From: Lentisphaerae bacterium GWF2_50_93
GTDB lineage: Bacteria > Verrucomicrobiota > Lentisphaeria > Victivallales > GWF2-50-93
Length of the DNA: 64,000 nt
NCBI GenBank assembly: GCA_001804815.1
Contig: MHBI01000087.1
Span: 9,558 to 73,557 of the forward strand
Direction: 5' to 3'
Part shown: positions 1-64,000 of the stretch, piece by piece
Layout: each line of letters starts with the position of its first letter
How positions within the stretch are numbered: the stretch's first letter is position 1
Notes under the pieces: generated by a model
Seen by the model: only the letters and a program-made list of their open reading frames with translations
Database searches by the model: none
Told to the model about the DNA's origin: nothing
Made by a program: the position numbers and the translations under genes

Positions 1-1046
1 AAGTTTTTCGACACTTCAATGGCGTTTCTGCCAATCCTGCAATAATCCTCAGCGGACATCCTGCATATCTTCTCAAGCGCCGAGGAGGTAGCTTTATGTG
101 AGTTCTGAGGGACGAAGAGGCAGAAATCGCTGCGGCTGGAGAAGTTTTTATAGCTTGATATGTCGCTTAGGATGCATGGAAGTCCGCAGCTCAGCGCCTC
201 CATCGCCGGAAGTCCGAAGCCTTCGCCTTCCAGGGAATTTGAAATATACACATCTGAGTTCCGCAGGAGCTCGCCAAGCTCCCTCTGGGATAGGCTTTCA
301 TGGAATTCATCTATGGATTTCCGTTTCCTTTCGGAATCGGAGAAGCATGGTGAGACCCTTATGAACTTTATGTGGAGGCCTGCCTTTCTGGCTTCATCGA
401 CGGCCTTGAAGGTCACAGGTATGCCTTTGAACGAGACTTCAAGGGGGCCGATGTTTATTACGCGCAGCGGATCTTCCCTTGTGAAAATCCTGTGATGGCG
501 TATTGCCGGAGGATAGAAATATTCCGTATGTACGCCGTTTCTGCACAGGATGACTTTCCTCCCATACCTCTTTTCAAGTTCGTCCTTCAGGTGCGCGGAC
601 ACCGTGATGAGATGGGTCGGGAGCCTGTATATCCTGTCAAGAGTGGAGATCTTCCTCCTCCATGAAAACTTCTTCTTGAATATTTTCAGCGTATTTATTA
701 TGCCTCCCCCCTGATAGCGTGATGGAAGGGCCTCGCCCCTGAGTCTCTGCTCTAGATCGGTTATTTCATATCCCTGGCAGAAATGCACGACAGGCGCCTT
801 CTTAGAAGCATATGCATCAAGCACTTCGCCCGGGGAGCTCGCTATTATCAGATCGCAGTCCGGTATAGAGTCCGCCGAGAAATCTTTTACGACGGTGGTT
901 TCAAGCATGCCAGTAAGGCCGCCGCGCTGTTCCTTGACCAGCACTTTGGTGTCATTGCCTGCCTGCCTTGTATGCTGGGCATATTCGAAAAGCAGTTTCC
1001 TGCCTCCTGAAAAATTCATGTTGTCGCTGAGAAAGACTAAATGCAT
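1..1046 (-). CDS. Glycosyltransferase family 1 (GT-B, GT4-type); C-terminus lies beyond the left window edge
   Basis: Absent from the ORF track because it has no stop in the window. My reverse-strand translation starts at ATG 1046..1044, with GGAGG just upstream. It reads MHLVFLSDNMNFSGGRKLLFEYAQ...VINIGPLEVSFKGI...NSLEGEGFGLPAMEALSCGLPCILSDISSY, open to position 1. EGFGLxxxEA is the classic GT1 signature. The + strand ORFs at 98-1086 are its antisense shadows. Confidence 0.75.
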   Translation of the reverse strand, partial: MHLVFLSDNMNFSGGRKLLFEYAQHTRQAGNDTKVLVKEQRGGLTGMLETTVVKDFSADSIPDCDLIIASSPGEVLDAYASKKAPVVHFCQGYEITDLEQRLRGEALPSRYQGGGIINTLKIFKKKFSWRRKISTLDRIYRLPTHLITVSAHLKDELEKRYGRKVILCRNGVHTEYFYPPAIRHHRIFTREDPLRVINIGPLEVSFKGIPVTFKAVDEARKAGLHIKFIRVSPCFSDSERKRKSIDEFHESLSQRELGELLRNSDVYISNSLEGEGFGLPAMEALSCGLPCILSDISSYKNFSSRSDFCLFVPQNSHKATSSALEKICRMSAEDYCRIGRNAIEVSKN

Positions 1047-1167
1047 CCATCCTCCGTTGATTGATCCGCCTAATCTAACTTCTTAGCGTTTAAAATGCAA
1101 TTTGAGGCTTGATATATGTAACTCTTTGATGGATATTATAATGTATATACGATTGATATACGATTGG

Positions 1168-2379
1168 ATGTCTGCTATGGATCATGTTGCTGACGGTAAA
1201 TTTCAGGAAATAAAAGTAAATGGCTGGGATTGGTCGATAAGCGATCCGGCCATTCTCGACCCGTGGTTCGACACCTGGAAGCAGGTCGCGAAGAAGAACA
1301 TGGTCAAGTCGAGCAGGGTCCGGGCCGTCTTCAAGGTTGAAAACAAGGGCTCAGTATATTTTGTGAAATACAATCATCCTGTCTCCCTCACTTCCAAGAT
1401 ACGCTCCTCTTTTGTACCGAAAAGCAAGTCGGAATTCAATTCTTCGATGCTCCTTCATGAACACGGAATACCATCAATTGAAATATGCGGATGGGCCAAG
1501 AAGGGATCCGAAAGCATGCTGATCGCAAGGGAGCTTGAGAATTCTGTCAATGCCAGGACGTACTGGTTCACTGAAGCATGCACACGCGTGGAACTGAAGG
1601 AGAAGTTCCTTGATTCGTTCTCAGTATTCTTCAGGAGTTTCATGTCGTCGGGGTTCTACCATCCGGATTTCCATCTCGGGAACATAATGGTGAGGAAGGA
1701 CGACATGAGCTTCTTCCTGGTGGATCCTTATGGAGTCGAGAAGAAAGGCAGGCTGCCGGGTTCGCAGTTCTTCAAGATGGTGAGGATAATCGGTGCGTTC
1801 AGGGGCGAGATCAACGACCGGGAGGCCGGGGAGATCCTGTTGAAGGCCAGGCTCGCGAAGGATTTCAAGGCGGCCAATGAGGTATGGTACAGGATATTGG
1901 AGGCCGAGGCGGCCGATGTCGAGAAGGTCTGGGATAAGAGGAAACTCCAGATAATCACCGGAAAAGGCAATTACTGCAGGGTGTTCAAAAGCTGCCTGGG
2001 GCAGGGGATAAGCATAAGGAATTCAATGGATGGACAGGCCATGATCGACAATAGAATCCTGATGGATGAGAAGTTCGATGAGAGCTACGAGAATGAAAGG
2101 ATGCCTGAAGCGCAGGCTGAAAGCCAATGGCTGAAATCATTCAAGCTCCAGTTCCACAGGCTCGCACACAATATGCCGCTGGCTTGGATAAAAATCAATG
2201 ATACTGAAAGCATCCTGGTCTTTGCTAGAAAAGCCAGTTCCAATTCCATAAAGGCCGAGACCGTCGGTGAATTCCTCATGCGGTGCAGGGCGGCCGGAAT
2301 AAGGATGGATCTCTCAAGGAAGCTGGCCGAGTCGGATGGCCGTATCTATATTGCGGACTACAAGGATATATTCAACTGA
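1168..2379 (+). CDS. Lipopolysaccharide kinase (Kdo/WaaP/InaA-like) family protein
   Basis: ORF-track frame 1102..2379. FYHPDFHLGNIMV resembles the kinase catalytic-loop motif (HxDxxxxN). FLVDPYG is DFG-like. The start is ambiguous: TTG 1102, or ATG 1141, 1168 or 1177. Divergent from the GT1 gene. Confidence 0.55.
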   Translation: MSAMDHVADGKFQEIKVNGWDWSISDPAILDPWFDTWKQVAKKNMVKSSRVRAVFKVENKGSVYFVKYNHPVSLTSKIRSSFVPKSKSEFNSSMLLHEHGIPSIEICGWAKKGSESMLIARELENSVNARTYWFTEACTRVELKEKFLDSFSVFFRSFMSSGFYHPDFHLGNIMVRKDDMSFFLVDPYGVEKKGRLPGSQFFKMVRIIGAFRGEINDREAGEILLKARLAKDFKAANEVWYRILEAEAADVEKVWDKRKLQIITGKGNYCRVFKSCLGQGISIRNSMDGQAMIDNRILMDEKFDESYENERMPEAQAESQWLKSFKLQFHRLAHNMPLAWIKINDTESILVFARKASSNSIKAETVGEFLMRCRAAGIRMDLSRKLAESDGRIYIADYKDIFN

Positions 2380-2483
2380 TGTCCTCATGCAGGTTGATTT
2401 TGACTGCGGACAGACAGCTTTTGCGGGTATTTTGCGCAGAGAGCATGAATTTACTGGAAGTTTAAATATCAAAGGAGCCTCCC

Positions 2484-2882
2484 ATGAAAAAGAGATTGTG
2501 CGTGCTGATGTCCATCCTCCTGCTTGCATCAATGTTCCCTGTCGAATCATTTGCCCAGAAGGGCGGTGGCGGCCAGAACATAACTTCGACAGTGAACACC
2601 GCAAGATACATTATGTTCGGCGGAACATATACCATAGGCGGAGCTGCTCTTCAAAATGGCAGCAAGACCGGGGACCAGGTGATTTCAGCCGTCTTCAAGC
2701 TCGACACATATACCGGAAGAACATGGATGCTGGAAGTGGACAAGGCCGGTGCAGGACGTCCGCAATGGGTGCCGGTCGAGGATGCAGACGTGTCCGCGGC
2801 ATCTGAAAAGGAATCCCCTAAGAACGAAAACCTGGGAAATCAGAAGTCGACTTTGAAATCTCTCAAGACACTGGACGAATAG
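2484..2882 (+). CDS. Small secreted hypothetical protein
   Basis: AAGGAG RBS lies 6-7 nt upstream of the ATG. Signal peptide MKKRLCVLMSILLLASMFPVESFA-Q. No family recognised. Confidence 0.6.
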   Translation: MKKRLCVLMSILLLASMFPVESFAQKGGGGQNITSTVNTARYIMFGGTYTIGGAALQNGSKTGDQVISAVFKLDTYTGRTWMLEVDKAGAGRPQWVPVEDADVSAASEKESPKNENLGNQKSTLKSLKTLDE

Positions 2883-2897
2883 CGGGCTGGACGCCAG

Positions 2898-3470
2898 TCA
2901 TCTATCAGAAAACCTGGAAACGGTCTTTATGACCTTTGGATTGGACTTTAGCTCCTTTACCGATTCAATCGCAAGCTCCTTCGCGGCCGAGTAGACCAGC
3001 TCGGGAACCATTTCATCGGATTTTACATCGCCATGCACGGTCTTTTCCTGGCGCAGCGTGATCACTTTCTTCTCGCCTGGCTCCTCCAGCGTTATGAGGA
3101 GGTAGAGCGAATAGACTTCTGCATGCATGTCCAGCTCGGATTTGAAGACCTCGACCCTGAGCGTGAATGCATCTACGACCTCTCCTCCAGGCTGGTTGAA
3201 GGAAGCATAGACGGCATTGCTGAAAGTGTCCTTGAGGATCTGCTTCAATGGATAATGGGCGAGGGAGAAATAACCGAGTTCGCCGACCATGTCGTCAGGA
3301 CATATGACCTCGACCCTGCACGGAACGCTGCTCTTGTTGGCCGCAAGCACACCTTTCTGGTCCGGTGAAAATTCAGCCGACTGAGGTACATGCTTGAGGT
3401 AATAGACAGACCCGCATCCTGACGACAGCAATGATATTGAAACTAGAAGAAAACAGAAGGACAATTTCAT
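2898..3470 (-). CDS. Lipoprotein, possibly YajG-like (tentative)
   Basis: Lipobox LLSSGC. 190 aa. Overlaps the upstream gene by 4 nt, which suggests an operon. Size and layout recall YajG-type lipoproteins, but this is unverified. Confidence 0.6.
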   Translation of the reverse strand: MKLSFCFLLVSISLLSSGCGSVYYLKHVPQSAEFSPDQKGVLAANKSSVPCRVEVICPDDMVGELGYFSLAHYPLKQILKDTFSNAVYASFNQPGGEVVDAFTLRVEVFKSELDMHAEVYSLYLLITLEEPGEKKVITLRQEKTVHGDVKSDEMVPELVYSAAKELAIESVKELKSNPKVIKTVSRFSDR

Positions 3471-3820
3471 TTTTCAGCTCCTAATGCACCACCACGTTTG
3501 ATTTTTATTGCTGTTCCATCGACCGTTGTCCATACAAAAGTCACAAGCAGCAGCGAGAAGACCGTGTATTCCTCGGTGACCTCTATAAGGCCGTCGGCAT
3601 GCTTCGACGCTATTGCGTTGTCACGTGCATTCTTTGAGGGCGTGTCAGGCATGGTAGGTATGAAGAACCATATCGCCCCTGTCGAACGTCCCGTCGCAGG
3701 ACCTATTACGGTATATGAGTCCTCGGATGTTATCGGAGTTGTCGAAGGGGATATGCCGACGACGGTGGTGCAGGCGGGGAGGATGGCGAGCATTAGGACG
3801 ACTATGATGTTCCTGTACAT
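3467..3820 (-). CDS. Small lipoprotein (TRL-like, tentative)
   Basis: Lipobox ILPAC. Shares ISPSTTPITSEDSYTVIG and a C-terminal ...DGTAIKIK pattern with the next gene, so the two are paralogues. Confidence 0.6.
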   Translation of the reverse strand: MYRNIIVVLMLAILPACTTVVGISPSTTPITSEDSYTVIGPATGRSTGAIWFFIPTMPDTPSKNARDNAIASKHADGLIEVTEEYTVFSLLLVTFVWTTVDGTAIKIKRGGALGAEK

Positions 3821-3822
3821 TT

Positions 3823-4188
3823 TCAGTCCGCCTTTCCCCTGTTGAATTTAATTGCATCGCCCCTGATGGATATCTTGGTATACGTCACTATTGGAAGAAG
3901 GGTTATCCAGTATGTCTTGTTCTCCAGTGTCACATTGATGAGCGCGTCGGCGCCGTAGCTCTGCTTGACAGTCTGCAGCGCATCATACGCGCTGCATGTC
4001 TTTAGAGGTATCCCGCAGACCACGACCGCCCCGTCGCTGGCCGATGCGTCGATCTTGATGATAGTATAGGTGTCCTTTGAGGTGATGGGCACCGTGGAAG
4101 GCGCGATTCCGCCTGGGGACGTGAGGCATCCGGAAAGAATCGCAGATGCCCAGATCGCTATCAGGAATATGGCCGGTTTGAAGTTCAC
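3823..4188 (-). CDS. Small lipoprotein (TRL-like, tentative), paralogue of 3467-3820
   Basis: Lipobox ILSGC. IAPSTVPITSKDTYTII...GADALINV...IRGDAIKF parallels the neighbouring gene. Gap to it is 2 nt. Confidence 0.6.
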   Translation of the reverse strand: MNFKPAIFLIAIWASAILSGCLTSPGGIAPSTVPITSKDTYTIIKIDASASDGAVVVCGIPLKTCSAYDALQTVKQSYGADALINVTLENKTYWITLLPIVTYTKISIRGDAIKFNRGKAD

Positions 4189-4276
4189 GTATACCTTCGA
4201 TATATGGTTTATTCTACTTTTCTAAGTTAATTAACTACGTCGAATATGCAAAGCACCAATACTCGTTTTATGGAAT

Positions 4277-5476
4277 TTATTTCGGCATGAAACGCAGGTT
4301 ACGCTTCGTGGACTGGTCCAGGACGTACTTGGTTCCGACCTTTTTAAGGATCGCATCCGCGAGCTTTGCAGAAGGAAGCCGTGTCTCAACTTCAACCACC
4401 GAGAACAGGCGGCTGTCGAATTCCCTGAGCCACACATAGGAGATGCTGCCGGTTCCCTGGAGCGCCGTGACCAGTTCGTCAAGCGACTTCTTGTCGATCT
4501 GCTTCAATTCCACCCGTATCTTTGCGCCAAGATCAAGTTCGGTTATCCACTTTGAGATTATCTTCCTGAAAAGCTTGTATGCGTTCTCTTCCTTCAGTTC
4601 GACATCCTGTCCCTCCAGCACTTTCGCGAGATATTTCCTGGCGAGCTGGTTGGGCAGCGTGACCGGATCAAGCCCCTTCGCCTGGAACGTCGCCGCCGGC
4701 AGCCTGGCTATTGCAATCGTCTCGCCGGAGTCGGCCCAGAGCGCCTTCAGGTTGAACCCAAGTGAAATGTCCCTCGTCTTCATGTCGGGAAACGGCTCCT
4801 CTATCGCACCTAGTTCGCCTGTCACCGTCCCGGTTATGATGATGTCATACTGGTTGGCTATTCCGGAACGTTTGACCTTCGCGGACTTGTCATCCCCCAG
4901 TAGTTCATCCCTCCTGGCTTCCTTTTCGCTCCTGATGTCCACGGCCTCCTTGTCAATGACTTCAAAACCGTTTTTCTGCGCCATCTCGGTGAGTGTGTCG
5001 TTTGCGAGCGTGGATTTGTTGTCCAGCCCGATTATTTTCTCATCGCAGGCCACAAGCACCCTTGGAGACTCGACACGTTTGATGATAAGGCGCAGCGCCA
5101 TCACGTTGTCCATGCCGGGAGTCCCCTTTTTCACCACGGCCTTGATCTTCACAGTGTAGGTCTTCGCCTTGTTGTCGTACTTCTGCTCCGTGATCTCGTA
5201 TTTTTCCACATAGCCGAACGACGAGGTCAGAACCCGGTCGTACTCAGTCTGGAAGTTTTCCACCTTTGTCTCGCTCATCACGTCCACGCCGGCGCCTTTC
5301 CTCACCGCATCCCTCAGGGCCTGTGCGAGCGCCTGCTCGGATGCCGTATCGGGATTTCCTTCGGCTGTCCCTGTTCCAGTCACTTCATTGTTCCCGGCGT
5401 CCTGCGCGGAAACCTGGATGCTGGACATGGAAAACAAAAAGACTGCTGCTATAATCGGGAGATTGAATATTTTCAT
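4277..5476 (-). CDS. Secreted LPP20/FlgT-like three-module periplasmic protein
   Basis: Signal peptide ...SSIQVSA-QD. The N-terminal segment ASEQALAQALRDAVRKGAGVDV...YTVKIKAVVKKG is LPP20/FlgT_N-like. The middle segment VLVACDEKIIG...YDIIITGTVTGE...LKALWADSGETIA has the CsgG/LpoB/FlgT_M-type pattern. Confidence 0.6.
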   Translation of the reverse strand: MKIFNLPIIAAVFLFSMSSIQVSAQDAGNNEVTGTGTAEGNPDTASEQALAQALRDAVRKGAGVDVMSETKVENFQTEYDRVLTSSFGYVEKYEITEQKYDNKAKTYTVKIKAVVKKGTPGMDNVMALRLIIKRVESPRVLVACDEKIIGLDNKSTLANDTLTEMAQKNGFEVIDKEAVDIRSEKEARRDELLGDDKSAKVKRSGIANQYDIIITGTVTGELGAIEEPFPDMKTRDISLGFNLKALWADSGETIAIARLPAATFQAKGLDPVTLPNQLARKYLAKVLEGQDVELKEENAYKLFRKIISKWITELDLGAKIRVELKQIDKKSLDELVTALQGTGSISYVWLREFDSRLFSVVEVETRLPSAKLADAILKKVGTKYVLDQSTKRNLRFMPK

Positions 5477-5488
5477 GTGTTGGTTTCT

Positions 5489-6316
5489 TTACGGCATTAT
5501 GTTGATGTTGCCTTCAATGACATCGGTCTTGACGGCCTGCTTGCCTTCCTCGTTCCTCTTCTGGGGAATTGCCACGGCCTTCTGCATGCCCTGTCCTTCG
5601 GCTTCTATGAATTCCTTGTCCATGTCGACTATCTTCTCGCCGAGCATCTCGCTCAGCTCCTTGGCGTTGATGCGGAGCTTGACGGTCACGATCGCATCGT
5701 CCCCTTCACCCTCCCAGCTGAATCCCATGAAGTCGGCACCCATGAGCGCCCCTATCACGGAAGCCTTTACATTCTCTGATTTCAGGACGAAGTTTTCAAT
5801 CTTGGTGTTGCTTTCCAGGGTGAATCCGCCGATCTTCTTGTAGAGGTTCTTGTAGGCGTCTATCTCGGCGGCCCTTATCGCGGCGATCTTCCTCGCCTTG
5901 TCGGGAGTCGATGTCGCGAACGCCGTCCTCTTTATGACCTTGTCCGGAAACTTGTCGATATTGAATTTCTCCTTGTCGACGATGTCGGCGATATTGCTGA
6001 GCTTGAGGATGGCGGTTGCCTGCGCTATGTCCTTTGCCGCATCGTACTTCACAGGTTCGAACTCGATGCCCTTGATGGTCCGCCTGCCGGTCTTGGTCTC
6101 AACGCTGCCCTGGAACGACCCTTCAAGGATGTTGTTGACCTCCTCGGTGAACCTGAGCTTCACGCCGTAGACCGTTTCGACTATGTTCCGTTCAGCGAGC
6201 ACCTTGGCGCAGCTTATCGAGTTCAGCTTCTTCGCCGAAGGACTCATAGGCTGTTCCTGCGCAGCCAGTCCGGTGCAGAGGCCGAACGCAAGAATCATTA
6301 CTGCGGCTGTCCTCAT
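5489..6316 (-). CDS. LPP20-family-like exported protein
   Basis: Signal peptide MRTAAVMILAFGLCTGLAAQ. ARKIAAIRAAEIDAYKNLYKKIGG is the typical LPP20-type motif, and a related segment occurs earlier in the protein. Overlaps the upstream ORF by 4 nt. Confidence 0.6.
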   Translation of the reverse strand: MRTAAVMILAFGLCTGLAAQEQPMSPSAKKLNSISCAKVLAERNIVETVYGVKLRFTEEVNNILEGSFQGSVETKTGRRTIKGIEFEPVKYDAAKDIAQATAILKLSNIADIVDKEKFNIDKFPDKVIKRTAFATSTPDKARKIAAIRAAEIDAYKNLYKKIGGFTLESNTKIENFVLKSENVKASVIGALMGADFMGFSWEGEGDDAIVTVKLRINAKELSEMLGEKIVDMDKEFIEAEGQGMQKAVAIPQKRNEEGKQAVKTDVIEGNINIMP

Positions 6317-6765
6317 TTTGCTTTTTCCTTTTCCTTGTTGTCGTCTTCCTTCTTTTCAGGAGGAAGGAGATGTTCCATGTCGAGATAATATGTCTTGTCG
6401 GGCTTCTCCGAGATCTTCGCCTTTATGACGATGCTCCCGTCATCGCCCTTTTTCCCTTCAGTCTTTATGCCTTCGACTGAAACTTCTTCTACCTTTACAT
6501 TGTATTCACTGTTGGAAATCTGCTGGAGCCTCGCCTTTATGTAGACCGTCTGGTTGTTGAACTTCTTCAGGTCGACATTCTTCTCAACGACGATCCTGTT
6601 GAGTTCTATCAGCTCCCGGACCTTCTTCTCCATCAGCTCCTTCTGCCCGGCGGAAAGTTCCACGGTCGAAAATAAAAGTCCGGTGCAGGCTAGCGCAGTT
6701 CCATAGAGGCAGAGGCGGCGTCCTAGCATCCCCTTTGCCGGCGTTTTCACAGGCAGTGCTGGCAT
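6313..6765 (-). CDS. Exported hypothetical protein with Lys/Glu-rich tail
   Basis: Hydrophobic N-terminus, with a possible alternative start at MLGRR. 5-nt gap to the repeat-protein gene upstream. No family recognised. Confidence 0.5.
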   Translation of the reverse strand: MPALPVKTPAKGMLGRRLCLYGTALACTGLLFSTVELSAGQKELMEKKVRELIELNRIVVEKNVDLKKFNNQTVYIKARLQQISNSEYNVKVEEVSVEGIKTEGKKGDDGSIVIKAKISEKPDKTYYLDMEHLLPPEKKEDDNKEKEKAK

Positions 6766-6770
6766 TGACT

Positions 6771-7655
6771 TCAGTCTCCGAGGTTGATTCCTGAGTTGAT
6801 GACTGAGTTGTCGGCCTTGTTCTTGACGCCGTCGTTGGTATTGATGATCGTGGAATTCTTGATGTCGGCGTTGTTCGCCTGGATTCCTGAGTTGATCAGG
6901 GCCTTGTTTGTGGCCTCGTTCGTGACATCCTTGTTCGTGTTCTTGATTGTCGAACCGTCGGTGACGTTCGCGTTGTTGAGCTCGATTCCGGAATTTATCT
7001 TGGAACCGCCCTTCGCCGTATTTTCAACCCTGCCGATGTTCTCGTTCGTTATGGTGGAACCGTCCTTGATCGTCGCCCCGTTGGCTTCGATTCCAGAGTT
7101 GATCTTGGACTTGTCCTCGGCGATGTTGGTGACGTTCTGGTTGGTGTTCTCGAGCTTGGAACCGTCGAGTATCTTCGCTCCGTTGGCCTCGATTCCGGAA
7201 TTGATGATCGAGCCGCCCTTCGCCGTGTTCTTGACGTTTGTGTTCTCATTGATCAGCGTTGAACCCTTGATCGTCGCGTCATTTGCCTCGATGCCGGAAT
7301 TGATCTTCGATTTTCCTTCGGCCTTGTTGATGACTTCAGTGTTCTTGTTGTCTATCAGCGAGCCTTCGGTCACCTTTGCGTTGTTGAGCTCGACGCCGGA
7401 GTTGATCTTCGAACCCTCCTTCGCCTCATTCGTCACGCGGGTGTTCTTGTTGTAGATTTCGGAATCCTTGATCTCGGCGCCTACCGCCTCAATGCCGGAA
7501 TTGATCTTGGACTTCTCAGTTGCCGTGTTGTTTACATCCTTGTTTTCATTCTCGATTGTGGAGTTCTCGACGGTTGTCTTCGGCAGGGCCATCGCGTACG
7601 AAGCTGCGAAGAGACCGGCGACCATCAGGACCAGAGTCGTTTTCTTCATTTTCAT
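6771..7655 (-). CDS. Secreted repeat protein, 7.5 x ~33-aa Asn/Ser/Thr/Gly-rich imperfect repeats
   Basis: Signal peptide ...AASYAMA-LPKTTVENSTI. Units start SKINSGIEAVGAEIKDSEIYNKNTRVTNEAKEG, SKINSGVELNNAKVTEGSLIDNKNTEVINKAEGK, and so on. AAGGAG RBS. The start may be the second ATG at 7649. Confidence 0.75.
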   Translation of the reverse strand: MKMKKTTLVLMVAGLFAASYAMALPKTTVENSTIENENKDVNNTATEKSKINSGIEAVGAEIKDSEIYNKNTRVTNEAKEGSKINSGVELNNAKVTEGSLIDNKNTEVINKAEGKSKINSGIEANDATIKGSTLINENTNVKNTAKGGSIINSGIEANGAKILDGSKLENTNQNVTNIAEDKSKINSGIEANGATIKDGSTITNENIGRVENTAKGGSKINSGIELNNANVTDGSTIKNTNKDVTNEATNKALINSGIQANNADIKNSTIINTNDGVKNKADNSVINSGINLGD

Positions 7656-7736
7656 ATCTCCTTAGATTACATATAATTGGCAACATCAATGTTTCGACGC
7701 TTATACTATCATGAATCCAGATGGAAATCAAGTGTT

Positions 7737-10244
7737 TTATTCATCTGGATCCTTCTCGAATTTCACCCCTTCGTTAATCTTGGACTTGCCTTTCGCATCT
7801 GTCTTTCCGCCTATTATTGTGTTCTTTATGGTCGTACCTCCGGTTATGCCGGCATTGTCGGCCTTGACTCCGGAATTCACCGTGGACCCGCTTTCGGCAT
7901 TTATCTTCTTCCCGATGACTTCATTGGTTATGGTGGAGTCCTCTACTGTCGCATTGTTCACGCTCACCCCGACATTGACTTTCGATTGGTCCTTTGCTTC
8001 GATCTCGGCGTTGACAGTATTGGTTATGGTAGAGTCCTTGATTTCAGCGCCCTGCGCGTTTATTCCGGTGTTGATCTCTGATTTGCTGGTGGCTGTAGCT
8101 GTGCCGCTGACAGTGTTTGTGAGCGTTGAATCAGTCACATTCGCCTTCCCAGTGCCGGTGCCGAACTTGGGCAGTCCAGGCACACTGTGGGGCGAAAAGA
8201 CGCCTACATAGATTTTTCCGCCGTTCTTCAAGTTCTGCAGTATCTTCTGCCAGGCCTGCTCAGGCGTCATCCCGTCGGCCAGCTGGTGCCCCTTGGCGAT
8301 TGCGTCAAGGAACTGCCGTCTTATCTCATCCAGCATCGGACCTTCAGCCGCCGCGTCTCCGCCGAACCATCTGTTGTAGAATGCATCCTGTACCGGCTTG
8401 TCGACCACTTTGTCCAGCCCTGTACGGTATAGGAATTCACGGGTCAGATCCCTGGCGGTCATATATACGGCAATCCCTGTCGCAACAGTCGGCCCGAGCA
8501 CCGCTCCTATCACCGCGAATTCCAGCATCCCATAGGCCAGCCCGTACCCCATTTCCCCCACGCGCACGGCGACGCCATATCCATCAATGTTGCCTGCGAT
8601 GTAATCGCTCGTTATGTCAATTGCCTGGAGGCCGATCATGAGATAGCCGGCGTACTTCAGCGTGCCATGAAGCTTTTCAGTGGAGCCGGCAGGGGCCGCT
8701 TGAACCCCGCGCCCTTTCAGGAAATTCTGGACCTTGCCATCAACAAACTCACCGACCTTGGAGACTTCGGCATATGTACTTTTCGCCTTGTCAATGTAGC
8801 CGGGTTCCGGAGGAGGGGGCGGCGGTGGAAGTTTCGCCATCTCTCCAGTGACACCCTGCACGAACTTCTCGCCGTTCCTTACCGCAAGCTCATTGATTAT
8901 TTCAGACTGCTGTTTCGGCGGCAGTCCGTTTATGGCTTCGGCTATCGCCTGCTGGTATTTGCCAGCTTCGGCAGGATTCTGCGCTGCGCCCTGCGCGCTG
9001 GCATTCACGAACTCCTTGACGGATGTCTCAAATATCTTCTGGCTGTTTTCCGCTACGTTCGCCGCAGGCTTCTCGAACTCTCCAGCCTCGCGTTTCGCAG
9101 CCGTATTCACTTGGTTCATGATTTCAGTATTAAGGGATTCCGGCTTCGGGATGTTGAGCTTCTCGCAGAGCTCGGTGGTCGTAGTGTTGACTCGCTCGAT
9201 CATCTTTGCGAACTTCGCACGCTCGATGTTCATCTTGCCTTCGGTGTCGGCGACAATGTTCGAATTCTTCGTCCACAGATCGTTCTTCAGCTTGTTCAGC
9301 ATCTCCGAATCGGCCCTGAAGGACTTCTGGTAGTCCTGCGCCATGTTCGAGCATTCCTTCACATACTCGGCGAGATTGTGCGCTGTCAGTTGGTTCTGGG
9401 GATTGTTCTTGAAGCTGTTGAAATCGGCGTTCGCCTTTTCGTATGCGTTCTTCAGTTCTGCCAGCTCATCGCCCGTCCTGCCTTCGCCCTTCGCCTTCTC
9501 ATAATTGGTTTTTGCTTCGCTGGCATTGTCCGAAAGCTGCTTGTTCCCCCTCTTGACGAACTCGACATTCGCGGCCTCCTGGCTCTGGTAGACGTGCATC
9601 CCGGCCTCTTTCGCGAACGCCTGGAACTTCGACCATTCCTCCTTGCTCATGCTCTTCGCGTCCGGCATGAAATCTATGTCGAGCTTCTTCGCCCAGTTCG
9701 AACTGCCCCATTCGGCGGCTCCGTTGTTCTTGAAATATTCGTTCGCATTCCTGTTGAAGGTGTCTATCTGGAGCTTGATCTTCTCCATCGTCATCGGCGA
9801 ACCGTCGGGATTCCTCACCAGGAAGTCGGAATCCGTTCCCACCCTTATCCTGCTGCCAGTCTGGATTTCCGCCTTCAACCCTGTCTCGGCGCAGGTCTTG
9901 GCGTTTATCTCGCTCACCCATTTCGTGTATGCCTCCTGGTTCTTCACGTAGCTGTCAAACTCGATCTTGCCCGAACCGGATCGAGAATTCAGGATATCAT
10001 TATTCTTGAAGGAAATCGCCTCCTGCTTTGCCGTAGGTTTGTCGCCGGCAACTCCTTGGAACGCATTTTCGATCTCCGCCTTGTTGCCGGCATAGGTGGG
10101 CACAGTGTCGATCACTACGGGATATGTTACCGGACGGTTGTCGTCGTCGGCAGAATGGAGGCTCGTAACAAGGGAGGATGAAAGCGTGAGCGCCAGGCCC
10201 GCATGAAGCCCTGTCAGCATCAGTTTTTTAAGCAGTTCCTGCAT
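7737..10244 (-). CDS. 835-aa mosaic envelope protein carrying the same 33-aa repeats at its C-terminus
   Basis: Parts in order are a signal-like N-terminus and a long K/E/A/N-rich region. Then come LPPPPPPPEPGY (about nt 8806-8835) and a Gly-rich hydrophobic stretch GYGLAYGMLEFAVIGAVLGPTVATGIAVYM. The C-terminal repeats are SEINTGINAQGAEIKDSTITN..., SKVNVGVSVNNATVEDSTITN... and STVNSGVKADNAGITGGTTIKN... (nt 7740-8160). Confidence 0.75.
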   Translation of the reverse strand: MQELLKKLMLTGLHAGLALTLSSSLVTSLHSADDDNRPVTYPVVIDTVPTYAGNKAEIENAFQGVAGDKPTAKQEAISFKNNDILNSRSGSGKIEFDSYVKNQEAYTKWVSEINAKTCAETGLKAEIQTGSRIRVGTDSDFLVRNPDGSPMTMEKIKLQIDTFNRNANEYFKNNGAAEWGSSNWAKKLDIDFMPDAKSMSKEEWSKFQAFAKEAGMHVYQSQEAANVEFVKRGNKQLSDNASEAKTNYEKAKGEGRTGDELAELKNAYEKANADFNSFKNNPQNQLTAHNLAEYVKECSNMAQDYQKSFRADSEMLNKLKNDLWTKNSNIVADTEGKMNIERAKFAKMIERVNTTTTELCEKLNIPKPESLNTEIMNQVNTAAKREAGEFEKPAANVAENSQKIFETSVKEFVNASAQGAAQNPAEAGKYQQAIAEAINGLPPKQQSEIINELAVRNGEKFVQGVTGEMAKLPPPPPPPEPGYIDKAKSTYAEVSKVGEFVDGKVQNFLKGRGVQAAPAGSTEKLHGTLKYAGYLMIGLQAIDITSDYIAGNIDGYGVAVRVGEMGYGLAYGMLEFAVIGAVLGPTVATGIAVYMTARDLTREFLYRTGLDKVVDKPVQDAFYNRWFGGDAAAEGPMLDEIRRQFLDAIAKGHQLADGMTPEQAWQKILQNLKNGGKIYVGVFSPHSVPGLPKFGTGTGKANVTDSTLTNTVSGTATATSKSEINTGINAQGAEIKDSTITNTVNAEIEAKDQSKVNVGVSVNNATVEDSTITNEVIGKKINAESGSTVNSGVKADNAGITGGTTIKNTIIGGKTDAKGKSKINEGVKFEKDPDE

Positions 10245-10253
10245 TCATTTCCC

Positions 10254-13200
10254 CTAGAAACGTTTTGTGATCCTGTCAAATGGATTCGCGTTCAGCATCG
10301 ACAGTGGATTATAGCTCTTGAGTGTCCTTTCCTCCGGAGCAGGCGCCTTGACAGCCATGATTCTTGCCGCCTTCGTCAGGTATGCGCTGCCATCGGCAAA
10401 TGTTATCCGCCCGTTCAGGAACTGGAGATTTCCGCAGTATCCCATGGCGATGCGCATCTTGTCCTCCCCCTTCGGCAGGCCTGTGATCTCGAACTGGCGG
10501 GACAATGCGATCGCGCCTTTTTCATCAGCAAGATGCGTCACGGTCCCTGAAGGATCCGAAAGAGGATATTCAATTTTACCGTCGGCCCTGATCACTGCAA
10601 GACATTCGCCGGTCAGAGGAGAATTCACGTATTTCACAGTCTCCTTCTTGTCCGATGAGACAGCCGCACAGAGATAACCGAGGGCGTAGAAGTACCTTGT
10701 CGAAATATTCCCATCCTTTGAGAAGGCGAGTCGTCCGAGATTGTCATATCCGAATGCGAGAAGCTCCTTGCCGTTGGAGAGGACCGACTCGAGCCTGTTG
10801 TCGCGGTCGTATTTGAAGTTCAGGACTTCGGTTCCTGTTTTCGCCGATGTTATCCTGGCATAGTCGTCGCAGGCATACTCGAAACTGTCTGAGAATTTCA
10901 CAGGTCCTTTCGCCTTGAATTCCGCCTTGAGGTCCCCGTAGCGCAGCAGATTCCCCCACTTGTCATATTCTACCTTCAGTTCTCCCGCCTTCTCGGCTTT
11001 TATTCCCGAAAGCTGGGCGAGGGGATCGTATTTCATGGATGTCCTGCCGTCCTTGGAACTTGTGATCTCATCTATGTTTCCGACGGAGTCATATTTGTAT
11101 GAGAGCGAGAAGCTGTCCTTTTCATCCGGGAAGATGTTGGACTGCTTCGCAAGCCTGCCCATGTCGTCGTATTCCCATTTCGTCTTGACGCCGTTCGGAC
11201 GCGAGAGCAGGGCGGGCATGCCGATGGCATTGTATTTGAACGTGAATTTGCCAGCCCTGGAACTTGTTATTTCCAGAGGCCTGTCAGCGGAATCATACAC
11301 GTAGTCCGTAATGTCCTTGTCCGAATCCCGTATTCCGCATATGACGCCACGGCTGTTATAGGAATAGATCATCCCATAGCCGGAGTTCAGTTCCTTGACC
11401 GACGCCTGACGCCCGAGATTGTCGCAGCTGAAATCGTATTTCACTCCGGCGTTTGCGAAGTTCGCAAGATTTCCCGCCTTGTCGTAGTTGTAGACGGCGA
11501 ACGCCTGCCCCTTTTCATCCGTTGTCGCGTAGAGACGTTTTTTTCCGTCGTAGCAGAAGTTGGTCATAAGCGAATCAGGCGATACGCGCACAATGTACTT
11601 CCCGTCGTCTACGCTCCTGAAATCCCATCTTCCCGAAAGCTTGCTGCTGAGATATGATTTGGAACTGTCGTATGAATTGAAATATTCCTGCAGGTCGAAC
11701 CCGGGCGATTCGACCGAGGAAGCCATCCCGTCTTTCCCATAGTTGTACCGTATCTCCTTCTCCATCGGGAAAAGTGTTTTGACCGGACGTCCGCCCGCAT
11801 CAAAACAATATTGCTTCTTCGTCCCGTCGGGCGCGATCACTATTATGGAACTGTCCTTGTCGTCATACTTATATGAGGTCTTGTCGCCTACGGCATTTGT
11901 TATCGAGAGCAGACGCCCCCTGCCATCATATTTCAATGATGCTATGACCTTGTCGGAAGGCGATATGATCTCCTTGAGGAGTCCCGCCTTGTCATACTTG
12001 AAGCTCGCAAGCGTGCTTCCGCCCGAAATCAATTCGAGCACATTGCCGCTGCTGTCCTTCAGAACGCCGTTGGACTTGAATTCCCCGGCCGTCTTGGAAA
12101 TGAACCTCGACGCCGCGGTCTTCTCCCTGAAGAGTTCTTCGCCGGCCTCGTTCCTCATCACCACTTCGTCGGGAGTGATGGTCATTATCATCGGTATCGA
12201 GCCTTTTATCAGCGAACGGAATTCCGTGCTGTCGTCAGGCTTCCTCGTGATCGCATACGTGCTGCCGTCGGCTGTCCTGTAACCGCCAGTTCCTTTTTCC
12301 CTGTCTATGAGGAAGGTTGCTTCCGGAGGCGCATAGATTCTGCTTTCGAGGATGGTAAGCGTCTTCGGGTTCGTCCTGTATTCGGTCTCCCTTTCAGTCC
12401 GAGTATTCCAGACCTTGACCGTCTCCTCTCCGTCCTTTCCTGCGGCATATTTGAAATACTGCGCTTCTCCTGTGGAGTTTTCCAGGGATGCCGCGCGTCC
12501 TTCCTCGTCATAAGTGATGCTGAAAGTATTTCCAGGCTCTGCGAATTTCGCAATCCGCGCCTTGTCGTCATAGGCGAAACTCCATTTCTGTCCACTGCTT
12601 GAGACGATGCCCCTGAGTCTTCCATTTTCGTACGAGAACCGCAGTTCTCCTTTCTTTCCGCTGGAAATCGAATCGACCAACCCTTCCTTGTTCCACCCGA
12701 TCTTCCCGTTTTCAGAGGCTCCGGAATTCATCCCGAGATTGTCGTCGAACGATACGTCGACCGCCTTGTCGGACTTTAAATTCCATCCATTGATGCGGCC
12801 TTTGTCGTCGAATGAGAAGACGCATGAATCGCCTGATTTGTCCTGTACGGATTTCAGTACGCCATCCTTTGAGAAATGGAGCTTTATACCCTCTGATGTC
12901 AGATAGAATTCATCTTCCAGCCTGTCAAGGGTTCCAGTTGTCCCGGGGATGGGCTTGTAGGTCCCGTCAGGCGACTGCAGGAAGGAGAACTTCCTGGAGA
13001 AGGCGGAAACCAGGACGGCCTGTGCGTCAGGATTTGTTTTGAGGTACGCATCGAGCGAGAATATCCAGCCCGTACCAGGCGAGCCTGTTGTCTTGGCGGT
13101 CAAGGGCGAGTTGATGCATTGCAGCTTGTAGCCGGAGATATTGCCAAGCTCGCACTGGATCACGACACCCTGTGCCGGCTCAAATGAGGCGCCTGCGTAA

Positions 13201-13271
13201 GTGGTGGCGGAGAGGATGAATGAAAGCAGGGCAATGCCGAAGAAACATTGCAATGAAATGTCCCTTTTCAT
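10254..13271 (-). CDS. RHS/YD-repeat protein with signal peptide and no recognisable C-terminal toxin
   Basis: More than 20 YD repeats, for example FSFDDKGRINGW, ITYDEEGRAASL, LKYDGRGRLLSI, WEYDDMGRLAKQ and FGYDNLGRLAFS. I prefer ATG 13271 (GAGGGG upstream, MKRDISLQCFFGIALLSF...) over the TTG at 13310 given in the ORF track. Confidence 0.85.
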   Translation of the reverse strand: MKRDISLQCFFGIALLSFILSATTYAGASFEPAQGVVIQCELGNISGYKLQCINSPLTAKTTGSPGTGWIFSLDAYLKTNPDAQAVLVSAFSRKFSFLQSPDGTYKPIPGTTGTLDRLEDEFYLTSEGIKLHFSKDGVLKSVQDKSGDSCVFSFDDKGRINGWNLKSDKAVDVSFDDNLGMNSGASENGKIGWNKEGLVDSISSGKKGELRFSYENGRLRGIVSSSGQKWSFAYDDKARIAKFAEPGNTFSITYDEEGRAASLENSTGEAQYFKYAAGKDGEETVKVWNTRTERETEYRTNPKTLTILESRIYAPPEATFLIDREKGTGGYRTADGSTYAITRKPDDSTEFRSLIKGSIPMIMTITPDEVVMRNEAGEELFREKTAASRFISKTAGEFKSNGVLKDSSGNVLELISGGSTLASFKYDKAGLLKEIISPSDKVIASLKYDGRGRLLSITNAVGDKTSYKYDDKDSSIIVIAPDGTKKQYCFDAGGRPVKTLFPMEKEIRYNYGKDGMASSVESPGFDLQEYFNSYDSSKSYLSSKLSGRWDFRSVDDGKYIVRVSPDSLMTNFCYDGKKRLYATTDEKGQAFAVYNYDKAGNLANFANAGVKYDFSCDNLGRQASVKELNSGYGMIYSYNSRGVICGIRDSDKDITDYVYDSADRPLEITSSRAGKFTFKYNAIGMPALLSRPNGVKTKWEYDDMGRLAKQSNIFPDEKDSFSLSYKYDSVGNIDEITSSKDGRTSMKYDPLAQLSGIKAEKAGELKVEYDKWGNLLRYGDLKAEFKAKGPVKFSDSFEYACDDYARITSAKTGTEVLNFKYDRDNRLESVLSNGKELLAFGYDNLGRLAFSKDGNISTRYFYALGYLCAAVSSDKKETVKYVNSPLTGECLAVIRADGKIEYPLSDPSGTVTHLADEKGAIALSRQFEITGLPKGEDKMRIAMGYCGNLQFLNGRITFADGSAYLTKAARIMAVKAPAPEERTLKSYNPLSMLNANPFDRITKRF

Positions 13272-13346
13272 CTGCTTGATACCCCCCTCGAATGTTACGT
13301 TAAATTTCAAATCCCAAAGAGCTACGTGTCAGTTTTTATTTCTAAA

Positions 13347-13428
13347 GGTAGGGACGCCTTAAAGTTTATCCCGATCCTGTAAGGCATCGGGAAGGCGTCC
13401 GCGGCGCTCTCGGCGAGAGCGCCCTACC
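13347..13428 (-). other. Y-shaped (three-way-junction-like) structured intergenic element
   Basis: The outer stem ggtaggg/ccctacc encloses two branches. One is ggacgcc...[cccgat..atcggg]...ggcgtcc. The other is ggcgctctc-ggc-gagagcgcc. It lies between the CsgG-like stop and the RHS start. Strand is assigned from the flanking transcription direction. Confidence 0.4.
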
Positions 13429-13444
13429 TGTTCTTTTCTTTCCC

Positions 13445-14803
13445 TTAGAATTCATTTACCGGACCGAGTCCCATTGGTTTTTCCTTCGAATCGCCTGTTG
13501 CAGCCGGAGCCTTTGGTTTGGGTTGAACGGCCGCAGGCAGGGGCTGCGGCTGCGGTTGAGCTTGCGGCTGGGGCTGTACTGCCCTTTGTGCCTCTGCCGC
13601 CTTTTTCTGCGCCTCTATCAGCTGCGCCTTCCTCTGGGCTTCGGCCAGTTCCTGGCGTTTTAACTCGACGACTTTCTTGTTGTCCCTGATACGTTTCCTG
13701 GCCTCATCAAGCGGTACGGTCATCCAGAGTTTCATGAAGAGATCGCCCTTGTTCGCGACTGCCTGCTGCTTCATGACTTCGTTGAGGGACTGTTTTTCAG
13801 TTTCATTGAAAAAGCCCTTTGAACGGTCGAAGTTGTCATATCCATGCAGGAAGAGATATTCCTTCAGGTACGCACCCTGGTTGGCTTCCTGCAGATCGGT
13901 GAATTCCTCGAGCAGCCTTGTGCACATCGCCTGGTCGGGCTGTGCGCCTTCGAGGCAGCGCCAGTACGGAACTTCAAAATATTTCCCCAGGACTTCAAGA
14001 ACGCTCAGTTCGACAAGCATCCTGAGCGCTGAATAAATGCCCTGCTGCTTCTTCAGTGAATAGTCGAACGAGAGCCCGCATCCCTGGAAGTATGCCCCGA
14101 TGCTCCATCCGAGGTTTGTCTTGCGGATGTTGATCGTGTTCGAAACCTGGATGCCGGAAAGCGCCGCCTGTGTCTTGTAGTCCAGCAGATTCAGGTCGAG
14201 CGTCATGCGTGAGAGATTCGACCCGGCCTTGTATCCGGCCCCGCCGTCGGCATTGTATTTCGAACCCCAGTCGCCTTTCTGTACCTGCCCTTCCATCTTG
14301 AGGTCCCTTCCCTTTTCAATCAGATCCTTTTCAAATTCGGTGATCCCGCCCGCGACCACGATGTCGGGAAGGCTCCTGTTGATGTTTCCACCGGTGGTCG
14401 ACTCGTTGATCACGTAGTTTGGATCGTACGGGATGAAGACAATGTTCCTGCCCATCTTGTTCAGGGAGGTCGCCATGATCTTCGATACGTCGTCGGGAAG
14501 CGTCTTCTCCGCGGTGTCGTTGCTGATCACCTTGCTCTGCACCTTCGTCGACGCGATGTTGTAGGCTTCCAGCATGAGCCCGAACTTCTTGAGCGATTCG
14601 TCGTACACGGTCGCCCTCTGGTTCGGAGTTCCCATGTCCTTCTCCATGTCGGTTATCTCCTCGTCGTTTATCTTGCCGCCGAACCAGTCGAGCACGCTGC
14701 ATGATGTCGTCATGAACGCGAATATCGCACCCGTGAGCAGGACGACTGCGGATTTCGCAATTGTCTTGTTTCTCTTTTCATTCATCGTTGAAATCCTTTT
14801 CAT
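13445..14803 (-). CDS. CsgG-like outer-membrane lipoprotein with coiled-coil and Pro/Gln-rich C-terminal extension
   Basis: Lipobox AFMTTSC. The core DIVVAGGITEFEKDL...MTLDLNLLDYKTQAALSGIQVSNTINIRK...ALRMLVELSVLEVLGKYF aligns by eye with E. coli CsgG (NIMVEGSIIGYESN...IAVNLRVVNVSTGE...). The tail is ...AQRKAQLIEAQKKAAEAQRAVQPQPQAQPQPQPLP. An alternative start is ATG 14785. Confidence 0.7.
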   Translation of the reverse strand: MKRISTMNEKRNKTIAKSAVVLLTGAIFAFMTTSCSVLDWFGGKINDEEITDMEKDMGTPNQRATVYDESLKKFGLMLEAYNIASTKVQSKVISNDTAEKTLPDDVSKIMATSLNKMGRNIVFIPYDPNYVINESTTGGNINRSLPDIVVAGGITEFEKDLIEKGRDLKMEGQVQKGDWGSKYNADGGAGYKAGSNLSRMTLDLNLLDYKTQAALSGIQVSNTINIRKTNLGWSIGAYFQGCGLSFDYSLKKQQGIYSALRMLVELSVLEVLGKYFEVPYWRCLEGAQPDQAMCTRLLEEFTDLQEANQGAYLKEYLFLHGYDNFDRSKGFFNETEKQSLNEVMKQQAVANKGDLFMKLWMTVPLDEARKRIRDNKKVVELKRQELAEAQRKAQLIEAQKKAAEAQRAVQPQPQAQPQPQPLPAAVQPKPKAPAATGDSKEKPMGLGPVNEF

Positions 14804-16346
14804 TTATTTTTCCTATGCCGGAAGGTTTCCTGGTTGCAAGAAGCCTGTTCAGCTCTTCAAGTTTTTTCGCCACATATTCGTCATCTGGCTTCAACGCCGC
14901 GGCCTTGTCGAATTCCAGTCTGGCCTTCTCATAGCTCCTGGAATTGAAGAACTCATTTCCAGCGGCGACAGACGCCTTGAATGTCTCCTCTGAAACCTTC
15001 TGCTTTTCAAGGAATGCCCTGATCTTCGCGGCCTGCTCGCTGGGATATTTCATGTTGGGTCCGATCTTCAGCGCGTTGCTGTACCCTTCAAGGGCCTTTT
15101 CATATTTCCCCTCTTTCACGTAGTTGTCGCCGGCCGCGATGAAATTGTCGTACTTCGCCTGCAGTTCCTTCAGTTCCTCGGCTTCCCTTGCCTTGCGTTC
15201 CGCATCCTGCTGGGCCGCCGCCTGCGCAAGTTTCTGCTGCTCTGCCGCCGCCTGCTTGAACTCGACCGCCCGGTTGCGCCTGTCCTGGATCACTATCTCC
15301 TTGGCCGTGTCTACATTCACATCCTCCCACATCTTCACCATGAGTTCCGCATTAGTTGAAACTCCATACTGCCGCATCGCCTTGCTCAGCGCCTGCTGCT
15401 CATAAGCGTTCAGGGTTTTGCTCTTCCTGTCAATCCCCTTGTAACCGTGTATGAACAGATATCTCTTCAGGATGGGGATCTGCTGGTCCGGCGTCATCTC
15501 CTTGTAGTTCTCGGTCATCCTTGCAATCATGTCGAGATCGGGATTCGCCCCCTTGATGCATTTCCAGTACGGCACATTGAAATATTTGCCCAGAACTTCG
15601 AGCAGGCTGTATTCCACGAGCATCCTGAGCGCGACATAGACTCCCTGCTGCGTCTTCACCTTTGAATCGAAGGAGCCGCCGCATCCCATGTAGTACGCGG
15701 AAACACCCCACCCAAGCTTGTCCTTCCTGACCATGAGCGCGTTTGTAGCAAGCACTCCGGGGAACGAAGACTGCGTCTTGTAGTCGAGCAGGTTCAGGTC
15801 GAGCGAGATCTGCGAGATCCCTGTGGCGACATCGTATCTCGCGGCCCCGGACGCACCCGCCCATCCGCCTTCTATTTCCCCCCTGCGTTCCTTCTCGATC
15901 ATATCCTTGTCGAATCCCGTTATCCCGCCTGTGACGACTATGTCCGGATAAATCCTGTTTATCTGTCCGCCAGTAGTGGCCTCGCTCACGATGTATTTTG
16001 CATCGTAGGGAATGAACAATACCTGTTTGCCGATCTTGTTCAGCGCGGTGGATATCATCACATATAGATCGCTCGGAAGAACTTTCTCGGCGGTCTGGTT
16101 CCCGATGTTCTTGCTCTGGACGGCAGTCTGCGGAATGTCATGCGCGGTGAGCATCGCCCCAAGATTGCGGAGCGCATCGTCGAAAGGCGTGGCCCGCTTT
16201 TCAGGCATCGTCATGCTCTCGTCGAGCTCCTTGACCTCCTCGTTGCTGATCTTGCCCTGCATCCAGTCGGTGAACGCGCAGGACGTCAGGAACAGCAGGC
16301 ACGAAAGAACCCCAGCCAGCAATGTTGTCTTAAAGATTGTTCGCAT
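14778..16346 (-). CDS. CsgG-like outer-membrane lipoprotein with coiled-coil and TPR C-terminal extension
   Basis: Lipobox LFLTSC. Paralogue of 13445-14803 (DIVVTGGITGFDKDM...ISLDLNLLDYKTQSSFPGV...ALRMLVEYSLLEVLGKYF). The C-terminus has TPR-like units (GKYEKALEGYSNALKIGPN, RSYEKARLEFDKAAALKPDD). Confidence 0.7.
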   Translation of the reverse strand: MRTIFKTTLLAGVLSCLLFLTSCAFTDWMQGKISNEEVKELDESMTMPEKRATPFDDALRNLGAMLTAHDIPQTAVQSKNIGNQTAEKVLPSDLYVMISTALNKIGKQVLFIPYDAKYIVSEATTGGQINRIYPDIVVTGGITGFDKDMIEKERRGEIEGGWAGASGAARYDVATGISQISLDLNLLDYKTQSSFPGVLATNALMVRKDKLGWGVSAYYMGCGGSFDSKVKTQQGVYVALRMLVEYSLLEVLGKYFNVPYWKCIKGANPDLDMIARMTENYKEMTPDQQIPILKRYLFIHGYKGIDRKSKTLNAYEQQALSKAMRQYGVSTNAELMVKMWEDVNVDTAKEIVIQDRRNRAVEFKQAAAEQQKLAQAAAQQDAERKAREAEELKELQAKYDNFIAAGDNYVKEGKYEKALEGYSNALKIGPNMKYPSEQAAKIRAFLEKQKVSEETFKASVAAGNEFFNSRSYEKARLEFDKAAALKPDDEYVAKKLEELNRLLATRKPSGIGKINEKDFNDE

Positions 16347-16415
16347 TGGTTTTTATTGTTAGGATAAAGATTTGTACTTTATTCCATTGCCATCCCATGG
16401 CTTTTGTGTTATCTC

Positions 16416-16479
16416 GAACTCAAACCCAATCATCCATTCATCCAGAAATCCATCCATCCGTCATCCTGTGGGATGACTC
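16416..16479 (+). repeat. ATCC/GGAT-word repeat element ending in the hairpin gtcatcc-tgtg-ggatgac (copy 1)
   Basis: Sequence is gaactcaaacccaatcatccattcatccagaaatccatccatccgtcatcctgtgggatgactc. A near-identical copy lies at 24006-24069 and an inverted copy at 55691-55752. Confidence 0.8.
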
Positions 16480-16484
16480 TGGCT

Positions 16485-17366
16485 TTATTCCACGAAAACT
16501 TCAACCTTATGCACTTTCCTGTTGTCGCTTTTGATTTCAATATTGCCGGCGTCCCCGTCTTCCTTCTCGGCCTTCTGCTTTTCCCTGTCGCTGACAAATA
16601 TATGCTTTGTACCGCTGGGATCTACTCCGTCGTTGTCCGAATATGTCTTCGCCTTGTTCCTCTCCTTGATCTTCTCGGACATGCTTCCGCCGTCCCCGAC
16701 GGTCACGTTGACTTCCCTGACCCTGTCGCTGCTGACCGTGACGTTCCCGATGTTCGTCTCAGCCTGGCCCCTGCTGCCGCCGGCTTCATCCTTCTTGAAG
16801 ACCTTTGAGTTCCCGCCCGACCCAGGACCTGCGTTCAGGTTGACGTTGCCGATGTTCTTGGTCTCGTTCCTGGCCTTCACGTCGCCGACGCCGACGTTGG
16901 TAGAGACAGCCTTGCCGTTCGCCTCCCCCTTGATCGAACCGACATTCACCGTGGAGTTCTTCGCGTTTATCGTTCCGACGGACACGTTTGCTTCAAGATC
17001 CGAGCTTCTTGCCCCGCTGACCTCGACCCCGGTGCTCACCCTGGAGTTTGTGGCGTTTATGCTTCCTGCGTTGGTATTGGCCTTGAGCGTGGAGTTCTCG
17101 ATTGTCGCCCCTTCAGCCTTGACCCCTGTGTTCACGGTGGAACTGTTCGCATTGATGTTGGCTCTTGTCTTTGCGGATATCTCGGACTCGCTGATCTGTG
17201 CGCCGGACGCCTGGACGCCGGTGTTTATATTTGAATTGCCGATGGCGGTGTTTTCACCGCTGGACTCGCTTGTTATCGTGGAATCTGAAACAACTGTCTT
17301 GGGCATCGCGAAAAGCGCCGACGCGGGAATGAGGCAGACAGCCGTAATGATGATTACCCATTTCAT
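16485..17366 (-). CDS. Secreted repeat protein (degenerate version of the 33-aa repeat) with charged C-terminal tail
   Basis: Signal peptide ...IPASALFA-MPKTVVSDSTI. Units are SNINTGVQASGAQISESEIS..., STVNTGVKAEGATIENSTLK... and SRVSTGVEVSGARSSDLEAN... The mature N-terminus is nearly identical to that of 6771-7655. Confidence 0.7.
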   Translation of the reverse strand: MKWVIIITAVCLIPASALFAMPKTVVSDSTITSESSGENTAIGNSNINTGVQASGAQISESEISAKTRANINANSSTVNTGVKAEGATIENSTLKANTNAGSINATNSRVSTGVEVSGARSSDLEANVSVGTINAKNSTVNVGSIKGEANGKAVSTNVGVGDVKARNETKNIGNVNLNAGPGSGGNSKVFKKDEAGGSRGQAETNIGNVTVSSDRVREVNVTVGDGGSMSEKIKERNKAKTYSDNDGVDPSGTKHIFVSDREKQKAEKEDGDAGNIEIKSDNRKVHKVEVFVE

Positions 17367-17372
17367 GGGAAT

Positions 17373-17401
17373 ATTATAATCCGGAAAACCGGAAAAATCA
17401 A
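17373..17401 (-). promoter_or_regulatory. Sigma70-like promoter TTGATT-N17-TATAAT abutting the start codon
   Basis: On the minus strand the -35 TTGATT is at 17401..17396, the spacer is 17 nt, and the -10 TATAAT is at 17378..17373. Only 6 nt (attccc) separate it from ATG 17366. No SD is visible. Confidence 0.4.
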
Positions 17402-17466
17402 TAGGATGGGAATAACATATTTATAGCGGCTGCGGAATTGGAAAAATAAATAGTTAAACAAGTAAC

Positions 17467-17567
17467 ATTCCGGCTAAAGCTGGTACTCCAATCGCGTTGA
17501 TTTTGCAGGCAAGTGGTTGCTGTCATGATGAAGGCGCTATGGAGTACCGCCTTTAGGCGGAAGAATT
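17467..17567. repeat. Two CTTYAG-loop hairpin modules in opposite orientations
   Basis: The modules are attccggctaaagctggtactcc (17467-17489) and ggagtaccgcctttaggcggaagaatt (17541-17567). The second recurs inverted at 44185-44210. Confidence 0.7.
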
Positions 17568-17799
17568 ATTTGAAATTCCTGAATTGAGATTCTTCGCCGA
17601 GACGGCGAACGCTACATTGAAAAACATAGGCGGGACGCCTATGTCACATTCTTCAGCATTGCCGGCAAGGCACCTGCACTCGGCAAGAATAGAAATTCAT
17701 TGCTTCATTCGAAGTTGAATGTTTAACGAATTCCCCTCGGGCAAGAATGCCCGAGTTACTTCACTATTCGTAATTCGAATGTTCGATTGTTCTTCCGGC

Positions 17800-19377
17800 T
17801 CAGGCAGAGAAGCTCTTCAGCCTCCGAATCGTCTTTTCCTTGCCCAGCATTTCCATCGTCTCGTAGATCCCTGCGCCGGTGCTCAGGCCGGTGACGGCTA
17901 TCCTCAGCGGCTGGTTCAGTTTGCCTTCCTGGATGCCGGAGAGGCTTTCGGCCTCTCTTATGGATTTTTGTATGGAATCAAGTGTGAATTCGCTGTCTGC
18001 TGAGAGCTTGTCATGAATCTGCTTGATGGCATCGATAACTTTCTTGTCGGACAAGAATTTACTAACGGCTTTGCCGTCCTTCTCGTATTCGTCGAAGAAG
18101 AAGAATTTCCATGAGCTGACCTGCGGATAAAGCTTCATGCGCGACTGCATCAGGCCTGCGACTTTCGCAAAATATGCTCGGTCGACACCGGCTGTCCAGC
18201 CCTGTGATTCCGCTTCCTTCCAGGTCTCATCCACGAACTTCGCGGGATCCATTTCCGCCATGTACTGGCCGTTCATGTTCCCGAGCTTGTTCATGTCGAA
18301 CTGTGCAGACGAACTTTTCACGCGCTCAAGCGTGAACGCATCGATGATTTCCTTCCTGGTCATCTTCTCGCGGTCGTCGCCGGGAGACCATCCGAGCAGC
18401 GAGAGATAATTGAACAGTGCGTCCGGCAGGTATCCCTTGCTCCTGAAATCGCCGACATATGCGTCGCCGTCGCGCTTGCTGTACGGCTTGCCCGCCTGGT
18501 TGACGATCATCGGGAGATGCCCGTAGATCGGCACCGGGAACCCTATCGCCTGGAAAAGGAATATGTGGCGGTATGTGTTCTCAACATGGTCGTCGCCGCG
18601 GATGATGTGCGTTATCTTCTGCTCGACGTCGTCGCAGACGTTGGCAAGATGGAAGACAGGCGTGCCGTCGCCGCGGACGATCACGAGATCCTTCATGCCG
18701 TCGAGAGGTTTCGCAAGTTCGCCCTTGATGATGTCCTTGAACACGATCTCGCGCCTCTGGAAGACGAGTTTTGCGGAATTCGCAATTTCGAACGATGCGT
18801 CCTTGCTGAAGATGTTTCCGATCTCCTTCTCGATTTCAAAGAGACAGGTCCCGGCGGCATCAAGTATTTTGAGCTGGTGGAAACCGGCAAGGGATGCGGA
18901 GCGTTCGGTCGATTTCCCTTTTTCGTTCAGCTGCGCGAAATGAATTCCTGAACTGCTGATCTTCACCGGTACTGACGGATCGGTAATGAGTTCCGCGTTT
19001 CCGGCGATCCGCACGTCGGGATTGCTGTCGGTGTCCCAGGGGAGCCTGAAAATGACCGGCGCCGGTTCAGGGCCTGCGACCTTGGGGCGGTACGCCTTGC
19101 CTGTCTCGAGCATCTTCGCTGCGGCGTCCACATGGGCCTGTGCGTTCTTGCTCTGGTAGAAGATCTCCTCGTCGTAGTCAAGCCCGAGCCATTTCATGCA
19201 TTCCAGGAGCGTGTCGATCGCAGCCTGCGTCGAACGTTCGCGGTCCGTATCCTCGACGCGCAGCAGGAACTTCCCTCCGGAATGCCTGGCATAAAGCCAG
19301 TCGAAGATGGCCGTCCTGATGTTCCCAATGTGAACATGCCCCGTCGGCGACGGCGCGAATCTGACTCTGATATCCAT
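17800..19377 (-). CDS. gltX: Glutamate--tRNA ligase
   Basis: RVRFAPSPTGHVHIGNIRTA carries the class I HIGH motif. A KMSKS-like motif is GKPYSKRDG. The 525-aa protein is collinear with GluRS. Confidence 0.95.
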   Translation of the reverse strand: MDIRVRFAPSPTGHVHIGNIRTAIFDWLYARHSGGKFLLRVEDTDRERSTQAAIDTLLECMKWLGLDYDEEIFYQSKNAQAHVDAAAKMLETGKAYRPKVAGPEPAPVIFRLPWDTDSNPDVRIAGNAELITDPSVPVKISSSGIHFAQLNEKGKSTERSASLAGFHQLKILDAAGTCLFEIEKEIGNIFSKDASFEIANSAKLVFQRREIVFKDIIKGELAKPLDGMKDLVIVRGDGTPVFHLANVCDDVEQKITHIIRGDDHVENTYRHIFLFQAIGFPVPIYGHLPMIVNQAGKPYSKRDGDAYVGDFRSKGYLPDALFNYLSLLGWSPGDDREKMTRKEIIDAFTLERVKSSSAQFDMNKLGNMNGQYMAEMDPAKFVDETWKEAESQGWTAGVDRAYFAKVAGLMQSRMKLYPQVSSWKFFFFDEYEKDGKAVSKFLSDKKVIDAIKQIHDKLSADSEFTLDSIQKSIREAESLSGIQEGKLNQPLRIAVTGLSTGAGIYETMEMLGKEKTIRRLKSFSA

Positions 19378-19398
19378 GATATTCCTTTCAAGATAAAA

Positions 19399-19571
19399 CT
19401 GGATTGATGGATGAAAGGATTATTGGATGATTGGGTTTTGAATAAAAACCAAAATCCTATTTTCCTGAATCCATCAGTATCTGTTAAAATTGCTTATCCT
19501 AATAATGTGTTTTTGTGATTGTTTAATTTTCTGGCAATCATCCAGTCATCCAGTAATCCAACCATCCATTC
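19399..19571. repeat. Inverted pair of GGAT/ATCC-word arrays around an AT-rich spacer
   Basis: The left arm is ctggattgatggatgaaaggattattggatgattgggttttgaat. The right arm is caatcatccagtcatccagtaatccaaccatccattc. It fills the gap between the gltX start and the next gene's stop. Confidence 0.7.
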
Positions 19572-19574
19572 TTC

Positions 19575-21587
19575 TCAAATCTCCAGATTCAGCCATTTGA
19601 GTTCCTTCGGCGTCAGCTCGCATGTCAGCGCCTCGAAGGAGCTCTTGGTCTCGGATATCGCCCTTGGCCCGATGAGCGGGAACGTCGGGAACGGCTGGCA
19701 GAGTACGTACGCGAGTGCGATTGTCACAGGCTGGACGTTCTTCTTCTTTGCAAGCTCGATCGCGCGCGCCTGGCGCTGGAAATTGTCATCGCTGTACCAG
19801 CAGTGCACGAGCGACTGGTCGGACTTGAGATCCGGACGGCCGCGTTCCGGCACGAAGAATCCGCGTGCCTGGCTCGACCATGGCATGAGCGGCATCTGTG
19901 ATTTCCTGAACCACTTCCTGGAGTCGGGATCCGATGCGGCGATGCAGCCGTCCCATACGGGGTTGACCATGCGCGCCAGGCTGAAGTTGTTGCTTACCGC
20001 GGAGAATCCGGCAAGACCTTTGCGTTTGGCGTAGGCGTTTGCCTTCTTGACGCGTCCAATGCTCCAGTTGGAAGCGCCGAACGCCTTGATCCTTCCTGCT
20101 TTCACATGCTCGTTGAGGACGTCGATGAATTCGCCTACATGGATGTCCGGATTGTCGCGGTGCATCATGTAGATGTCGAGATGGTCCGTCTGGATGCGGT
20201 CGAGCGACACCATCAGCTCTCTTGTCAGGTGCACCGGATCGCAGAAGGGAGTATGCGCGCCCTTGTCGAGGATGACCACCTTGTCGCGCAGGTTGCGTGA
20301 TTTCACCCACTGTCCGAGGACCTGCTCGCATCTGCCGCCGCCGTAGATGTGTGCGGAGTCGAAGCAGTTGCCGCCGCGTTCGAAGAAGTCGTCGAATATC
20401 ACTGCGGCATGGGGGAACGTGTTCTGGTTGTCAACGCCCATGACAAGGCGCGAAACCTGTTTTTCCAGTCCTGCGATGGTTCCGTATTTCATCTTGCAGC
20501 CAGCCTTGACCGCGAGCGGATGCTTGTGGACCGGCACCGTGAAGACCTCGGGTTTTTCGGCTTCGTAGACAAGATCTATCTCGCGGCGCCACATGTCGAG
20601 CATCCGTATGTTGCCCATGGAATCATTCCATGACATCGCCGGTGATTTGGCCTGCCTGGCCTCGAGATTTTCCGCGACTGTGTCGGCTTCGATACCGTAG
20701 AGCCATTCATCGGTCTGGATTGAGATCTCTCGCGGTTCCTTCTCGTCATTGCGCTTCACGATTATCTTTGTTGCTCCGCCTTCGCGCGACGGAATCCACG
20801 GTGAAGGGATGAAGATGTTGCCTTCCGTGCCGAAAATCCTGACGACGTTCTCCTGGTTAACGGCGACGCCGGTTGCGAGAGTCGCAACGATGTCGTTGTC
20901 GAATTTAGCGGTGGCCACAGCCCACTCGTCGGCGTTTGAAGCTCCGAGATGTCCGAAGCCTTTTACAGAAACAGGTTCAGCGAAGTCCTTGCCAAGGGCG
21001 GCACCAGCGACAAGCCTGCACATCGACGTGCAGTAGCATCCGACGTCGAGGATTCCACCGCCGCCCAGCTGGTTCTTGAAGAGCCTGCCTTCGGGATTGT
21101 AGCCGGCATGGAAGCTGAACGCAGTCTGGATGACGCGCACCTCTCCAATTACTTTTTCGCGCAGTAGCTCGACGAGCTTCCTGGTCTGGGGATGGCACCG
21201 GTACATGAACGCTTCCATGAAGAACACATTGTTGTCCTTCGCCGACTCTATCATCGCCATGAGTTCGTAGTAGTTCAGCGCGGCCGGTTTCTCGCAGAGG
21301 ATGTGCTTGCCGGCTTCGGCTGCCTTGATCGCCCATTCGGCATGCATCGGATGAGGTGTCGCAATATAGACCGCCTGGACATCCTTGTCGGCGAGAAGCG
21401 CCTCATAGGATCCATAACTGCGTGGAATGTTCAATTCCTTGGCGAAGGCATCCGCCTTTTCCTGGCTCCTGCTGCCGACTGCGACCATCTCACCGGTCTT
21501 CGAATGCTGGACGCCTTTGGCGAAAGCCTTGGCGATACCGCCGGCACCTATGATGCCCCAGCGGAGTTTTGTCTCGTTTGCGCTCAT
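19575..21587 (-). CDS. Fusion protein with N-terminal Gfo/Idh/MocA oxidoreductase and C-terminal aldo/keto reductase
   Basis: The N-terminal Rossmann motif WGIIGAGGIAKAFAKG and ...HILCEKPAA are Gfo/Idh/MocA hallmarks. The C-terminal half (GGNCFDSAHIYGGGRCEQVLGQW...GASNWS...) is AKR-like. Confidence 0.85.
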   Translation of the reverse strand: MSANETKLRWGIIGAGGIAKAFAKGVQHSKTGEMVAVGSRSQEKADAFAKELNIPRSYGSYEALLADKDVQAVYIATPHPMHAEWAIKAAEAGKHILCEKPAALNYYELMAMIESAKDNNVFFMEAFMYRCHPQTRKLVELLREKVIGEVRVIQTAFSFHAGYNPEGRLFKNQLGGGGILDVGCYCTSMCRLVAGAALGKDFAEPVSVKGFGHLGASNADEWAVATAKFDNDIVATLATGVAVNQENVVRIFGTEGNIFIPSPWIPSREGGATKIIVKRNDEKEPREISIQTDEWLYGIEADTVAENLEARQAKSPAMSWNDSMGNIRMLDMWRREIDLVYEAEKPEVFTVPVHKHPLAVKAGCKMKYGTIAGLEKQVSRLVMGVDNQNTFPHAAVIFDDFFERGGNCFDSAHIYGGGRCEQVLGQWVKSRNLRDKVVILDKGAHTPFCDPVHLTRELMVSLDRIQTDHLDIYMMHRDNPDIHVGEFIDVLNEHVKAGRIKAFGASNWSIGRVKKANAYAKRKGLAGFSAVSNNFSLARMVNPVWDGCIAASDPDSRKWFRKSQMPLMPWSSQARGFFVPERGRPDLKSDQSLVHCWYSDDNFQRQARAIELAKKKNVQPVTIALAYVLCQPFPTFPLIGPRAISETKSSFEALTCELTPKELKWLNLEI

Positions 21588-21605
21588 CTTTTCTCCCTAT
21601 TTTAT

Positions 21606-21670
21606 GGAGCGCCGGCATCTTGCCGGCAACTCTTGAGTTTCATTTATAGCCGGCAAGATGCCGGCGCTCC
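21606..21670. repeat. Perfect 21-bp inverted repeat with a 23-nt loop
   Basis: ggagcgccggcatcttgccgg (21606-21626) pairs with ccggcaagatgccggcgctcc (21650-21670). It sits 19 bp upstream of the oxidoreductase start codon. Confidence 0.85.
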
Positions 21671-21713
21671 GTGAACATTTTTCAGTCAGCTCAGATATTC
21701 TTTCATGTAAAAC

Positions 21714-21825
21714 TTCGCCTGTTCGACCGTTCGACCGTTCGACCGTTCGACCGTTCGATTGTTCGATTGTTCGATTGTTCGATTGTTCGTCTGTTCGATT
21801 GTTCGATTGTTCGATTGTTCGATTA
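21714..21825 (+). repeat. 8-bp microsatellite TTCGAYYG x 14
   Basis: The units in order are ttcgcctg, ttcgaccg x4, ttcgattg x4, ttcgtctg, ttcgattg x3 and ttcgatta. The array ends 11 bp from the stop of the FGE-domain gene. Confidence 0.95.
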
Positions 21826-21836
21826 TTCAGTTTTCC

Positions 21837-23846
21837 TTACAGTTTCGGTCCGCATACGATGCGGAACCCGATGTTTTTCTTTGCTGACTTATAGTCGAGC
21901 GAATAGCGGTTCGCGCTGGTCAGATCGCCTGACTCGCTCATGAACGAACCTCCGCGCAGTACCTTCAGATTGTCCTCTGATGCGTCGGCTCCCCTCGGAT
22001 CCTTCACTTCGATGTCGAGATAAGGTCCGCCATACCAGTCGTAGCACCATTCCCACACGTTGCCATGCATGTCGTATATCCCCCAGGCGTTCGGCTTCTT
22101 CTTGCCTGCAGGATAAGTTTTGCCGGCGGCGTTCGATTTGAACCAGGCGAAATCATTCAGCTTTTCTATCTCGTCCCCGAAACAATATGTGACCGCTATT
22201 CGGACATTGTCCTTCGATGCCGATGCGCGGCATGCATATTCCCATTCGGCCTCGGTCGGCAGGCGGTATTCATATCCGTCGGGAAGGCGTTTCGCGAGCG
22301 CTTCGCGCTTCGTCAGCCATTTGCAGAAGAGTTCCGCGGCCTTCCAGTTCACACCGACTACAGGCTGGCTCTCGTCCCCCCAGAATTCTCCGGCCCCGCC
22401 CTTCATCTTATAGTCCTTGGTCAGCGGACAGTAGTCGTTTGTCCAGGCTATCTCCTTGTCCCTGTCGGCTTTTTTGGGTTCGTTCGGATCGCCGTTCGGA
22501 TTCTGGAGAAAAAAAAGGAACTGTCCAAGAGTGACTTCATACTGCCCCATCCAATACGGCTTTGAAATCGTTACATTATGTCCCTTGTTGTCGGCATCCT
22601 TCGATACGTCGGGACGGCCCATGCAGAATATTCCCGAGGAAATAGGCGCGAAGGGCATCTTCAGGTCAGGCACCATCCATTTCTTGCCGGGGACTGGGCC
22701 GCCTGCGACATTTGTCTTGAACGCCTTTATCTTGTTTATCATGTCCTCGATCTCGATCTTTGAATCGTCGGGGAGGAAGTTCTTCTGGTCTGCGATCATC
22801 GCATCCAGGAGCGTCAGCGCCTTGTCGCACAGTTCGCCCGGAGTCATTTCGCTCTCGGCCTTCTCCTGCGCGGTCTTTGCCAGGAGATAGAGCCTGTCCG
22901 CCTCGGCCATCACGCCTTTGAGCTTGTCCTGCTGTTCCTTGAGCTTCGCTTCGACCTTCTTCAGGGCGTCATGGAGTTCCAGGAAGTTCCTGATCTCGGA
23001 TGTCGCTCCGGACTCGCGTATTTTGGCGAAGGCCGCCACGGCTTCCTTCATGTTCCCCTTCTTCATCTCCTCAAGGCCGTAGTCGAGGAATTCCCCGGGG
23101 CTCTTGAGATCCTTTGATATGGGGATGATGCCGTCCGTCCCGGATTTGTCCATCATTTTCTTGATTTCATCAAGCCGGACCGTCTTTTCGATTTCATGGA
23201 AGGATTCGGCGGCCTCCTCGTAGTTGCCGGTCTTGATGCTTGTTATTCCGTGGTCAAGCAGGTCGCCGGGACTCATTGAAAGCTTCCGCGACAGGATCTC
23301 GATCTGCCTCTGGAGCCCTGACAAACTCTCCTTGTCGCCGGCGATGCGCATTGAGACGTCATAGCTTTTCACGATCTTGCCGGTCTCCCGTTTGACGTCG
23401 ATCATCTTGGCGATGATGGAAAGCTTGCTGCCTTTCTTGTCGATCTGTCCGGTGACAATGTAGTCTGCGCCGACCATCGCCCCGAACTTTGAAGCCTCGA
23501 GCGCACCGCTTGAACTTACCTTCTGCTCCTTGAGCACTTTTGCGATTTTCGCACGCGTGATCATGCGGTAATAGGCCTTCTGCGTGAGTTCGTTCTCGAA
23601 TTTTTCGGCTATGTCCCAGCCGTTCAGCCCCCAGTCGGCGAGCGAGGCATCTATGGAGAAGTCGTGTACGGCGACCCAGGAGGCGTTCTGGTCGGCTGGA
23701 GCAGGGGCGGCTTTCTTGTCGGCATTGCCGGCGTCGGCGCCTTTTTCCGCCTTTATCTGGTCGGCGACCTTCTTGCCCTGGGCCGAGAGTCCGGACGCAG
23801 AAAGCACGCCCGCCAAAACGAGTATGGATATGTATACTCTCTTCAC
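21837..23846 (-). CDS. Exported multidomain protein with CsgG/LpoB-like N-domain, helical repeats and a C-terminal formylglycine-generating-enzyme (SUMF1/FGE) domain
   Basis: Signal peptide. VAVHDFSID...GADYIVTGQIDKKGSKLSIIAKMIDVKRETGKIV follows the CsgG/LpoB-type pattern. The C-terminus HNVTISKPYWMGQYEVT...RLPTEAEWEYACRA...YDMHGNVWEWCYDWY...VLRGGSF is FGE-sulfatase-like. Confidence 0.85.
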   Translation of the reverse strand: MKRVYISILVLAGVLSASGLSAQGKKVADQIKAEKGADAGNADKKAAPAPADQNASWVAVHDFSIDASLADWGLNGWDIAEKFENELTQKAYYRMITRAKIAKVLKEQKVSSSGALEASKFGAMVGADYIVTGQIDKKGSKLSIIAKMIDVKRETGKIVKSYDVSMRIAGDKESLSGLQRQIEILSRKLSMSPGDLLDHGITSIKTGNYEEAAESFHEIEKTVRLDEIKKMMDKSGTDGIIPISKDLKSPGEFLDYGLEEMKKGNMKEAVAAFAKIRESGATSEIRNFLELHDALKKVEAKLKEQQDKLKGVMAEADRLYLLAKTAQEKAESEMTPGELCDKALTLLDAMIADQKNFLPDDSKIEIEDMINKIKAFKTNVAGGPVPGKKWMVPDLKMPFAPISSGIFCMGRPDVSKDADNKGHNVTISKPYWMGQYEVTLGQFLFFLQNPNGDPNEPKKADRDKEIAWTNDYCPLTKDYKMKGGAGEFWGDESQPVVGVNWKAAELFCKWLTKREALAKRLPDGYEYRLPTEAEWEYACRASASKDNVRIAVTYCFGDEIEKLNDFAWFKSNAAGKTYPAGKKKPNAWGIYDMHGNVWEWCYDWYGGPYLDIEVKDPRGADASEDNLKVLRGGSFMSESGDLTSANRYSLDYKSAKKNIGFRIVCGPKL

Positions 23847-24005
23847 CGCCGTCCCCTGGATGATTGGATTAATGGATTTATTCGCCTGGGCGAATTATTG
23901 GATGGTTGCTTGTCAAAGGCATGAGCACAAGACAATCCTATGGGATAAATGCAGAATGACTTTTTAAATATTAGCATACAAGAGGGCTTTTTTAAGTTTT
24001 TCTCT

Positions 24006-24069
24006 GAGTTCAAACCCAATCATCCATTAATCCAACAATCCATTCATCCGTCATCCTGTGGGATGACTC
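24006..24069 (+). repeat. ATCC/GGAT-word repeat element with terminal hairpin (copy 2)
   Basis: Sequence is gagttcaaacccaatcatccattaatccaacaatccattcatccgtcatcctgtgggatgactc. Related GGAT-word tracts lie at 23855-23909, 24161-24185 and 26448-26473. Confidence 0.8.
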
Positions 24070-24434
24070 CGAAATCTCTTCATGGATTAAGTCTTTTTTT
24101 TACTGGACGTTAAAAATACGATAAAAAGGGGGTTTTGCAAATGGATTATACTGCTATCCCATGGATGACTGGATTGATGGATGCCTGGGTATCAAAGACA
24201 TAATAATAAGACAATCCTGTTTAAAAATCCGAAATGCCTGTTTTAAAATTTCACTTGAAATCCAGCATCCATGTTTTTTTATTGAACTCAAACCCGAATC
24301 GCGCTAAGAGCTAAGATAAGAGAAGACAAACTAAAGTTTGTACTCCAACATTTGTCGTGTGCTAAGGTTGGAGTCCAAGTCCCGACATCCTTGCTGGAGC
24401 CGGGATCGTAGACTTCAGCTTGTGATTTTCCTTG

Positions 24435-24634
24435 AATTTCAGTAAGCGTTAAGCTGCCTTTTGGCCGTAGGCAATTGGGCATATCTTATTAAAGTATGCC
24501 GGTGGATGTTTATCCCGATGAACATCGGGACCGAAACCGGCACGAGGCTTCCCGAGGCTGTTTGGCGCTCGGGAAGCCATACTTGATTGCGTAAATGAGG
24601 CTGGCATACCCAGCTTAACGCTTACAAATTTCAG
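24435..24634. mobile_element. MITE-like element with 14-15-bp terminal inverted repeats, internal hairpins and flanking 8-bp direct repeats
   Basis: The TIR is gtaagcgttaagctg (24442-24456) against cagcttaacgcttac (24611-24625). AATTTCAG occurs on both flanks (24435-24442 and 24627-24634). Internal hairpins are cccgat-gaac-atcggg and cttcccgag...ctcgggaag. A solo right-end copy, catacccagcttaacggttac, lies at 27509-27529. Confidence 0.45.
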
Positions 24635-24736
24635 GACAAATTCTGCTATTCCGTCAGGCAAACCTTTTCAGCGTCATCCCATGGGACGGAAGTGAAATTG
24701 TTTGGGATTTGGAAATTGGATTTTGTAATATAAACT

Positions 24737-26431
24737 ATGATTATGGACATGCTGTCGAAATATCTCGATGCGGCTCTGCCGTTCATACCCCTTTTCGGGG
24801 CGGCGGGCCTTTTTTTATTCTGGTTCCGGATACTGCCCTTCTCAAAGGGACCGTCATGTGACAGGACGTATGTGAGATACAAGCATTTCTACCTCATGTT
24901 CGGACTGTTCGGACTTTTCCTGTCCCTGTGCGTATTTGCCTATAACCACTTTCCAAGAGATGTGGAGAAGAACCTTGAGGCGGCCTTCTATCGAATCGGC
25001 GCCGAACTCGGAGATGCGGAGTCGCAATATAAGATCGGCAACATGTATCGCGATGGGCAGGGCGTGGATCAGGACTATGGAACGGCCGCCAGATGGCTGC
25101 ACAGGTCGGCCCGGCATGGATATGCCTTTGCCCAGAACAACCTTGGTTCCATGTATTACAGGGGGGAGGGCGTTGCACAGGATTACAGGAAGGCGTTCTA
25201 CTGGACGCGGAAGGCCGCTCAAAAAGGGAGCGCCATATCACAGAACACTATTGCTGTCATGTACTACAGGGGCCAGGGTGTTGCGAAGGATGTATCGAAG
25301 GCCAGGGAGCTGTTCGTGAAATCCGCAGAGAAAGGGAATTCAATCGCCCAATGTTACCTGGGTTTCATCTATGAGGACGGTGAAGGTGTCCCGAAGGATT
25401 ACGCAAAGGCCATGGAATGGTATCGTAATTCGGCCGACAAGGGCAATGCCTCCGCCCAGGCGGCCATGGGTGAAATGTACGGGAAAGGGCATGGCGTTCC
25501 AATTGACAAGGCGAAGGCCCTGGAGCTGTTCCGCAAGTCGGCCGATAAGGGGAATTCATCCGCCCAGAATGATCTTGGAATGCTGTACTTGAAAGGTGAG
25601 GGCGTCCCACAGGATGATTCCGCCGCCATCGGCTGGTTCCGGAAGGCGGCCGCGCAGGAGAATATTGATGCCCAGTTCAATATGGGCGTCATGTATGAGG
25701 ACGGACATGGAGTGCCTCAGGATTATGAACTGGCTTTCGAATGGTATCGGAAGGCCGCCAGCCAGGGGGATTCATCCGCGCAGAATAAGATCGGCATGAT
25801 GTACAGCATGGGGGCAGGCGTTCCACAGGATTATGCCAGGGCGGTTGAGTGCTACATGACGTCGGCTGGAAAAGGCAATCCAAAGGCACAGTACAACCTG
25901 GGCGTGATGTACGAGAAGGGAAGGGGAGCCCCCCAGGATTTTACAAAGGCATTGGAGTGGTATCAGAAGTCTGCTGACAACGGCCTGCCGAAGGCCCAGT
26001 ATTATCTGGGTAGCATATACAAGGAAGGAAAGGAAATACGTCAGGATTACGCCAAGTCCGAGGAGTGGCTCTTCAAAGCGCATAAGAATGGAAGCAAGCA
26101 GGCGTTGAACACTCTGGCATACCTCCTGATCGAACAGGGAAAGAAGCTTGATGACGTCAGGAAGCTTCTCGAAAAGGCCGTTGAAACGGAGCCGGAAAAC
26201 GCCATATACAGGGACACCCTCGGATGGGTCATGTACAAGCAGGGCAGCTATGATGAAGCCTTGAAAGGCCTCCAGAAAGCCTCCGAACTCCTGCCTGAAG
26301 ACGACACGATCAGGGGGCATATCGCCGAAACCTATGTGATGCTCGGTGACAAGGCAAAAGCCAGGGAGCACTGGTCGAAGGCCGTCGAACTGAGATTGCA
26401 TTCCATGAAAAGACATGAAGACGATGAGTGA
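24737..26431 (+). CDS. Membrane-anchored Sel1-repeat protein with C-terminal TPR
   Basis: N-terminal TM segments. About 10 Sel1 units follow the pattern A..W..KAA.QG...AQ..LG.MY..G.GV..D. The C-terminus has TPR-like units. Confidence 0.9.
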   Translation: MIMDMLSKYLDAALPFIPLFGAAGLFLFWFRILPFSKGPSCDRTYVRYKHFYLMFGLFGLFLSLCVFAYNHFPRDVEKNLEAAFYRIGAELGDAESQYKIGNMYRDGQGVDQDYGTAARWLHRSARHGYAFAQNNLGSMYYRGEGVAQDYRKAFYWTRKAAQKGSAISQNTIAVMYYRGQGVAKDVSKARELFVKSAEKGNSIAQCYLGFIYEDGEGVPKDYAKAMEWYRNSADKGNASAQAAMGEMYGKGHGVPIDKAKALELFRKSADKGNSSAQNDLGMLYLKGEGVPQDDSAAIGWFRKAAAQENIDAQFNMGVMYEDGHGVPQDYELAFEWYRKAASQGDSSAQNKIGMMYSMGAGVPQDYARAVECYMTSAGKGNPKAQYNLGVMYEKGRGAPQDFTKALEWYQKSADNGLPKAQYYLGSIYKEGKEIRQDYAKSEEWLFKAHKNGSKQALNTLAYLLIEQGKKLDDVRKLLEKAVETEPENAIYRDTLGWVMYKQGSYDEALKGLQKASELLPEDDTIRGHIAETYVMLGDKAKAREHWSKAVELRLHSMKRHEDDE

Positions 26432-27213
26432 AGTAGGTACGGGCCGTTCCATGGATTATTGGATTGCTGGACCACGCCATGGCGTGGCAAGTTATGGACT
26501 TGTCCCGCTTCGCGGGATTGTTGTAAATCAAAGACTAATGCAAAATAAATCATATGAGAAAAATCCATTTTCTTGATCTTCCGGAGGACAAGGGATCTGC
26601 TGAATTCGTAGTAGCGCATGTTTGCGCGTTAGGTAGGTACGTGCTTCAGCATGTACCATGAATTCCAGGGTAAAGCAGACATTCCTGTCTGATTATTGAA
26701 CATTGAATGCAGACAGACAGGAATGTCTGTCTTACCTGAGAGGCAAATCCAGTGGTGGCAGATATTCTATCCCGAGCTGTAATAATTACAGGCAGCTTCC
26801 GCCGTTGGGCAGCCTTCGCCGAAGGAAGCCCGTACGTTTTTCAATAGGCAGGGCGATACGTGACATGATCATGGACAGTTCCATTTTGGCGAAATCCGGC
26901 CTGGCAGTTGCCTTAGGAACTGTGTTTTTTTGAGTTTGAGTTTTTTTCTTTTTCATTTTTGACCAAGATATTTTTAGCATCCATAGTAGAAATAATATAA
27001 CGGGGATATGGTTCATCTTCAACTGTTTGAAATTCTAAGCTCCAAATAATTTAGGCCTTCTCAAGTAAGACTCTTGCACGGGAGTCAGCCATTCAGCGGG
27101 GCAGGCGGCGAACTCTACATCTGAAAGAATTGTCGGCAGGATGCCAGCGCTCCATATTACATGCAGGGATTCAGCGAGGATTCTGCTCCCACGTCCGCAG
27201 ATCAATGAATCTG

Positions 27214-27327
27214 GCATTTAAAGTAGGTACATGCTTTAGCTTGTACCAGGAATTTGAAGATTGGTACAGGCTGAAGTTTACCCGCCTGCGGCGGCGCCAT
27301 AGGCGACCAGGGCCCGTACCTACTTTA
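27214..27327. repeat. TIR-bounded hairpin element (long copy), upstream flank of the giant gene
   Basis: Sequence is ggcatttaaagtaggtacatgctttagcttgtaccaggaatttgaagattggtacaggctgaag[about 36-bp insert]cccgtacctactttaa. A short copy lies at 44393-44467. A partial copy is at 26651-26685 and a solo end, aagtaggtacgggcc, is at 26431-26445. Confidence 0.7.
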
Positions 27328-27598
27328 AGAAGCCTGCCCACCCCAAAACCCGCTCCATCTTTCCACCTCAAACTGGACATTTTGAGTCTAAAAGGGATTT
27401 TTCCTCATAAGTAGGGCGGTTTTCCCGCCCCGTCGAATGACTGGGGTTAAACCGCCAACCAAGTGTCGGGTTAAAACCCGACATACTTTCAGGAACAAAC
27501 AGCCTCATCATACCCAGCTTAACGGTTACCAAACGCGTTTATCCAACCAATTTCAACTAATTTTCTTGTTCAGACCCCTGTTTAAATTCGAAAACCCC

Positions 27599-27627
27599 TT
27601 GAAAATCAACGGGTTTGCTGATAAAAT
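27599..27627 (+). promoter_or_regulatory. Sigma70-like promoter TTGAAA-N17-TAAAAT for the giant gene
   Basis: The -35 ttgaaa is at 27599-27604, the spacer is 17 nt, and the -10 taaaat is at 27622-27627. It lies about 40 nt upstream of ATG 27669, which has an AGGGGG RBS. Confidence 0.4.
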
Positions 27628-27668
27628 ACGTTGCGCTTAATTGTAAATATTGCCTAGGGGGCCTTCTT

Positions 27669-30600
27669 ATGTCTAAAAAAATCTTTCTGTTTGTTTTATT
27701 GGCATTCCTTTATCCATTGTTTTCAATTTGCCAGGAATACCAACCCTCATTCCATAAAAAGAATGACCAGAGGAGCGTGTCTTCAGATTCATCTTGGTAC
27801 TTTTTCAATTGTATGCAGAATTTGAAAAGTACAATTGATGCTGATGGCTGGCGGCTTGAGTCAGATACGAAAAGAAAGAACGAGCCTTCTTGGAAATGGC
27901 TCTATTCGTTGAAAAGCTTAGGAAGAGATACGGAGGATAAAATCAGTTTTTCCAATCCGGAGAATAAAGACATTTCATGGAGCGATGCCGAAACTATATC
28001 AATTGACCGAACTGTCCTGGTCGAATGGTATAAGAACTCAAGCGCAGGAATTGAGCAAGGATTTACAATAAAAGAAAAGCCTCAAGGCAAGGGCCTCTTA
28101 AAACTTTCCGCCCAGATATCTACGGATCTGATAGTATCATCCTCTAGCAATGATCAGATTACTTTTAGCACTGTCAACTCAGATGTGTTGAAGATAGGAG
28201 GCTTATGCGTCCGCGATTCTCGTAATAGCAAGTTGCCATCTGTCTTTGTTTACAACTCCGAGCAGTCAAGTATAACTGTTTCAATAGATGACAGTTCTGC
28301 TGTTTATCCAATCGTAGTTGATCCATTGGCAAGCTCACCGAGTTGGACTGCTGAATCCAATAAGGCTTTTGCTGAATTTGGTATGTCTGTAGCATCTGCT
28401 GGAGATGTCAATGGTGATGGCTATTCCGATGTGATTGTGGGGGCGATAGAGTATGACAACGGTGCGACCAGTGGTAAGGTCTATGTTTATTTTGGTTCAG
28501 CTACTGGACTTTCAGCTACTCCTGCATGGACTATGGAATCAGATCAGGCAGATGCCTTTTTCGGATGCTCGGTATCCTCGGCTGGAGATGTCAATGGTGA
28601 TGGCTATTCCGATGTGATTGTTGGTGCATCTAATTACAGTAATGGGCAGGCTGGCGAAGGTCGGGCATACGTTTTTCTTGGCTCAGTTTCTGGACTTTCA
28701 GCCACCCCCGCCTGGACAGCGGAATCAGATCAGAGCGATGCTGCGTTTGGAGGATCAGTTGCATCTGCAGGCGATATAAACGATGACGGCTATTCCGATG
28801 TGATTGTTGGTGCGCCATTTTATAGTAATGGGCAGGCCAGCGAAGGTCGGGCATATGTTTTTCTTGGCTCAGCTTCTGGACTTTCAGCCACCCCCGCCTG
28901 GACAGCGGAATCAGATCAGAGCGATGCTGCGTTTGGAGGATCAGTTGCATCTGCAGGCGATATAAACGATGACGGCTATTCCGATGTGATTGTTGGTGCG
29001 CCATTTTATAGTAATGGGCAGGCCAGCGAAGGTCGGGCATATGTTTTTCTTGGCTCAGCTTCTGGACTTTCAGCCACCCCCGCCTGGACAGCGGAATCAG
29101 ATCAGATAGGTGCTAAATTCGGCGATTCAGTCGCGTCAGCCGGAGATGTCAATGGTGACGGCTATTCCGATGTGATTGCGGGAGCATCCAATTACAGCAA
29201 CGGGCAGCTTGGCGAAGGTCGGGCATATGTTTTTCTTGGCTCAGCTTCTGGACTTTCAGTCACTCCCGGTTGGACTGCTGAGTCAGATCAGGAATATGCT
29301 TTTTGTGGTTACTCAGTCGCTTCCGCAGGGGATATCAACTCCGATGGTTACTCTGATATTATTGTTAGTGCCTGGAAATTCACGAATGGGCAGATTAATG
29401 AAGGCAGGGTGTATGTTTATAATGGTTCTTCATCGGGACTTTCAGCTACTCCTGCTTGGACTGCGGAATCAGATCAGGCAGAGTCTCGTTTTGGTAATTC
29501 AGTTGCTTCAGCCGGAGATGTCAACGGCGATGGTTGCGCTGATGTGATTGTAGGGGCTGATTGTTATGATAACGCCGAAGAAAATGAAGGTAGGGCATTT
29601 GCTTACTATGGCTCAAGGAATAATATAACTTACAGTAATACTGCATTTATCGAATCCCAGCAGAACAACGGGATGGTCGACAATTCGATGCCGGTGGTGT
29701 TGACATTGACCGGCGACACATTTGCTGCAAACATGGATGAGGATTTTACTATGACCGGTAAGGTCACGGTAAGCAATCTCCCTGCGGGCATGACAGCATC
29801 AATCATCAAGACCAGCGACACTACTGCAACCATTCAAATCTGGGGTTCCGCGGCAGCCCATGACAAGAATGACGATATTTCCAATCTCACCATCGCATTC
29901 CAGGATTCCGCGTTCACCGGAGGGAATGCTGCGGCAATCACGAACTCCACGAAGAACGATCTTGTGATCGACTTCTTCGGGCTCACAGTTTCCAGCACGG
30001 CCGATACAGGTGCGGGCAGCCTCAGACAGAGGATAGCGGATGCTGTTGCGGGTGACGTGATCGGATTCGCCAATAATCTGGGCACGATAACCCTGAGTTC
30101 CGAGATCACCATCGACAAGTCCATCGATTTCGACTCGATGAGCCCGGAAGACGTCGTGATCAGCGGAAACAACGCCTGCAGGATCTTCAAGATCTCCGGA
30201 ACTGGCACGCTCGAGGTTTTCCTGAGCGGACTGACCCTCCAGAATGGAGCGGCACAGGACGGTGCGGCAATATACATCAATGGAGCAGATACTGCGGAAA
30301 AAACTGTTGTTATTGAGAACTGCATCATCAAAAACAATAACGCGACCCGGTATGGCGGTGCGATATTCGCGGATTCTCCTTCTGATATTACATCGAATCT
30401 TGTTATCACATGCAGCACTCTTACCGGGAACAAGGTGTTGAGCGGAGCGAATTCCGTCTATGGCGGTGCCATATATGGAACCGCCCATCCCAGTTCGACA
30501 ATACCGAGCCTCTTAAATGTAGTGCTCATACAAAGTACGTTATCAGGGAACACTGCTGAGGCAACTGGCTCCATGTCCGCATATGGTGGCGCTGTCTGCA

Positions 30601-33600
30601 TGAAGAATATTGCCGGATTGGTGTTTGCTCCTCTCTTTATTTTTAATTCAACCTTGTCCTCGAATGTTGCGACTGCTGCAACAGCTGCAAATGGAAAATG
30701 CGGTGGTATATATCTTGAAAACATCGATGGCATGCCAGCCGATGCGAATTATTCGGCAACTTTCCACAGCTCTGTAATTGCAAGCAACACACATACAGGG
30801 GCGACTTTTTTTGGTCCTGACATATATAAGGGGACTTCTGTTACCATCGATACAAGGGCCGGCAATGTCGGCAGTTCTTTTAATCTTATTGGAACATCTA
30901 CCGGCGGCCATGCCATAACCAACGGCATCAACAACAATATCGTAGCTGCGATAACCGGACTTGCAGCCCTTGCCGACAATGGCGGTGAGACGCCGACAAT
31001 GGCTATCACAAGCGGCAGCAACGCAAGGAATACCGGTTCAATTGATGCTCTTGAAGCATTTATACTCTCTAGGGGAATAGTACTTGATATCGCATACGAC
31101 CAGCGCGGATATGGATATGACAGGGAACTTGATGCTGCGCCTGACATCGGCGCGTTCGAACTCATGGATCCGCTTGTCCAGCACACTGTCGCTTTCAACG
31201 TCTTCGAGGGCGGTACGATCAGTGGGACGGCATCGCAGAACGTCAACCATGGTTCTGACTGCACGGCTGTGGAGGCTGTTGCAAGCACCGGATACACCTT
31301 CAGGAACTGGACGGGACCGAACTTCTATTCCATATCAAACCCGCTGCTTGTTGAGGAAGTCGTCGAAGACCTGGCCATCACCGCAAACTTCGACATCAAC
31401 AGCTACACGGTAAATTATCTGGTAGGCGAAAACGGTTCTATCAGCGGCGACACGACCCAGAATGTGTATTATGGGTATGATAGCACTCCTGTATTTGCTG
31501 TTGCAGATTCCGGGTATCATTTCGTCAACTGGAGTGATCTTTCCATCGAGAATCCTAGATCCGACAATATCACCGGCGTATTGTCCGTGACTGCGAATTT
31601 CGCGGCGAACGACATCAGTTCCGGGCTTGTCGCGTATTATCCGTTCAGCGGAAACGCCAACGACATGAGCGGGAACGGACACAACGGTACAATTAATGGC
31701 ACTGTCACTTCTGTTGCAGATCATTTGACCGATCCGGGCAAGGCATATTCCTTCGGAGACAACAATTATATAGAAGTGCCACATGCCGCCGATCTCAGCC
31801 CCGCGAACCAGATAACGATCTGTGCCTGGGTCAAGCTGGACTCCACCAATGGAATTCAACCGATAGTTAATAAGGAAGACAGCGCCTCTGGTCCAGGGTA
31901 CACTCTTGAATTCGTCTCGGGCACAAACAATGTGGCCCTGATCATTGATGGTCTGGATCTGACGACCAACGCTGTCGCGGTTCCAATTGGCGAATGGCAT
32001 TATGTGACAGCGGTCTTTGATGGGACGAAGGGCAATGTCTTTGTCGATGGAGTAGGGGCGGAATGGGTTTATAAGACCGGAACTATTCCAGCCACCACGA
32101 GCCCGCTCAACATTGGCAGGGACATGTATAATAACAGGTTCATCGATGGCTGCATAGACGAAGTCAGGATATACAACCGTGCGCTTGCTCCTGAAGAATT
32201 CCAGATGCTCAACAGCAGCTCGTACCATGTCATATCGGCATCCGCAGGAACGAACGGATCTATTGCGCCGTCCGGCGCAATAAACATTCTGGAAGGTGAC
32301 AGCAGGACATATACTATCACTGCAAATCAATATTACCATGTTGCGGACGTCCTTGTCGATGGAAGTTCAGAAGGGGATATCACAAGTTATGAGTTTACAA
32401 ATGTAAACTCATCCCATACCATTTCCGCGACATTCGCACATGACACTGCGACAATTACCATGGCCGTTGATATCGGCGGCGGAAGCACGACTCCGACGGC
32501 TGGTCCGCATACCGTTGATACAGAAACACCTGTTGATATTCTTGCGACTCCATGGGCAGGCTATTATTTTGTGAACTGGACTACTTCCGGCAACTGCACT
32601 TTCAACGATACGAACTCCGCCAGCGCGAATGCAACACTGAGCGCCAATGCATGGGTGATAGCCCACTTTGCGCTCAATACTCCGGGGTTCACTTTGAGCA
32701 AGAGCACTTCGATCGTATCAGAGAATGCAGGAACGGATACTTTCACGGCGGTCCTGTCGACACAGCCGACGTCGAACGTAGTGTTTGACTTATCGAGTTC
32801 GGATGCAGGACAGGCGACTGTCAGTCCTGCCACTCTTACATTCACGACGGCAAACTGGAACACACCGCAGGAAGTGACCGTCACTGGCGTAAATGACGAT
32901 GTCCTGGGAAATCATTCGGTTACGATAACGGTTGCAGTAAACAAACCATCCTCGCCTCCCAATTATATTGCTGTTGCCAATAAGACAGTTTCAGTCACGT
33001 GCAGGGATGATGAGTTCTTCTCTATGCCGATGGACATGGCCTGGGATAAGACGTTCGGAGGGGCTTTGTCTGATAAGATTTATTCCATGATACAGACTTC
33101 TGACGGTGGATATATACTTGGTGGGCCATCCAGTTCGAATATGTCCGGTGAAAAGAGCGAGAATTCCAGAGGGCTGAATGATTACTGGGTAGTGAAGATT
33201 GACGCCAGCGGCAACAAGGAATGGGATATGACTTTTGGCGGAAGCAATGATGATGGTTTACACTCTTTGATTCAAACCTCTGACGGAGGATATCTCCTTG
33301 CCGGCGAATCTTCATCAAATATATCTGGAGACAAAAGTGAGAATTCCAATGGTTTGACTGACTATTGGGTGGTAAAGCTTGATTCGAATGGAAACAAGCT
33401 ATGGGATAAAACATATGGTGGAAGCAATAATGATATTTGCTTCAAGGCAATCCAGACCTCCGGCGGCAACTTCCTGCTCTTCGGATCTTCAAATTCAAAT
33501 GTCTCAGGGGATAAGTCAGAGAATGCAAAAGGCGGCTATGACTTCTGGATCATTAAAATTGATTCCAGCGGTAACAAGATTTGGGACAAGACAATTGGCG

Positions 33601-36600
33601 GTAATGGCGCTGATTATCCAGCTTCAATTATAGAAACCAAGGATGGCGGATTCCTTTTATCTGGACAGTCAACCTCCGATATTTCAGGGGATAAGAGCGA
33701 AGATTCAAGAGGTGGTTTCGACTATTGGATTGTCAAGGCTGATTCCAGTGGCTTTAAACAATGGGATAAGACTTATGGAGGGAATGACGTCGATAATTTA
33801 TGGTCCATAATTCAAATCACCGATGGAAGCTATTTCCTCGCTGGTGAATCCTCGTCAAATATCTCTGGAGATAAAAGTGAAAGTTCAAAAGGTTTTATGG
33901 ATTATTGGGTGGTTAAAACTGATTCTGTCGGCAATAAGATTTGGGACAAGACATATGGTGGAACTAATTATGATAATCTTTCTTCTGTAATTCAGTCAAC
34001 GGATGGAGGATATTTCCTCAGTGGAAGTTCCATGTCGAACATTTCTGGAGATAAGACCGAGAATTCAAGAGGAGCCTCTGATTTTTGGATAGTCAAAATT
34101 GATGCCGGTGGAAACAAGCAGTTGGATAAGACTATTGGAGGAAGTCTTGAAGATGAGATAGGTAAATCTATTTATACTTCTGATAATTGTGTTTTCCTAG
34201 GCGGAGCCTCCCTTTCCAACATTTCCGGAGACAAGAGCGAAAACGGCCGGGGAGGTAACGACTTCTGGATCGTTAAGCTTGGGTATTCCAAATACAATGT
34301 CAGCAAGAAGGCGATCACGGTTGCGGAGAATGGAGGAAGCGATACCTTCAACGTCGTGTTGAATGCGAAACCCGCAACTGACGTGGTGTTTGATGTTGCA
34401 AGCTCGAACACCGACGAAGCGACTGTCAGCCCGGCACAACTCACTTTCACAAACGCCAACTGGAATACTCCACAGGCAGTGACGGTTACAGCTGTCAATG
34501 ATTCAAAACTGGGGACTGATTCCGCCAATGTGACCGTGAGCATCAACACCGCCTCTTCAGACGATTCGTTTGACGATGTGCCCAACAGCATTGTCGCCAT
34601 CACCTGCACGAATGACGATGTCGCGGGAATGACCCTGAGCAAGAGCAACATGACCATCGGCGAGAACGGCGGACAGGATACGTTCACAGTTGTTCTGACG
34701 GCCCAGCCTGTATCAGATGTCGTGCTGGACGTTTCAAGTTCGGCGACTGGCCAGGCGACAGTCAGCCCGTCTTCGCTTACCTTCACTAACTCCAACTGGA
34801 ATGCTCCCCAGACGGTTACAATAACAGGAGTCAATGATTCTTTGATTGGAGATCATGCTGCGACAGTTACAGTTTCGGTAAATGATGCCTCTTCCGACGA
34901 TGGGTTTGACGCAGTTGCCAATAAGACGGTGGCGGTGACATGTACTGACAATGATTATACTTTGACCTACAGTGCTGATGCCAATGGTTCGATTGGTGGA
35001 ATAGCTTCCCAGATAGTTGATGGAGGCGCCAATGGCTCACAGGTTAACCCTAATCCGAATGTCGGTTACCACTTCGTGAACTGGAGCGACGCATCTACTG
35101 CCGATCCGAGGACTGATACAAACGTTGCCGGAAATATCACGGTCACTGCGAATTTCACAATCAATACATATTCAGTTGTATTTGCTGCAGGTGCTCATGG
35201 AAGCCTGACGGGAGATGATAGTCAGGCAATTGACCATGGTGCGGACGCAACGGCGGTGACAGCGGTTCCTGACGGCGGATTCCAGTTCCTGGGATGGACT
35301 GGCACGATCACAAGCGTTGTGAACCCGCTGACGCTGACGAATGTCACCGGCAATGCTTCGCTCACTGCGAATTTCGCAAGTACTTCTCTCAGCAACGATA
35401 CGCTTGTTGAACATCAGGCGGCGGGAACTCTTGTAGGTACTCTTTCGACAGTCCATTCGAACGTCGGCGAGGACATCGTCTATACGCTTGTCAGTGGAAC
35501 CGGCAGCGACGACAATGCGTCCTTCACGATAGATGGAAACAGCCTGAAGGCAGCCGCGATATTCAATTCCTATGTGAAAAACAATTACAGCATACGTATA
35601 AGGTCTACCGATGAGAGCAATCTTTATATCGAGAGGCAGCTGACGGTATTTATCGTTCCTGCTCCTCTTGCTCCTCTATCCGGACTTGTCTCGACCTGGA
35701 AGGCCGAGGACAACGCCGAGGACTCGGTTGGAAGCAATGATGGAACGGAGGTCGCAGGCGCTACTTATGCCAATGGCATATTTGGCAGGGCTTTCAGCCT
35801 CGACGGCACTGATGATGCGATACGTGTTCCCGCAGACGCCAGCCTGAACGTTACAAGCTTCACAATGTCTGCATGGATCAAGCCAAACGTAAGTGCTTTG
35901 ATGGCGGTGTTTGAATGGAACAGGGAAAGCGACGTAGTGCCGGCGTTCGGTCCGGAATTGATATGGACCGATAACAAATTATGGGGAAATATTACCGAAC
36001 AATCGGAAACTCACATTGAATCCGCCACCGGTCTTATCCAGGCTGGAACCTGGTCTCATGTGGCGTATGCCTATGACTCCGCCAGCGGCAACTCCGCAAT
36101 ATATCTCAATGGTTCACAGGTGGGTGCTGGAAACGTCGGCGCTCCTGGAATGCATACCGAGTACCCGGTCTATATCGGGAGCCGTCCCTTCGCCCACGTC
36201 GGCGCCGGCGGTACATTTTTCTTCAACGGGCTCATCGACGAAGTAAGCCTTTACGACCGTGCACTGACAGCCACAGAGGTCGGTGATTTGTCCAGGCAGG
36301 TGCCGGATGCGTTCAGCTTTGCCGCAAAGACCGGGATGCCGGTAAGCACAGTAATTGTTTCAGAACCTGTTGCGATTTCAGGAATAACGGTGCAGTCGGC
36401 GATAAGCGTTGCCGGCGGCGAATATTCGATATCCACCGATGGCGGCTCGAACTGGAGTGCCTGGACGAACACGGCAGGTCTTGTCAATCCGGATTCATTA
36501 GTGATGGTGAGCCAGACTTCCTCGGCCGCTAATTCGACATTGACAAGCGCGACACTGACCATCGGCGGTGTATCCGCCAGCTTCGATGTCACTACGGCGG

Positions 36601-39600
36601 CAGCCGATGATCCGAACGCGAACGGGCTCATAGCCTGGTGGAAGGCGGAGGACAACGCTATTGACAGCATCGGCGGACATAATGGGACGATGCAGGGAAA
36701 TGCGAATTTCGCAGATGGCAGGATAAGCAGGGCGTTCAGTTTCGATGGAGACGGGGATTATGTGTCGGCGAGTGATTCCTCGTTCCCTGCAGGAAACAGC
36801 GCCAGGACTATTTCCATGTGGATCAAGGCTGGACCCGCCGTATATGACAAATATTTTTTCAGTTATGGAACTTCTGCCGGAAATCAGAGATTTTCGCTTG
36901 GTGTCAAGGATTACCTCTATGCGGAAAACAGCGGTAGCGGTTTGATGGGCAATACGGTCATCAATGATAATGTCTGGCACCACATAACTGCGGTATGGGC
37001 AAGTCCCTCACTGAAAATGTATGTGGACGGAGTTGAACAGGTGAACACTGTCATAGTCGAATGGCCAACGGAAATGAATACGGTTCTGAACGACGGGATT
37101 AACATTGGCAGAGTGAACGGAGGGGGATGGGATTTCACAGGTCTGGTTGATGATATCAGGGTCTACGGCCGTGCGCTGTCAGCAGGAGAAATCGCCGACA
37201 TGTCCGGAATGGTTCCTGACGCATTCAACTTCACGGCGCAGACTGGCGTTCCAAGGAACACTAGCGTCATATCCAACGTCATAACAGTCGCTGGCATTTC
37301 TTATGCCACATCCATCGGTATTACCGGAGGTGAATATGCGGTATCCACGGATGGTGGTTCCATCTGGGGCGACTGGACGAGCGCATCCGGATCCATCAGC
37401 CTGAACGACAAGGTCAGGGTGAGGCAGACTTCGTCGGCCAGCTATTCTACAACGACCACTGCAACTCTCACGGTCGGCGGTGTTGGCGCAGGCTTCAATG
37501 TCACAACATTAGAGGCCGGATCCGGCAACTGTGCGCAGTTCACGGCCGGCTCTAACAGCTATATCGCCGTGCCAAGTTCCGATGAGCTGAAAGTCACCAC
37601 ATCCATGACGGCTGAGGCCTGGATCAAGCCGGCCGCAGGCTGCAAGGAATGGGCTCTGGTCCTGGGCAAGCAGTTCAATCCGGCCGATGATGACCCTTGG
37701 TACTGTTACCGGATATGTGCGAGCTACTTCAGTAGCTTCCCCGGCAAAATCAGCTTCAATGTGGCGCCTGAGGGGAGCGGCGAAGTCGGTGTCGCCTCCA
37801 CCAGCGATATCCAGCTGGATATATGGACCCATGTTGCCGGCGTCTACGACGGGGAAACCTTGAGGATATACATCAACGGGGAATTGGAGGATTCAATTGC
37901 CCTGTCCACACCCCTGAGGACGTCCGACCTTCCTCTCTATACAGGAAAAGCTCCCTGGACCAACAACAACAATTTCAACGGCCGCATGGATGAGATCCGG
38001 ATATGGAACGTAGCCCGCACCGAGTCGCAGATAAAATTTGCATTGAACCGGAGCCTAGTTGGCGATGAGGCGGGACTTGTTGCATACTGGCCGTTCAATG
38101 ACGCTGTAGGCTCAGCCACTGCTGACGATTCTTCACCGGACAGCAACATCGGTACCCTTTACAATGGAGCCGCGATCGTCGCAGACTCCGACGCACCGCT
38201 GGGCAGCCTGATCTCCTGGTGGAAGGGTGATGGCAATGCCTTGGACAGCGTCGGCGGCCATCATGGTTCGATGCAGAATGGCGCGTCGTTTGCAACAGGC
38301 CGGATTGGACAGGCGTTCAGCCTGGCAGGAACAGGGGATTATATGGATGCAGGCTCGGACGATGTCTTCAACTTCAACAGCGGAGCTGGGAACTTCACTA
38401 TCAGCGCATGGATAAAGCCGTCGACTCTGGAACGGACCGGAGCTTCTGCATCAACGATAATTACCAAGGCAACCATCTTTCCCGCCTTTAGCGGATGGTC
38501 ATTATACGTATATCCTGATGGAGCAATGAGCTTTGGTGGTGCCGGAGTATGGGAAATGCCGCGTTCGGCTGTTGGAACAATAAGCATCAATCAATGGTCC
38601 CATGTTGCCGTCACCAGAAATGGTTCCACATACAAGCTCTACAAGAATGGCTCGGAAGTCGCCTCTGCAGATCATGGAAACATTGAAACCTCGGCTTCAT
38701 CTCTTAAGATCGGCAGCGAATTTACCGGGCTTAATGCAAATTCCGACCAGTGCGATCTCAGGTTCAGCGGTCTCATAGACCAGGTCGAGGTCCATGGCCG
38801 TGGAATGTCCGCCGCGGAAATCGCAAATATGTATGAACAGGCCGACACGACGCCCGATGCATTCATCTTCACCGCGCAGGACAGGATGCCTCCAAACACA
38901 TTAATCGTCTCCAGCCCGATCACTGTCGCCGGCATAAATGCATCGACAGAAATAAGCATCGCAGGCGGCGAATACTCAGTATCCACCGATGGCGGTGCGA
39001 ACTGGAGCGCATGGACAAACCTTTCCGGCGAATTGAGCCTGAACAACAAGGTGAAGGTGCGTCAGACCTCGTCCGCAAGCAATTCGACGAAGACGACCGC
39101 AACGCTGACTATTGGCGGCGTATCCGCCGGTTTCGATGTAACGACGGCAGACGCGGATGATCCGAATGCCAACGGCCTGATCGCCTGGTGGCAGGCGGAG
39201 GACAATGCCCTGGACATCATCGGCGGACATGATGGAACCATGCAGGACGGTGCGACTTTCGCAAACGGCCTGGATGGACAGGCGTTCAGCTTTGACGGGG
39301 CTGGCGATTATGTCTCAGCCAGTGATTCTTCGTTCCCTGCTGGAAACAGCGATAGGACCATATCTCTGTGGATAAAGACAAGCCAGGTTGGAGAAAAATA
39401 CTTTTTCAGCTACGGGAGCAATGGTTCAAATCAGAGATTTTCACTCGGAATGTATAATAATCGCTTTCATGTGGAAAACTACAACAGCGGTTCACATGCT
39501 GAGACTGTCATCAATGATAATTCATGGCATCATGTGGCTGCGATATGGGGGAGCTCATCACTGAAACTTTTTGTGGATGGAAAAGAGGAGCTGTTGACCG

Positions 39601-42600
39601 TAGTTGCTGCGTGGCCCCCAGCGCTGGACACAGTCTTGACCGGCGGGGTAAATATTGGCAGAATAAACGTTTTGTCGGGATATGATTTCAATGGTCTCGT
39701 CGACGATGTGAGGATTTACAACCGCGCGCTTTCCGCGTCGGAGGTCACGGAGGTGGCCGGCGATCTTCCAGCATCAGGCCTACGTCTCTGGCTGAAGGCT
39801 GACACTGGAATTACAAAGGATGGCTCAGGCCTGATCAGCAGCTGGGAGGACAGGAGCGGCAACGGTTTCGACGTAGGACAGGGGGATGGCGCAAAGAAGC
39901 CCTTGCTGGTTTCGGATGCCGTTAATGGAGAGCCGGCGATCAGGTTTGACGGTGACAACGACTATCTGCAGACGGCCGGGGCGATCACGCTTCTCCAGGG
40001 AACTGCGAACTTTAGCATGTTCGTAGTTACAAAGCCTGGAGCAACCCAGAAGACGCATGCCGACATCATTGACTACGAGCATGGTAGTAATATAAGCTAT
40101 GTATTACAGCAGCTTGTTGACAATACCAACCAGTTCGGCCTTGCCAACTGGCAGCCTTTGACGTCAAGCGCCTACCAGATACATTCCGGGGTCTACGTTA
40201 ACAATACCAGCTATACATCATACTTGAATGGCGTGAACAGCCTGCAAACCACCGATCTCAATGATATCAGCTGTCCTGAGCCTAGGACGTTCACTGTCGG
40301 CAGCAAGTCGCTGGAGGCATTCCCGCGCCAGTTCAACGGCGATGTCGCGGAAGTGATCGTATATAATACTCCTCTGTCGGATTCCGACCGCCAGAGGGTC
40401 GAGAGCTATCTGATCGCGAAATATGGAATAGATATGGTGCCGGAGGCATTTGCATTTGTCGACCAGACCGGCGCACCTCTAAATATCCTTACTGATTCCA
40501 ATGCAGTGACGGTCACAGGCATCCACCATGTGGCGGAAATTCATGTCACCGGCGGCGAGTACCAGATCAATGGCGGAAGCTGGACTTCTGATGCGGGGAC
40601 CGTGCGCTTGAATGACTCCGTCATGGTCCGCGTGAAAAGCGCCGCAGCAACCTACACTACGGTCGAGGTCACTCTGACAATAGGAGGTGTTTCCGACACA
40701 TTCTCAGTGACCACCGGGCATACCCTGACGTACACGGCTGGCGCAAATGGTTCGATAACCGGAGATGTCAGCCAACTTGTGGCGCATGGAAGCGATGGTA
40801 CGGCAGTGACAGCAGGCCCAGATGCCGACTGTTTCTTCATGGGTTGGAGCGATGGTGTGATTACGTATGAACGCCAGGACGTGGATGTGCTGGCCGACAT
40901 CAATGTCACCGCGGATTTCCTCGCTAGCGGCACTGTGATAGGGCCGATAGACCTGTCCCAGGGCGAGAAGAAGTACTACCAGATCCGCGATTTCGCCGGA
41001 CAGAACTACCTGAAGGTGGAACTGGGCGGATTCACCGGTGACTGCGATCTCTATGTGATGAACGGCGATGTCCCGACCTTCCAGCTGTATACCGCCAAGT
41101 CTACGAATGGCGGCAACAACACCGAGAGTCTGACGATGTATGACGGTCTTGACGGGGACTGGTACATAATGCTCCACGCCTATGAAGGTTTCACCGGAGC
41201 GAACCTGACCATCACATACAATGACAATAGCATAACTGAACCGTTGACTCTTGCCGCCGTGGCCGGGGATCCCGCCGACAAGAAGATTGTTTTGACCTGG
41301 GATCTGCCCGCAACCGGCGTCGCCACAGGCTACGAGGTTTTCCGCTGCAGCACAAACGATCTCGGGCTTGCCGACCAGATAGCCGACATCGGTGCCGTCA
41401 CAAGTTACACGGACGAGTTCACGGCCGCCGGCTACTACGACTACTTCTACTGGGTCCGTGCGTATGATGCGACCGGCACCTGCAGCAGCTTCAGCGGAGC
41501 CGTGGAAGGAAAGACCACAACAATGCTGTCGAATGTAATTCAGCTCAAGAGCGGTACGGCGATGCTTGCGACAGGCGCGGCCGGTTCGGTCAAGATTTAT
41601 TCAATCACAGTTCCAGACGCCCAGACCCTGCTTGAGATCAAGGTTTCCGGCGGAACCGGAGACTGCGATTTCGATATTTTGAATCCACCCCCAGCCAGTG
41701 AGACCGTCAAGCGCGTCATAGGCGGCGGCAGCGCCGCTCTTGCGCAGTTCGCAAATCCGGCTGCAGGAACCTGGAAGATAATACTCTACGGCCGCAGCAA
41801 CTACACCGGAGTGTCCGTGATGGCGAAATACAGCAAGCAGACTGCGGTTCCTGCCGCGCCTTCAGGAGTGAAAGCGAGCGACGGACTGTTCTCCGACAGG
41901 ATAGTGGTGACGTGGACGGCGACGCTGGGTGCTACAAGCTACTTGGTGTCGAGGAACACCTTGAACTCACTGACAGGAGCGACCGAAATCGGAGAGACAT
42001 ATGACAACGTGTTCGAGGACAAGTCAACGGTGGTGACTGACGAAGATCCCGGAAAGCCTTTCTACTATTTCGTGAAGGCGATTAATCCGAAGGGCACCGG
42101 AAAGCCCAGCGCCCTCAACTCCGGCTACATCATGAAGAACCCGCCGGCCCCCGGAGCGCCGTTGGCATCTGACGGCACATACTTCGACAGGATCCGCGTG
42201 ACGTGGACGAAGGTTGTCGGGGCGTCAGTCTATGAGATATACAGGGCTGAGACTGCGACCGGAGCCAGGACTTTAGTCGGTGAGACTTCCGCTCTGTTCT
42301 TCGACGACTACGGAGATAAGATATTGCCCGAGGTGGATGCGAAGGGTGTTCATACCGCAAAGAAATACTACTACTGGATCGGCGCGAGAAATTCCAACGG
42401 GCCCGGGGTGGTAGGCGTAAAGTTCAACGACGGCTACCTGTCGAAGAAGGGGCCGGCGACAATCACCGCAAGCAACGGGACGTATTCGGACAGGATCATT
42501 GTGACATGGGCCGCAGTCCCAGGCGCAACAGCTTATGACGTCTACCGTTATACTGACACAAAATTCATTCTGAACCAGGTTAAGGTTGGCGACGCAGTCG

Positions 42601-44030
42601 CGGTGCTGGAATACGAGGACACTTCAGCGGACGTCGATAAACTCTACTATTACAAGGTGAAGGCGAAGTACGGATCTGGCAGCCCGTTTGTGCATAAGTA
42701 TGACAGCGATTTCAGTCTGGCCGGCGCGATCGGCAAGATGACGACAGGCAAGCCCAATCCAACCGCTACTGGAATCGCGGTCGATGGGACTCCTACGGCA
42801 AGCCAAAGCGATGAGAAGTATCACTCGCTGTACTTCTCCGCCGATGTTCCAATGGGAACTACCAGGCTGGTTGCAACCCTCAACGGGGTTCCGCCTTCAG
42901 TTGGAACCGCGAATGACTGTGATCTGTTTGCGAAGTTCGCAAACTTCCCGACGAAGGCGTCGTACGGGGCGAAGGCTGTAGAGAACCTGGTAGCCAAGAC
43001 TGAAATACTGACGGTCAGCAATCCAGCGTCCGGAACATGGTATTTCCTGCTCTATGGGACGACGGCATACTCGAACGTCACGCTGACGGTGAAATGCTAT
43101 TCCGTGACCGACATAGTTCTCACCCAGGTTCCTGCAAATGATCTTGCGGTTCCGTTCACGGCTGTCTTCAAGGGCAAGGTGGTTGATGAAGTTGAGGCAG
43201 GAATACCCAGCATGGTTGTCCAGGTCAGAAATCCTGTTACTGGGTTGACAACTTCCCTGACGAAGACCGATGCGAAGGGATGTTTTGCTTATTCGGCCCT
43301 GATCAACTCCGAGGGTGAACATACGTTCGACTTCTTCTTTACGACAATGCCTGACACCGCTAAAGGCACCGCGAGCCACACGGTAGCAACCAGGAAAGGC
43401 ACCTCTGATGCAACATTCGACATGTCCGCGTACATTCCGGCAAGCCCAGTGGAGGACGCTGACATGGTTCACATCGCCGGCCTGCAGAACTTCCTCGACA
43501 CCCGCAACGGCTGGGACGAGGATCCGATAGATGGCGACTATGCGACAATGTGGATTGACTATACGATCGCAAAAGCGAAGGATGATGCGAAGCTCGCAGC
43601 CAAGCTCGATGAAGGACTCTATATGTTCTTCTACGGCGTGGAAGGCGCGGGAGTCGGAAACGACACGACTGCGAATCTGGCGCTTTCTGCGGTGCCGTTC
43701 GTGGTGCATGTGGAATCATCGAAGAAGGTCGTTGTCCTGGATAAACTGAAGATACTCGGCATCATCGACGACATGCAAAAGACCGACATCGGATCCGGGA
43801 AGATCGGGATAGTTGCAATTGCCTCGCTCAATGATCCCGACGAGGGCGGAACTCCATCAAACATCTCGTTGGCGGCATCAGAACAGCTAGAGCTTCTTGC
43901 GAAGATCGCGGACGGCGATGCCGTACTGGTTGACGACGGCAAGTATGGGGATGTCCTCACGAAGCTGGTCACTGTCACCCTGGACAACGCCAGGAAGATT
44001 AATGTCGCAGTCGCGGCGTTCGTGAAGTAG
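27669..44030 (+). CDS. Giant (5453-aa) secreted modular adhesin-like surface protein
   Basis: I place the start at ATG 27669 (RBS aggggg, signal peptide MSKKIFLFVLLAFLYPLFSICQ) rather than the TTG at 27615. Approximate module spans follow.
- 7 FG-GAP units (FGxSVASAGDVNGDGYSDVIVGA), nt 28340-29620.
- Right-handed beta-helix with GGAI-type repeats ending LADNGGETPT...DIGAFEL, nt 29980-31170.
- InlB-B-like repeats (YTVNY...GYHFVNWSD).
- At least 7 LamG-type modules (GLIAWWKAEDNAxDSxGGHxGT...RIYNRALS).
- 7 x 60-aa WDKTYGG...DGGY...SGDKSE...DYWVVK repeats.
- Calx/cadherin-like modules, 3 PPC (TGDCDLYV) and 4 FN3-like (DRIxVTW) modules. Confidence 0.9.
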   Translation: MSKKIFLFVLLAFLYPLFSICQEYQPSFHKKNDQRSVSSDSSWYFFNCMQNLKSTIDADGWRLESDTKRKNEPSWKWLYSLKSLGRDTEDKISFSNPENKDISWSDAETISIDRTVLVEWYKNSSAGIEQGFTIKEKPQGKGLLKLSAQISTDLIVSSSSNDQITFSTVNSDVLKIGGLCVRDSRNSKLPSVFVYNSEQSSITVSIDDSSAVYPIVVDPLASSPSWTAESNKAFAEFGMSVASAGDVNGDGYSDVIVGAIEYDNGATSGKVYVYFGSATGLSATPAWTMESDQADAFFGCSVSSAGDVNGDGYSDVIVGASNYSNGQAGEGRAYVFLGSVSGLSATPAWTAESDQSDAAFGGSVASAGDINDDGYSDVIVGAPFYSNGQASEGRAYVFLGSASGLSATPAWTAESDQSDAAFGGSVASAGDINDDGYSDVIVGAPFYSNGQASEGRAYVFLGSASGLSATPAWTAESDQIGAKFGDSVASAGDVNGDGYSDVIAGASNYSNGQLGEGRAYVFLGSASGLSVTPGWTAESDQEYAFCGYSVASAGDINSDGYSDIIVSAWKFTNGQINEGRVYVYNGSSSGLSATPAWTAESDQAESRFGNSVASAGDVNGDGCADVIVGADCYDNAEENEGRAFAYYGSRNNITYSNTAFIESQQNNGMVDNSMPVVLTLTGDTFAANMDEDFTMTGKVTVSNLPAGMTASIIKTSDTTATIQIWGSAAAHDKNDDISNLTIAFQDSAFTGGNAAAITNSTKNDLVIDFFGLTVSSTADTGAGSLRQRIADAVAGDVIGFANNLGTITLSSEITIDKSIDFDSMSPEDVVISGNNACRIFKISGTGTLEVFLSGLTLQNGAAQDGAAIYINGADTAEKTVVIENCIIKNNNATRYGGAIFADSPSDITSNLVITCSTLTGNKVLSGANSVYGGAIYGTAHPSSTIPSLLNVVLIQSTLSGNTAEATGSMSAYGGAVCMKNIAGLVFAPLFIFNSTLSSNVATAATAANGKCGGIYLENIDGMPADANYSATFHSSVIASNTHTGATFFGPDIYKGTSVTIDTRAGNVGSSFNLIGTSTGGHAITNGINNNIVAAITGLAALADNGGETPTMAITSGSNARNTGSIDALEAFILSRGIVLDIAYDQRGYGYDRELDAAPDIGAFELMDPLVQHTVAFNVFEGGTISGTASQNVNHGSDCTAVEAVASTGYTFRNWTGPNFYSISNPLLVEEVVEDLAITANFDINSYTVNYLVGENGSISGDTTQNVYYGYDSTPVFAVADSGYHFVNWSDLSIENPRSDNITGVLSVTANFAANDISSGLVAYYPFSGNANDMSGNGHNGTINGTVTSVADHLTDPGKAYSFGDNNYIEVPHAADLSPANQITICAWVKLDSTNGIQPIVNKEDSASGPGYTLEFVSGTNNVALIIDGLDLTTNAVAVPIGEWHYVTAVFDGTKGNVFVDGVGAEWVYKTGTIPATTSPLNIGRDMYNNRFIDGCIDEVRIYNRALAPEEFQMLNSSSYHVISASAGTNGSIAPSGAINILEGDSRTYTITANQYYHVADVLVDGSSEGDITSYEFTNVNSSHTISATFAHDTATITMAVDIGGGSTTPTAGPHTVDTETPVDILATPWAGYYFVNWTTSGNCTFNDTNSASANATLSANAWVIAHFALNTPGFTLSKSTSIVSENAGTDTFTAVLSTQPTSNVVFDLSSSDAGQATVSPATLTFTTANWNTPQEVTVTGVNDDVLGNHSVTITVAVNKPSSPPNYIAVANKTVSVTCRDDEFFSMPMDMAWDKTFGGALSDKIYSMIQTSDGGYILGGPSSSNMSGEKSENSRGLNDYWVVKIDASGNKEWDMTFGGSNDDGLHSLIQTSDGGYLLAGESSSNISGDKSENSNGLTDYWVVKLDSNGNKLWDKTYGGSNNDICFKAIQTSGGNFLLFGSSNSNVSGDKSENAKGGYDFWIIKIDSSGNKIWDKTIGGNGADYPASIIETKDGGFLLSGQSTSDISGDKSEDSRGGFDYWIVKADSSGFKQWDKTYGGNDVDNLWSIIQITDGSYFLAGESSSNISGDKSESSKGFMDYWVVKTDSVGNKIWDKTYGGTNYDNLSSVIQSTDGGYFLSGSSMSNISGDKTENSRGASDFWIVKIDAGGNKQLDKTIGGSLEDEIGKSIYTSDNCVFLGGASLSNISGDKSENGRGGNDFWIVKLGYSKYNVSKKAITVAENGGSDTFNVVLNAKPATDVVFDVASSNTDEATVSPAQLTFTNANWNTPQAVTVTAVNDSKLGTDSANVTVSINTASSDDSFDDVPNSIVAITCTNDDVAGMTLSKSNMTIGENGGQDTFTVVLTAQPVSDVVLDVSSSATGQATVSPSSLTFTNSNWNAPQTVTITGVNDSLIGDHAATVTVSVNDASSDDGFDAVANKTVAVTCTDNDYTLTYSADANGSIGGIASQIVDGGANGSQVNPNPNVGYHFVNWSDASTADPRTDTNVAGNITVTANFTINTYSVVFAAGAHGSLTGDDSQAIDHGADATAVTAVPDGGFQFLGWTGTITSVVNPLTLTNVTGNASLTANFASTSLSNDTLVEHQAAGTLVGTLSTVHSNVGEDIVYTLVSGTGSDDNASFTIDGNSLKAAAIFNSYVKNNYSIRIRSTDESNLYIERQLTVFIVPAPLAPLSGLVSTWKAEDNAEDSVGSNDGTEVAGATYANGIFGRAFSLDGTDDAIRVPADASLNVTSFTMSAWIKPNVSALMAVFEWNRESDVVPAFGPELIWTDNKLWGNITEQSETHIESATGLIQAGTWSHVAYAYDSASGNSAIYLNGSQVGAGNVGAPGMHTEYPVYIGSRPFAHVGAGGTFFFNGLIDEVSLYDRALTATEVGDLSRQVPDAFSFAAKTGMPVSTVIVSEPVAISGITVQSAISVAGGEYSISTDGGSNWSAWTNTAGLVNPDSLVMVSQTSSAANSTLTSATLTIGGVSASFDVTTAAADDPNANGLIAWWKAEDNAIDSIGGHNGTMQGNANFADGRISRAFSFDGDGDYVSASDSSFPAGNSARTISMWIKAGPAVYDKYFFSYGTSAGNQRFSLGVKDYLYAENSGSGLMGNTVINDNVWHHITAVWASPSLKMYVDGVEQVNTVIVEWPTEMNTVLNDGINIGRVNGGGWDFTGLVDDIRVYGRALSAGEIADMSGMVPDAFNFTAQTGVPRNTSVISNVITVAGISYATSIGITGGEYAVSTDGGSIWGDWTSASGSISLNDKVRVRQTSSASYSTTTTATLTVGGVGAGFNVTTLEAGSGNCAQFTAGSNSYIAVPSSDELKVTTSMTAEAWIKPAAGCKEWALVLGKQFNPADDDPWYCYRICASYFSSFPGKISFNVAPEGSGEVGVASTSDIQLDIWTHVAGVYDGETLRIYINGELEDSIALSTPLRTSDLPLYTGKAPWTNNNNFNGRMDEIRIWNVARTESQIKFALNRSLVGDEAGLVAYWPFNDAVGSATADDSSPDSNIGTLYNGAAIVADSDAPLGSLISWWKGDGNALDSVGGHHGSMQNGASFATGRIGQAFSLAGTGDYMDAGSDDVFNFNSGAGNFTISAWIKPSTLERTGASASTIITKATIFPAFSGWSLYVYPDGAMSFGGAGVWEMPRSAVGTISINQWSHVAVTRNGSTYKLYKNGSEVASADHGNIETSASSLKIGSEFTGLNANSDQCDLRFSGLIDQVEVHGRGMSAAEIANMYEQADTTPDAFIFTAQDRMPPNTLIVSSPITVAGINASTEISIAGGEYSVSTDGGANWSAWTNLSGELSLNNKVKVRQTSSASNSTKTTATLTIGGVSAGFDVTTADADDPNANGLIAWWQAEDNALDIIGGHDGTMQDGATFANGLDGQAFSFDGAGDYVSASDSSFPAGNSDRTISLWIKTSQVGEKYFFSYGSNGSNQRFSLGMYNNRFHVENYNSGSHAETVINDNSWHHVAAIWGSSSLKLFVDGKEELLTVVAAWPPALDTVLTGGVNIGRINVLSGYDFNGLVDDVRIYNRALSASEVTEVAGDLPASGLRLWLKADTGITKDGSGLISSWEDRSGNGFDVGQGDGAKKPLLVSDAVNGEPAIRFDGDNDYLQTAGAITLLQGTANFSMFVVTKPGATQKTHADIIDYEHGSNISYVLQQLVDNTNQFGLANWQPLTSSAYQIHSGVYVNNTSYTSYLNGVNSLQTTDLNDISCPEPRTFTVGSKSLEAFPRQFNGDVAEVIVYNTPLSDSDRQRVESYLIAKYGIDMVPEAFAFVDQTGAPLNILTDSNAVTVTGIHHVAEIHVTGGEYQINGGSWTSDAGTVRLNDSVMVRVKSAAATYTTVEVTLTIGGVSDTFSVTTGHTLTYTAGANGSITGDVSQLVAHGSDGTAVTAGPDADCFFMGWSDGVITYERQDVDVLADINVTADFLASGTVIGPIDLSQGEKKYYQIRDFAGQNYLKVELGGFTGDCDLYVMNGDVPTFQLYTAKSTNGGNNTESLTMYDGLDGDWYIMLHAYEGFTGANLTITYNDNSITEPLTLAAVAGDPADKKIVLTWDLPATGVATGYEVFRCSTNDLGLADQIADIGAVTSYTDEFTAAGYYDYFYWVRAYDATGTCSSFSGAVEGKTTTMLSNVIQLKSGTAMLATGAAGSVKIYSITVPDAQTLLEIKVSGGTGDCDFDILNPPPASETVKRVIGGGSAALAQFANPAAGTWKIILYGRSNYTGVSVMAKYSKQTAVPAAPSGVKASDGLFSDRIVVTWTATLGATSYLVSRNTLNSLTGATEIGETYDNVFEDKSTVVTDEDPGKPFYYFVKAINPKGTGKPSALNSGYIMKNPPAPGAPLASDGTYFDRIRVTWTKVVGASVYEIYRAETATGARTLVGETSALFFDDYGDKILPEVDAKGVHTAKKYYYWIGARNSNGPGVVGVKFNDGYLSKKGPATITASNGTYSDRIIVTWAAVPGATAYDVYRYTDTKFILNQVKVGDAVAVLEYEDTSADVDKLYYYKVKAKYGSGSPFVHKYDSDFSLAGAIGKMTTGKPNPTATGIAVDGTPTASQSDEKYHSLYFSADVPMGTTRLVATLNGVPPSVGTANDCDLFAKFANFPTKASYGAKAVENLVAKTEILTVSNPASGTWYFLLYGTTAYSNVTLTVKCYSVTDIVLTQVPANDLAVPFTAVFKGKVVDEVEAGIPSMVVQVRNPVTGLTTSLTKTDAKGCFAYSALINSEGEHTFDFFFTTMPDTAKGTASHTVATRKGTSDATFDMSAYIPASPVEDADMVHIAGLQNFLDTRNGWDEDPIDGDYATMWIDYTIAKAKDDAKLAAKLDEGLYMFFYGVEGAGVGNDTTANLALSAVPFVVHVESSKKVVVLDKLKILGIIDDMQKTDIGSGKIGIVAIASLNDPDEGGTPSNISLAASEQLELLAKIADGDAVLVDDGKYGDVLTKLVTVTLDNARKINVAVAAFVK
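28689..29105 (+). repeat. Perfect in-frame 186-bp tandem duplication (2.2 copies) inside the FG-GAP region
   Basis: Unit starts (tctggactttcagccacccccgcctggacagc...) are at 28689, 28875 and 29061. By eye, copies 1 and 2 are identical base for base and encode ATPAWTAESDQSDAAFGGSVASAGDINDDGYSDVIVGAPFYSNGQASEGRAYVFLGSASGLS twice. Confidence 0.9.
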
Positions 44031-44035
44031 AAGTA

Positions 44036-44068
44036 GGGACGGCCTTTAGGCTGTCCCATCTTTTCTTG
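44036..44068 (+). terminator. Candidate intrinsic terminator of the giant gene
   Basis: A 9-bp stem, gggacggcc-ttta-ggctgtccc (one G-U pair), starts 6 nt after the TAG stop. It is followed by atcttttcttg. Confidence 0.5.
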
Positions 44069-44392
44069 ATCCTCCGAAGGACTCGGGGTTCTTGTTCTAA
44101 GAGGAACGCCGACCTCCAGGTCGGCAAGAAGCCGGCCTGGAGACCGGCGCTCCTCTTGGAAATCAAAGAACGTGCCGATACAATAATTCTTCCGCCTAAA
44201 GGCGGTACTCACAGCGCCTTTTTCCTGAGTACGAACCTCGGTCTGTAAAATTAACGCGTTGTTTAGATAGATATTGAGGCCAAGTGGAAAAATAGAGTTT
44301 GTAATATGACTGCAACTCTTGGTCTGCAGGACTAACGCGCTTGGAGTACCGGCTTCAGCCGGAATATTAATTACTATTATTCTCGTCTATGG

Positions 44393-44467
44393 GCATTTGA
44401 AGTAGGTACATGCTTTAGCTTGTACCAGGAATTCAAGAATGCTACAGGCTGAAGCCCGTACCTACTT
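44393..44467. repeat. TIR-bounded hairpin element (short copy), downstream flank of the giant gene
   Basis: Sequence is ggcatttgaagtaggtacatgctttagcttgtaccaggaattcaagaatgctacaggctgaagcccgtacctactt. The termini aagtaggtac and gtacctactt are inverted repeats. It abuts the stop of the small-subunit gene at 44469. Confidence 0.75.
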
Positions 44468-44468
44468 G

Positions 44469-45230
44469 CTACTCGATTCTTCCCAGCAGGCGCAGCAGGC
44501 CGTCGAGGATCGTTGCGGGATGCGGAGGGCATCCGGGAATGTAGAGATCGATCGGCACCATGTTCTCAACGCCGTTCTTAGTCTCGGGATGCCCCTTGTA
44601 GATTCCACCGGAGATCGCACATGCGCCGACGACAATAACAAGTTTGGGTTCGGCGACGGCATCATATGTTTTCTTCAGGGCGAGAAGCATGTTTTTTGTG
44701 ACAGGACCGGTGATGAGAAGTCCGTCGGCATGGCGCGGTGAAGCTACGAACTGTATGCCGAACCTTCCAAGATCCCATGCCAGAGTGTTGAGCACATTGG
44801 TGTCGGCTTCGCATGCGTTGCATCCGCCGGCGCTGACTTCGCGCAGCTTCAGGGAACGTCCGAAGATAGCCTTTGACTTGTCTTCAAGCGCCTTCGCAAG
44901 CTTCAATGTCTTGCCTTCAAGCTTCAGGTCCGCCCTGTTGTTCACCGACATCGCATAGTTCCTTGAAAAGCTGATTGTGCCTGATGAACATGCCCTCGCG
45001 CATTCACCGCAGAAGATGCAGATGCCGAGGTCGATCGTGACTCCCTTGTCGGTTTTTGTGATGCAGGAGACGGGACATGAGTTGACGCACTTCATGCAGT
45101 TGGCGCCATCACACTTCTTCCTGTCAATTATCGGAAGTCCGAGATAGCGTTCCGGCATCTTCATTTCCCTGCTGGGAAACGGAGCCGTCCTGTATCCTTG
45201 TTTTATACGAGCTGCAATCTCTTTCAGCAT
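44469..45230 (-). CDS. Hydrogenase-small-subunit/NuoB-like protein with fused N-terminal 2x[4Fe-4S] ferredoxin domain
   Basis: I trimmed the start to ATG 45230 (GGAG RBS 7 nt upstream). The extension to 45308 in the ORF track is translation of the 42-bp repeats. The ferredoxin motifs are CDGANCMKCVNSCP and CIFCGECARAC. The NuoB/HycG-like part is AGGCNACE...SPRHADGLLITG...GACAISGG...YIPGCPP. Confidence 0.85.
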   Translation of the reverse strand: MLKEIAARIKQGYRTAPFPSREMKMPERYLGLPIIDRKKCDGANCMKCVNSCPVSCITKTDKGVTIDLGICIFCGECARACSSGTISFSRNYAMSVNNRADLKLEGKTLKLAKALEDKSKAIFGRSLKLREVSAGGCNACEADTNVLNTLAWDLGRFGIQFVASPRHADGLLITGPVTKNMLLALKKTYDAVAEPKLVIVVGACAISGGIYKGHPETKNGVENMVPIDLYIPGCPPHPATILDGLLRLLGRIE

Positions 45231-45246
45231 TGAAATTCTCCAGTAG

Positions 45247-45554
45247 TTACAGAGGCACAAAGGCACAGAGTTTCTAATAGTGGCAAAGTGACAGAGGCAC
45301 AAAGGCACAGAGGCACAGAGTTTATAACAGTGGCAAAGTTACAGAGGCACAGAGGCACAGAGTTTTCAACAGTGGCAAAGTTACAGAGGCACAGAGGCAC
45401 AGAGTTTTCAACAGTGGCAAAGTTACAGAGGCACAAAGGCACAGAGTTTTCACAGAGGCACAGAGTTTTCAACAGTGGCAAAGTTACAGAGGCACAAAGG
45501 CACAGAGTTTTCAACAGTGGCAAAGTTACAGAGGCACAAAGGCACAGAGTTTTT
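45247..45554 (+). repeat. About 42-bp tandem array x 7 (ttacagaggcacaaaggcacagagttttcaacagtggcaaag)
   Basis: Seven head-to-tail units with small indels. There are no unique spacers. The array begins 16 nt upstream of the small-subunit start codon. Confidence 0.9.
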
Positions 45555-45590
45555 AATATAATTTATTATTTTATTCATTTTCTTTACCTT

Positions 45591-45792
45591 CGGCACTTTG
45601 TGCCTTCCCAAAACACTTTGTGCCTCTGTGCCTTCTATATACTCTGTGCCTTCCCAAAACACTTTGTGCCTCTGTGCCTTCTAAAACTCTGTGCCTTCCC
45701 AAAACACTTTGTGCCTCTGTGCCTTCTAAAACTCTGTGCCTTCTTGGAACTCAAAACACTTTGTGCCTATGTGCCTTCTATATACTCTGTGC
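45591..45792 (-). repeat. Related tandem array in inverted orientation (about 4 units, actttgtgcctctgtgccttcta...ctctgtgccttcccaaaac)
   Basis: It shares the ggcacagaggcacaaag and ggcacagagtttt cores with 45247-45554 on the opposite strand. An AT-rich 35-bp centre separates the two arrays. It abuts the stop of the four-helix-bundle gene. Confidence 0.85.
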
Positions 45793-46155
45793 CTATTGCT
45801 TTGACTGATTTATCTTATCGCATAAACTGCTGAGCATTCTTTCAATTTCACGGGATGATTCATAAATCCTCTCAAAAGATTTCTTTTCCAGGAATCCGAG
45901 GTTGAAGGATATTTCCAGCTGGGTCTGGGCTTCGAATATAGATCCCATTGATATTTGGAGGAAACGCATATAGTCTCCAGTTGAATTTCTTCCATATCCT
46001 TCAGCTATATTGCTGGGAATTGATACTGAGCTTCGTCTTACTTGCATTGTCAAACCATAGATTTCCTCTTTTGGGAAATCAGCGGTAGACTTGTAGACTT
46101 CCGTAACGAAGCTCATTGCTTTCTGCCAAACGATCAAATCCCTATACGTTTTCAC
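45793..46155 (-). CDS. Four-helix-bundle protein (23S rRNA intervening-sequence protein family, Avd-like)
   Basis: YRDLIVWQKAMSFVTEVYKSTADFPKEEIYGLTMQVRRSSVSIPSNIAEGYGRNSTGDYMRFLQISMGSIFEAQTQLEIS matches the family signature (VWQKA...FPK.E...L..Q.RR...SI..NIAEG.GR). Confidence 0.85.
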   Translation of the reverse strand: MKTYRDLIVWQKAMSFVTEVYKSTADFPKEEIYGLTMQVRRSSVSIPSNIAEGYGRNSTGDYMRFLQISMGSIFEAQTQLEISFNLGFLEKKSFERIYESSREIERMLSSLCDKINQSKQ

Positions 46156-46203
46156 TTCTCTCTTTCCCCCGTTATTTAATTTTATACATTTTCTTGATTT
46201 ACT

Positions 46204-46290
46204 ACTTTGTGCCTCTGTGCCTTTTTCTTTCTTTTGGATTCCCTTCCAAAACTTTGTGCCTCTGTGCCTTCTATATACTTTGTGCCTTTT
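46204..46290 (-). repeat. Third copy block of the gtgcctctgtgcc repeat, same orientation as 45591-45792
   Basis: Sequence is actttgtgcctctgtgcctttttc...ccaaaactttgtgcctctgtgccttctatatactttgtgcc. It lies between the large-subunit stop (46293) and the four-helix-bundle gene start (46155). Confidence 0.8.
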
Positions 46291-46292
46291 AT

Positions 46293-47816
46293 TTACAGGT
46301 CATGCCCGCAGTACGACAAGTTGAAACTCTTGTTGCACAACGGGAAATTATATATCTGTTCGTTCTTCAGGACATTTGCCAGGGCGAACCAGTTGTGGAA
46401 GGACGGATCCACTATCTTGTAGTGTTCGAAATGTCCTTTCGAGTCGGTGATCGCCGTATGGCATATCTCGCCGCGCCAGCCTTCGGCAAGCGTGACTGTC
46501 AGCGAATCGGGTTCGAGGTTACCGCATTCCTCCAGTATTTTCCCTTCCGGCAGGTTTTCCAGCTGTTCCCGGATGTACTTGACTGAATTCCTGATCTCGA
46601 GCATCCTCACGAAGGCGCGTGAGAACACGTCTCCGGTATGGTAGGTCGAAACTGAGATCTGAGAGAACCTGAAAATTCCAGATGGAAGATCGTACCTGAC
46701 GTCGCGCTCGATTCCGCTGGCGCGTGCCGCCGGACCCACGGCCCCGATCTGCATGCAGAGTTCCCTGCTGAGTTTTCCGCATTCCTCGAAACGGCTCTGT
46801 ACCGAGGGATTGTCCCAGAGCAGATCAACCGCGTTTTCCGTGTCCTTGAAGGAGGCATCGAGTCTTTTCAGTATCTCGGATTTCATTGCATCATCGATGT
46901 CGAACATCACTCCGCCGGGCCTGACAACATTCCTGCCAAAGCGGTTTCCACAGATCAGGCCGGTGATGTTGAGAAAGTCGCCGCGTATCCTTCCGCAGAA
47001 GGATGAGGTGGGCAGATAAGCGACGTCGCTGGCAAGTGCGCCAAGATCGCCGGTGTGGTTTGCCAGGCGTTCGAGTTCGAGAAGTATCCCGCGTATCGCC
47101 TGGGCGCGGAGCGGGACGCTGCATTTTGAGAGGGATTCGAGGGCTTCGCAGTATGCCGTCGCATGTCCTATGGTCGTGTCCCCTGCCGCGGTTTCCATGT
47201 AATGGACCGTTTTAATATCGGGTCCGCCTACAAGCTTCCTTTCGATGCCGCGGTGCTGGTATCCGAGCGAGATCTCAAGGTTGAATACCGTCTCTCCATG
47301 GCATTGGAAACGGAAATGGCCCGGCTCGATTATTCCAGCATGGACGGGGCCTACTGCGACTTCATGGATCTCCTCGCCTGTGACCTTGTAGTAATCAGTT
47401 ACGCCTGGCAGGATCTCGTTGTCAGCTTTCCGTTTCCAGGCATCCCTTTCCTCCGAGTATGCCTTGTGGAAGCGTATGGGTTTGAGCCAGGGATGTCCAG
47501 CTGGAATGACACCCCATTGCTCGGCGATTTCACGTTCGAACCAGTGGGCCTGGGGGCAGTCCGGCGTGAATGACTTGTAGGTGTCTCCGACTTCGGTCGA
47601 CAGCAGACAGAGGTTTCCCTGCAGGTCTTTTGCGACAATCGCAAAAATCCTTATCATGTTGTATTCCACCGGCATTCCGAACATCGACGAGATCCGTCCG
47701 TTCTTTCCTGTAAGCACCACCAGCGTCTCCCTGAACTCCTCGATATCCAGGACCGGCACTCTTTCAAGCTTCACTGTTTCGCCGTTGAAAATATTCATGT
47801 ATGGTGAAAGTTCCAT
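46293..47816 (-). CDS. NuoC-NuoD/HycE-like 'large subunit' lacking the NiFe-ligand cysteines
   Basis: GPVHAGIIEPGHFRFQCHGETVFNLEISLGYQHRGIE is the group-4 hydrogenase/NuoD signature. The position of the N-terminal RxCGxCxxxH motif reads ETAAGDTTIGH (nt 47163-47195). The position of the C-terminal DPCxxCxxR motif reads NLSYCGHDL (within 46296-46334). Confidence 0.9.
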   Translation of the reverse strand: MELSPYMNIFNGETVKLERVPVLDIEEFRETLVVLTGKNGRISSMFGMPVEYNMIRIFAIVAKDLQGNLCLLSTEVGDTYKSFTPDCPQAHWFEREIAEQWGVIPAGHPWLKPIRFHKAYSEERDAWKRKADNEILPGVTDYYKVTGEEIHEVAVGPVHAGIIEPGHFRFQCHGETVFNLEISLGYQHRGIERKLVGGPDIKTVHYMETAAGDTTIGHATAYCEALESLSKCSVPLRAQAIRGILLELERLANHTGDLGALASDVAYLPTSSFCGRIRGDFLNITGLICGNRFGRNVVRPGGVMFDIDDAMKSEILKRLDASFKDTENAVDLLWDNPSVQSRFEECGKLSRELCMQIGAVGPAARASGIERDVRYDLPSGIFRFSQISVSTYHTGDVFSRAFVRMLEIRNSVKYIREQLENLPEGKILEECGNLEPDSLTVTLAEGWRGEICHTAITDSKGHFEHYKIVDPSFHNWFALANVLKNEQIYNFPLCNKSFNLSYCGHDL

Positions 47817-49270
47817 TATAACGCTCCGAAGATTGCTGAGATTTCATTCAGTACATTTAAAAGGAAGTCGGGAATGTAGAGGCCGAGGACCAGCGTTGCG
47901 ATTCCGAGAATCGCAGGCGGGATGATGGTGAGGGCGGACTCCTTTTCCTTGCTGGTGCCGTTGTCGCCCTGCGACATGTTCAACATTATGTAGGCCATCC
48001 CTGCGAATATTGCGGACAGAAGCGCCAGATAAATTGCGGATATGAAGAAATGCCCCTGGTCGAACGCGGTCTTGAAGATCGTGAATTCACTTATGAAAAG
48101 TCCGAACGGCGGGAAGCCTGCGATGGCGAAAAGACCGGCGGTCCATAACAGGCCTGTCGCCGGAATCCTCTTCAGTATGCCTTTGACGTCCGAAGAGTTC
48201 CTGGTCTTGTAGCAGGCGATGATGTTTCCGGCTGCGAGGAAGAGCATGCCTTTTGTGAGCGAGTGGTTGATCAGATGGTACATCGATGCGAAAACCGCAG
48301 TTCCTCCGAGGCCGACTCCAAGCGAGAGTATCCCCATGTGCTCGACGCTGGAGTAGGCGAGCATCCTCTTGAAATCCTTCTGGGCGATGATGAAGAATGC
48401 GGCGACAGCCATTGAAAAAAGTCCGAACCAGACCAGGAGGTTGCCGCTGAATTCGGATTCTCCCGCGAATACGCATACCTGGTGCAGTCTCAGTATGCCG
48501 AGGAATGAACAGTTCAGCAGCGCGCCGGATAGGAGCGCTGAAACCAGCGACGGTGATTCGCTGTGGGCGCCGGGCAGCCAGGTGTGCATGGGGGCGAGCC
48601 CCATCTTTGTACCGTAGCCGACGATGAAGAGGAGGAATGCCGCCTTGAGCCAGGGTGAATTGATGAGGGCGCTGTTCTCGAGAAGCTCTGGAAGCATGAG
48701 GTTGTTCTTGATGGCGGACGCGGACACTGTCAGCATCAATGTACCGAGCAGGGCGAGTCCGATTCCGACAGAACATATCAGCACATATTTCCATGTCGCC
48801 TCGAGGGACCTGTGGTGGCGGTGGAAATAGATGAGAGGTGCGCTGGCGAGCGTCGTGGCTTCGATTGCTACCCAGAGCATGCCGAAGTGCTGGCTCAGGC
48901 AGACAAGCGTCATCGTCGACAGGAATATCTGAAGGCATCCGATGAAGATGTTTTCAGGTGTGTTTGTGAAGAAGAATCCTTCATCGGAATCCTGCTGTTC
49001 CTTTGGTTCGTGCTTCAGATATCCAATGGCATATATTGAAGCGGCAAGGAACAGGACGCTGGAGACTGTCATGAAAAGAAGTCCGGCTGCATCGAGGTCG
49101 AGCCAGCCGTACATGATGGAGTCAGGATGGTAGAGCCAGCAGAAGGCTGTAAGCGCAGTATGGGCCACGGCCGCTGCAAGTAGCAGCGTCCTCCTCAGGA
49201 ATACCTGTGTTATGAAGAATCCCGCAAGCCCGCCGGCCGCAGGTATCAGTATTAACAATGCCAGAATCAT
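47816..49270 (-). CDS. Antiporter-like membrane subunit (HyfD/HyfF/NuoM/N family)
   Basis: 484 aa and polytopic. WLPGAHSESPSLVSALLSGALLN and MLAYSSVEHMG are proton-conducting-membrane-transporter signatures. The stop overlaps the large-subunit start by 1 nt. Confidence 0.85.
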   Translation of the reverse strand: MILALLILIPAAGGLAGFFITQVFLRRTLLLAAAVAHTALTAFCWLYHPDSIMYGWLDLDAAGLLFMTVSSVLFLAASIYAIGYLKHEPKEQQDSDEGFFFTNTPENIFIGCLQIFLSTMTLVCLSQHFGMLWVAIEATTLASAPLIYFHRHHRSLEATWKYVLICSVGIGLALLGTLMLTVSASAIKNNLMLPELLENSALINSPWLKAAFLLFIVGYGTKMGLAPMHTWLPGAHSESPSLVSALLSGALLNCSFLGILRLHQVCVFAGESEFSGNLLVWFGLFSMAVAAFFIIAQKDFKRMLAYSSVEHMGILSLGVGLGGTAVFASMYHLINHSLTKGMLFLAAGNIIACYKTRNSSDVKGILKRIPATGLLWTAGLFAIAGFPPFGLFISEFTIFKTAFDQGHFFISAIYLALLSAIFAGMAYIMLNMSQGDNGTSKEKESALTIIPPAILGIATLVLGLYIPDFLLNVLNEISAIFGAL

Positions 49271-49300
49271 GTCAATTCCTTTATAATTTCAATGTCGCCC

Positions 49301-49406
49301 AATGGATTATTGGATATCTGGATTGATGGATTACTGCAAATAAAAATTTTAATTACTCCTTCTAACTCAAACCCAATCATCCATTAATCCAATCATCCAG
49401 CCATCC
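49301..49406. repeat. Inverted pair of GGAT/ATCC-word arrays inserted between two operon genes
   Basis: The left arm is aatggattattggatatctggattgatggattac. The right arm is ctcaaacccaatcatccattaatccaatcatccagccatcc. Same family as 16416-16479, but without the terminal hairpin. Confidence 0.75.
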
Positions 49407-49417
49407 TCCCTATGTCT

Positions 49418-50056
49418 TCACTTCTTCTCCCCAAGCCTGTCGGTGTCGATATGGTCGAACGCCCTGCTGATATGGAACATCATTATCCCCATTATGAACA
49501 CGACGACGAAGACGTCGAGTATGATTCCGAGTTCAACGAGGAAGCTCTGTTCGATGAGCATGGCGGAACCGAAAATGTAAATGCCGTTTTCAAAGACGAT
49601 GTAGCCCATGACCTGCGTTAGCGCCTTGACCCTGCTGACTATCAGGAAGAGGCCGCAGAATATCGTGAAGAACGCGACTGCCGGCGCGGTCGCTGAAAGA
49701 ATCTTGTCGTGGAACGGGATGTGCTTGGTCAGCCAGAATGATATGACAAGTGCAACCACTCCGATTATTATCGATGCGCCATATCCGATGAAAGGTTCGA
49801 TCTCGCGGCGGACGTTGGCGGACCTGAGCGTGTGTTTGAGCAGGTAGGGGAACAGCATTCCTTTTACCGTGACGATCAGGAGCGCAAGGAGGTATGAATA
49901 TATTGTAAGAGGGCCTGTGGTCGCAATCAGCGGGAGCAGTCCGACGATGATGCCCTGGAATGCCACGGTCTTGATGCATGCGTTGAGGCGGCTGGATGCA
50001 AGCAGGCTCAGGTTGGTCAGGATCAGTAGTATCATTATTGAATCTGCTATGTTCAT
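49418..50056 (-). CDS. HyfE-like small membrane subunit
   Basis: 212 aa with about 7 TM segments. Size and position match hydrogenase-4 component E-type subunits. 1-nt gap to the NuoH-like gene. Confidence 0.75.
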   Translation of the reverse strand: MNIADSIMILLILTNLSLLASSRLNACIKTVAFQGIIVGLLPLIATTGPLTIYSYLLALLIVTVKGMLFPYLLKHTLRSANVRREIEPFIGYGASIIIGVVALVISFWLTKHIPFHDKILSATAPAVAFFTIFCGLFLIVSRVKALTQVMGYIVFENGIYIFGSAMLIEQSFLVELGIILDVFVVVFIMGIMMFHISRAFDHIDTDRLGEKK

Positions 50057-50057
50057 G

Positions 50058-51008
50058 TCATCCTCTTATCAATGTTAGAATGAGGGCTGTTGCGGAAAGC
50101 GCGGCGGCGGCGATGAGCATCTTCGGGATCTTGTCCAGCCTGAACCTGGCCATGATCGATTCGACCACGCCTACTGCCGCAGCCACGGCGAAAATCCCGA
50201 AGACGAAGACGGTTGAGTCAAGTATGAACGAACCTGTCCTGACTGGCAGGATGATCGCGACGAGGATGGCCGCGAATGCCCAGAGCTTCAGGGCGCTTCC
50301 ATAGAGGATGTAGGCGAAGTCCGGACCGCTGTAGTCGAGTACCATGACCTCGTGGATCATTGTCAGCTCGAGATGGGTGTTGGGATCGTCGGCTGGGACC
50401 CTGCAGTTCTCCGTGAGGAGCACGATGGCAAGTGTGACTGCGACCAGCAGGATCACTGCGATGTTCGAGAAGGGGTTTTCAGCTGCGCTGGTGAATATCT
50501 GTGTGATGCTGATCCTGTTGTTGAGGCATGCAAGGGCCGATAGCGCAATGAGGAATGCGGGTTCTGCAAGGGCGGCATACAGCACTTCCCGGCTCGCGCC
50601 CATCCCCTCGAAGCTTGAACCTGTGTCTAAAGCCGCAGTAACGGTGAAGAACCTGGCGGTTCCGAAGAGATATGCGAAAAGTATTATGTCGCCCTGGAAC
50701 GAGATCATTGCCGGCGACGCACCAGTGCATGGAATTATCATCAGGACTCCCAATGCCGCGGTAAGGCTTACGATTGGCGCCATCCTGAAAACCCAGCTGG
50801 TCGTACTGCTGTAGACCGTGCCCTTGCGGAGCAGTTTGAATAAATCATAGTAGAGCTGGAGCAGGGGGGGGCCCTGCCTTCCCGCGAAAACCGCCTTCAT
50901 CCTGTTTATTATTCCGGGTATCAGCGGGGCAAGGATGAGCGCCACGAGGAAAGCCACGTGGGCCCTGAGCAATAATGTGCTGAAATCCGTCATTTGAAGA
51001 AGTTCCAC
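50058..51008 (-). CDS. NuoH/HycD/HyfC-like membrane subunit
   Basis: 316 aa and polytopic. RKGTVYSSTTSW..., ...FEGMGASRE... and VPADDPNTHLELTMIHEVMVLDYSG resemble the NuoH/HycD conserved loops. Confidence 0.8.
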   Translation of the reverse strand: MELLQMTDFSTLLLRAHVAFLVALILAPLIPGIINRMKAVFAGRQGPPLLQLYYDLFKLLRKGTVYSSTTSWVFRMAPIVSLTAALGVLMIIPCTGASPAMISFQGDIILFAYLFGTARFFTVTAALDTGSSFEGMGASREVLYAALAEPAFLIALSALACLNNRISITQIFTSAAENPFSNIAVILLVAVTLAIVLLTENCRVPADDPNTHLELTMIHEVMVLDYSGPDFAYILYGSALKLWAFAAILVAIILPVRTGSFILDSTVFVFGIFAVAAAVGVVESIMARFRLDKIPKMLIAAAALSATALILTLIRG

Positions 51009-52978
51009 ATTAGGAGGATTAGTACCGTTATTATTATATAGAGGATGTATATGTGGATTCTCCCTGTATCAGTCCTGGCCACGATGGCCGACAGGCTATT
51101 GAAGAACATTACTGCAGGACGAAAAATATATTCCTGCCAGAAGTCAGGCGTTTCCGCTGAGAAGCTCTTTTCCGCAGGGAAGGTTGCGGAAGTTTCGGGC
51201 AGTTTTGTCTTTGTTTTCAGGAACGATGCGAAAAGATGTGTAATGGGCTGTGAGAATGAGGAGGAAGTATACTGCATCCTCGCTTCGGGTTTGGCGTAGC
51301 CGCAGTCCCAGGTCGGTCCCTTGGATTCAATGTGGCCACGAGGCATGGACCTCCGCAATGTGAAAAGGAATCCACCGAGGATGATCAGGAGCGAAGAGAG
51401 CATGGCGATGGCGGTCAGAGGATAGGCTGCAGCCTTGAGACCCGTGGCGCAGGCGGTCATCGAAAGCCCGGATACCGTTGAAACAGTTGTGCCCGTCATC
51501 ACTGCAGCCGATGCTCCTGAAAGCCCTATGACAAGGCAGAGGACGGCAAGGATGATCATTGGAACGGTCATGGCGGTATCCGGATCCCTGGCGTGCCCAG
51601 TGCATGCGGAACGCGGTTCGCCGAGGAAGATTATCCCTACTGCCTTCGAGAAACACGCTGTGGCGAGCCCCCCTATCAATGCAAGCGCGATGATCACGAC
51701 AAGCGAGCAGGACGAAAGGGGTATCATTCCAGTGGTGATGCCGAAAAGCGCGGACAGGAATATCAGGAACTCGCCGACAAAACCGTTGAAGGGCGGAAGT
51801 CCGCAGATTGAAGCGGAACCCGTCATGAAGCAGATTCCTGTGGCGGGCATTTTTTTGACAAGCCCTCCCATATCCTCGATCCTGCCCGTGCCAGTCTCAT
51901 GCATGACGGCTCCGGCTCCGAGGAAGAGCAGGCCCTTGAAGATGCAGTGGTTGATCACGTGGAGCAGTCCGCCCGCGAATCCGAGGATGGCGACGACAGG
52001 TTCCCCGCAGGAGATTCCGACCAGCCCCATGCCGATGCCGAGGGCGATGATGCCGACGTTTTCAACGCTGGAATAAGCGAGCAGCCTTTTAATGTCCTGC
52101 TGCGCCAGTGCGAAAAGTATTCCGAGTATTCCCGAGCTGGCGCCGATTATGATCAGCGTCACGCCCCACCAGAGCGGGGGATCTCCGAGGAATGTGAGCG
52201 TCCTGAGAAAACCGTAGATGCCGAGTTTTATCATGATGCCGGACATGAGCGAAGAGACATGGCTGGGTGCGGCCGGATGGGCCTCGGGAAGCCAGATATG
52301 CAGCGGGATGAATCCGGCCTTTGAACCGAAACCAAGCAGTGCTGAGATGAAAAGCACGGTTGAGATGGTTGTGCCGGTAGTTATCGTCTGGAAGGCGGCG
52401 AAGTCAAGGGTGTCGGAATGTCTTCCCAGTATTGCGAAAGTCGCAAAAATGAAAGCCGCTCCGATGTGCGAGGCGACGAGATATATCCAACCGGCCTTCC
52501 TCACTGATTTCTTCTGGTTGTCATGGGTCACCAGGAAGAATGATGCGAGGGTCATGACTTCCCATGCGATCAGGAAGAGCACGCCGTTGCGGGAGACGAC
52601 GACGAGCGACATCCCAAGGACGAGCATGCCGAAGAAGAACCAGCTGGTTCCCGATGAGTCTTCGGAATTTTTCTTGTCCATGTATGCGACGCCATAGACG
52701 GCGCATAGTGCCGATAGCAGAAGAAGTGGAAGAAGGAAGAACGCGCTGAGCGGATCGATTCCAAGAGAGAATGACGCAAACGGCAGCCGCATGCGGTATG
52801 CGATGTCGAACGAGTTCCCGGTGAACAGGCTGTCGATGCACACTCCGGACGAAAGAAGCAGGCAGCAGAATATTCCTGAGGCCACGGAAAGTGCGGCGAC
52901 ACGGCTCCTCCTTCCGGAGAAAAGAGGAACAAATGAGGATATCATCAGAATGAAGAGGCCTGCCAGGAGGAGTTTCAT
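50990..52978 (-). CDS. NuoL/HycC/HyfB-like antiporter-like membrane subunit
   Basis: 662 aa. HIWLPEAHPAAPSHVSSLMSGIMIKLGIYG and LLAYSSVENVGII are signatures. The start overlaps the regulator stop in ATGA. Confidence 0.85.
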   Translation of the reverse strand: MKLLLAGLFILMISSFVPLFSGRRSRVAALSVASGIFCCLLLSSGVCIDSLFTGNSFDIAYRMRLPFASFSLGIDPLSAFFLLPLLLLSALCAVYGVAYMDKKNSEDSSGTSWFFFGMLVLGMSLVVVSRNGVLFLIAWEVMTLASFFLVTHDNQKKSVRKAGWIYLVASHIGAAFIFATFAILGRHSDTLDFAAFQTITTGTTISTVLFISALLGFGSKAGFIPLHIWLPEAHPAAPSHVSSLMSGIMIKLGIYGFLRTLTFLGDPPLWWGVTLIIIGASSGILGILFALAQQDIKRLLAYSSVENVGIIALGIGMGLVGISCGEPVVAILGFAGGLLHVINHCIFKGLLFLGAGAVMHETGTGRIEDMGGLVKKMPATGICFMTGSASICGLPPFNGFVGEFLIFLSALFGITTGMIPLSSCSLVVIIALALIGGLATACFSKAVGIIFLGEPRSACTGHARDPDTAMTVPMIILAVLCLVIGLSGASAAVMTGTTVSTVSGLSMTACATGLKAAAYPLTAIAMLSSLLIILGGFLFTLRRSMPRGHIESKGPTWDCGYAKPEARMQYTSSSFSQPITHLFASFLKTKTKLPETSATFPAEKSFSAETPDFWQEYIFRPAVMFFNSLSAIVARTDTGRIHIYILYIIITVLILLMWNFFK

Positions 52979-53655
52979 TTGTGCATGACCTTCGTTTCAG
53001 CCTTCTCGAGTTCCTTGAGTATTTCCTCGCGGGTTCCCGGCTTTTCAAGGACTTTGCGGACGCTTGGATTTTTAAGCGCGAACGCGAGCTTCGAGATCAG
53101 CTGCAGGTGGATGCGCGGGGAAGGGGATATCAGTGTGAAAAGACAGAACACGTCCTTCTTGTCCAGCGCTCCGAAATCGATTGGCCTTTCAAGAAAACAG
53201 AGGGTTATCACAGGGATGTTGACGTTCAGTATCACCGGATTCCTGACATGGGGGATTGCTATCCCTTCGCCGATGCCTGTCGATGCCATGTTCTCGCGGG
53301 CAAGCAGTACGTCGAAAAGGAAGCTCCGGTCGATGTTCTCAGGAAGTTTCATTATGTCGACGACATTTTTTAGCACAGTCTTCTTGTCGGCACCTTCTAT
53401 CCGGAAGAATATTCCACCGGACTTCACGGATTCGGCGATCGATGGAACGGCATTCTCGTCGGCAGCCGGGGTTTCGAAGATCTCCGGAGACACGTTCAGC
53501 TTCTGCGCAGTAGCCCATTCAAGCAGTTCGGCCCTGTTGAACCGGAACTGGTCGTTGATCTTGTACGCCGGTATTATCTGCTGGTCTATCCAGCGGTAGA
53601 CGGTCCTTTCGGACACATTGAAATATGTAGCCACATCATGAACTGTCAGTTGCAT
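52975..53655 (-). CDS. HTH (excisionase/MerR-like) DNA-binding domain fused to a PTS EIIA(Ntr/Fru-type) domain
   Basis: LTVHDVATYFNVSERTVYRWIDQQIIPAYKINDQFRFNRAELLEWA is an HTH_17-type motif. The C-terminus GIGEGIAIPHVRNP is the EIIA_2 active-site His region. Confidence 0.8.
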   Translation of the reverse strand: MQLTVHDVATYFNVSERTVYRWIDQQIIPAYKINDQFRFNRAELLEWATAQKLNVSPEIFETPAADENAVPSIAESVKSGGIFFRIEGADKKTVLKNVVDIMKLPENIDRSFLFDVLLARENMASTGIGEGIAIPHVRNPVILNVNIPVITLCFLERPIDFGALDKKDVFCLFTLISPSPRIHLQLISKLAFALKNPSVRKVLEKPGTREEILKELEKAETKVMHK

Positions 53656-53700
53656 GGGAAATTCCTGTTAATCCAGTATTAATGAAAAACGGATGACATC

Positions 53701-53729
53701 AATTTACAGCAAATGTCATAAGATGTCAA
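53701..53729 (-). promoter_or_regulatory. Sigma70-like promoter TTGACA-N17-TAAATT with overlapping ATGACAT/ATGTCAT inverted repeat
   Basis: On the minus strand the -35 TTGACA is at 53729..53724 and the -10 TAAATT at 53706..53701. tATGACATttgctgtaaattgATGTCATc spans the -10. A further TGACAT half-site lies in the -35. Confidence 0.4.
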
Positions 53730-53949
53730 TAGGTGTCGGTAAAAGGCCAGCGATAAATCATCAGTTTTTTTTTATATTCTAAGAGGAGGCACGCTAAAGA
53801 CCGTGAACACCAACTTAAGAAAGTAAAGGTGCCAGGATGGTTGTTGCGGGAAAGTATTCGTTGGAGTTCAAACTTTAGTTTGTCTTCTCCTGTCTTAGCG
53901 CCATTCGGGTCTTTCCCTTTTTGTAATACACGTCCGTGAATAATCCAGG

Positions 53950-55206
53950 TTAGGTGTGAAAAGCTGTCGACATGCTTTCAATCTCGCGTCGATGAATTTT
54001 TAATCCAAGTGCAATTTTGTTCCAGTTCCCGACAGCCTTCCTAATCTCATTTACAAAGCTCTTGGCCTCCGGCATATCCAGATGGAATTTAGGTGCGACA
54101 GACAAGGCCAGATCGAAGTCGAGGGAATTGTCGTCCGAAGATATGTTCAGTGTAAGACCTCCTCCAAGAGAATTGGGGTTGATGTCGTAGGCCGGGGAAA
54201 GGGTCCATCCCTGTTGCATCAGCAGAAAACCATGGTTGCGCAGGTGGTCATCGGTGTTTGAGACTGCTACGTTGAAGACTATGCGTTTCCATAATTCTTC
54301 CAGGTCCTTGGCGGGGCTTGAGCCGTGCTGGATGATGAATTGCGCCAGATCAAGGTAGCAGCATCCGGTTTCATGGTTTTCACCGTCCATGCGCCCAAGC
54401 AGGGTCATCGCCGAGGCAAAATGTATTCGTCTGCCTGATTTCCTGTCGAAACGTCTGCTCAGGAAAGTGCTGCCATGTCTGGAAAAATTATCCATCCGGC
54501 ATTCCGGAATCTTCAGACCAACGCTTTTGGCCAATTCGTGAGCGACCATTTCCCATGCTCCCATATTGACAGCATCCTCACGGCTTGGGAATTTGGCAAT
54601 CCATAGGTTTTTGTCATTGTCCAGAACATTCGCCTTTGGGCGGGCACCTCCAAGGGATGAACCTGGCGCAAGGAGCATCGCAAGCCATTTGTCATGTTCA
54701 TCGTCGGTGCCTGATTCATCCTCGTAATGGCGGCAGGCCGACTCCAGCTCATTCAGGGATGACCATGGTGGAGCCGGAAGCTCCGAATCATTGTTGACAA
54801 AGTCTCTGGATTCATCCAGTTTGAAACGGAGGGCGCCCATCCTGGTGGTATCATGTACACCGAGCAGATAGTCCGACTCGAGCAGCGGTCGGGCCGGTCG
54901 GCGCTCTCGACGTGCACTGATAGCTTCATGCCGTCGAATCAGCTGGCGCCCCCATCGGTCCGGGGATGAATCCAGGAAAATACCGAAATTGTTCTTTTCA
55001 CGATCTGCATATTGCCTTCCTGGATAAAACTGCAAATCCGGATCCAGCATTCTCGCGGATTCCGATCTGAGCCATGCGGATGTGAACTCAAAGGAAAATA
55101 TTTCCTTGCCCCGGGCCACATCGACATTAAGGCAGCCCATTTTTACAGGGCTGTCTTTCTCCGGCCAGTCGGCATAGACATAAATTGACTTTGAGCTATT
55201 GTTCAT
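53950..55206 (-). CDS. hipA: HipA-family serine/threonine kinase toxin
   Basis: N-terminal coupling domain (IYVYADWPEKDSPVKMGCLNVD...). SLGGARPKANV is the P-loop-like motif. VSNTDDHLRNHGFL is the catalytic loop. Confidence 0.85.
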   Translation of the reverse strand: MNNSSKSIYVYADWPEKDSPVKMGCLNVDVARGKEIFSFEFTSAWLRSESARMLDPDLQFYPGRQYADREKNNFGIFLDSSPDRWGRQLIRRHEAISARRERRPARPLLESDYLLGVHDTTRMGALRFKLDESRDFVNNDSELPAPPWSSLNELESACRHYEDESGTDDEHDKWLAMLLAPGSSLGGARPKANVLDNDKNLWIAKFPSREDAVNMGAWEMVAHELAKSVGLKIPECRMDNFSRHGSTFLSRRFDRKSGRRIHFASAMTLLGRMDGENHETGCCYLDLAQFIIQHGSSPAKDLEELWKRIVFNVAVSNTDDHLRNHGFLLMQQGWTLSPAYDINPNSLGGGLTLNISSDDNSLDFDLALSVAPKFHLDMPEAKSFVNEIRKAVGNWNKIALGLKIHRREIESMSTAFHT

Positions 55207-55528
55207 TGTTCATCCTTTTCCTAGGCGCACGTCTGTGGACCTGCAGTTTCAAGTCCTGGAGTTTGCGTCCCAGTTCATCATCGGCTGCAACTTCAAGGAG
55301 GTCTTTTTCCAGCCCCAGTGCTACCAATACCTGTACATAGCTTCCCAGGGATACTGAAGGCGAACCTTTCTCGAGCATTGACAGGGTGGGACGGCTTATG
55401 CCTGCGCGTTCCGCCTGAAGAGAAGACGACACGTTACGACGTAGGCGCGCCAGCCTGATGTTCTCTCCAAACGTCTCAAGGATCGATGCAGTTTTAGGTA
55501 AAAGGGCGTTTTTTTTATTGTATTGCAT
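55196..55528 (-). CDS. hipB: HipB-like XRE-family antitoxin
   Basis: FGENIRLARLRRNVSSSLQAERAGISRPTLSMLEKGSPSVSLGSYVQVLVALGL is a Cro/C1-type HTH. It overlaps hipA by 11 nt. Confidence 0.8.
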   Translation of the reverse strand: MQYNKKNALLPKTASILETFGENIRLARLRRNVSSSLQAERAGISRPTLSMLEKGSPSVSLGSYVQVLVALGLEKDLLEVAADDELGRKLQDLKLQVHRRAPRKRMNNEQ

Positions 55529-55690
55529 ATCTGCCTCGTTTATTTATAATGTAAAATAAAATTATCATAATATCTAAAAATGTCAAATATAGTTTACATT
55601 ATATAGTGTAGTTAAATAATTGCCGGCGGGACGCCGGCGCTCCTTTTAAAAAACATTTGACTGAAGATGGGGCCCTGGAACGGAAACACA

Positions 55691-55880
55691 GTCATCCTAC
55701 AGGATGACGGATTAATGGATTTATGGATTGCTGGATTATTGGTTTTGAGTTCAAGAAAAACCAAAGATGCTGGATTTTAAGAAAAAATTCAGAATAGGCA
55801 TTTTGGATTTCCCCCATATGGTGATTATAGCATAACTCTGCGAATTCCAACAATCCATTAATCCAGCAATCCAATAATCC
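55691..55880. repeat. Complete GGAT/ATCC-word element (copy 3, inverted): terminal hairpin, left arm, AT-rich spacer, right arm
   Basis: The hairpin and left arm are gtcatcctacaggatgacggattaatggatttatggattgctggattattggttttgagttc. About 90 bp of spacer follow, then the right arm caacaatccattaatccagcaatccaataatccatgggg. Confidence 0.75.
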
Positions 55881-55997
55881 ATGGGGATGGTAGTGGAACG
55901 GAAAAGGACTTGTTTGTACTTGAAACTCCTTGATTCATCCCTGTCTCCGAATTACTTTCACGGGATTGTGTAAATCAATAATGCTAGGGATTGAAAC

Positions 55998-57008
55998 TTG
56001 ACCTGCAAAAAGGACTATCTAAAAAAACTTCTCCAGCCCATCGCCTTTCCAGGAGGCCGGGCGCTTCCTTCACGCATCCTGCCGGGACCCATGGAAGGCA
56101 TCATGACCAAGGAATTCTGCCAGGCAATGCTGGAGTTCGATCTCCTGCCGGCATGGATAACCCCGTTCATAAGGATCTCCCGCGGCACTCCGCGCGCAAA
56201 GAAACTAGATGGCCGCCTGACCCCCTTCCGTCCTCTTCCGATCATCGCGCAGATCATGGGAACCTACAGGGAGCATCTTGCGGCGACGACAAAGATTTTA
56301 TCAGGATTTGATGGCGTTGTCGGTGTCGAGCTGAACTGCGCGTGTTCAAGCAACACTGTCATCCGCAGCGGAGCAGGAAGCTCCCAGCTGCGTGAGCCGG
56401 AATGGATACGCGACACGCTTCTTAAGATGCGCGAATCTTCTGCCGGCGGAGGAATAGGTGTGAAGATACGCAGCGGATTCGAGTCTCCAGAGGAACTGCC
56501 TCGGATACTTGAAGCCGTCAGCGCCGCCCGTCCCGACTGGATTGTCCTGCACTACAGGACAGGCAGGGAGATGTTCCGCAACGTGCCGGATGGTCATGAA
56601 CGACTGAGGACTGCGCGCCGTCTTCTGCCCGATACATTCCTGTTCGGTACAGGCGATCTCTTCAGTGCCGAACAGGCTTTGGAGATGGTCAGGGAAACTT
56701 CTGTAGACGGCATCACGCCGGCCCGGGGGCTCATGCATAATCCCTGGCTCATCCGGGATATTGAAGCCGCGTGCCGTGGTGAGACACCGCCAGAAAGGGA
56801 TGTAACCCCATTTCTGCTGAGGCTTATCGAACTTGTGTCGGTGAATCCCAAAGGGAGGCACGGCCTGATACTTGAGATCACCCGGAACATATGGGGCAGG
56901 GAGTCCGAACGTTTCAAGGCGCTTGCAAGCGATACTAGGCCGTCGGCAATGGTTAAGATAATCAGTAGTGCTAACTTCGAACATCGAACATCGAACGTCC
57001 AATATTGA
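55998..57008 (+). CDS. tRNA-dihydrouridine synthase family protein
   Basis: LPGPMEGIMT, GVELNCACSSNTVIRSGAGSSQL (catalytic Cys region) and a TIM-barrel-length protein. The start is TTG, since no in-frame ATG occurs before the conserved core. The last codons (FEHRTSNVQY) are formed by a cgaacat 7-bp repeat. Confidence 0.7.
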   Translation: MTCKKDYLKKLLQPIAFPGGRALPSRILPGPMEGIMTKEFCQAMLEFDLLPAWITPFIRISRGTPRAKKLDGRLTPFRPLPIIAQIMGTYREHLAATTKILSGFDGVVGVELNCACSSNTVIRSGAGSSQLREPEWIRDTLLKMRESSAGGGIGVKIRSGFESPEELPRILEAVSAARPDWIVLHYRTGREMFRNVPDGHERLRTARRLLPDTFLFGTGDLFSAEQALEMVRETSVDGITPARGLMHNPWLIRDIEAACRGETPPERDVTPFLLRLIELVSVNPKGRHGLILEITRNIWGRESERFKALASDTRPSAMVKIISSANFEHRTSNVQY

Positions 57009-57072
57009 ATTTAAAATACTAATATTAAACAAGGAAAACAGAAGAATACGCAATCCCACAAGGGCTGTTTTT

Positions 57073-57287
57073 ATGTCGCCACCCTGCGGGGACTCTGGAT
57101 ATATTTTATTCCGCACATGTCCCATGGCTGACGGCCATGGGCTACAATATATCGCCATCCTGCGGAGGCTCCATATGGAATCAGATTCTGTTTTCAGCCC
57201 TCGCAGAGGGCGGCATGCTGTAGCCCAGGGCAAAAGCCCTGGGAAGTCAATAATGTAAAAAAAAGAGCCCCCGAAGGGTGGCGACAT
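57073..57287. repeat. IR-bounded structured intergenic element (23-nt motif x3 plus internal hairpins)
   Basis: The motif copies are atgtcgccaccctgcggggactc (57073-57095), atatcgccatcctgcggaggctc (57149-57171) and the inverted gagcccccgaagggtggcgacat (57265-57287). Internal hairpins are cccatggc-tgacg-gccatggg, gccctc-gca-gagggc and cccagggc-aaaa-gccctggg. Confidence 0.6.
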
Positions 57288-57381
57288 TGAAGGGATCGAC
57301 TGAAATGCAAGCTGATTATCCGCCGAAGCAATAGTCGTCTCATAATAGTATAAATGCTTTTCATCAATGAGATATTGCCGG

Positions 57382-58659
57382 TCACTTGGGTTCAAGCATC
57401 CTCGGCTTTTTCGTAGGTGCCGTAGTCTTTTTCGCGGAATCTGCCGGGAGCGCCTGGTTGGGTTTCAGCGTTGACTCCTTCCACTTGAGATAATCATCGG
57501 TCTTTACAAGGGAAGCGTATTCAGGATCCTTCTCCATGTCCGCGAAAGAGAGCTTTTTATTGAAGAGTTTTTCAATGGATTGAATTGTCTTTGTGGCGTC
57601 AGGCCATTTTTTTTCAGCTATAAGCACCGTGAACAATGACCAGTATGGCGATTCCATTGTCGGTTCACGCTGAATGCCCTTGCGTATAATAGCTTCCGCC
57701 TCGTTCAGTTTCCCTTCCTCCAGAAATATATCGCCTCTCTTCACATCAAGATAGGGGTCGTTGTTCGCGGTCATCTTATAAAGATTGTCGAGGCATCCAT
57801 GCGCCTTGGAGAAATCCTTGTTCAGGATGTAGTAGTTGAGGAGAATTCCATCAAGTGAGTTGTCTCCATCCTTCACGCATCCTTTAAGTGCGGCAAGGGA
57901 TTCCTTGTATTCCCTTGAATCTGCGCCCTTGAGCACGCTTGCCTGGATTCGAAGGAGGATGATGAGCTTTTCGAGCTTGAGGCAGTCAGGCAGTTCGTTG
58001 TATGTTTTTAAGGCGGTATCAGGATCTCCGTCATTTATCAGTTTTTTTATCTGACTGATCTTTAAAAAGTTCTTGGAGAATTCAGTTTCCTTCTGCAGGA
58101 GTTTTCCCAGTAGGCCGCTGTCGCTTCGCGCCAGCATCGGCACTGTGTCATGGCTAAGAATGGAGCTGATGTCCTCGCCGCAGGTGGAGGAGTAGAGGTC
58201 GGCTATGTAGATCTTATTGCCATCCTCAACGAGCAGGAATTTGAAATATGCATGGCCTCCGTCCGGATCAAAGGCCCGGAAAAGCGCCCTTGTCCCGGTG
58301 CCATCACTTTCCATTCTAAGCAGTTTCAGCGAGATTCCCTTTGCAATGATTTTGCTGAAGTTGAATCCCTTCTTGAACCCGGACATGAATTCCGATTTAG
58401 CCTTGTCGGAGATTTTCCGGCCTCCCATCATCCTGTCAAATAACAACTCAAAGTGCATGTTATTGTTGCAGAAATCCGGACTGCCGTCATCTATGGAGGC
58501 TTCAATCTTTTTTGCAAAGTCTACGAATTTTATGTCTATCCCCTTATCCACTATTACGGTGTCTGGAACTGCTTTTTCAGCTTGTCCAAAGGATGTAGGA
58601 CCTGATAATCCGAACAATATTGCGGTGAGAACCACTATACGGAAGAATTTAAAATACAT
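57382..58659 (-). CDS. Secreted TPR-like hypothetical protein
   Basis: I trimmed the start to ATG 58659 (signal peptide MYFKFFRIVVLTAILFGLSGPTSFGQA). The ORF-track extension to 59154 runs antisense through trxA. The C-terminal half has TPR-like helices. Confidence 0.65.
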   Translation of the reverse strand: MYFKFFRIVVLTAILFGLSGPTSFGQAEKAVPDTVIVDKGIDIKFVDFAKKIEASIDDGSPDFCNNNMHFELLFDRMMGGRKISDKAKSEFMSGFKKGFNFSKIIAKGISLKLLRMESDGTGTRALFRAFDPDGGHAYFKFLLVEDGNKIYIADLYSSTCGEDISSILSHDTVPMLARSDSGLLGKLLQKETEFSKNFLKISQIKKLINDGDPDTALKTYNELPDCLKLEKLIILLRIQASVLKGADSREYKESLAALKGCVKDGDNSLDGILLNYYILNKDFSKAHGCLDNLYKMTANNDPYLDVKRGDIFLEEGKLNEAEAIIRKGIQREPTMESPYWSLFTVLIAEKKWPDATKTIQSIEKLFNKKLSFADMEKDPEYASLVKTDDYLKWKESTLKPNQALPADSAKKTTAPTKKPRMLEPK

Positions 58660-58687
58660 GTTTTGCCCCTTTGCTTGAGTATATAAC

Positions 58688-58716
58688 TTGAAAAAATATG
58701 CTAATTTCTGTATATT
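58688..58716 (+). promoter_or_regulatory. Sigma70-like promoter TTGAAA-N17-TATATT upstream of trxA
   Basis: ttgaaa is at 58688-58693, the spacer is 17 nt and tatatt is at 58711-58716. An AAAGGAAG RBS precedes ATG 58751. Confidence 0.5.
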
Positions 58717-58750
58717 CCAAGTCTGAAACTCAATAAATGAAAGGAAGACC

Positions 58751-59071
58751 ATGAGCGCAGTCAAACATTTGAATTCCGATAATTTCGACACCGAGACCGC
58801 CAAGGGAGTCGTACTTATCGACTTCTGGGCGGAATGGTGCGGCCCCTGCAAGATGCTGGGACCTGTACTGGACGAAGTCGCCAAGGAGATCGGCGATGAT
58901 GCCGTCATAGCCAAGGTCAACGTCGATGAAGCCCAGGCTGTCGCCATGAAGTATGCTGTCAGGAGCATTCCGGCCATCTTCGTACTCAAAGACGGCAAGA
59001 CCATCCAGCAGTTCGTCGGAGTCCAGAGCAAGCAGAGCCTTGTCAACGCCTTGAAGGACGCCCTTAAATAG
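58751..59071 (+). CDS. trxA: Thioredoxin
   Basis: WAEWCGPCK active site. 106 aa. Canonical Trx fold length. Confidence 0.95.
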   Translation: MSAVKHLNSDNFDTETAKGVVLIDFWAEWCGPCKMLGPVLDEVAKEIGDDAVIAKVNVDEAQAVAMKYAVRSIPAIFVLKDGKTIQQFVGVQSKQSLVNALKDALK

Positions 59072-59155
59072 GATGGATGGAGGACTGGCTTTGTGGGTTG
59101 TTTTGAAGCGATGGCCCATGCAATCCGGTAGTCCCTAAATCCTATTGAAAACATT

Positions 59156-59851
59156 ATGAAACTTACACACTACGGAATGCGGGAGTGGCTCGGCAGCGGT
59201 ATCGTCTTCCTGGTCCTGCTCGCAGGTTCAGTGCTCATCGCCGTCTACGCCGAACCTCATGCAGGCATCACCCTTTCAATAATATTCGTCGTCGCATGGC
59301 TGGCGCTTGCCGCCTTTTTCCGCGATCCTGTCAGGAGGATCCCGCCGGAGGACAACATCCTCGTCTCTCCTGCGGACGGGCACATCAAGGACATTGAAAT
59401 AATTTCAAACAGCGAGGAGAACAGGTATTTCGACGGTAAAAATGTCATACGGGTCGGAATCTTCCTCTCCGTTTTCGATGTCCATCTCAACAGGGCGCCG
59501 TGCAGGATGAAGGTCAAGGAGAAGATTTACAGGAAGGGCAGGTACCATGACGCCAGGAACGCTCTTGCCTCGACTGAGAATGAAGCCATGGCGATCGTCT
59601 GCGACGCCGAGGCCGGAAAGAAGAAGTTCACGCTGATAGTGCGGCAGATCTCCGGCGCCATCGCAAAAAGAATCGTCTGTCCGGTCGAACCTGGCGTATC
59701 CCTGGATAAGGGGGAACGCTACGGGATGATCAAGTTCGGTTCCAGGACGGAGCTCTTCTTTCCGGCCGGATCCGATTTCGAGCTGAAAGTCAAGATAGGC
59801 GACCGCGTTATTGCGGGAACTTCAGTGATCACCGAGATCAAAGGGAGCTAG
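59156..59851 (+). CDS. psd: Phosphatidylserine decarboxylase proenzyme (short form)
   Basis: The N-terminal TM and PADGHI, RVGIFLSVFDVHLNRAP and the FGSRTE self-cleavage (GS) region match Psd. It is adjacent to pssA. Confidence 0.9.
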   Translation: MKLTHYGMREWLGSGIVFLVLLAGSVLIAVYAEPHAGITLSIIFVVAWLALAAFFRDPVRRIPPEDNILVSPADGHIKDIEIISNSEENRYFDGKNVIRVGIFLSVFDVHLNRAPCRMKVKEKIYRKGRYHDARNALASTENEAMAIVCDAEAGKKKFTLIVRQISGAIAKRIVCPVEPGVSLDKGERYGMIKFGSRTELFFPAGSDFELKVKIGDRVIAGTSVITEIKGS

Positions 59852-59887
59852 TTACAGTTGTCTGACAGTAATAAAAAGGGCGGATAA

Positions 59888-60727
59888 ATGGCAAGAAAAA
59901 ACTTCAAGGACATGATAGCCAGCAACAAGTGGCTGAAAATTATTCCGACCTCGCTTACACTCTGTAATTCCCTGTGCGGGTTCGCGGCGATACTTTTCAC
60001 GCTTCACGTGTACGAGGGGGGCCGGGATACGGAATCCGTCCTCAGGCTGTGCGCATACATAATTCTCGCGGCCATGGTCTTCGACGCGCTTGATGGATTC
60101 GCCGCCAGGATATTCAACGCCGCCAGCATGCACGGAATGCAGATGGACTCGCTTGCGGACATGGTGACGTTCGGAGTTGCGCCGGCGGTAATAGTCGCGG
60201 TCATGGCGCATCGGCTCAGAGCACATTTGATACCGATGGATTATTACATCGTGTGGGGTCTTTGCGCCCTCTACCTCGGATGTGCGGCGATACGGCTCGC
60301 CACGTACAACGTCTATGCGATATTCCCTGAAAAGAAGAAACAAAAGCATGAAGGGTTCAGCGGACTTCCATCTCCTGGAGCTGCGGCAGGCGTGTGCAGC
60401 ATCATCATCTACTACTGCATGAAGAAAGGCGACCTCCAGCAGATCCTCGCGATCCTCCCCTTCTATACCGGATTCCTGGGACTCATGATGGTCAGTACCG
60501 TGCGATATGCGCATATCGGTAAATGGATCCAGTCGGTGCGGAGAAACAGGATACGCCTGGTCATGCTTATTGTCTTCGTGCTGGCTCTGATAATATGGAA
60601 GGAGCTTGCCGCAGTTGTGCTGATCAACTATTACATCTTCTCCGGTCCGGTCATGGAAATCTATCTGAGGATAAAGGAAAAAAGACAGAGGGATGCCCTC
60701 ATGAAGGCCGAGATCGGCGGAGCCTAG
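59888..60727 (+). CDS. pssA: CDP-diacylglycerol--serine O-phosphatidyltransferase
   Basis: CDP-alcohol phosphatidyltransferase motif DALDGFAARIFNAASMHGMQMDSLADMVTFGVAP (DGx2ARx8Gx3Dx3D). Polytopic. Confidence 0.9.
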   Translation: MARKNFKDMIASNKWLKIIPTSLTLCNSLCGFAAILFTLHVYEGGRDTESVLRLCAYIILAAMVFDALDGFAARIFNAASMHGMQMDSLADMVTFGVAPAVIVAVMAHRLRAHLIPMDYYIVWGLCALYLGCAAIRLATYNVYAIFPEKKKQKHEGFSGLPSPGAAAGVCSIIIYYCMKKGDLQQILAILPFYTGFLGLMMVSTVRYAHIGKWIQSVRRNRIRLVMLIVFVLALIIWKELAAVVLINYYIFSGPVMEIYLRIKEKRQRDALMKAEIGGA

Positions 60728-60862
60728 GAAGGAAGAAGTTCGAAAGTTCGGGAGTTCTAAAGTGCGAAAGTGTGGAGCCTGAGAACGTCGAACGTTGAAT
60801 GGAAGAAAGAGTGAAGAGGAAAGATGCGGAAGTTCTAAAGTTCCGGGGTTGGAAAATCGTCA

Positions 60863-60982
60863 TTCGTCTGTTCGATTGTTCGTCTGTTCGATTGTTCGTC
60901 TGTTCGATTGTTCGTCTGTTCGATTGTTCGTCTGTTCGATTGTTCGATTGTTCGATTGTTCGATTGTTCGATTGTTCGATTG
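60863..60982 (+). repeat. 8-bp microsatellite TTCGWYTG x 15
   Basis: Ten units alternate ttcgtctg and ttcgattg, then five are ttcgattg. Orientation matches 21714-21825. The array ends 26 bp before ATG 61009, with TATAAT (60989-60994) and AAGGAG (60995-61000) in between. Confidence 0.95.
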
Positions 60983-61008
60983 CCCATCTATAATAAGGAG
61001 TCTTGACT

Positions 61009-61977
61009 ATGAAATATCTTGTCACCGGCGGCGCCGGTTTTATCGGAAGCCATCTCGTTGAGTCGCTTCTCAAGGATGGTCATTCTGTAACCGTAGTCGA
61101 TGACTTCTCGACCGGCTCCAGGGAAAACCTCGCGGCTGTCATCAAAAATCCAAGGCTGGACCTGGTTGAAGGCGATATCCTCAACCTTCCGGAACTCGAA
61201 TATCTCATTACAAAATCGGACATGGTCTTCCATCTTGCCGCCGCCGTCGGAGTCGAACTCGTAGTCCATGATCCTGTCAGGACGATTGTCACCAATGTGC
61301 ACGGTACCGAACGCGTCCTGCGCGGGGCGGAGAGGAGCAAGACGAAAGTACTCATCGCCTCCACAAGCGAAGTGTATGGCAAGTCTGAAAAGGTCAAGTT
61401 CAACGAGGACGATGATCTTCTCATAGGGCCTTCGACCAACTGCCGCTGGTCGTATGCCTGCAGCAAGCTGCTCGACGAGTTTTTCGGGATGGCTTATTAC
61501 AGGGCTGAAAAGATGCCTGTTGTCATCGTCAGGTTCTTCAATACTGTCGGCCCCAGGCAGACGGGACGCTACGGCATGGTGCTTCCGCGCTTTGTCAGCA
61601 AGGCCCTGAAGAATGAGGCGCTGCAGGTCTACGGTGACGGTGAACAGTCAAGATGCTTCTGCCATGTCTACGACGCCGTCAGGGCATTGCGCCTGATTGC
61701 GGACTGCGATGGCGCTGTCGGGAAAATATTCAATATCGGCAACACCGAGGAAGTTTCGATGAACGCTCTTGCCGCCATGGTTATAAAACGTTTAAAAAGC
61801 AAGGCCAAAGTCAAGCACATAGCATATGAGAAGGCCTACGAATCCGGTTTCGAGGACATGAGAAGGAGGCTTCCCGACATATCAAAGATAAACAAGGCGA
61901 CAGGCTGGAAGCCGGAACACAACCTCAGCCAGATCATCGATTCTGTCGCAGCCTACTTCAAAAAGAAGAAATCCTAA
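61009..61977 (+). CDS. NAD-dependent epimerase/dehydratase (UDP-glucuronate decarboxylase-like SDR)
   Basis: GGAGFIGSH Rossmann motif, STSEVYG and YACSKLLDE (YxxxK). I chose ATG 61009 for its AAGGAG RBS, not the TTG at 61003. Confidence 0.9.
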   Translation: MKYLVTGGAGFIGSHLVESLLKDGHSVTVVDDFSTGSRENLAAVIKNPRLDLVEGDILNLPELEYLITKSDMVFHLAAAVGVELVVHDPVRTIVTNVHGTERVLRGAERSKTKVLIASTSEVYGKSEKVKFNEDDDLLIGPSTNCRWSYACSKLLDEFFGMAYYRAEKMPVVIVRFFNTVGPRQTGRYGMVLPRFVSKALKNEALQVYGDGEQSRCFCHVYDAVRALRLIADCDGAVGKIFNIGNTEEVSMNALAAMVIKRLKSKAKVKHIAYEKAYESGFEDMRRRLPDISKINKATGWKPEHNLSQIIDSVAAYFKKKKS

Positions 61978-62028
61978 GGTAGGACAAGGCTTGAGGCTAT
62001 TCTATTTTTGATGAGAGAATCGAATCAT

Positions 62029-62202
62029 CCCGCAACTTGCGGGACAAGCATGGAGCTTGTCCTGCTTTTAGCAGGATGCGGCAATTTATTGCCGCCTTTA
62101 AAGACGGAATTTATTCCGTCCAACAAGACTTCCGCGAAATAGATTTCGCGATACAAGGCGGCAACAAGTTACCGCACTCCACGGTCAGGCTGAATGCCTG
62201 AC
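62029..62202 (+). other. Array of eight consecutive, sequence-distinct short hairpins
   Basis: The eight hairpins are:
- cccgca-act-tgcggg
- ggacaagc-atgga-gcttgtcc
- cctgc-tttta-gcagg
- gcggcaa-ttta-ttgccgc
- gacggaa-ttta-ttccgtc
- cgcgaaat-ag-atttcgcg
- gcggcaac-aa-gttaccgc (1 mismatch)
- gtcaggc-tgaat-gcctgac. Confidence 0.8.
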
Positions 62203-62299
62203 GAAATCAAAAATACGATTAATGGTTCCATGCGAATTTTATCTTATGGCAAATTGCATTCATAGGCGTTATGCATTTTTAATTTGAGGATTTCTCTTC

Positions 62300-63418
62300 A
62301 TGAATGATTCAAGCGAACAGGGTCCGGTCAGAACGTCGAAGCTGTTCAAGGTGCTGTCGGTGTCTTTCCTCGCGCTCCAGGTCCTGATTATCGTGCTCAT
62401 AGTGCTTATTGCCTTCAACAAGGCGAAAGCCAGGAAGGTAGAGGCCGTGGAGAAGAAGAGGACCCCTGTCGAAGTGCTGACCGTCAAGCCGAAGAAGGTC
62501 ATGGACCTCATCGAGATTCCGGCGAGGGTGGAAGCCTGGAATTCGGTCGAACTCTCCTCTGAAGTCGAGGGACAGGTCATTTTCCATGGCGCGCAGGAGG
62601 GTGACAAGGTCGCAAGGGATGCCGTCATACTTAAGATTGACGACCGGGTGTATGCCGCAAGGAAGATGAGGGCGGAGGCGGATATCCTCAAGGCCGAGGC
62701 CGACATGAAGAGGAATCTCAAGCTTTTCGATTCTAAAAGCATTTCCGAGAAGGATATGGACAGCGTCAAGAGTGCCAGGGCCCTGGCCGAATCGGAGCTC
62801 ATCATAGCGAAGACGGCGCTTGAGAAATGCGTGATTCGCACTCCACTCGACGGGTATCTGGATGAGCTTCCGGCGGATGTGGGCGAATATGTGACCGCCG
62901 GCAAACTGGTGGCGAGGATCGAGGAGGTCGACAAGGTGAAGCTCGTGGTCAGCGTCCCGGAGAAGGCAGTACGCGTTGTGAAGGCCGGCATGGATATGCA
63001 TTTCATCGTCGACGACGGCAGGGAGATGAAGGGGAAGATCATCTTCCTCGCAACGGCTGCAGACAACAATTCCCTATCGTACAGGGCTGAGATCGAGGTT
63101 GGCAACAAGGATCTCTACTTCCGTCCTGGAATGATTGTGCGCGTCAAGATAATCAGGAGGACGCTCGATGATGCCTTGGTGGTCCCGCTCATCGCCGTCA
63201 TACCGAAGTATGGTGCGTATTTCGTCTATCTCGCGGATTCGAAGGACATGGCCGTCCTGCGTGAGATAAAGCTGTCGTTCATATCAGGGCATGATGCCGT
63301 AGTCGAGGACGGTGTCAGGGAAGGCGACAGGGTAATCTTCGAAGGACAGAACCTGATAAGGGAGAATGAGCCGCTGAGAATCCTGAACGAACCCGGGGAC
63401 GGACAGAAGGCGAAATGA
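62300..63418 (+). CDS. Efflux RND transporter periplasmic adaptor (membrane fusion protein)
   Basis: N-terminal TM, lipoyl/hairpin/beta-barrel layout (IPARVEAWNSVELSSEVEGQV..., coiled-coil AEADILKAEADMKRN, CVIRTPLDGYL). GAGGA RBS. The stop overlaps the pump start in ATGA. Confidence 0.85.
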   Translation: MNDSSEQGPVRTSKLFKVLSVSFLALQVLIIVLIVLIAFNKAKARKVEAVEKKRTPVEVLTVKPKKVMDLIEIPARVEAWNSVELSSEVEGQVIFHGAQEGDKVARDAVILKIDDRVYAARKMRAEADILKAEADMKRNLKLFDSKSISEKDMDSVKSARALAESELIIAKTALEKCVIRTPLDGYLDELPADVGEYVTAGKLVARIEEVDKVKLVVSVPEKAVRVVKAGMDMHFIVDDGREMKGKIIFLATAADNNSLSYRAEIEVGNKDLYFRPGMIVRVKIIRRTLDDALVVPLIAVIPKYGAYFVYLADSKDMAVLREIKLSFISGHDAVVEDGVREGDRVIFEGQNLIRENEPLRILNEPGDGQKAK

Positions 63419-64000
63419 TTGTAAGCGACTATGCCATCAAGCTGAAGACCGGCGTGTTCGCCGCGCTCTTCTTCATCATCATCTCAGGGGTTTACTGCTA
63501 CCTGACTCTCCCGCGCGAGGCTTTCCCGGACATCACCGTGCCATATGTGTTCGTCAGCACGAGCTACGAAGGCGTCTCTCCGGAGGAGATCGAGAACCTC
63601 ATAACGATCAAGCTGGAGAAGAAGCTCAAGGGGCTGGACAATGTAAAGGAGATAACTTCCACATCCTACGAGGGCTTCAGCAACATCACCATCGAGTTCT
63701 ATCCCAACCAGGGGATAGACAGCGCCGTCCAGAAGGTGAAGGACAAGGTCGATCTCGCCAAGTCCGACCTTCCCGACGACCTCGAGTCGGATCCGGTGGT
63801 CAGTGAAATAAATCTGAGCACCGACATCCCTGTCATAACCGTGGCATTCTACGGGAACGACAGCATACGCCTGCTGAAGAAGGTTGTCGAGGACATCCAG
63901 GAGCAGGTCGAGTCGGTTCCAGGCGTGCTTGAGGCGAAGATCTTCGGCGACCGCGAGCGCGAGATCAGGATCGAGATAGACGTCAAGCGCCTCAATGCCT
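63415..64000 (+). CDS. RND efflux pump inner-membrane permease (AcrB/HAE1-like), N-terminal part only
   Basis: My translation from ATG 63415 is MIVSDYAIKLKTGVFAALFFIIISGVYCYLTLPREAFPDITVPYVFVSTSYEGVSPEEIENLIT... This is the typical RND N-terminus. It runs off the right edge and is not in the ORF track. Confidence 0.9.
   Translation, partial: MIVSDYAIKLKTGVFAALFFIIISGVYCYLTLPREAFPDITVPYVFVSTSYEGVSPEEIENLITIKLEKKLKGLDNVKEITSTSYEGFSNITIEFYPNQGIDSAVQKVKDKVDLAKSDLPDDLESDPVVSEINLSTDIPVITVAFYGNDSIRLLKKVVEDIQEQVESVPGVLEAKIFGDREREIRIEIDVKRLNA

Follow-up and report, generated by a model that had tools for sequence, protein, structure and literature searches.

A Conserved Seven-Gene Ehr Cassette with an HTH-EIIA Regulator in Lentisphaerae Bacterium GWF2_50_93

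Organization of the Locus

The window analyzed is a 64,000-nucleotide stretch of the Lentisphaerae bacterium GWF2_50_93 genome (contig MHBI01000087.1). Its minus strand carries, at 44469-53655, seven intact ORFs, comprising an HTH-EIIA gene and six structural genes (Table 1); their order is that given by an earlier sequence-only reading, and Pfam and NCBIfam assignments agree with the families proposed there. The stop codon of the regulator gene overlaps the ehrA start, and EhrC orthologues show a weak match to NuoK (PF00420). The ferredoxin-NuoB-like gene was assigned to the correct family, but the 279-aa ORF proposed for it is too long; its initial 26 codons are repeat-array sequence, and the start of ehrS is placed at 45230 because orthologues start at the Met encoded there.

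Table 1. Features of the Ehr Locus
Feature	Positions	Strand	Evidence and length
HTH_17 + PTS_EIIA_2 protein	52975-53655	minus	Pfam 3e-15 and 5e-27; 226 aa
EhrA, HyfB/NuoL-like antiporter-like subunit	50990-52978	minus	NCBIfam hydrogenase-4 subunit B 2e-188; 662 aa
EhrB, HyfC/HycD/NuoH-like membrane anchor	50058-51008	minus	Pfam NADHdh 3e-34; 316 aa
EhrC, HyfE-like small membrane subunit	49418-50056	minus	NCBIfam PRK11492 1e-20; 212 aa
EhrD, HyfF/NuoM-N-like antiporter-like subunit	47816-49270	minus	NCBIfam hydrogenase-4 subunit F 9e-114; 484 aa
EhrL, NuoC-NuoD/HycE-like large subunit	46293-47816	minus	Complex1_30kDa + Complex1_49kDa; 507 aa
Insertion with four-helix-bundle/23S rRNA IVP gene	45231-46292	minus	Pfam, TRF arrays
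EhrS, HycF/NuoI-like 2x[4Fe-4S] + HycG/NuoB-like (Oxidored_q6) fusion	44469-45230	minus	Pfam, NCBIfam; 253 aa
Promoter-like site with candidate operator	53694-53729	minus	Sigma-70-like match + repeat

A 1,062-bp segment, absent from the earlier reading, separates ehrL from ehrS; the gap between these genes has a median of 9.5 bp in 76 related loci. The segment contains a four-helix-bundle/23S rRNA IVP gene (45793-46155; Pfam PF05635, 1.5e-39) bracketed by GGCACAGAGGCACAAAG-type repeat arrays in opposite orientations (TRF). This pattern has 19 matches (expected, 0), every one within 45246-46268. The insertion is peculiar to this genome, and it might lower ehrS expression here.

As first read, the window is free of hyp, hycI, formate dehydrogenase (FDH), and CO dehydrogenase (CODH) genes; a domain scan of its 36 other ORFs found none. 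Neighborhood profiling likewise found no conserved partner gene and no HycB/HyfA-like connector within 10 kb in 80 + 48 related loci. The Ehr operon and the HTH-EIIA gene are a self-contained seven-gene cassette.

A Defined Subfamily of Ehr Complexes

The complex is of the Ehr (energy-converting-hydrogenase-related) type, an assignment that matches the literature definition of the class by its loss of the Ni-Fe cysteines, and it belongs to one well-defined subfamily. Known from 2005 onward and named in 2005/2013, the class is already catalogued; Coppi reportedly gave its first description, from Geobacter sulfurreducens (GSU0739-0745), and Marreiros et al. are said to have surveyed it in 2013 (both cited via PMC3569383, PMC6349859, and PMC7894505). 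Ehr complexes (also expanded as Ech-related) have no function assigned to them in papers up to 2026. In Geobacter, Ehr subunits have been detected at levels that vary with the electron donor (PMC7894505).

The ehrA-B-C-D-L-S order (NuoL-like, NuoH-like, HyfE-like, NuoM/N-like, large, small) is common to the window and known Ehr complexes, whose large subunit likewise lacks the Ni-Fe cysteines and quinone ligands. The subfamily represented here is distinguished by the signature AGD(T/S)...SYCG(H/F/N)DL, by fusion of NuoI and NuoB in the small subunit, and by the co-transcribed HTH-EIIA gene. A second subfamily (large-subunit identity 33-41%) has the signature SGD(S/T)...SYSG(N/T)D(L/R) and no HTH-EIIA gene (0/48 loci); its NuoL-like gene is sometimes duplicated, as is also the case in Geobacter.

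Loss of the Metal Site in the Large Subunit

The best solved relative of EhrL is HycE (7z0s_E, 3.5e-45), which is also the top Foldseek match (1.8e-22). Pairwise and multiple alignments place HycE C241/C244/C531/C534 at EhrL A211/T214/S501/G504, confirming the ligand substitutions first read from the letters of the 507-aa protein; the motif coordinates given at that time are exact (E208-H218, nucleotides 47195-47163; N499-L507, nucleotides 46322-46296). The C-terminus reads ...FPLCNKSFNLSYCGHDL, and its sole Cys, C503, lies one position ahead of the last ligand position. Among 60 close relatives, Cys never occurs at positions 214, 501, or 504, and it occurs at 211 in only two. The ligand columns are flanked by invariant anchors (G212, H218, S497, Y502, and D506), and the alignment can be trusted because three distant relatives that keep CGxC...CxxC (CYSCTDR) align at exactly these columns. 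The complex I quinone ligands are also missing, Nqo4 H38 and Y87 corresponding to I163 and G212. Since it has neither the Ni-Fe cysteines nor the quinone ligands, the complex is not a [NiFe] hydrogenase, as had been claimed from the sequence, and not complex I.

The center of the former metal pocket shows a near-universal gain, Asp213. It is present in 60/60 close relatives and in 73 of the 83 sequences of a representative alignment (the window protein and 82 representatives), with Glu in another three; Ile, Val, or Ala occupies the position only in sequences retaining Cys ligands. The residue could just fill the empty metal cavity or neutralize R448. At the position of the canopy Asp found in hydrogenases and complex I (HycE D529), EhrL has Asn499. 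Three further residues (C494, C503, and H505) are invariant in the close family but vary among remoter Ehr proteins. No site for a cofactor is evident, and the AF2 monomer is unreliable precisely in the pocket segments.

Conservation of Electron, Proton, and Ion Pathways

EhrS has eight ferredoxin cysteines (40, 45, 48, 52, 71, 74, 77, and 81 in corrected-start numbering) and a hydrogenase-type CxxC proximal cluster (C137, C140, C204, and C234), whose four cysteines had already been recognized in the NuoB-like subunit; each of the 12 is retained in at least 53 of 55 orthologues. The substrate-proton path of HycE, with residue roles taken from the formate hydrogenlyase (FHL) structure (PMC9474812), is also present: E193/R478/H284/E437/R395 correspond to EhrL E164/R448/H254/E407/R365, which are invariant in the 60 close relatives and present in 72-80 of the 83 aligned sequences. 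E164 also corresponds to MbhL E21.

In the membrane arm, the canonical EhrA residues E140 (TM5), K220 (TM7), K348, and E403 show no variation among 47 orthologues, and K251 aligns with the TM8 Lys. EhrD has invariant E137, K222, and K340, with E395 aligned at the TM12 position and Asn253 at that of TM8; EhrB has 53 invariant positions, among them the charged TM5-6 loop. In the antiporter-like subunits the tabulated TM5 Glu, TM7 Lys, and TM11 Lys are all invariant, as is E403 of the HyfB-like one. Across more than 12 phyla, large subunits share 56-64% identity and 27% of their positions are invariant. The number of cluster representatives exceeds 8000. The Fe-S wire, the proton path, and the charged chains of the two antiporter-like subunits are shown to be under strong purifying selection, and the complex, judged by its sequence, is intact and not decayed.

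The HTH-EIIA Regulator and Its Promoter

The regulator is a conserved cassette member across many phyla. Its gene was found in 56/59 related loci with sufficient upstream sequence; in 53-54 of them it lies immediately upstream in the same orientation, and independent gene calls concur. No variation is seen among 43 orthologues in the EIIA active-site residues (R120, E121, H136 in GIAIPH, and H183). The protein, which joins a MerR/excisionase-type HTH_17 domain to a PtsN-like EIIA-2 domain, is a putative phosphorylation-controlled autoregulator. It has in common with EIIA(Ntr)/PtsN and EIIA-containing regulators the PTS_EIIA_2 signature, the GIAIPH phospho-histidine, the Arg, and the second His; it differs from them in its fused N-terminal HTH_17 and its dedication to the Ehr operon, and it has no PRD or sigma-54 activator domains.

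The best sigma-70-like match in the region (10/12) consists of a -35 TTGACA (53729-53724) and a -10 TAAATT (53706-53701). Direct TGACAT half-sites lie 10 bp apart (53728-53723 and 53718-53713), and a single inverted ATGTCA is found at 53699-53694. In 24/56 related loci the strict direct-repeat pattern WTGTC-N5-6-WTGTC lies upstream of the regulator gene; its density there is 2.5 per kb, compared with 0.0075 per kb in the other 1.07 Mb (approximately 330-fold). The HTH-EIIA protein may bind these 10-bp-phased WTGTC repeats, which overlap the promoter, and would probably repress the operon until a PTS(Ntr)-type relay alters the phosphorylation state of its EIIA His136.

Proposed Function

The most likely function of the complex is that of a ferredoxin-linked, ion-translocating oxidoreductase, and we regard as probable the reading as a whole, in which an intact Ehr cassette encodes this enzyme under HTH-EIIA control. 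The sequence-only reading, an ion-translocating oxidoreductase with donor and acceptor left open, is supported; the range of donors can now be reduced to soluble carriers of the ferredoxin type, because the complex has a HycF/NuoI-like 2x[4Fe-4S] domain, with no HycB/HyfA-like connector or conserved dehydrogenase nearby. The docking partner of the exposed NuoI/HycF-like domain would be reduced ferredoxin or another soluble carrier of similarly low potential, and electrons would travel by way of the two [4Fe-4S] clusters to the proximal one, which is of the CxxC type. An acceptor, which cannot be named from sequence, would be reduced in a remodelled pocket, polar and protonatable, where EhrL, EhrS, and EhrB meet, the reaction being coupled to H+ or Na+ translocation via EhrA, EhrD, EhrC, and EhrB. 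Operation in the opposite direction is also possible, with an ion gradient driving reduced-ferredoxin formation.

Among single acceptor candidates a membrane quinone leads, yet it is not favored overall. In this specific version of the best explanation, a minimal complex-I-like pump would act as a ferredoxin:menaquinone oxidoreductase, with quinone in the remodelled pocket. The complex-I-type architecture with its NuoH-like anchor is consistent with such a role, as is the quinone-containing, respiratory character of many hosts (Planctomycetota, Verrucomicrobiota, Acidobacteriota, and Methylomirabilota); two intact antiporter-like pumps also suggest a large driving force, which quinone could supply. 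However, the head-group ligands have been replaced (Ile163 and Gly212), the pocket has polar residues (D213, T214, S501, and N499), and the proximal cluster is of the hydrogenase CxxC type instead of the tandem CC of complex I (PMC7684303). Moreover, Ehr is reported from genomes of Riflemargulisbacteria without quinone biosynthesis, and Melainabacteria Ehr sequences cluster with Riflemargulisbacteria and Lentisphaerae sequences in the tree of the same study (PMC6349859), which together disfavor quinone as a general acceptor. We consider this version possible but unlikely.

Improbable, to a greater degree, is a redox-sensing or PTS-controlled cation/proton antiporter, in which the Fe-S arm only gates or regulates an Mrp-like transporter and there is no net acceptor. 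The acceptor site is not recognizable, the Mrp-like modules have intact ion-pathway residues, and control is by an EIIA(Ntr)-like protein, of a family that in E. coli regulates K+ transport. The ehrABCDLS genes have also been listed among possible pH-homeostasis systems (PMC6688271). Against this, the substrate-proton path to the former active site is conserved together with a full three-cluster wire and a ferredoxin-docking domain, more than a sensor would need.

It is very unlikely that the complex is the membrane module of an FHL-like FDH-Ehr complex, with the formate dehydrogenase encoded elsewhere. Such a complex has been hypothesized for Margulisbacteria and Saganbacteria (PMC6349859), and Ehr subunits of Geobacter reach higher abundance on formate (PMC7894505). 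FHL, however, wires FdhF through HycB (PMC9474812), and the window has neither an fdh gene nor a HycB/HyfA-type connecting Fe-S subunit; across 128 related loci, none is conserved within 10 kb.

Geobacter Ehr has been described as a decayed, non-functional hydrogenase remnant (PMC13194489), and here the catalytic metal ligands are gone and an insertion splits the operon; this explanation has little to recommend it, as decay is already contradicted by the seven intact ORFs, the identity of the large subunit over many phyla, the more than 8000 cluster representatives, the fixed Fe-S, proton-path, and pump residues, and the detection of Ehr proteins in Geobacter (PMC7894505). A genuine [NiFe] hydrogenase whose ligands were overlooked through misalignment, as public annotations ("hydrogenase" or "Ni,Fe-hydrogenase III large subunit") might imply, is scarcely credible given the anchored motif columns, the Cys-bearing relatives that fall in them, and the off-ligand positions of the only nearby Cys (C494 and C503), which are not conserved in the wider clade.

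Comparison with Known Complexes

The best sequence and fold match is to E. coli hydrogenase-3/-4 (FHL; HycBCDEFG, PDB 7Z0S; HyfABCDEFGHI). The window encodes equivalents of HyfB, HyfE, and HyfF and retains the beta1-beta2 loop EPGHFR, the canopy Arg, the proton path, and the CxxC proximal cluster. In contrast to these hydrogenases, it lacks the Ni-Fe ligands, the HycB/HyfA connector, HyfD, FdhF, HycH, HycI, and hyp; HycF and HycG are fused, and the canopy Asp is Asn. Complex I/NDH-1 (NuoB, CD, H, I, L, M, and N) has homologous Q- and P-module subunits and the same antiporter-like pump design, but the window complex has only two antiporter-like subunits and no H38/Y87 equivalents, tandem-Cys N2 cluster, NuoA, NuoJ, or NuoEFG.

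Pyrococcus furiosus MBS, the sulfane-sulfur reductase bound to the membrane (PDB 6U8Y), is, like the complex proposed here, a hydrogenase-derived, ferredoxin-dependent ion pump without a Ni-Fe site, although MbsL is a weak match to EhrL (6.8e-15). MbsL retains two of the four Cys, a shortened motif leaves the MBS proximal cluster just three Cys ligands, and the pocket is hydrophobic and has no proton path (PMC7684303); the window complex, in contrast, has lost all four Cys, has a standard CxxC, and keeps the proton path. MBS provides a precedent for a new substrate in an old pocket.

Operon and Gene Content

Seven collinear genes on the minus strand (window 53655-44469) make up the ehr (energy-converting-hydrogenase-related) operon. 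A gene encoding an HTH-EIIA protein is followed by genes for NuoL-like (EhrA), NuoH-like (EhrB), HyfE-like (EhrC), and NuoM/N-like (EhrD) membrane subunits and for the large (EhrL, 507 aa) and small (EhrS) subunits, a layout of the six subunits that matches the definition of Ehr. Operons of this kind resemble those of group 4 hydrogenases, except that the large subunit is devoid of Ni-Fe cysteines; after a first description in Geobacter (GSU0739-0745) they turned up in numerous lineages (PMC3569383; PMC6349859; PMC10284858; PMC6688271), and Lentisphaerae sequences fall within an Ehr cluster (PMC6349859). The interpretation of the operon as Ehr type, made earlier in the sequence-only reading, stands; it is a real Ehr complex, of a class already known and not a new kind of system.

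Coordinates of the ehr genes and neighboring features in the window
Feature	Position	Strand	Support or description
HTH_17 + PTS_EIIA_2 protein (HTH-EIIA)	52975-53655	-	Pfam 3e-15 and 5e-27 (EIIA also given as 5.4e-27)
HyfB/NuoL-like (EhrA)	50990-52978	-	NCBIfam hydrogenase-4 subunit B, 2e-188
HyfC/NuoH-like (EhrB)	50058-51008	-	Pfam NADHdh 3e-34
HyfE-like (EhrC)	49418-50056	-	NCBIfam 1e-20
HyfF/NuoM-N-like (EhrD)	47816-49270	-	NCBIfam 9e-114
NuoC-NuoD/HycE-like large subunit (EhrL)	46293-47816	-	Pfam Complex1_30kDa + Complex1_49kDa
2x[4Fe-4S] NuoI/HycF-like domain fused to NuoB/HycG-like domain (EhrS)	44469-45230	-	Pfam Fer4 family models + Oxidored_q6
Predicted promoter	53729-53701	-	TTGACA-17-TAAATT
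Insertion between ehrL and ehrS	45231-46292		1,062 bp
PF05635 gene	45793-46155	-	four-helix bundle
HipA-like kinase toxin and HTH_3 antitoxin-like genes	53950-55528	-	418 aa and 110 aa
Giant surface-type protein	27615-44030	+	single ORF, 5471 aa
Gene run mostly without Pfam matches	4277-16346	-	
RHS-repeat protein (within the gene run)	10254-13310		

Among solved structures, Escherichia coli HycE (7z0s_E, E = 3.5e-45) comes nearest to the large subunit, followed by MbhL and by Nqo4, the NuoD-type subunit of complex I; a PDB search returned no solved structure nearer than HycE, and the fold ranking from an AlphaFold model agrees with the sequence ranking (Foldseek: HycE and complex I only). EhrL is 100% identical to a Lentisphaeria metagenome-assembled genome (MAG) protein labelled "hydrogenase," and the closest genome loci are those of Victivallales/Lentisphaerae MAGs. 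As the sequence-only reading had claimed, scanning the remaining sizeable ORFs of the 64-kb window against Pfam revealed no hyp, hycI, formate-dehydrogenase, or CO-dehydrogenase domains, and no hypA-F or endopeptidase maturation genes are found within the window. That reading had also located both ligand motif sites of the large subunit exactly and had correctly credited the NuoB-like subunit with all four cluster cysteines, which have the hydrogenase CxxC arrangement.

The insertion between ehrL and ehrS carries a gene for a PF05635 protein ("23S rRNA intervening sequence protein") bracketed by tandem arrays, in opposite orientations, of GGCACAGAGGCACAAAG-like units; within the 64-kb window this repeat is confined to the insertion. 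The start of ehrS was revised, since the 279-aa ORF opens within the repeat array and the start shared with orthologues is the Met at 45230. The corresponding gap in related loci has a median of 9.5 bp, and the insertion, which none of them shares, resembles a small element that is mobile or bounded by repeats. Its gene points the same way as the operon, and ehrS remains intact with a GGAG ahead of its ATG, so the operon may still be expressed. A long gap (706 bp) between the large-subunit and NuoI-NuoB genes is also found in a Binatia MAG (L021, 11521-12231), which hints that this junction may be a recurrent insertion point.

Directly upstream of the ehr promoter region lies the toxin-antitoxin-like gene pair, and the ORF for the giant protein, which has FG-GAP, LamG/concanavalin-like, and InlB B-repeat domains, converges with the end of the operon. 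The more distant gene run, which includes the RHS-repeat protein, an 835-aa protein with a weak DUF6981 match, and a TPR protein, may be a toxin-delivery or surface-structure cluster.

Loss of the Ni-Fe and Quinone Ligands

A genome scan limited to one genome per species yielded 80 related loci (large-subunit identity 56-92%), with hosts that include Lentisphaerota, Verrucomicrobiota, Planctomycetota, Kiritimatiellia, Binatia, Methylomirabilota, Thermodesulfobacteriota/Syntrophales, Acidobacteriota, Elusimicrobia, Hydrogenedentota, Riflebacteria, Anaerolineae, Sumerlaeota, and Schekmanbacteria. Relatives of Blastopirellula or Rhodopirellula, in the cultivable Planctomycetes, are among the carriers of the window's subfamily (L047, L068). 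At 90% identity the large-subunit family falls into more than 8000 clusters, and among 1.84 billion representatives at 50% identity, 880 matched with E below 1e-30. A representative alignment (n = 83) was built from the window protein and 82 of these representatives.

Homologues of the large, small, and membrane subunits of group 4 hydrogenases are all present, together with the CxxC of the proximal [4Fe-4S] cluster; the cysteine pairs RxCGxCxxxH and DPCxxCxx(H/R) of group 4 [NiFe] enzymes are absent from EhrL. Both a HMMER pairwise alignment and an 84-sequence MAFFT alignment including HycE place HycE C241, C244, C531, and C534 at A211, T214, S501, and G504, confirming the substitutions read earlier from the sequence and the conclusion that this is not a [NiFe] hydrogenase. 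Invariant neighboring residues (G212, H218, S497, Y502, and D506) hold these columns in register; among 60 close relatives, cysteine occurs in none at positions 214, 501, and 504 and in two at position 211. Three distant representatives (P0233, P0250, and P0255) have CG(V/A)C...CY(S/A)C in the identical columns, so the alignment is not concealing cysteines. In a crude neighbor-joining tree these three are basal and the cysteine-less proteins, EhrL among them, form one large radiation; the topology, indicative only, is consistent with a single loss of the ligands followed by diversification.

The quinone-binding His and Tyr of NuoD are likewise missing, as in Ehr proteins by definition: H38 and Y87 of Nqo4 correspond to I163 and G212. 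Public records for the family (P0001-P0120) carry the labels "hydrogenase," "Ni,Fe-hydrogenase III large subunit," and "NADH-quinone oxidoreductase subunit C," all three of which are misleading for a protein with neither Ni-Fe nor quinone ligands.

Conservation of the Electron Wire, Proton Path, and Pumps

Invariant positions make up 27% of the large subunit across 60 sequences from the 80-locus scan. In the small subunit, each of the eight ferredoxin-type and four NuoB-type cysteines persists in at least 53 of 55 sequences. For HycE, the substrate-proton pathway that hydrogenases share with complex I has been described as E193, R478, H284, E437, and R395 (PMC9474812); the EhrL counterparts, E164, R448, H254, E407, and R365, are invariant in the close family and retained in 72-80 of the 83 sequences of the representative alignment. 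E164 is equivalent to MbhL E21, the proton-reduction glutamate that is gone in MBS, the membrane-bound sulfane-sulfur reductase of Pyrococcus furiosus (PMC7684303). Ion-path residues of the two antiporter-like subunits are also kept: in EhrA, E140 (TM5), K220 (TM7), K348 (TM11), and E403 (TM12) are invariant and K251 (TM8) is aligned only; in EhrD, E137 (TM5), K222 (TM7), and K340 (TM11) are invariant, E395 (TM12) is aligned only, and TM8 has N253 and no Lys. As judged from sequence, this conservation shows that Ehr complexes are under strong functional constraint, and it argues that they still carry out proton-coupled redox chemistry linked to ion translocation.

The Remodelled Pocket

Common to the whole cysteine-less clade are (A/S/C)-G-D-(T/S) in place of C-G-x-C and, at the C-terminus, N-K-S-x-x-L-S-Y-x-G-x-D-(L/R) in place of ...C-Y-S-C-x-D-R. 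The only consistent gain is Asp213, found in 60/60 close relatives and 73 of the 83 aligned sequences (with Glu in three more); cysteine-retaining sequences carry Ile, Val, or Ala instead. Position 213 is presumably that of Val74 in the Desulfovibrio fructosovorans enzyme (C72-G-V74-C75), a residue that gates the gas channel beside the Ni; by this analogy Asp213 would project into the cavity that once housed the metal site. In the window's subfamily, Asn499 takes the place of the canopy Asp (HycE D529). An AlphaFold2 model of the large-subunit monomer has a mean pLDDT of 68.7, and the pocket and interface segments (148-189, 344-395, and 473-507) fall below 50, so pocket geometry is not readable from the monomer.

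The last 17 residues of EhrL, FPLCNKSFNLSYCGHDL, are nearly invariant in 55-60 relatives (at least 56% identity), and the close family shows no variation at C494, N495, K496, S497, and L500-L507. A metal site of a new Cys2-His-Asp type (beta-carbonic-anhydrase-like or thiol-redox) was considered and dropped as a general mechanism: C494 (to Ile, Val, or Asn), C503 (to Ser or Ala), and H505 (to Asn, Phe, Val, or Thr) vary in Ehr proteins at 31-50% identity, so the apparent invariance is partly a sampling effect.

An HTH-EIIA Regulator and Its Putative Operator

When the seven window proteins were compared with the related loci by tblastn, gene order was the same in essentially every sufficiently long locus. 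The HTH-EIIA gene occurs in 56 of the 59 loci with 900 nt or more of sequence ahead of the HyfB-like gene, and in 53-54 of the 56 it immediately precedes that gene in the same orientation (median identity 53%); independent gene calls and precomputed Pfam hits confirmed it on Planctomycetota and deltaproteobacterial contigs. The protein has the fold profile, GIAIPH His, Arg, and second His of an EIIA-2/PtsN-like PTS domain, and all 43 orthologues compared share R120, E121, H136 (in GIAIPH), and H183, so the domain looks phosphorylatable.

The predicted promoter, the best sigma-70-like match in this upstream region, shares sequence with a direct pair of TGACAT half-sites set 10 bp apart, and an inverted copy lies just past the -10 element. 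Direct repeats of the ATGTCC-N4-ATGTCC type occupy the equivalent region in other phyla; WTGTC-N5-6-WTGTC is found in 24 of the 56 upstream regions; its density there is 2.5 per kb, compared with 0.0075 per kb over the other 1.07 Mb of these loci. We infer that the HTH-EIIA protein is an autoregulator whose DNA binding would respond to a PTS(Ntr)-type phosphorelay; the position of its gene suggests that it is probably a repressor.

Partner Genes and a Second Ehr Subfamily

A metagenome scan seeded with distant cysteine-less representatives gave 80 further loci (L087-L166). Their large subunits are 33-41% identical to EhrL, except for additional window-type operons in two of them, and in 79 of the 80 loci the Ni-Fe cysteines are absent and the signature is SGD(S/T)...SYSG(N/T)D(L/R). 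Gene order is variable, with the NuoB-like gene first in some loci and the NuoL-like gene duplicated in others, like ehrA-1/ehrA-2 of Geobacter. The 48 loci that span 7 kb or more all lack the HTH-EIIA gene; the link to this gene is thus a mark of the window's subfamily and not of Ehr overall.

All-against-all clustering of flanking ORFs from the 80 genome and 48 metagenome loci, the neighborhood profiling proposed with the sequence-only reading, identified no conserved partner gene beyond the cassette (best extra cluster, 6/80 genome and 8/48 metagenome loci). NtrC-type sigma-54 activators, PAS histidine kinases, ArsR-type regulators, and SulP-family transporters flank a few second-subfamily loci. 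One metagenome locus encodes a NuoL-NuoH fusion (L120, 4842-7721). On two metagenome contigs (L114, 384-12234; L128, 142-14539), Ehr operons of different subfamilies adjoin, one akin to the window type, with 51-53% large-subunit identity, and the other of the SGD.../SYSG... type.

Possible Function and Significance

In 2023 it was said of Ehr complexes that "their function remains unknown" (PMC10284858), and a full-text literature search revealed neither a functional or structural study of Ehr nor mention of an EIIA link. The comparisons establish homology to group 4 hydrogenase subunits, ligand loss, retention of the wire, proton path, and pumps, and a conserved regulator and repeat. In the mechanism we propose, a soluble ferredoxin-type donor would dock on the NuoI-like domain. 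No HycB/HyfA-type connector was found among the clustered flanking ORFs, which makes such a donor, as in Ech and MBH, the most economical reading; in E. coli formate hydrogenlyase a HycB-type connector wires FdhF to HycF (PMC9474812). A polar pocket around D213, E164, and R448 would be where the acceptor takes up electrons and protons, with the reaction, possibly reversible, coupled to H+/Na+ translocation, and the HTH-EIIA protein would repress the operon.

Energetically, quinone is the single most plausible acceptor, since the presence of two pump modules points to a large driving force; its head-group ligands, however, are missing in EhrL, the proximal cluster is of hydrogenase type, the pocket is polar, and Ehr has been reported in Riflemargulisbacteria genomes that lack quinone biosynthesis (PMC6349859). 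The view that the complex is a hydrogenase relic, taken in a 2026 paper that treats Geobacter Ehr as non-functional (PMC13194489), is contradicted by the intact Fe-S wire, proton pathway, and ion-pump residues. We tentatively suggest, as a possibility well short of an even chance, that Ehr complexes are a separate catalytic type of the complex-I superfamily and not relics: ferredoxin-driven ion pumps that reduce and protonate an acceptor in a metal-free (or non-Ni-Fe) pocket built around the near-universally gained Asp at the gas-channel gate position of hydrogenases, with the window's subfamily also tied to carbon/nitrogen status by a dedicated HTH-EIIA repressor acting on a 10-bp-phased direct repeat.

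Ehr-type operons are very common, in many environmentally important phyla, and public records routinely label them "hydrogenase" or "NADH-quinone oxidoreductase"; recognizing them correctly guards against wrongly inferring H2 metabolism from genomes. Beyond corrected "hydrogenase" annotations and evidence of functional constraint, the regulator/operator pair and the Asp signature are newly noticed here and make the question of Ehr function more approachable. Conservation identifies targets for mutagenesis and structural work (the electron wire, proton path, pumps, gained Asp, and PTS-linked regulator with its recognizable operator), and the regulator offers an experimental handle, since derepression could be used to express the complex. 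Identification of the acceptor would bring a new energy-conserving reaction to anaerobic and microaerobic bioenergetics.

Comparison with Known Systems

Complex I has a tandem Cys-Cys at cluster N2, whereas EhrS has the hydrogenase CxxC. Complex I is further characterized by the quinone His/Tyr, by NuoA/J/K, and by an input module for NADH or an equivalent donor; the quinone ligands are missing here, and so are NuoA, NuoJ, and NuoEFG. In MBS, a shortened small-subunit motif gives a three-cysteine proximal cluster, two large-subunit cysteines are kept, and the pocket is hydrophobic, without a proton path (PMC7684303). The window operon differs on each count: the standard GGCNACE is present with both cysteines conserved, EhrL has none of the ligand cysteines, and the proton path is kept.

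Follow-up and report, generated by a model that had tools for sequence, protein, structure and literature searches.

The window, by which we mean the whole 64-kb stretch of DNA analysed, carries a Hyf-type operon of a Lentisphaeria MAG, and positions 45231-46292 are the spacer between the genes for the large and the small hydrogenase subunit (Table 1). The large subunit, whose homologues are labelled hydrogenase or Ni,Fe-hydrogenase III large subunit in their sources, ends with a stop codon that abuts the contents of this spacer, hereafter the cassette. At the other end the small subunit starts with an ATG at 45230 (253 aa, the length also called in L001, another assembly of the same locus), so that the cassette begins at 45231. 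Its GC content is 38-46%, against 51-58% for the flanking genes. An initial annotation of this gap, made from the letters alone, had recognised a small four-helix-bundle gene among repeat blocks; every element that it listed is present, in the same order and place, and the sequence also bears out the narrow margin it had remarked at the small subunit, the final repeat word stopping 16 nt short of the ATG and leaving just the GGAG ribosome-binding site. Three assemblies from one population all contain the cassette, as do orthologous loci, which rules out an assembly artefact; only the copy number of the arrays is unreliable. No rRNA was found by Rfam in 44300-47000, where the sole match, obtained in E-value mode, was the plant MIR841: it is spurious (24.5 bits where the gathering score is 200, E=0.04) and arises because of the long hairpin described below.

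Table 1. Features of the hydrogenase junction and of the cassette, in the direction of the operon
Feature	Positions	Strand	Evidence
Large subunit of Hyf/Hyc-type [NiFe] hydrogenase, NuoC/D-like, 507 aa	46293..47816	-	PF00346 E=2.7e-38; PF00329
5' arm: a pair of composite sense units that include AAGGCACAGAGGCACAAAG	46204..46290	-	repeat families D2-D4; inverted pairs I4-I8
AT-rich leader with purine-rich ribosome-binding stretch GGGGGAAAGAGAGAA directly 5' of GTG	46156..46203	-	sequence
Four-helix-bundle protein gene, 120 aa, 23S_rRNA_IVP / S23p family, co-oriented with the operon	45793..46155	-	PF05635, TIGR02436, NF008911
Sense array of 45-nt units (about 4.2 copies; the transcript reads AGGCACAGAGGCACAAAGUGUUUUGGGA...)	45591..45794	-	TRF at 45595-45794, period 45, 91% matches
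AT-rich loop of the predicted 3' hairpin	45555..45590	-	sequence; homologous to the loop of the ORF-less L124 hairpin (alignment)
Antisense array of 42-nt units (at least 7; CUCUGUGCCUUUGUGCCUCUGUAACUUUGCCACUGUUGAAAA)	45245..45554	-	TRF
Spacer predicted to be unpaired, with the small-subunit Shine-Dalgarno GGAG (45241-45238), 7 nt before ATG	45231..45244	-	sequence; predicted folds
Small subunit: ferredoxin (HyfH-like) fused to NuoB-like (HyfI-like), 253 aa	44469..45230	-	PF01058 E=1.7e-28, Fer4 families, NF005012, NF009053

The repeats have two levels, 8-nt words sitting inside the 42- and 45-nt units. The arm words are purine-rich (AGGCACAG/AGGCACAA, plus their complements); on the plus strand the sense units of the 5' arm and of the 45-nt array read TGTGCCT, and the antisense array, which TRF places at 45245-45553, reads AGGCACA. 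The 45-nt array begins at the stop codon of the ORF and repeats the 5' arm in direct orientation; the inverted pairs I4-I8, returned by a repeat search of 45100-46400, are 22 nt long with 95% complementarity. When up to two mismatches are allowed, the 17-mer TTGTGCCTCTGTGCCTT occurs 13 times in the window, always within the cassette, for 0.02 occurrences expected. Near-identical duplications of 103 nt are also present. The inverted array that had been counted as seven units does exist, but one of the seven is truncated to 19 nt and the count itself is a minimum: the array is interrupted by N-gaps in L001 and L002, two other assemblies of this locus, L002 implies at least nine units, and the assemblies do not fix the copy number. 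More generally the number of words varies across assemblies and species. The ORFs that span repeats (e.g. 45224-45523, 45450-45662 and 45288-45833) were taken as translated repeats and not as genes; the "ORF" of the loop shows non-synonymous differences between the window and the L124 junction.

The fold predicted for the whole cassette (MFE -383.8 kcal/mol) encloses the ORF in a stem between the 5' units and the distal antisense units. A second, local hairpin is predicted 3' of the ORF (MFE -236.7 kcal/mol, z = -11.4 versus shuffles), with the 45-nt sense array as its 5' half and the antisense array as its 3' half plus surplus units, the latter being predicted to pair with the 5' arm. The long hairpin initially expected from the two arrays is thus recovered by prediction, with the reservation that the units differ in length (45 versus 42 nt), so that the duplex is imperfect. 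Bases 45231-45244 are unpaired in the MFE structures of both the full cassette and the 3' hairpin. On the operon strand of the cassette a consensus scan found no sigma-70-like promoter, for a consensus which may not suit Lentisphaerota, and a scan for intrinsic terminators gave a single weak match, inside the ORF; the totals of both scans do not exceed those of shuffles.

The gene and the arm-ORF-arm layout of its relatives

The 120-aa protein, read from a GTG codon, exceeds the curated thresholds of the three HMMs PF05635 (E=1.5e-39, 134.9 bits, cutoff 33.8), TIGR02436 (E=6e-38, 129.4 bits, cutoff 24) and NF008911 (149.2 bits, cutoff 137), and matches by sequence the solved structures PDB 2GSC (E=3e-23) and 2RLD (E=2.5e-7). 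The kinship proposed at the outset with the ORFs of 23S rRNA intervening sequences (IVSs) is thereby substantiated by the PF05635 and TIGR02436 matches, and it extends to the flanking repeats, which are also the arms, as in the IVS of Coxiella. The family motif GxxRxxxSxxxNxxE, described by Zhang et al. (PMC3936711), corresponds to QVRRSSVSIPSNIAE, with R, S, N and E in register and Q instead of G at the first position. The ORF is under purifying selection: compared with the Victivallis orthologue its dN/dS is 0.079, an approximate value as dS (1.4) is near saturation, and its dN (0.108) is close to that of the large subunit (0.104). The protein matched none of the PADLOC defence models and nothing in the phage collection searched in protein mode.

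PF05635 is related to Avd, the accessory protein of diversity-generating retroelements (DGRs), and the bAvd model does give a faint signal (E=3.6e-4), so that one may ask if the gene is an orphan Avd left by a DGR. This is extremely improbable. The bAvd score, 21.4 bits, is under the cutoff of 40; no RT or RVT was found in the gene table of the ±10 kb around the cassette, nor in the 20 scanned ORFs that lie outside the operon and encode 230 aa or more (7/20 without a Pfam match), and none is ever present at the orthologous junctions; the repeat search of 45100-46400 returned word arrays only and no pair resembling template and variable repeats. The initial opinion that the cassette is not a DGR is therefore maintained.

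The layout around the gene is shared by its relatives in many lineages. The flanks of 71 metagenomic relatives are inverted arrays of 7-8-nt words, and the complementarity of the 5' flank with the reverse complement of the 3' flank reaches a mean score of 33, versus 16-19 for the controls, 75% of the loci lying above the 95th percentile of the control. The words of one locus match each other but change from locus to locus (GGCACA, GGCATA, GGTTCA, GGGTTCA, GGGACT, GGGATC and others), both arms share one period in 17/19 loci, and the neighbour genes are co-oriented on both sides in 42/47. The cyanobacterial four-helix-bundle genes found here have heptamer flanks, like the PF05635 gene lying between cas6 and cas4 on plasmid pPg_01 of Pseudanabaena galeata, which is bordered by AAAAGCT/AAAAGCC arrays. 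In the literature searched, which is mostly outside subscription journals, we found no description of this arm-ORF-arm layout outside rRNA.

The regular spacing of the words may evoke binding sites. Avd proteins work on nucleic-acid complexes, and the encoded protein, itself related to these accessory proteins of DGR systems, might sit as a homopentameric toroid on tandem 7-8-nt words of RNA or ssDNA, at about one word per subunit. It could then regulate its own translation or shield the stem, which would make the cassette a self-regulating module and would be compatible with the stem model developed below. In this direction, its relatives XCC0516/2GSC form homopentameric rings (cited in PMC4990558), each arm has about 3-3.6 words (median) and often 4-6, the 5' array often stops 0-20 nt before the ATG and overlaps the ribosome-binding region, and the type of word tracks the divergence of the protein. 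This last behavior is however equally expected from simple co-inheritance, and ORF-less hairpins persist and even amplify (at the L211 junction, see below), which shows that arms can be kept in the absence of a protein encoded in cis. We consider such binding unlikely.

The gene and the words are not always together. Repeats scattered independently of four-helix-bundle genes had been named initially as an argument against a cassette, and formally this is what is observed, a PF05635-like ORF being present at only 6/119 motif loci in other genomes; on the other hand some of the loci lacking it belong to the same type of element, either as hairpins with no ORF or as remnants of the ORF. The gene-less word arrays are probably relics, not independent repeats. 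In other phyla, solo sense-word arrays also immediately precede ordinary genes, and these the stem model does not explain. An antisense array after the ordinary gene that such a solo array precedes was found in 3/48 cases only, one of them a PF05635 gene, so that other genes are in general not enclosed by such arms.

Age and turnover at the hydrogenase junction

In the L122/L123 operon, whose large subunit is 88% identical to that of the window, the junction is empty, clean and 21 nt long (TAAATTTTCGGAGAAAATTTATTTATG in L122). Because this orthologous junction is clean, the comparison supports the status of the cassette as an insert, and in this respect the idea of a cassette having colonised an operon junction holds. 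A recent arrival, on the contrary, does not fit with the other orthologues. The same gene (85% aa identity) is found at the same junction in L125, where it is partial, and in Victivallis MAGs (L206-L210), where the arms are made of a single unit. The L124 junction has a 186-nt ORF-less hairpin with a loop homologous to that of the window, and the L211 junction, 704 nt long and also ORF-less, has 5 sense units and, in antisense, 6 units of 42 nt which are homologous to those of the window. An arm homologous to the 5' arm of the window is present in L124, L125 and L206; in L206 the MFE and the centroid structures (z = -3.6) both show this arm paired to the distal 3' arm, with the ORF enclosed. 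It had been anticipated that an insert shared by all orthologous operons would rather be an integral component of the operon; the junctions are in fact empty, ORF-less or ORF-bearing, and in the large-subunit tree the empty operon is bracketed by operons bearing the element. Since the orthologous junctions show every state, the element is old at this place and was lost several times, and it looks vertically inherited. Besides, on contig P0005 the junction measures 311 nt, and another operon there carries a PF05635 gene.

These data bear on a mobile element acting at the DNA level, MITE- or cassette-like, in which the inverted arrays would be terminal repeats used by a trans-acting transposase or recombinase, with the RNA stem as a mere by-product. 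The polymorphism of presence and the clean empty site are what such an element should leave, the GC content of the cassette is about 12-15 points below its flanks, the occurrence in many phyla of near-identical words, and of proteins that are about 65-70% identical, suggests horizontal spread, and the ORF-less derivatives resemble non-autonomous elements. However, no target-site duplication was seen when the empty and the filled junctions were compared by eye, there is no transposase or integrase within ±10 kb, and the arms are simple tandem words varying by locus, unlike conserved TIRs. Moreover the element appears vertically inherited at the hydrogenase junction, and the strong co-orientation with host genes would be needless for a DNA-only element. 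We thus find this explanation unlikely.

The cassette could also be neutral, a decaying selfish ORF with relic repeats, prone to slippage and tolerated in a permissive spacer with no effect on the operon. The unstable or unfixed copy number of the arrays, the 103-nt duplications, the frequency of relics and the degeneration reported for the Coxiella ORF (PMC4990558) go in this direction. At the opposite, the ORF keeps a dN/dS of 0.08 at a dS above 1, the complementarity of the arms is kept with different words across loci, and a hairpin is retained at the junction in five related lineages, in addition to an unrelated one, made of heptamer words, at the same junction in a Limisphaerales outgroup. 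Neutrality seems to us very unlikely.

A proposed IVS-type element

By analogy with the rRNA elements, the cassette is probably an IVS-type element, that is a promoter-less S23p/PF05635 gene inside a long stem of inverted word arrays, here in the spacer of a hydrogenase operon. Read-through of the operon would transcribe the element; the 5' arm would then pair with the surplus antisense units around the ORF, and the sense and antisense arrays 3' of the ORF would fold into a local hairpin whose arms are each about 200 nt long. The duplexes may be cut by RNase III, as in ORF-bearing 23S rRNA IVSs, and cutting would split the operon transcript into a hyfB-G piece, the ORF and the small-subunit piece. 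As each piece would keep a remnant of stem at its end, the decay and translation of the small-subunit mRNA could be uncoupled from the rest, while the small-subunit RBS, according to the folding model, would stay single-stranded. The cassette might in this way also control the stoichiometry of the small subunit, as first suggested. Ribosomes translating the ORF would be in competition with the long-range stem, and the long imperfect palindrome could instead act at the DNA level. The 42/45-nt higher-order units may have arisen by slippage or unequal recombination within the word arrays, and the ORF-less hairpin relics by recombination between the direct sense repeats which flank the ORF.

PF05635/TIGR02436 proteins are abundant across bacteria and, to our knowledge, without assigned function except for Avd, the DGR accessory. 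The scattered positions of their genes in operons (cas, hydrogenase) were previously read as functional associations. At this locus and in its relatives the gene travels with inverted arms of tandem words, in the same architecture as ORF-bearing rRNA IVSs; the flanks co-vary while staying complementary, and the ORF is conserved at the hydrogenase locus. The arms break assemblies, which explains why PF05635 genes often lie on very short contigs. As a speculative generalisation, which we find less likely than not, PF05635 genes might in general be carried by hairpin elements that form a class of their own, spread over many phyla: a promoter-less ORF between inverted arrays of 7-8-nt words, co-oriented in intercistronic spacers, the rRNA helices being a special case. 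The ring protein might recognise its own words, one per subunit, and the stems may have been recruited by host operons, such as that of the hydrogenase, to signal processing or stability. A "hypothetical protein" becomes a testable system, for the cutting of the stem, the binding of words and the setting of subunit ratios by a hairpin, and cultured carriers exist (plasmids of Nostoc PCC 7120, pCC7120alpha 3776-4126, and of Pseudanabaena galeata, pPg_01 46268-46627).

Comparison with known systems

Among known gene-carrying systems, integron gene cassettes were discarded: no integrase lies within ±10 kb, and the ORF has tandem words on both sides instead of one imperfect palindrome resembling attC. 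The Avd proteins of DGRs are homologous four-helix bundles, and PF05635-like domains are the commonest accessory domains near DGR RTs (PMC10053308), but the cassette has neither an RT nor template and variable repeats.

There is a close likeness with ORF-bearing 23S rRNA IVSs. Their ORF belongs to the same S23p/PF05635 family and lies in the loop of a terminal inverted-repeat stem, as in the cassette, whose enclosing stem is predicted; both have tandem words of variable copy number near the start codon, and the cassette may be likened to the IVS in being promoter-less and dependent on the host unit for its transcription. Tandem heptamers GACAGAT, whose copy number varies among strains, stand before the ATG of the Coxiella S23p ORF, and the terminal inverted repeats of this IVS form a stem of 28 bp that RNase III cuts (PMC4990558); this cleavage is shown for Coxiella and would be of the same kind in the cassette. 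On the other hand, IVSs sit in a helix of the 23S (or 16S) rRNA gene, helix 25 or 45 in the case of 23S, and not in an mRNA intercistronic spacer. In the cassette the arms are moreover amplified to higher-order units of 42/45 nt, and a second hairpin, a local one, is predicted downstream of the ORF. The Coxiella ORF appears to be decaying and is probably untranslated (PMC4990558), whereas that of the cassette is under strong purifying selection, so that the analogy may be incomplete.

The 23S_rRNA_IVP genes of CRISPR-cas operons are likewise small PF05635 genes wedged co-oriented between operon genes, e.g. between cmr3 and cmr2 in Pleurocapsa (PMC3936711). There this placement is read as a functional association, and flanking word arrays are not mentioned in the text consulted.

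Two families of intergenic repeats also compare with the cassette, each in one respect. Cyanobacterial STRRs are tandem 7-nt words in intergenic DNA, and we know of no description of them as paired inverted arms around a gene. REP/BIME-type intercistronic hairpins set differential mRNA stability in operons, e.g. malE-malF. REPs are single short palindromes without an ORF, unlike the cassette; the resemblance is in the mode of action only, that of repetitive hairpin DNA in spacers which can uncouple neighbour cistrons.

The cassette in its operon

The arrangement proposed in the initial annotation, a gene and repeat blocks filling the gap between the large- and small-subunit genes (45231-46292), is borne out; the features are collected in the table. 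Farther upstream, the operon encodes HyfB/F-like antiporter subunits, an HyfC/NuoH-like subunit and an HyfE-like membrane subunit, and with this Hyf-like gene set it is therefore of the hydrogenase-4 / formate-hydrogenlyase type. The ORF of the cassette clearly belongs to PF05635/TIGR02436 (profile search, E=1.5e-39), and its product resembles in sequence two proteins of solved structure, 2GSC and 2RLD.

Features of the cassette, its host operon and the rest of the window
Feature	Position	Strand	Remark
NuoC/D-like [NiFe] hydrogenase large-subunit gene, 507 aa	46293-47816	-	upstream neighbour of the cassette
Two composite units containing AAGGCACAGAGGCACAAAG	46290-46204	-	first element of the spacer on the operon strand
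AT-rich leader with purine-rich ribosome-binding stretch	between 5' units and ORF	-	read from the sequence
120-aa ORF	46155-45793	-	PF05635/TIGR02436
~4.2 units of 45 nt, sense words as in the 5' units	45794-45591	-	begins at the ORF stop codon
AT-rich loop, 36 nt	between 45-nt and 42-nt arrays	-	read from the sequence
At least 7 units of 42 nt with complementary words CUCUGUGCCUUUGUGCCUCUG	45554-45245	-	antisense array
16 nt including GGAG, up to the small-subunit ATG	3' end of spacer	-	read from the sequence
2x[4Fe-4S] ferredoxin and NuoB-like small subunit, fused, 253 aa	44469-45230	-	downstream neighbour of the cassette
8-mer array TGTTCGAT, ~13-14 copies	21713-21824		spacer between co-oriented oxidoreductase/FGE-sulfatase genes of the - strand
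8-mer array TGTTCGAT, ~13-14 copies	60863-60982		spacer between co-oriented CDP-alcohol phosphatidyltransferase/epimerase genes of the + strand
Near-perfect GC-rich inverted repeat GGAGCGCCGGCATCTTGCCGGC ... GCCGGCAAGATGCCGGCGCTCC	21607-21672		adjoins the first 8-mer array
Giant ORF, 5471 aa	27615-44030		convergent with the hydrogenase operon; FG-GAP, Laminin_G_3, Flg_new_2 domains
Tandem repeats of 186/372 nt	28370-29526		inside the giant ORF
HipA_C-domain kinase gene and small HTH gene	53950-55206 and upstream		just upstream of the operon's HTH/PTS_EIIA_2 regulator gene; looks like a toxin-antitoxin-like pair

With up to 2 mismatches allowed, the window contains 13 copies of the repeat's core 17-mer, every one within the cassette, for 0.02 expected, and the cassette has a GC content of 38-46% versus 51-58% for its neighbours. 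The locus also exists in GCA_003516325.1 and an ENA assembly; the cassette, which two other assemblies from that population share, with N runs inside their 42-nt array, is therefore real, and the seven inverted units first counted are a lower bound. The predicted RNA fold of the 3' hairpin reaches -236.7 kcal/mol (z = -11.4). When the entire cassette is folded in silico, both 5' units are paired to distal antisense units and the ORF lies in a large loop.

Compared with its counterpart in L206 (a Victivallis-related locus), the ORF displays a dN of 0.108 for a dS of 1.38, i.e. a dN/dS of 0.079 with dS near saturation, and its dN matches the 0.104 of the hydrogenase large subunit. Selection therefore maintains the protein.

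The two 8-mer arrays elsewhere in the window (with variants CCGTTCGA and TGTTCGTC) could be what is left of the arms of another word-type element; neither has a PF05635 ORF nearby. The second ends ~20 nt before the RBS of the next gene, as the antisense array of the cassette does.

The same junction in orthologous operons

Surveying the contigs of the closest large-subunit homologues, we found the large/small-subunit junction in every state.

Junction between the large- and small-subunit genes in orthologous operons (identities are those of the large subunit to the window's)
Locus	Identity	Junction
L122/L123	88%	empty, 21 nt
L124	91%	ORF-less hairpin, 186 nt, with 5' words and a loop that can be aligned with those of the window
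L125	85%	words, then PF05635 gene start (VKTYRDLIVWQKSMNLV...), then contig end
L206-L210 (Victivallis MAG and related)	83%	gene of 117/122 aa, its protein sharing 85% identity with that of the window; arms of one unit each and, 3', a small local hairpin
L211	76%	704 nt without ORF: five ~62-nt sense units, loop, six 42-nt antisense units
L213 (Limisphaerales outgroup)	63%	92-nt spacer; unrelated hairpin of heptamer words (GATTTAC...), GATTTACGATTTACGATTTTTGATTGACGCG ... CGCGTCAATCGAAAATCG, at 4524-4617

Empty, ORF-less and ORF-bearing operons coexist, and the antisense units of L211 share homology with the 42-mer of the window. In a neighbour-joining tree of the large subunit, the empty operon and the ORF-less L124 are bracketed by element-bearing operons. 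The simplest reading of these sequences would be one old insertion, followed in separate lineages by ORF loss, clean loss of the whole element and arm amplification; repeated insertion at the same junction is a possible alternative. The ORF-less form would be the expected product of recombination between the direct sense repeats flanking the ORF. The initial proposal of a cassette colonising an operon junction is partly supported: the empty ortholog marks an insert, but by this simplest reading the colonisation is old. Besides, the persistence of ORF-less hairpins (L124, L211) and the unrelated hairpin of the outgroup suggest that a hairpin at this junction is tolerated by, or useful to, the operon.

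Related genomes (contig of the protein P0005; L211 6840-7524) carry a second, convergent hydrogenase operon, where the gene tables again place a 119/120-aa PF05635 gene between the large and small subunit genes.

Word arms with and without the gene

A scan of metagenome contigs gave 80 loci encoding relatives, 47-71% identical. By eye, nearly every one has a short array of purine-rich 7-8-nt words before the gene and a reverse-complement array after it, the words varying by locus: AGGCACAG, AGGCATAA, AGGCACTA, AGGTTCAA, AGGGTTCA, GCGGTTGGCA, TAGGGAC, AGGGATC, GGTTTAG, AGGCAGT and others. For the 71 loci with enough flank, local alignment between the 5' flank and the reverse-complemented 3' flank gave a mean score of 33, against 16.2 with flanks taken 400 nt farther out, 18.9 in the direct orientation and 19.2 when flanks of different loci were paired; in 75% of these loci the score lies above the distal control's 95th percentile. 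The words have a period of 8 or 7 nt, the same in both arms in 17 of 19 loci, with a median of ~3-3.6 copies per arm and 73% purines in the 5' arm. Such differing words with matching arms amount to covariation favouring a stem. The genes are co-oriented with their upstream neighbour in 60/63 loci, with the downstream one in 49/53 and with both in 42/47; together with the tight packing, this argues for a dependence of the elements on host transcription. Among the protein matches listed, many close relatives of the 120-aa protein come only from contigs of 0.5-2 kb, which fits word arrays breaking short-read assemblies, so that the genomic contexts of the family are probably under-sampled.

There are cultured examples too. 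In Pseudanabaena galeata, plasmid pPg_01 has a four-helix-bundle gene placed between cas6 and cas4 (L214 1270-1990). An AGCTTTT / AAAAGCT heptamer hairpin with ~14 sense copies precedes it and 9 AAAAGCC heptamers of like orientation come after it, a layout that mirrors the window's. In Nostoc PCC 7120 (pCC7120alpha), the gene is followed by CTTCTGC/CCTCTGC heptamers.

The repeat and the gene do not always go together. In representative genomes, at least 119 stretches contain the exact 17-mer; they come from many phyla and often from several contigs per MAG (we estimate ~70 matches for a random 17-mer in that collection), and the motif lies almost always within intergenic runs of further TGTGCC words. 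A PF05635-like ORF accompanies only 6 of these 119 loci, in five cases within ~110 nt of the motif. Hairpins without gene, with antisense words less than 200 nt away, number 29. Three loci (L005, L016, L114) are clearly decayed elements: besides the 5' arm they retain ~12 initial codons of a PF05635 gene (ATGAAAACGTATAGAGA..TGGCAAAAA, MKTYRDL.VWQK), fused directly to the 3' arm CTTTGTGCCTCTGTGCC, with an in-frame stop in L114. Repeats therefore do occur without the gene, and at some of these loci they look like relics of this element type.

In other phyla, six loci (L003, L004, L014, L054, L055, L110) display sense words AAGGCACAGAGGCACAA alone, 0-50 nt upstream of ordinary start codons, e.g. 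of CoaE-like (MIVGLTGGIASGKD) and HisF-like (MLSKRIIPCLDV) genes; none of the six has an antisense array after the gene. These solo arrays are left unexplained by the stem model.

Possible mechanism and known systems

No RT was found within +/-10 kb or among 20 ORFs of at least 230 aa outside the operon, in agreement with the earlier view that the cassette is not a DGR. The 120-aa protein matched none of the defence-system models. On the operon strand, the cassette contains no promoter or terminator consensus, apart from a weak terminator-like match inside the ORF, the promoter consensus used being that of sigma-70, which may not suit Lentisphaerota. We propose that the operon transcript would read through the cassette and that the arms would fold into long imperfect duplexes, which RNase III might cut as it does in rRNA IVSs. 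The transcript would thereby be divided into upstream mRNA, ORF and small-subunit mRNA, which would carry terminal stem remnants and be uncoupled in stability and translation. The small-subunit RBS is unpaired in the predicted folds, and amplification of the 42/45-nt arrays would lengthen the duplex. An attractive hypothesis is that the protein, as a putative ring, would bind the tandem words of its own element.

The IVS of Coxiella burnetii is a 428-nt element in helix 45 of the 23S rRNA, with an S23p ORF, a 28-bp stem of terminal inverted repeats cut by RNase III, and two to three tandem heptamers GACAGAT, of strain-variable copy number, just upstream of the ATG; its ORF seems decaying and untranslated (PMC4990558). 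The window cassette shares this architecture but differs in its host site and in the state of its ORF. Among Avd-like accessories near DGR reverse transcriptases, PF05635 domains are the most frequent (PMC10053308), and 18 23S_rRNA_IVP genes are placed inside cas loci, e.g. between cmr3 and cmr2 (PMC3936711). ORFs of the 23S_rRNA_IVP type are also known from rRNA insertions of CPR bacteria. In the literature searched, most subscription journals being outside it, we found no description of inverted word arms around non-rRNA copies. The cassette is most likely an IVS-type hairpin element that resides in an mRNA spacer and carries a conserved ORF of the S23p family, and it represents a widespread, apparently undescribed packaging of the PF05635 gene family.
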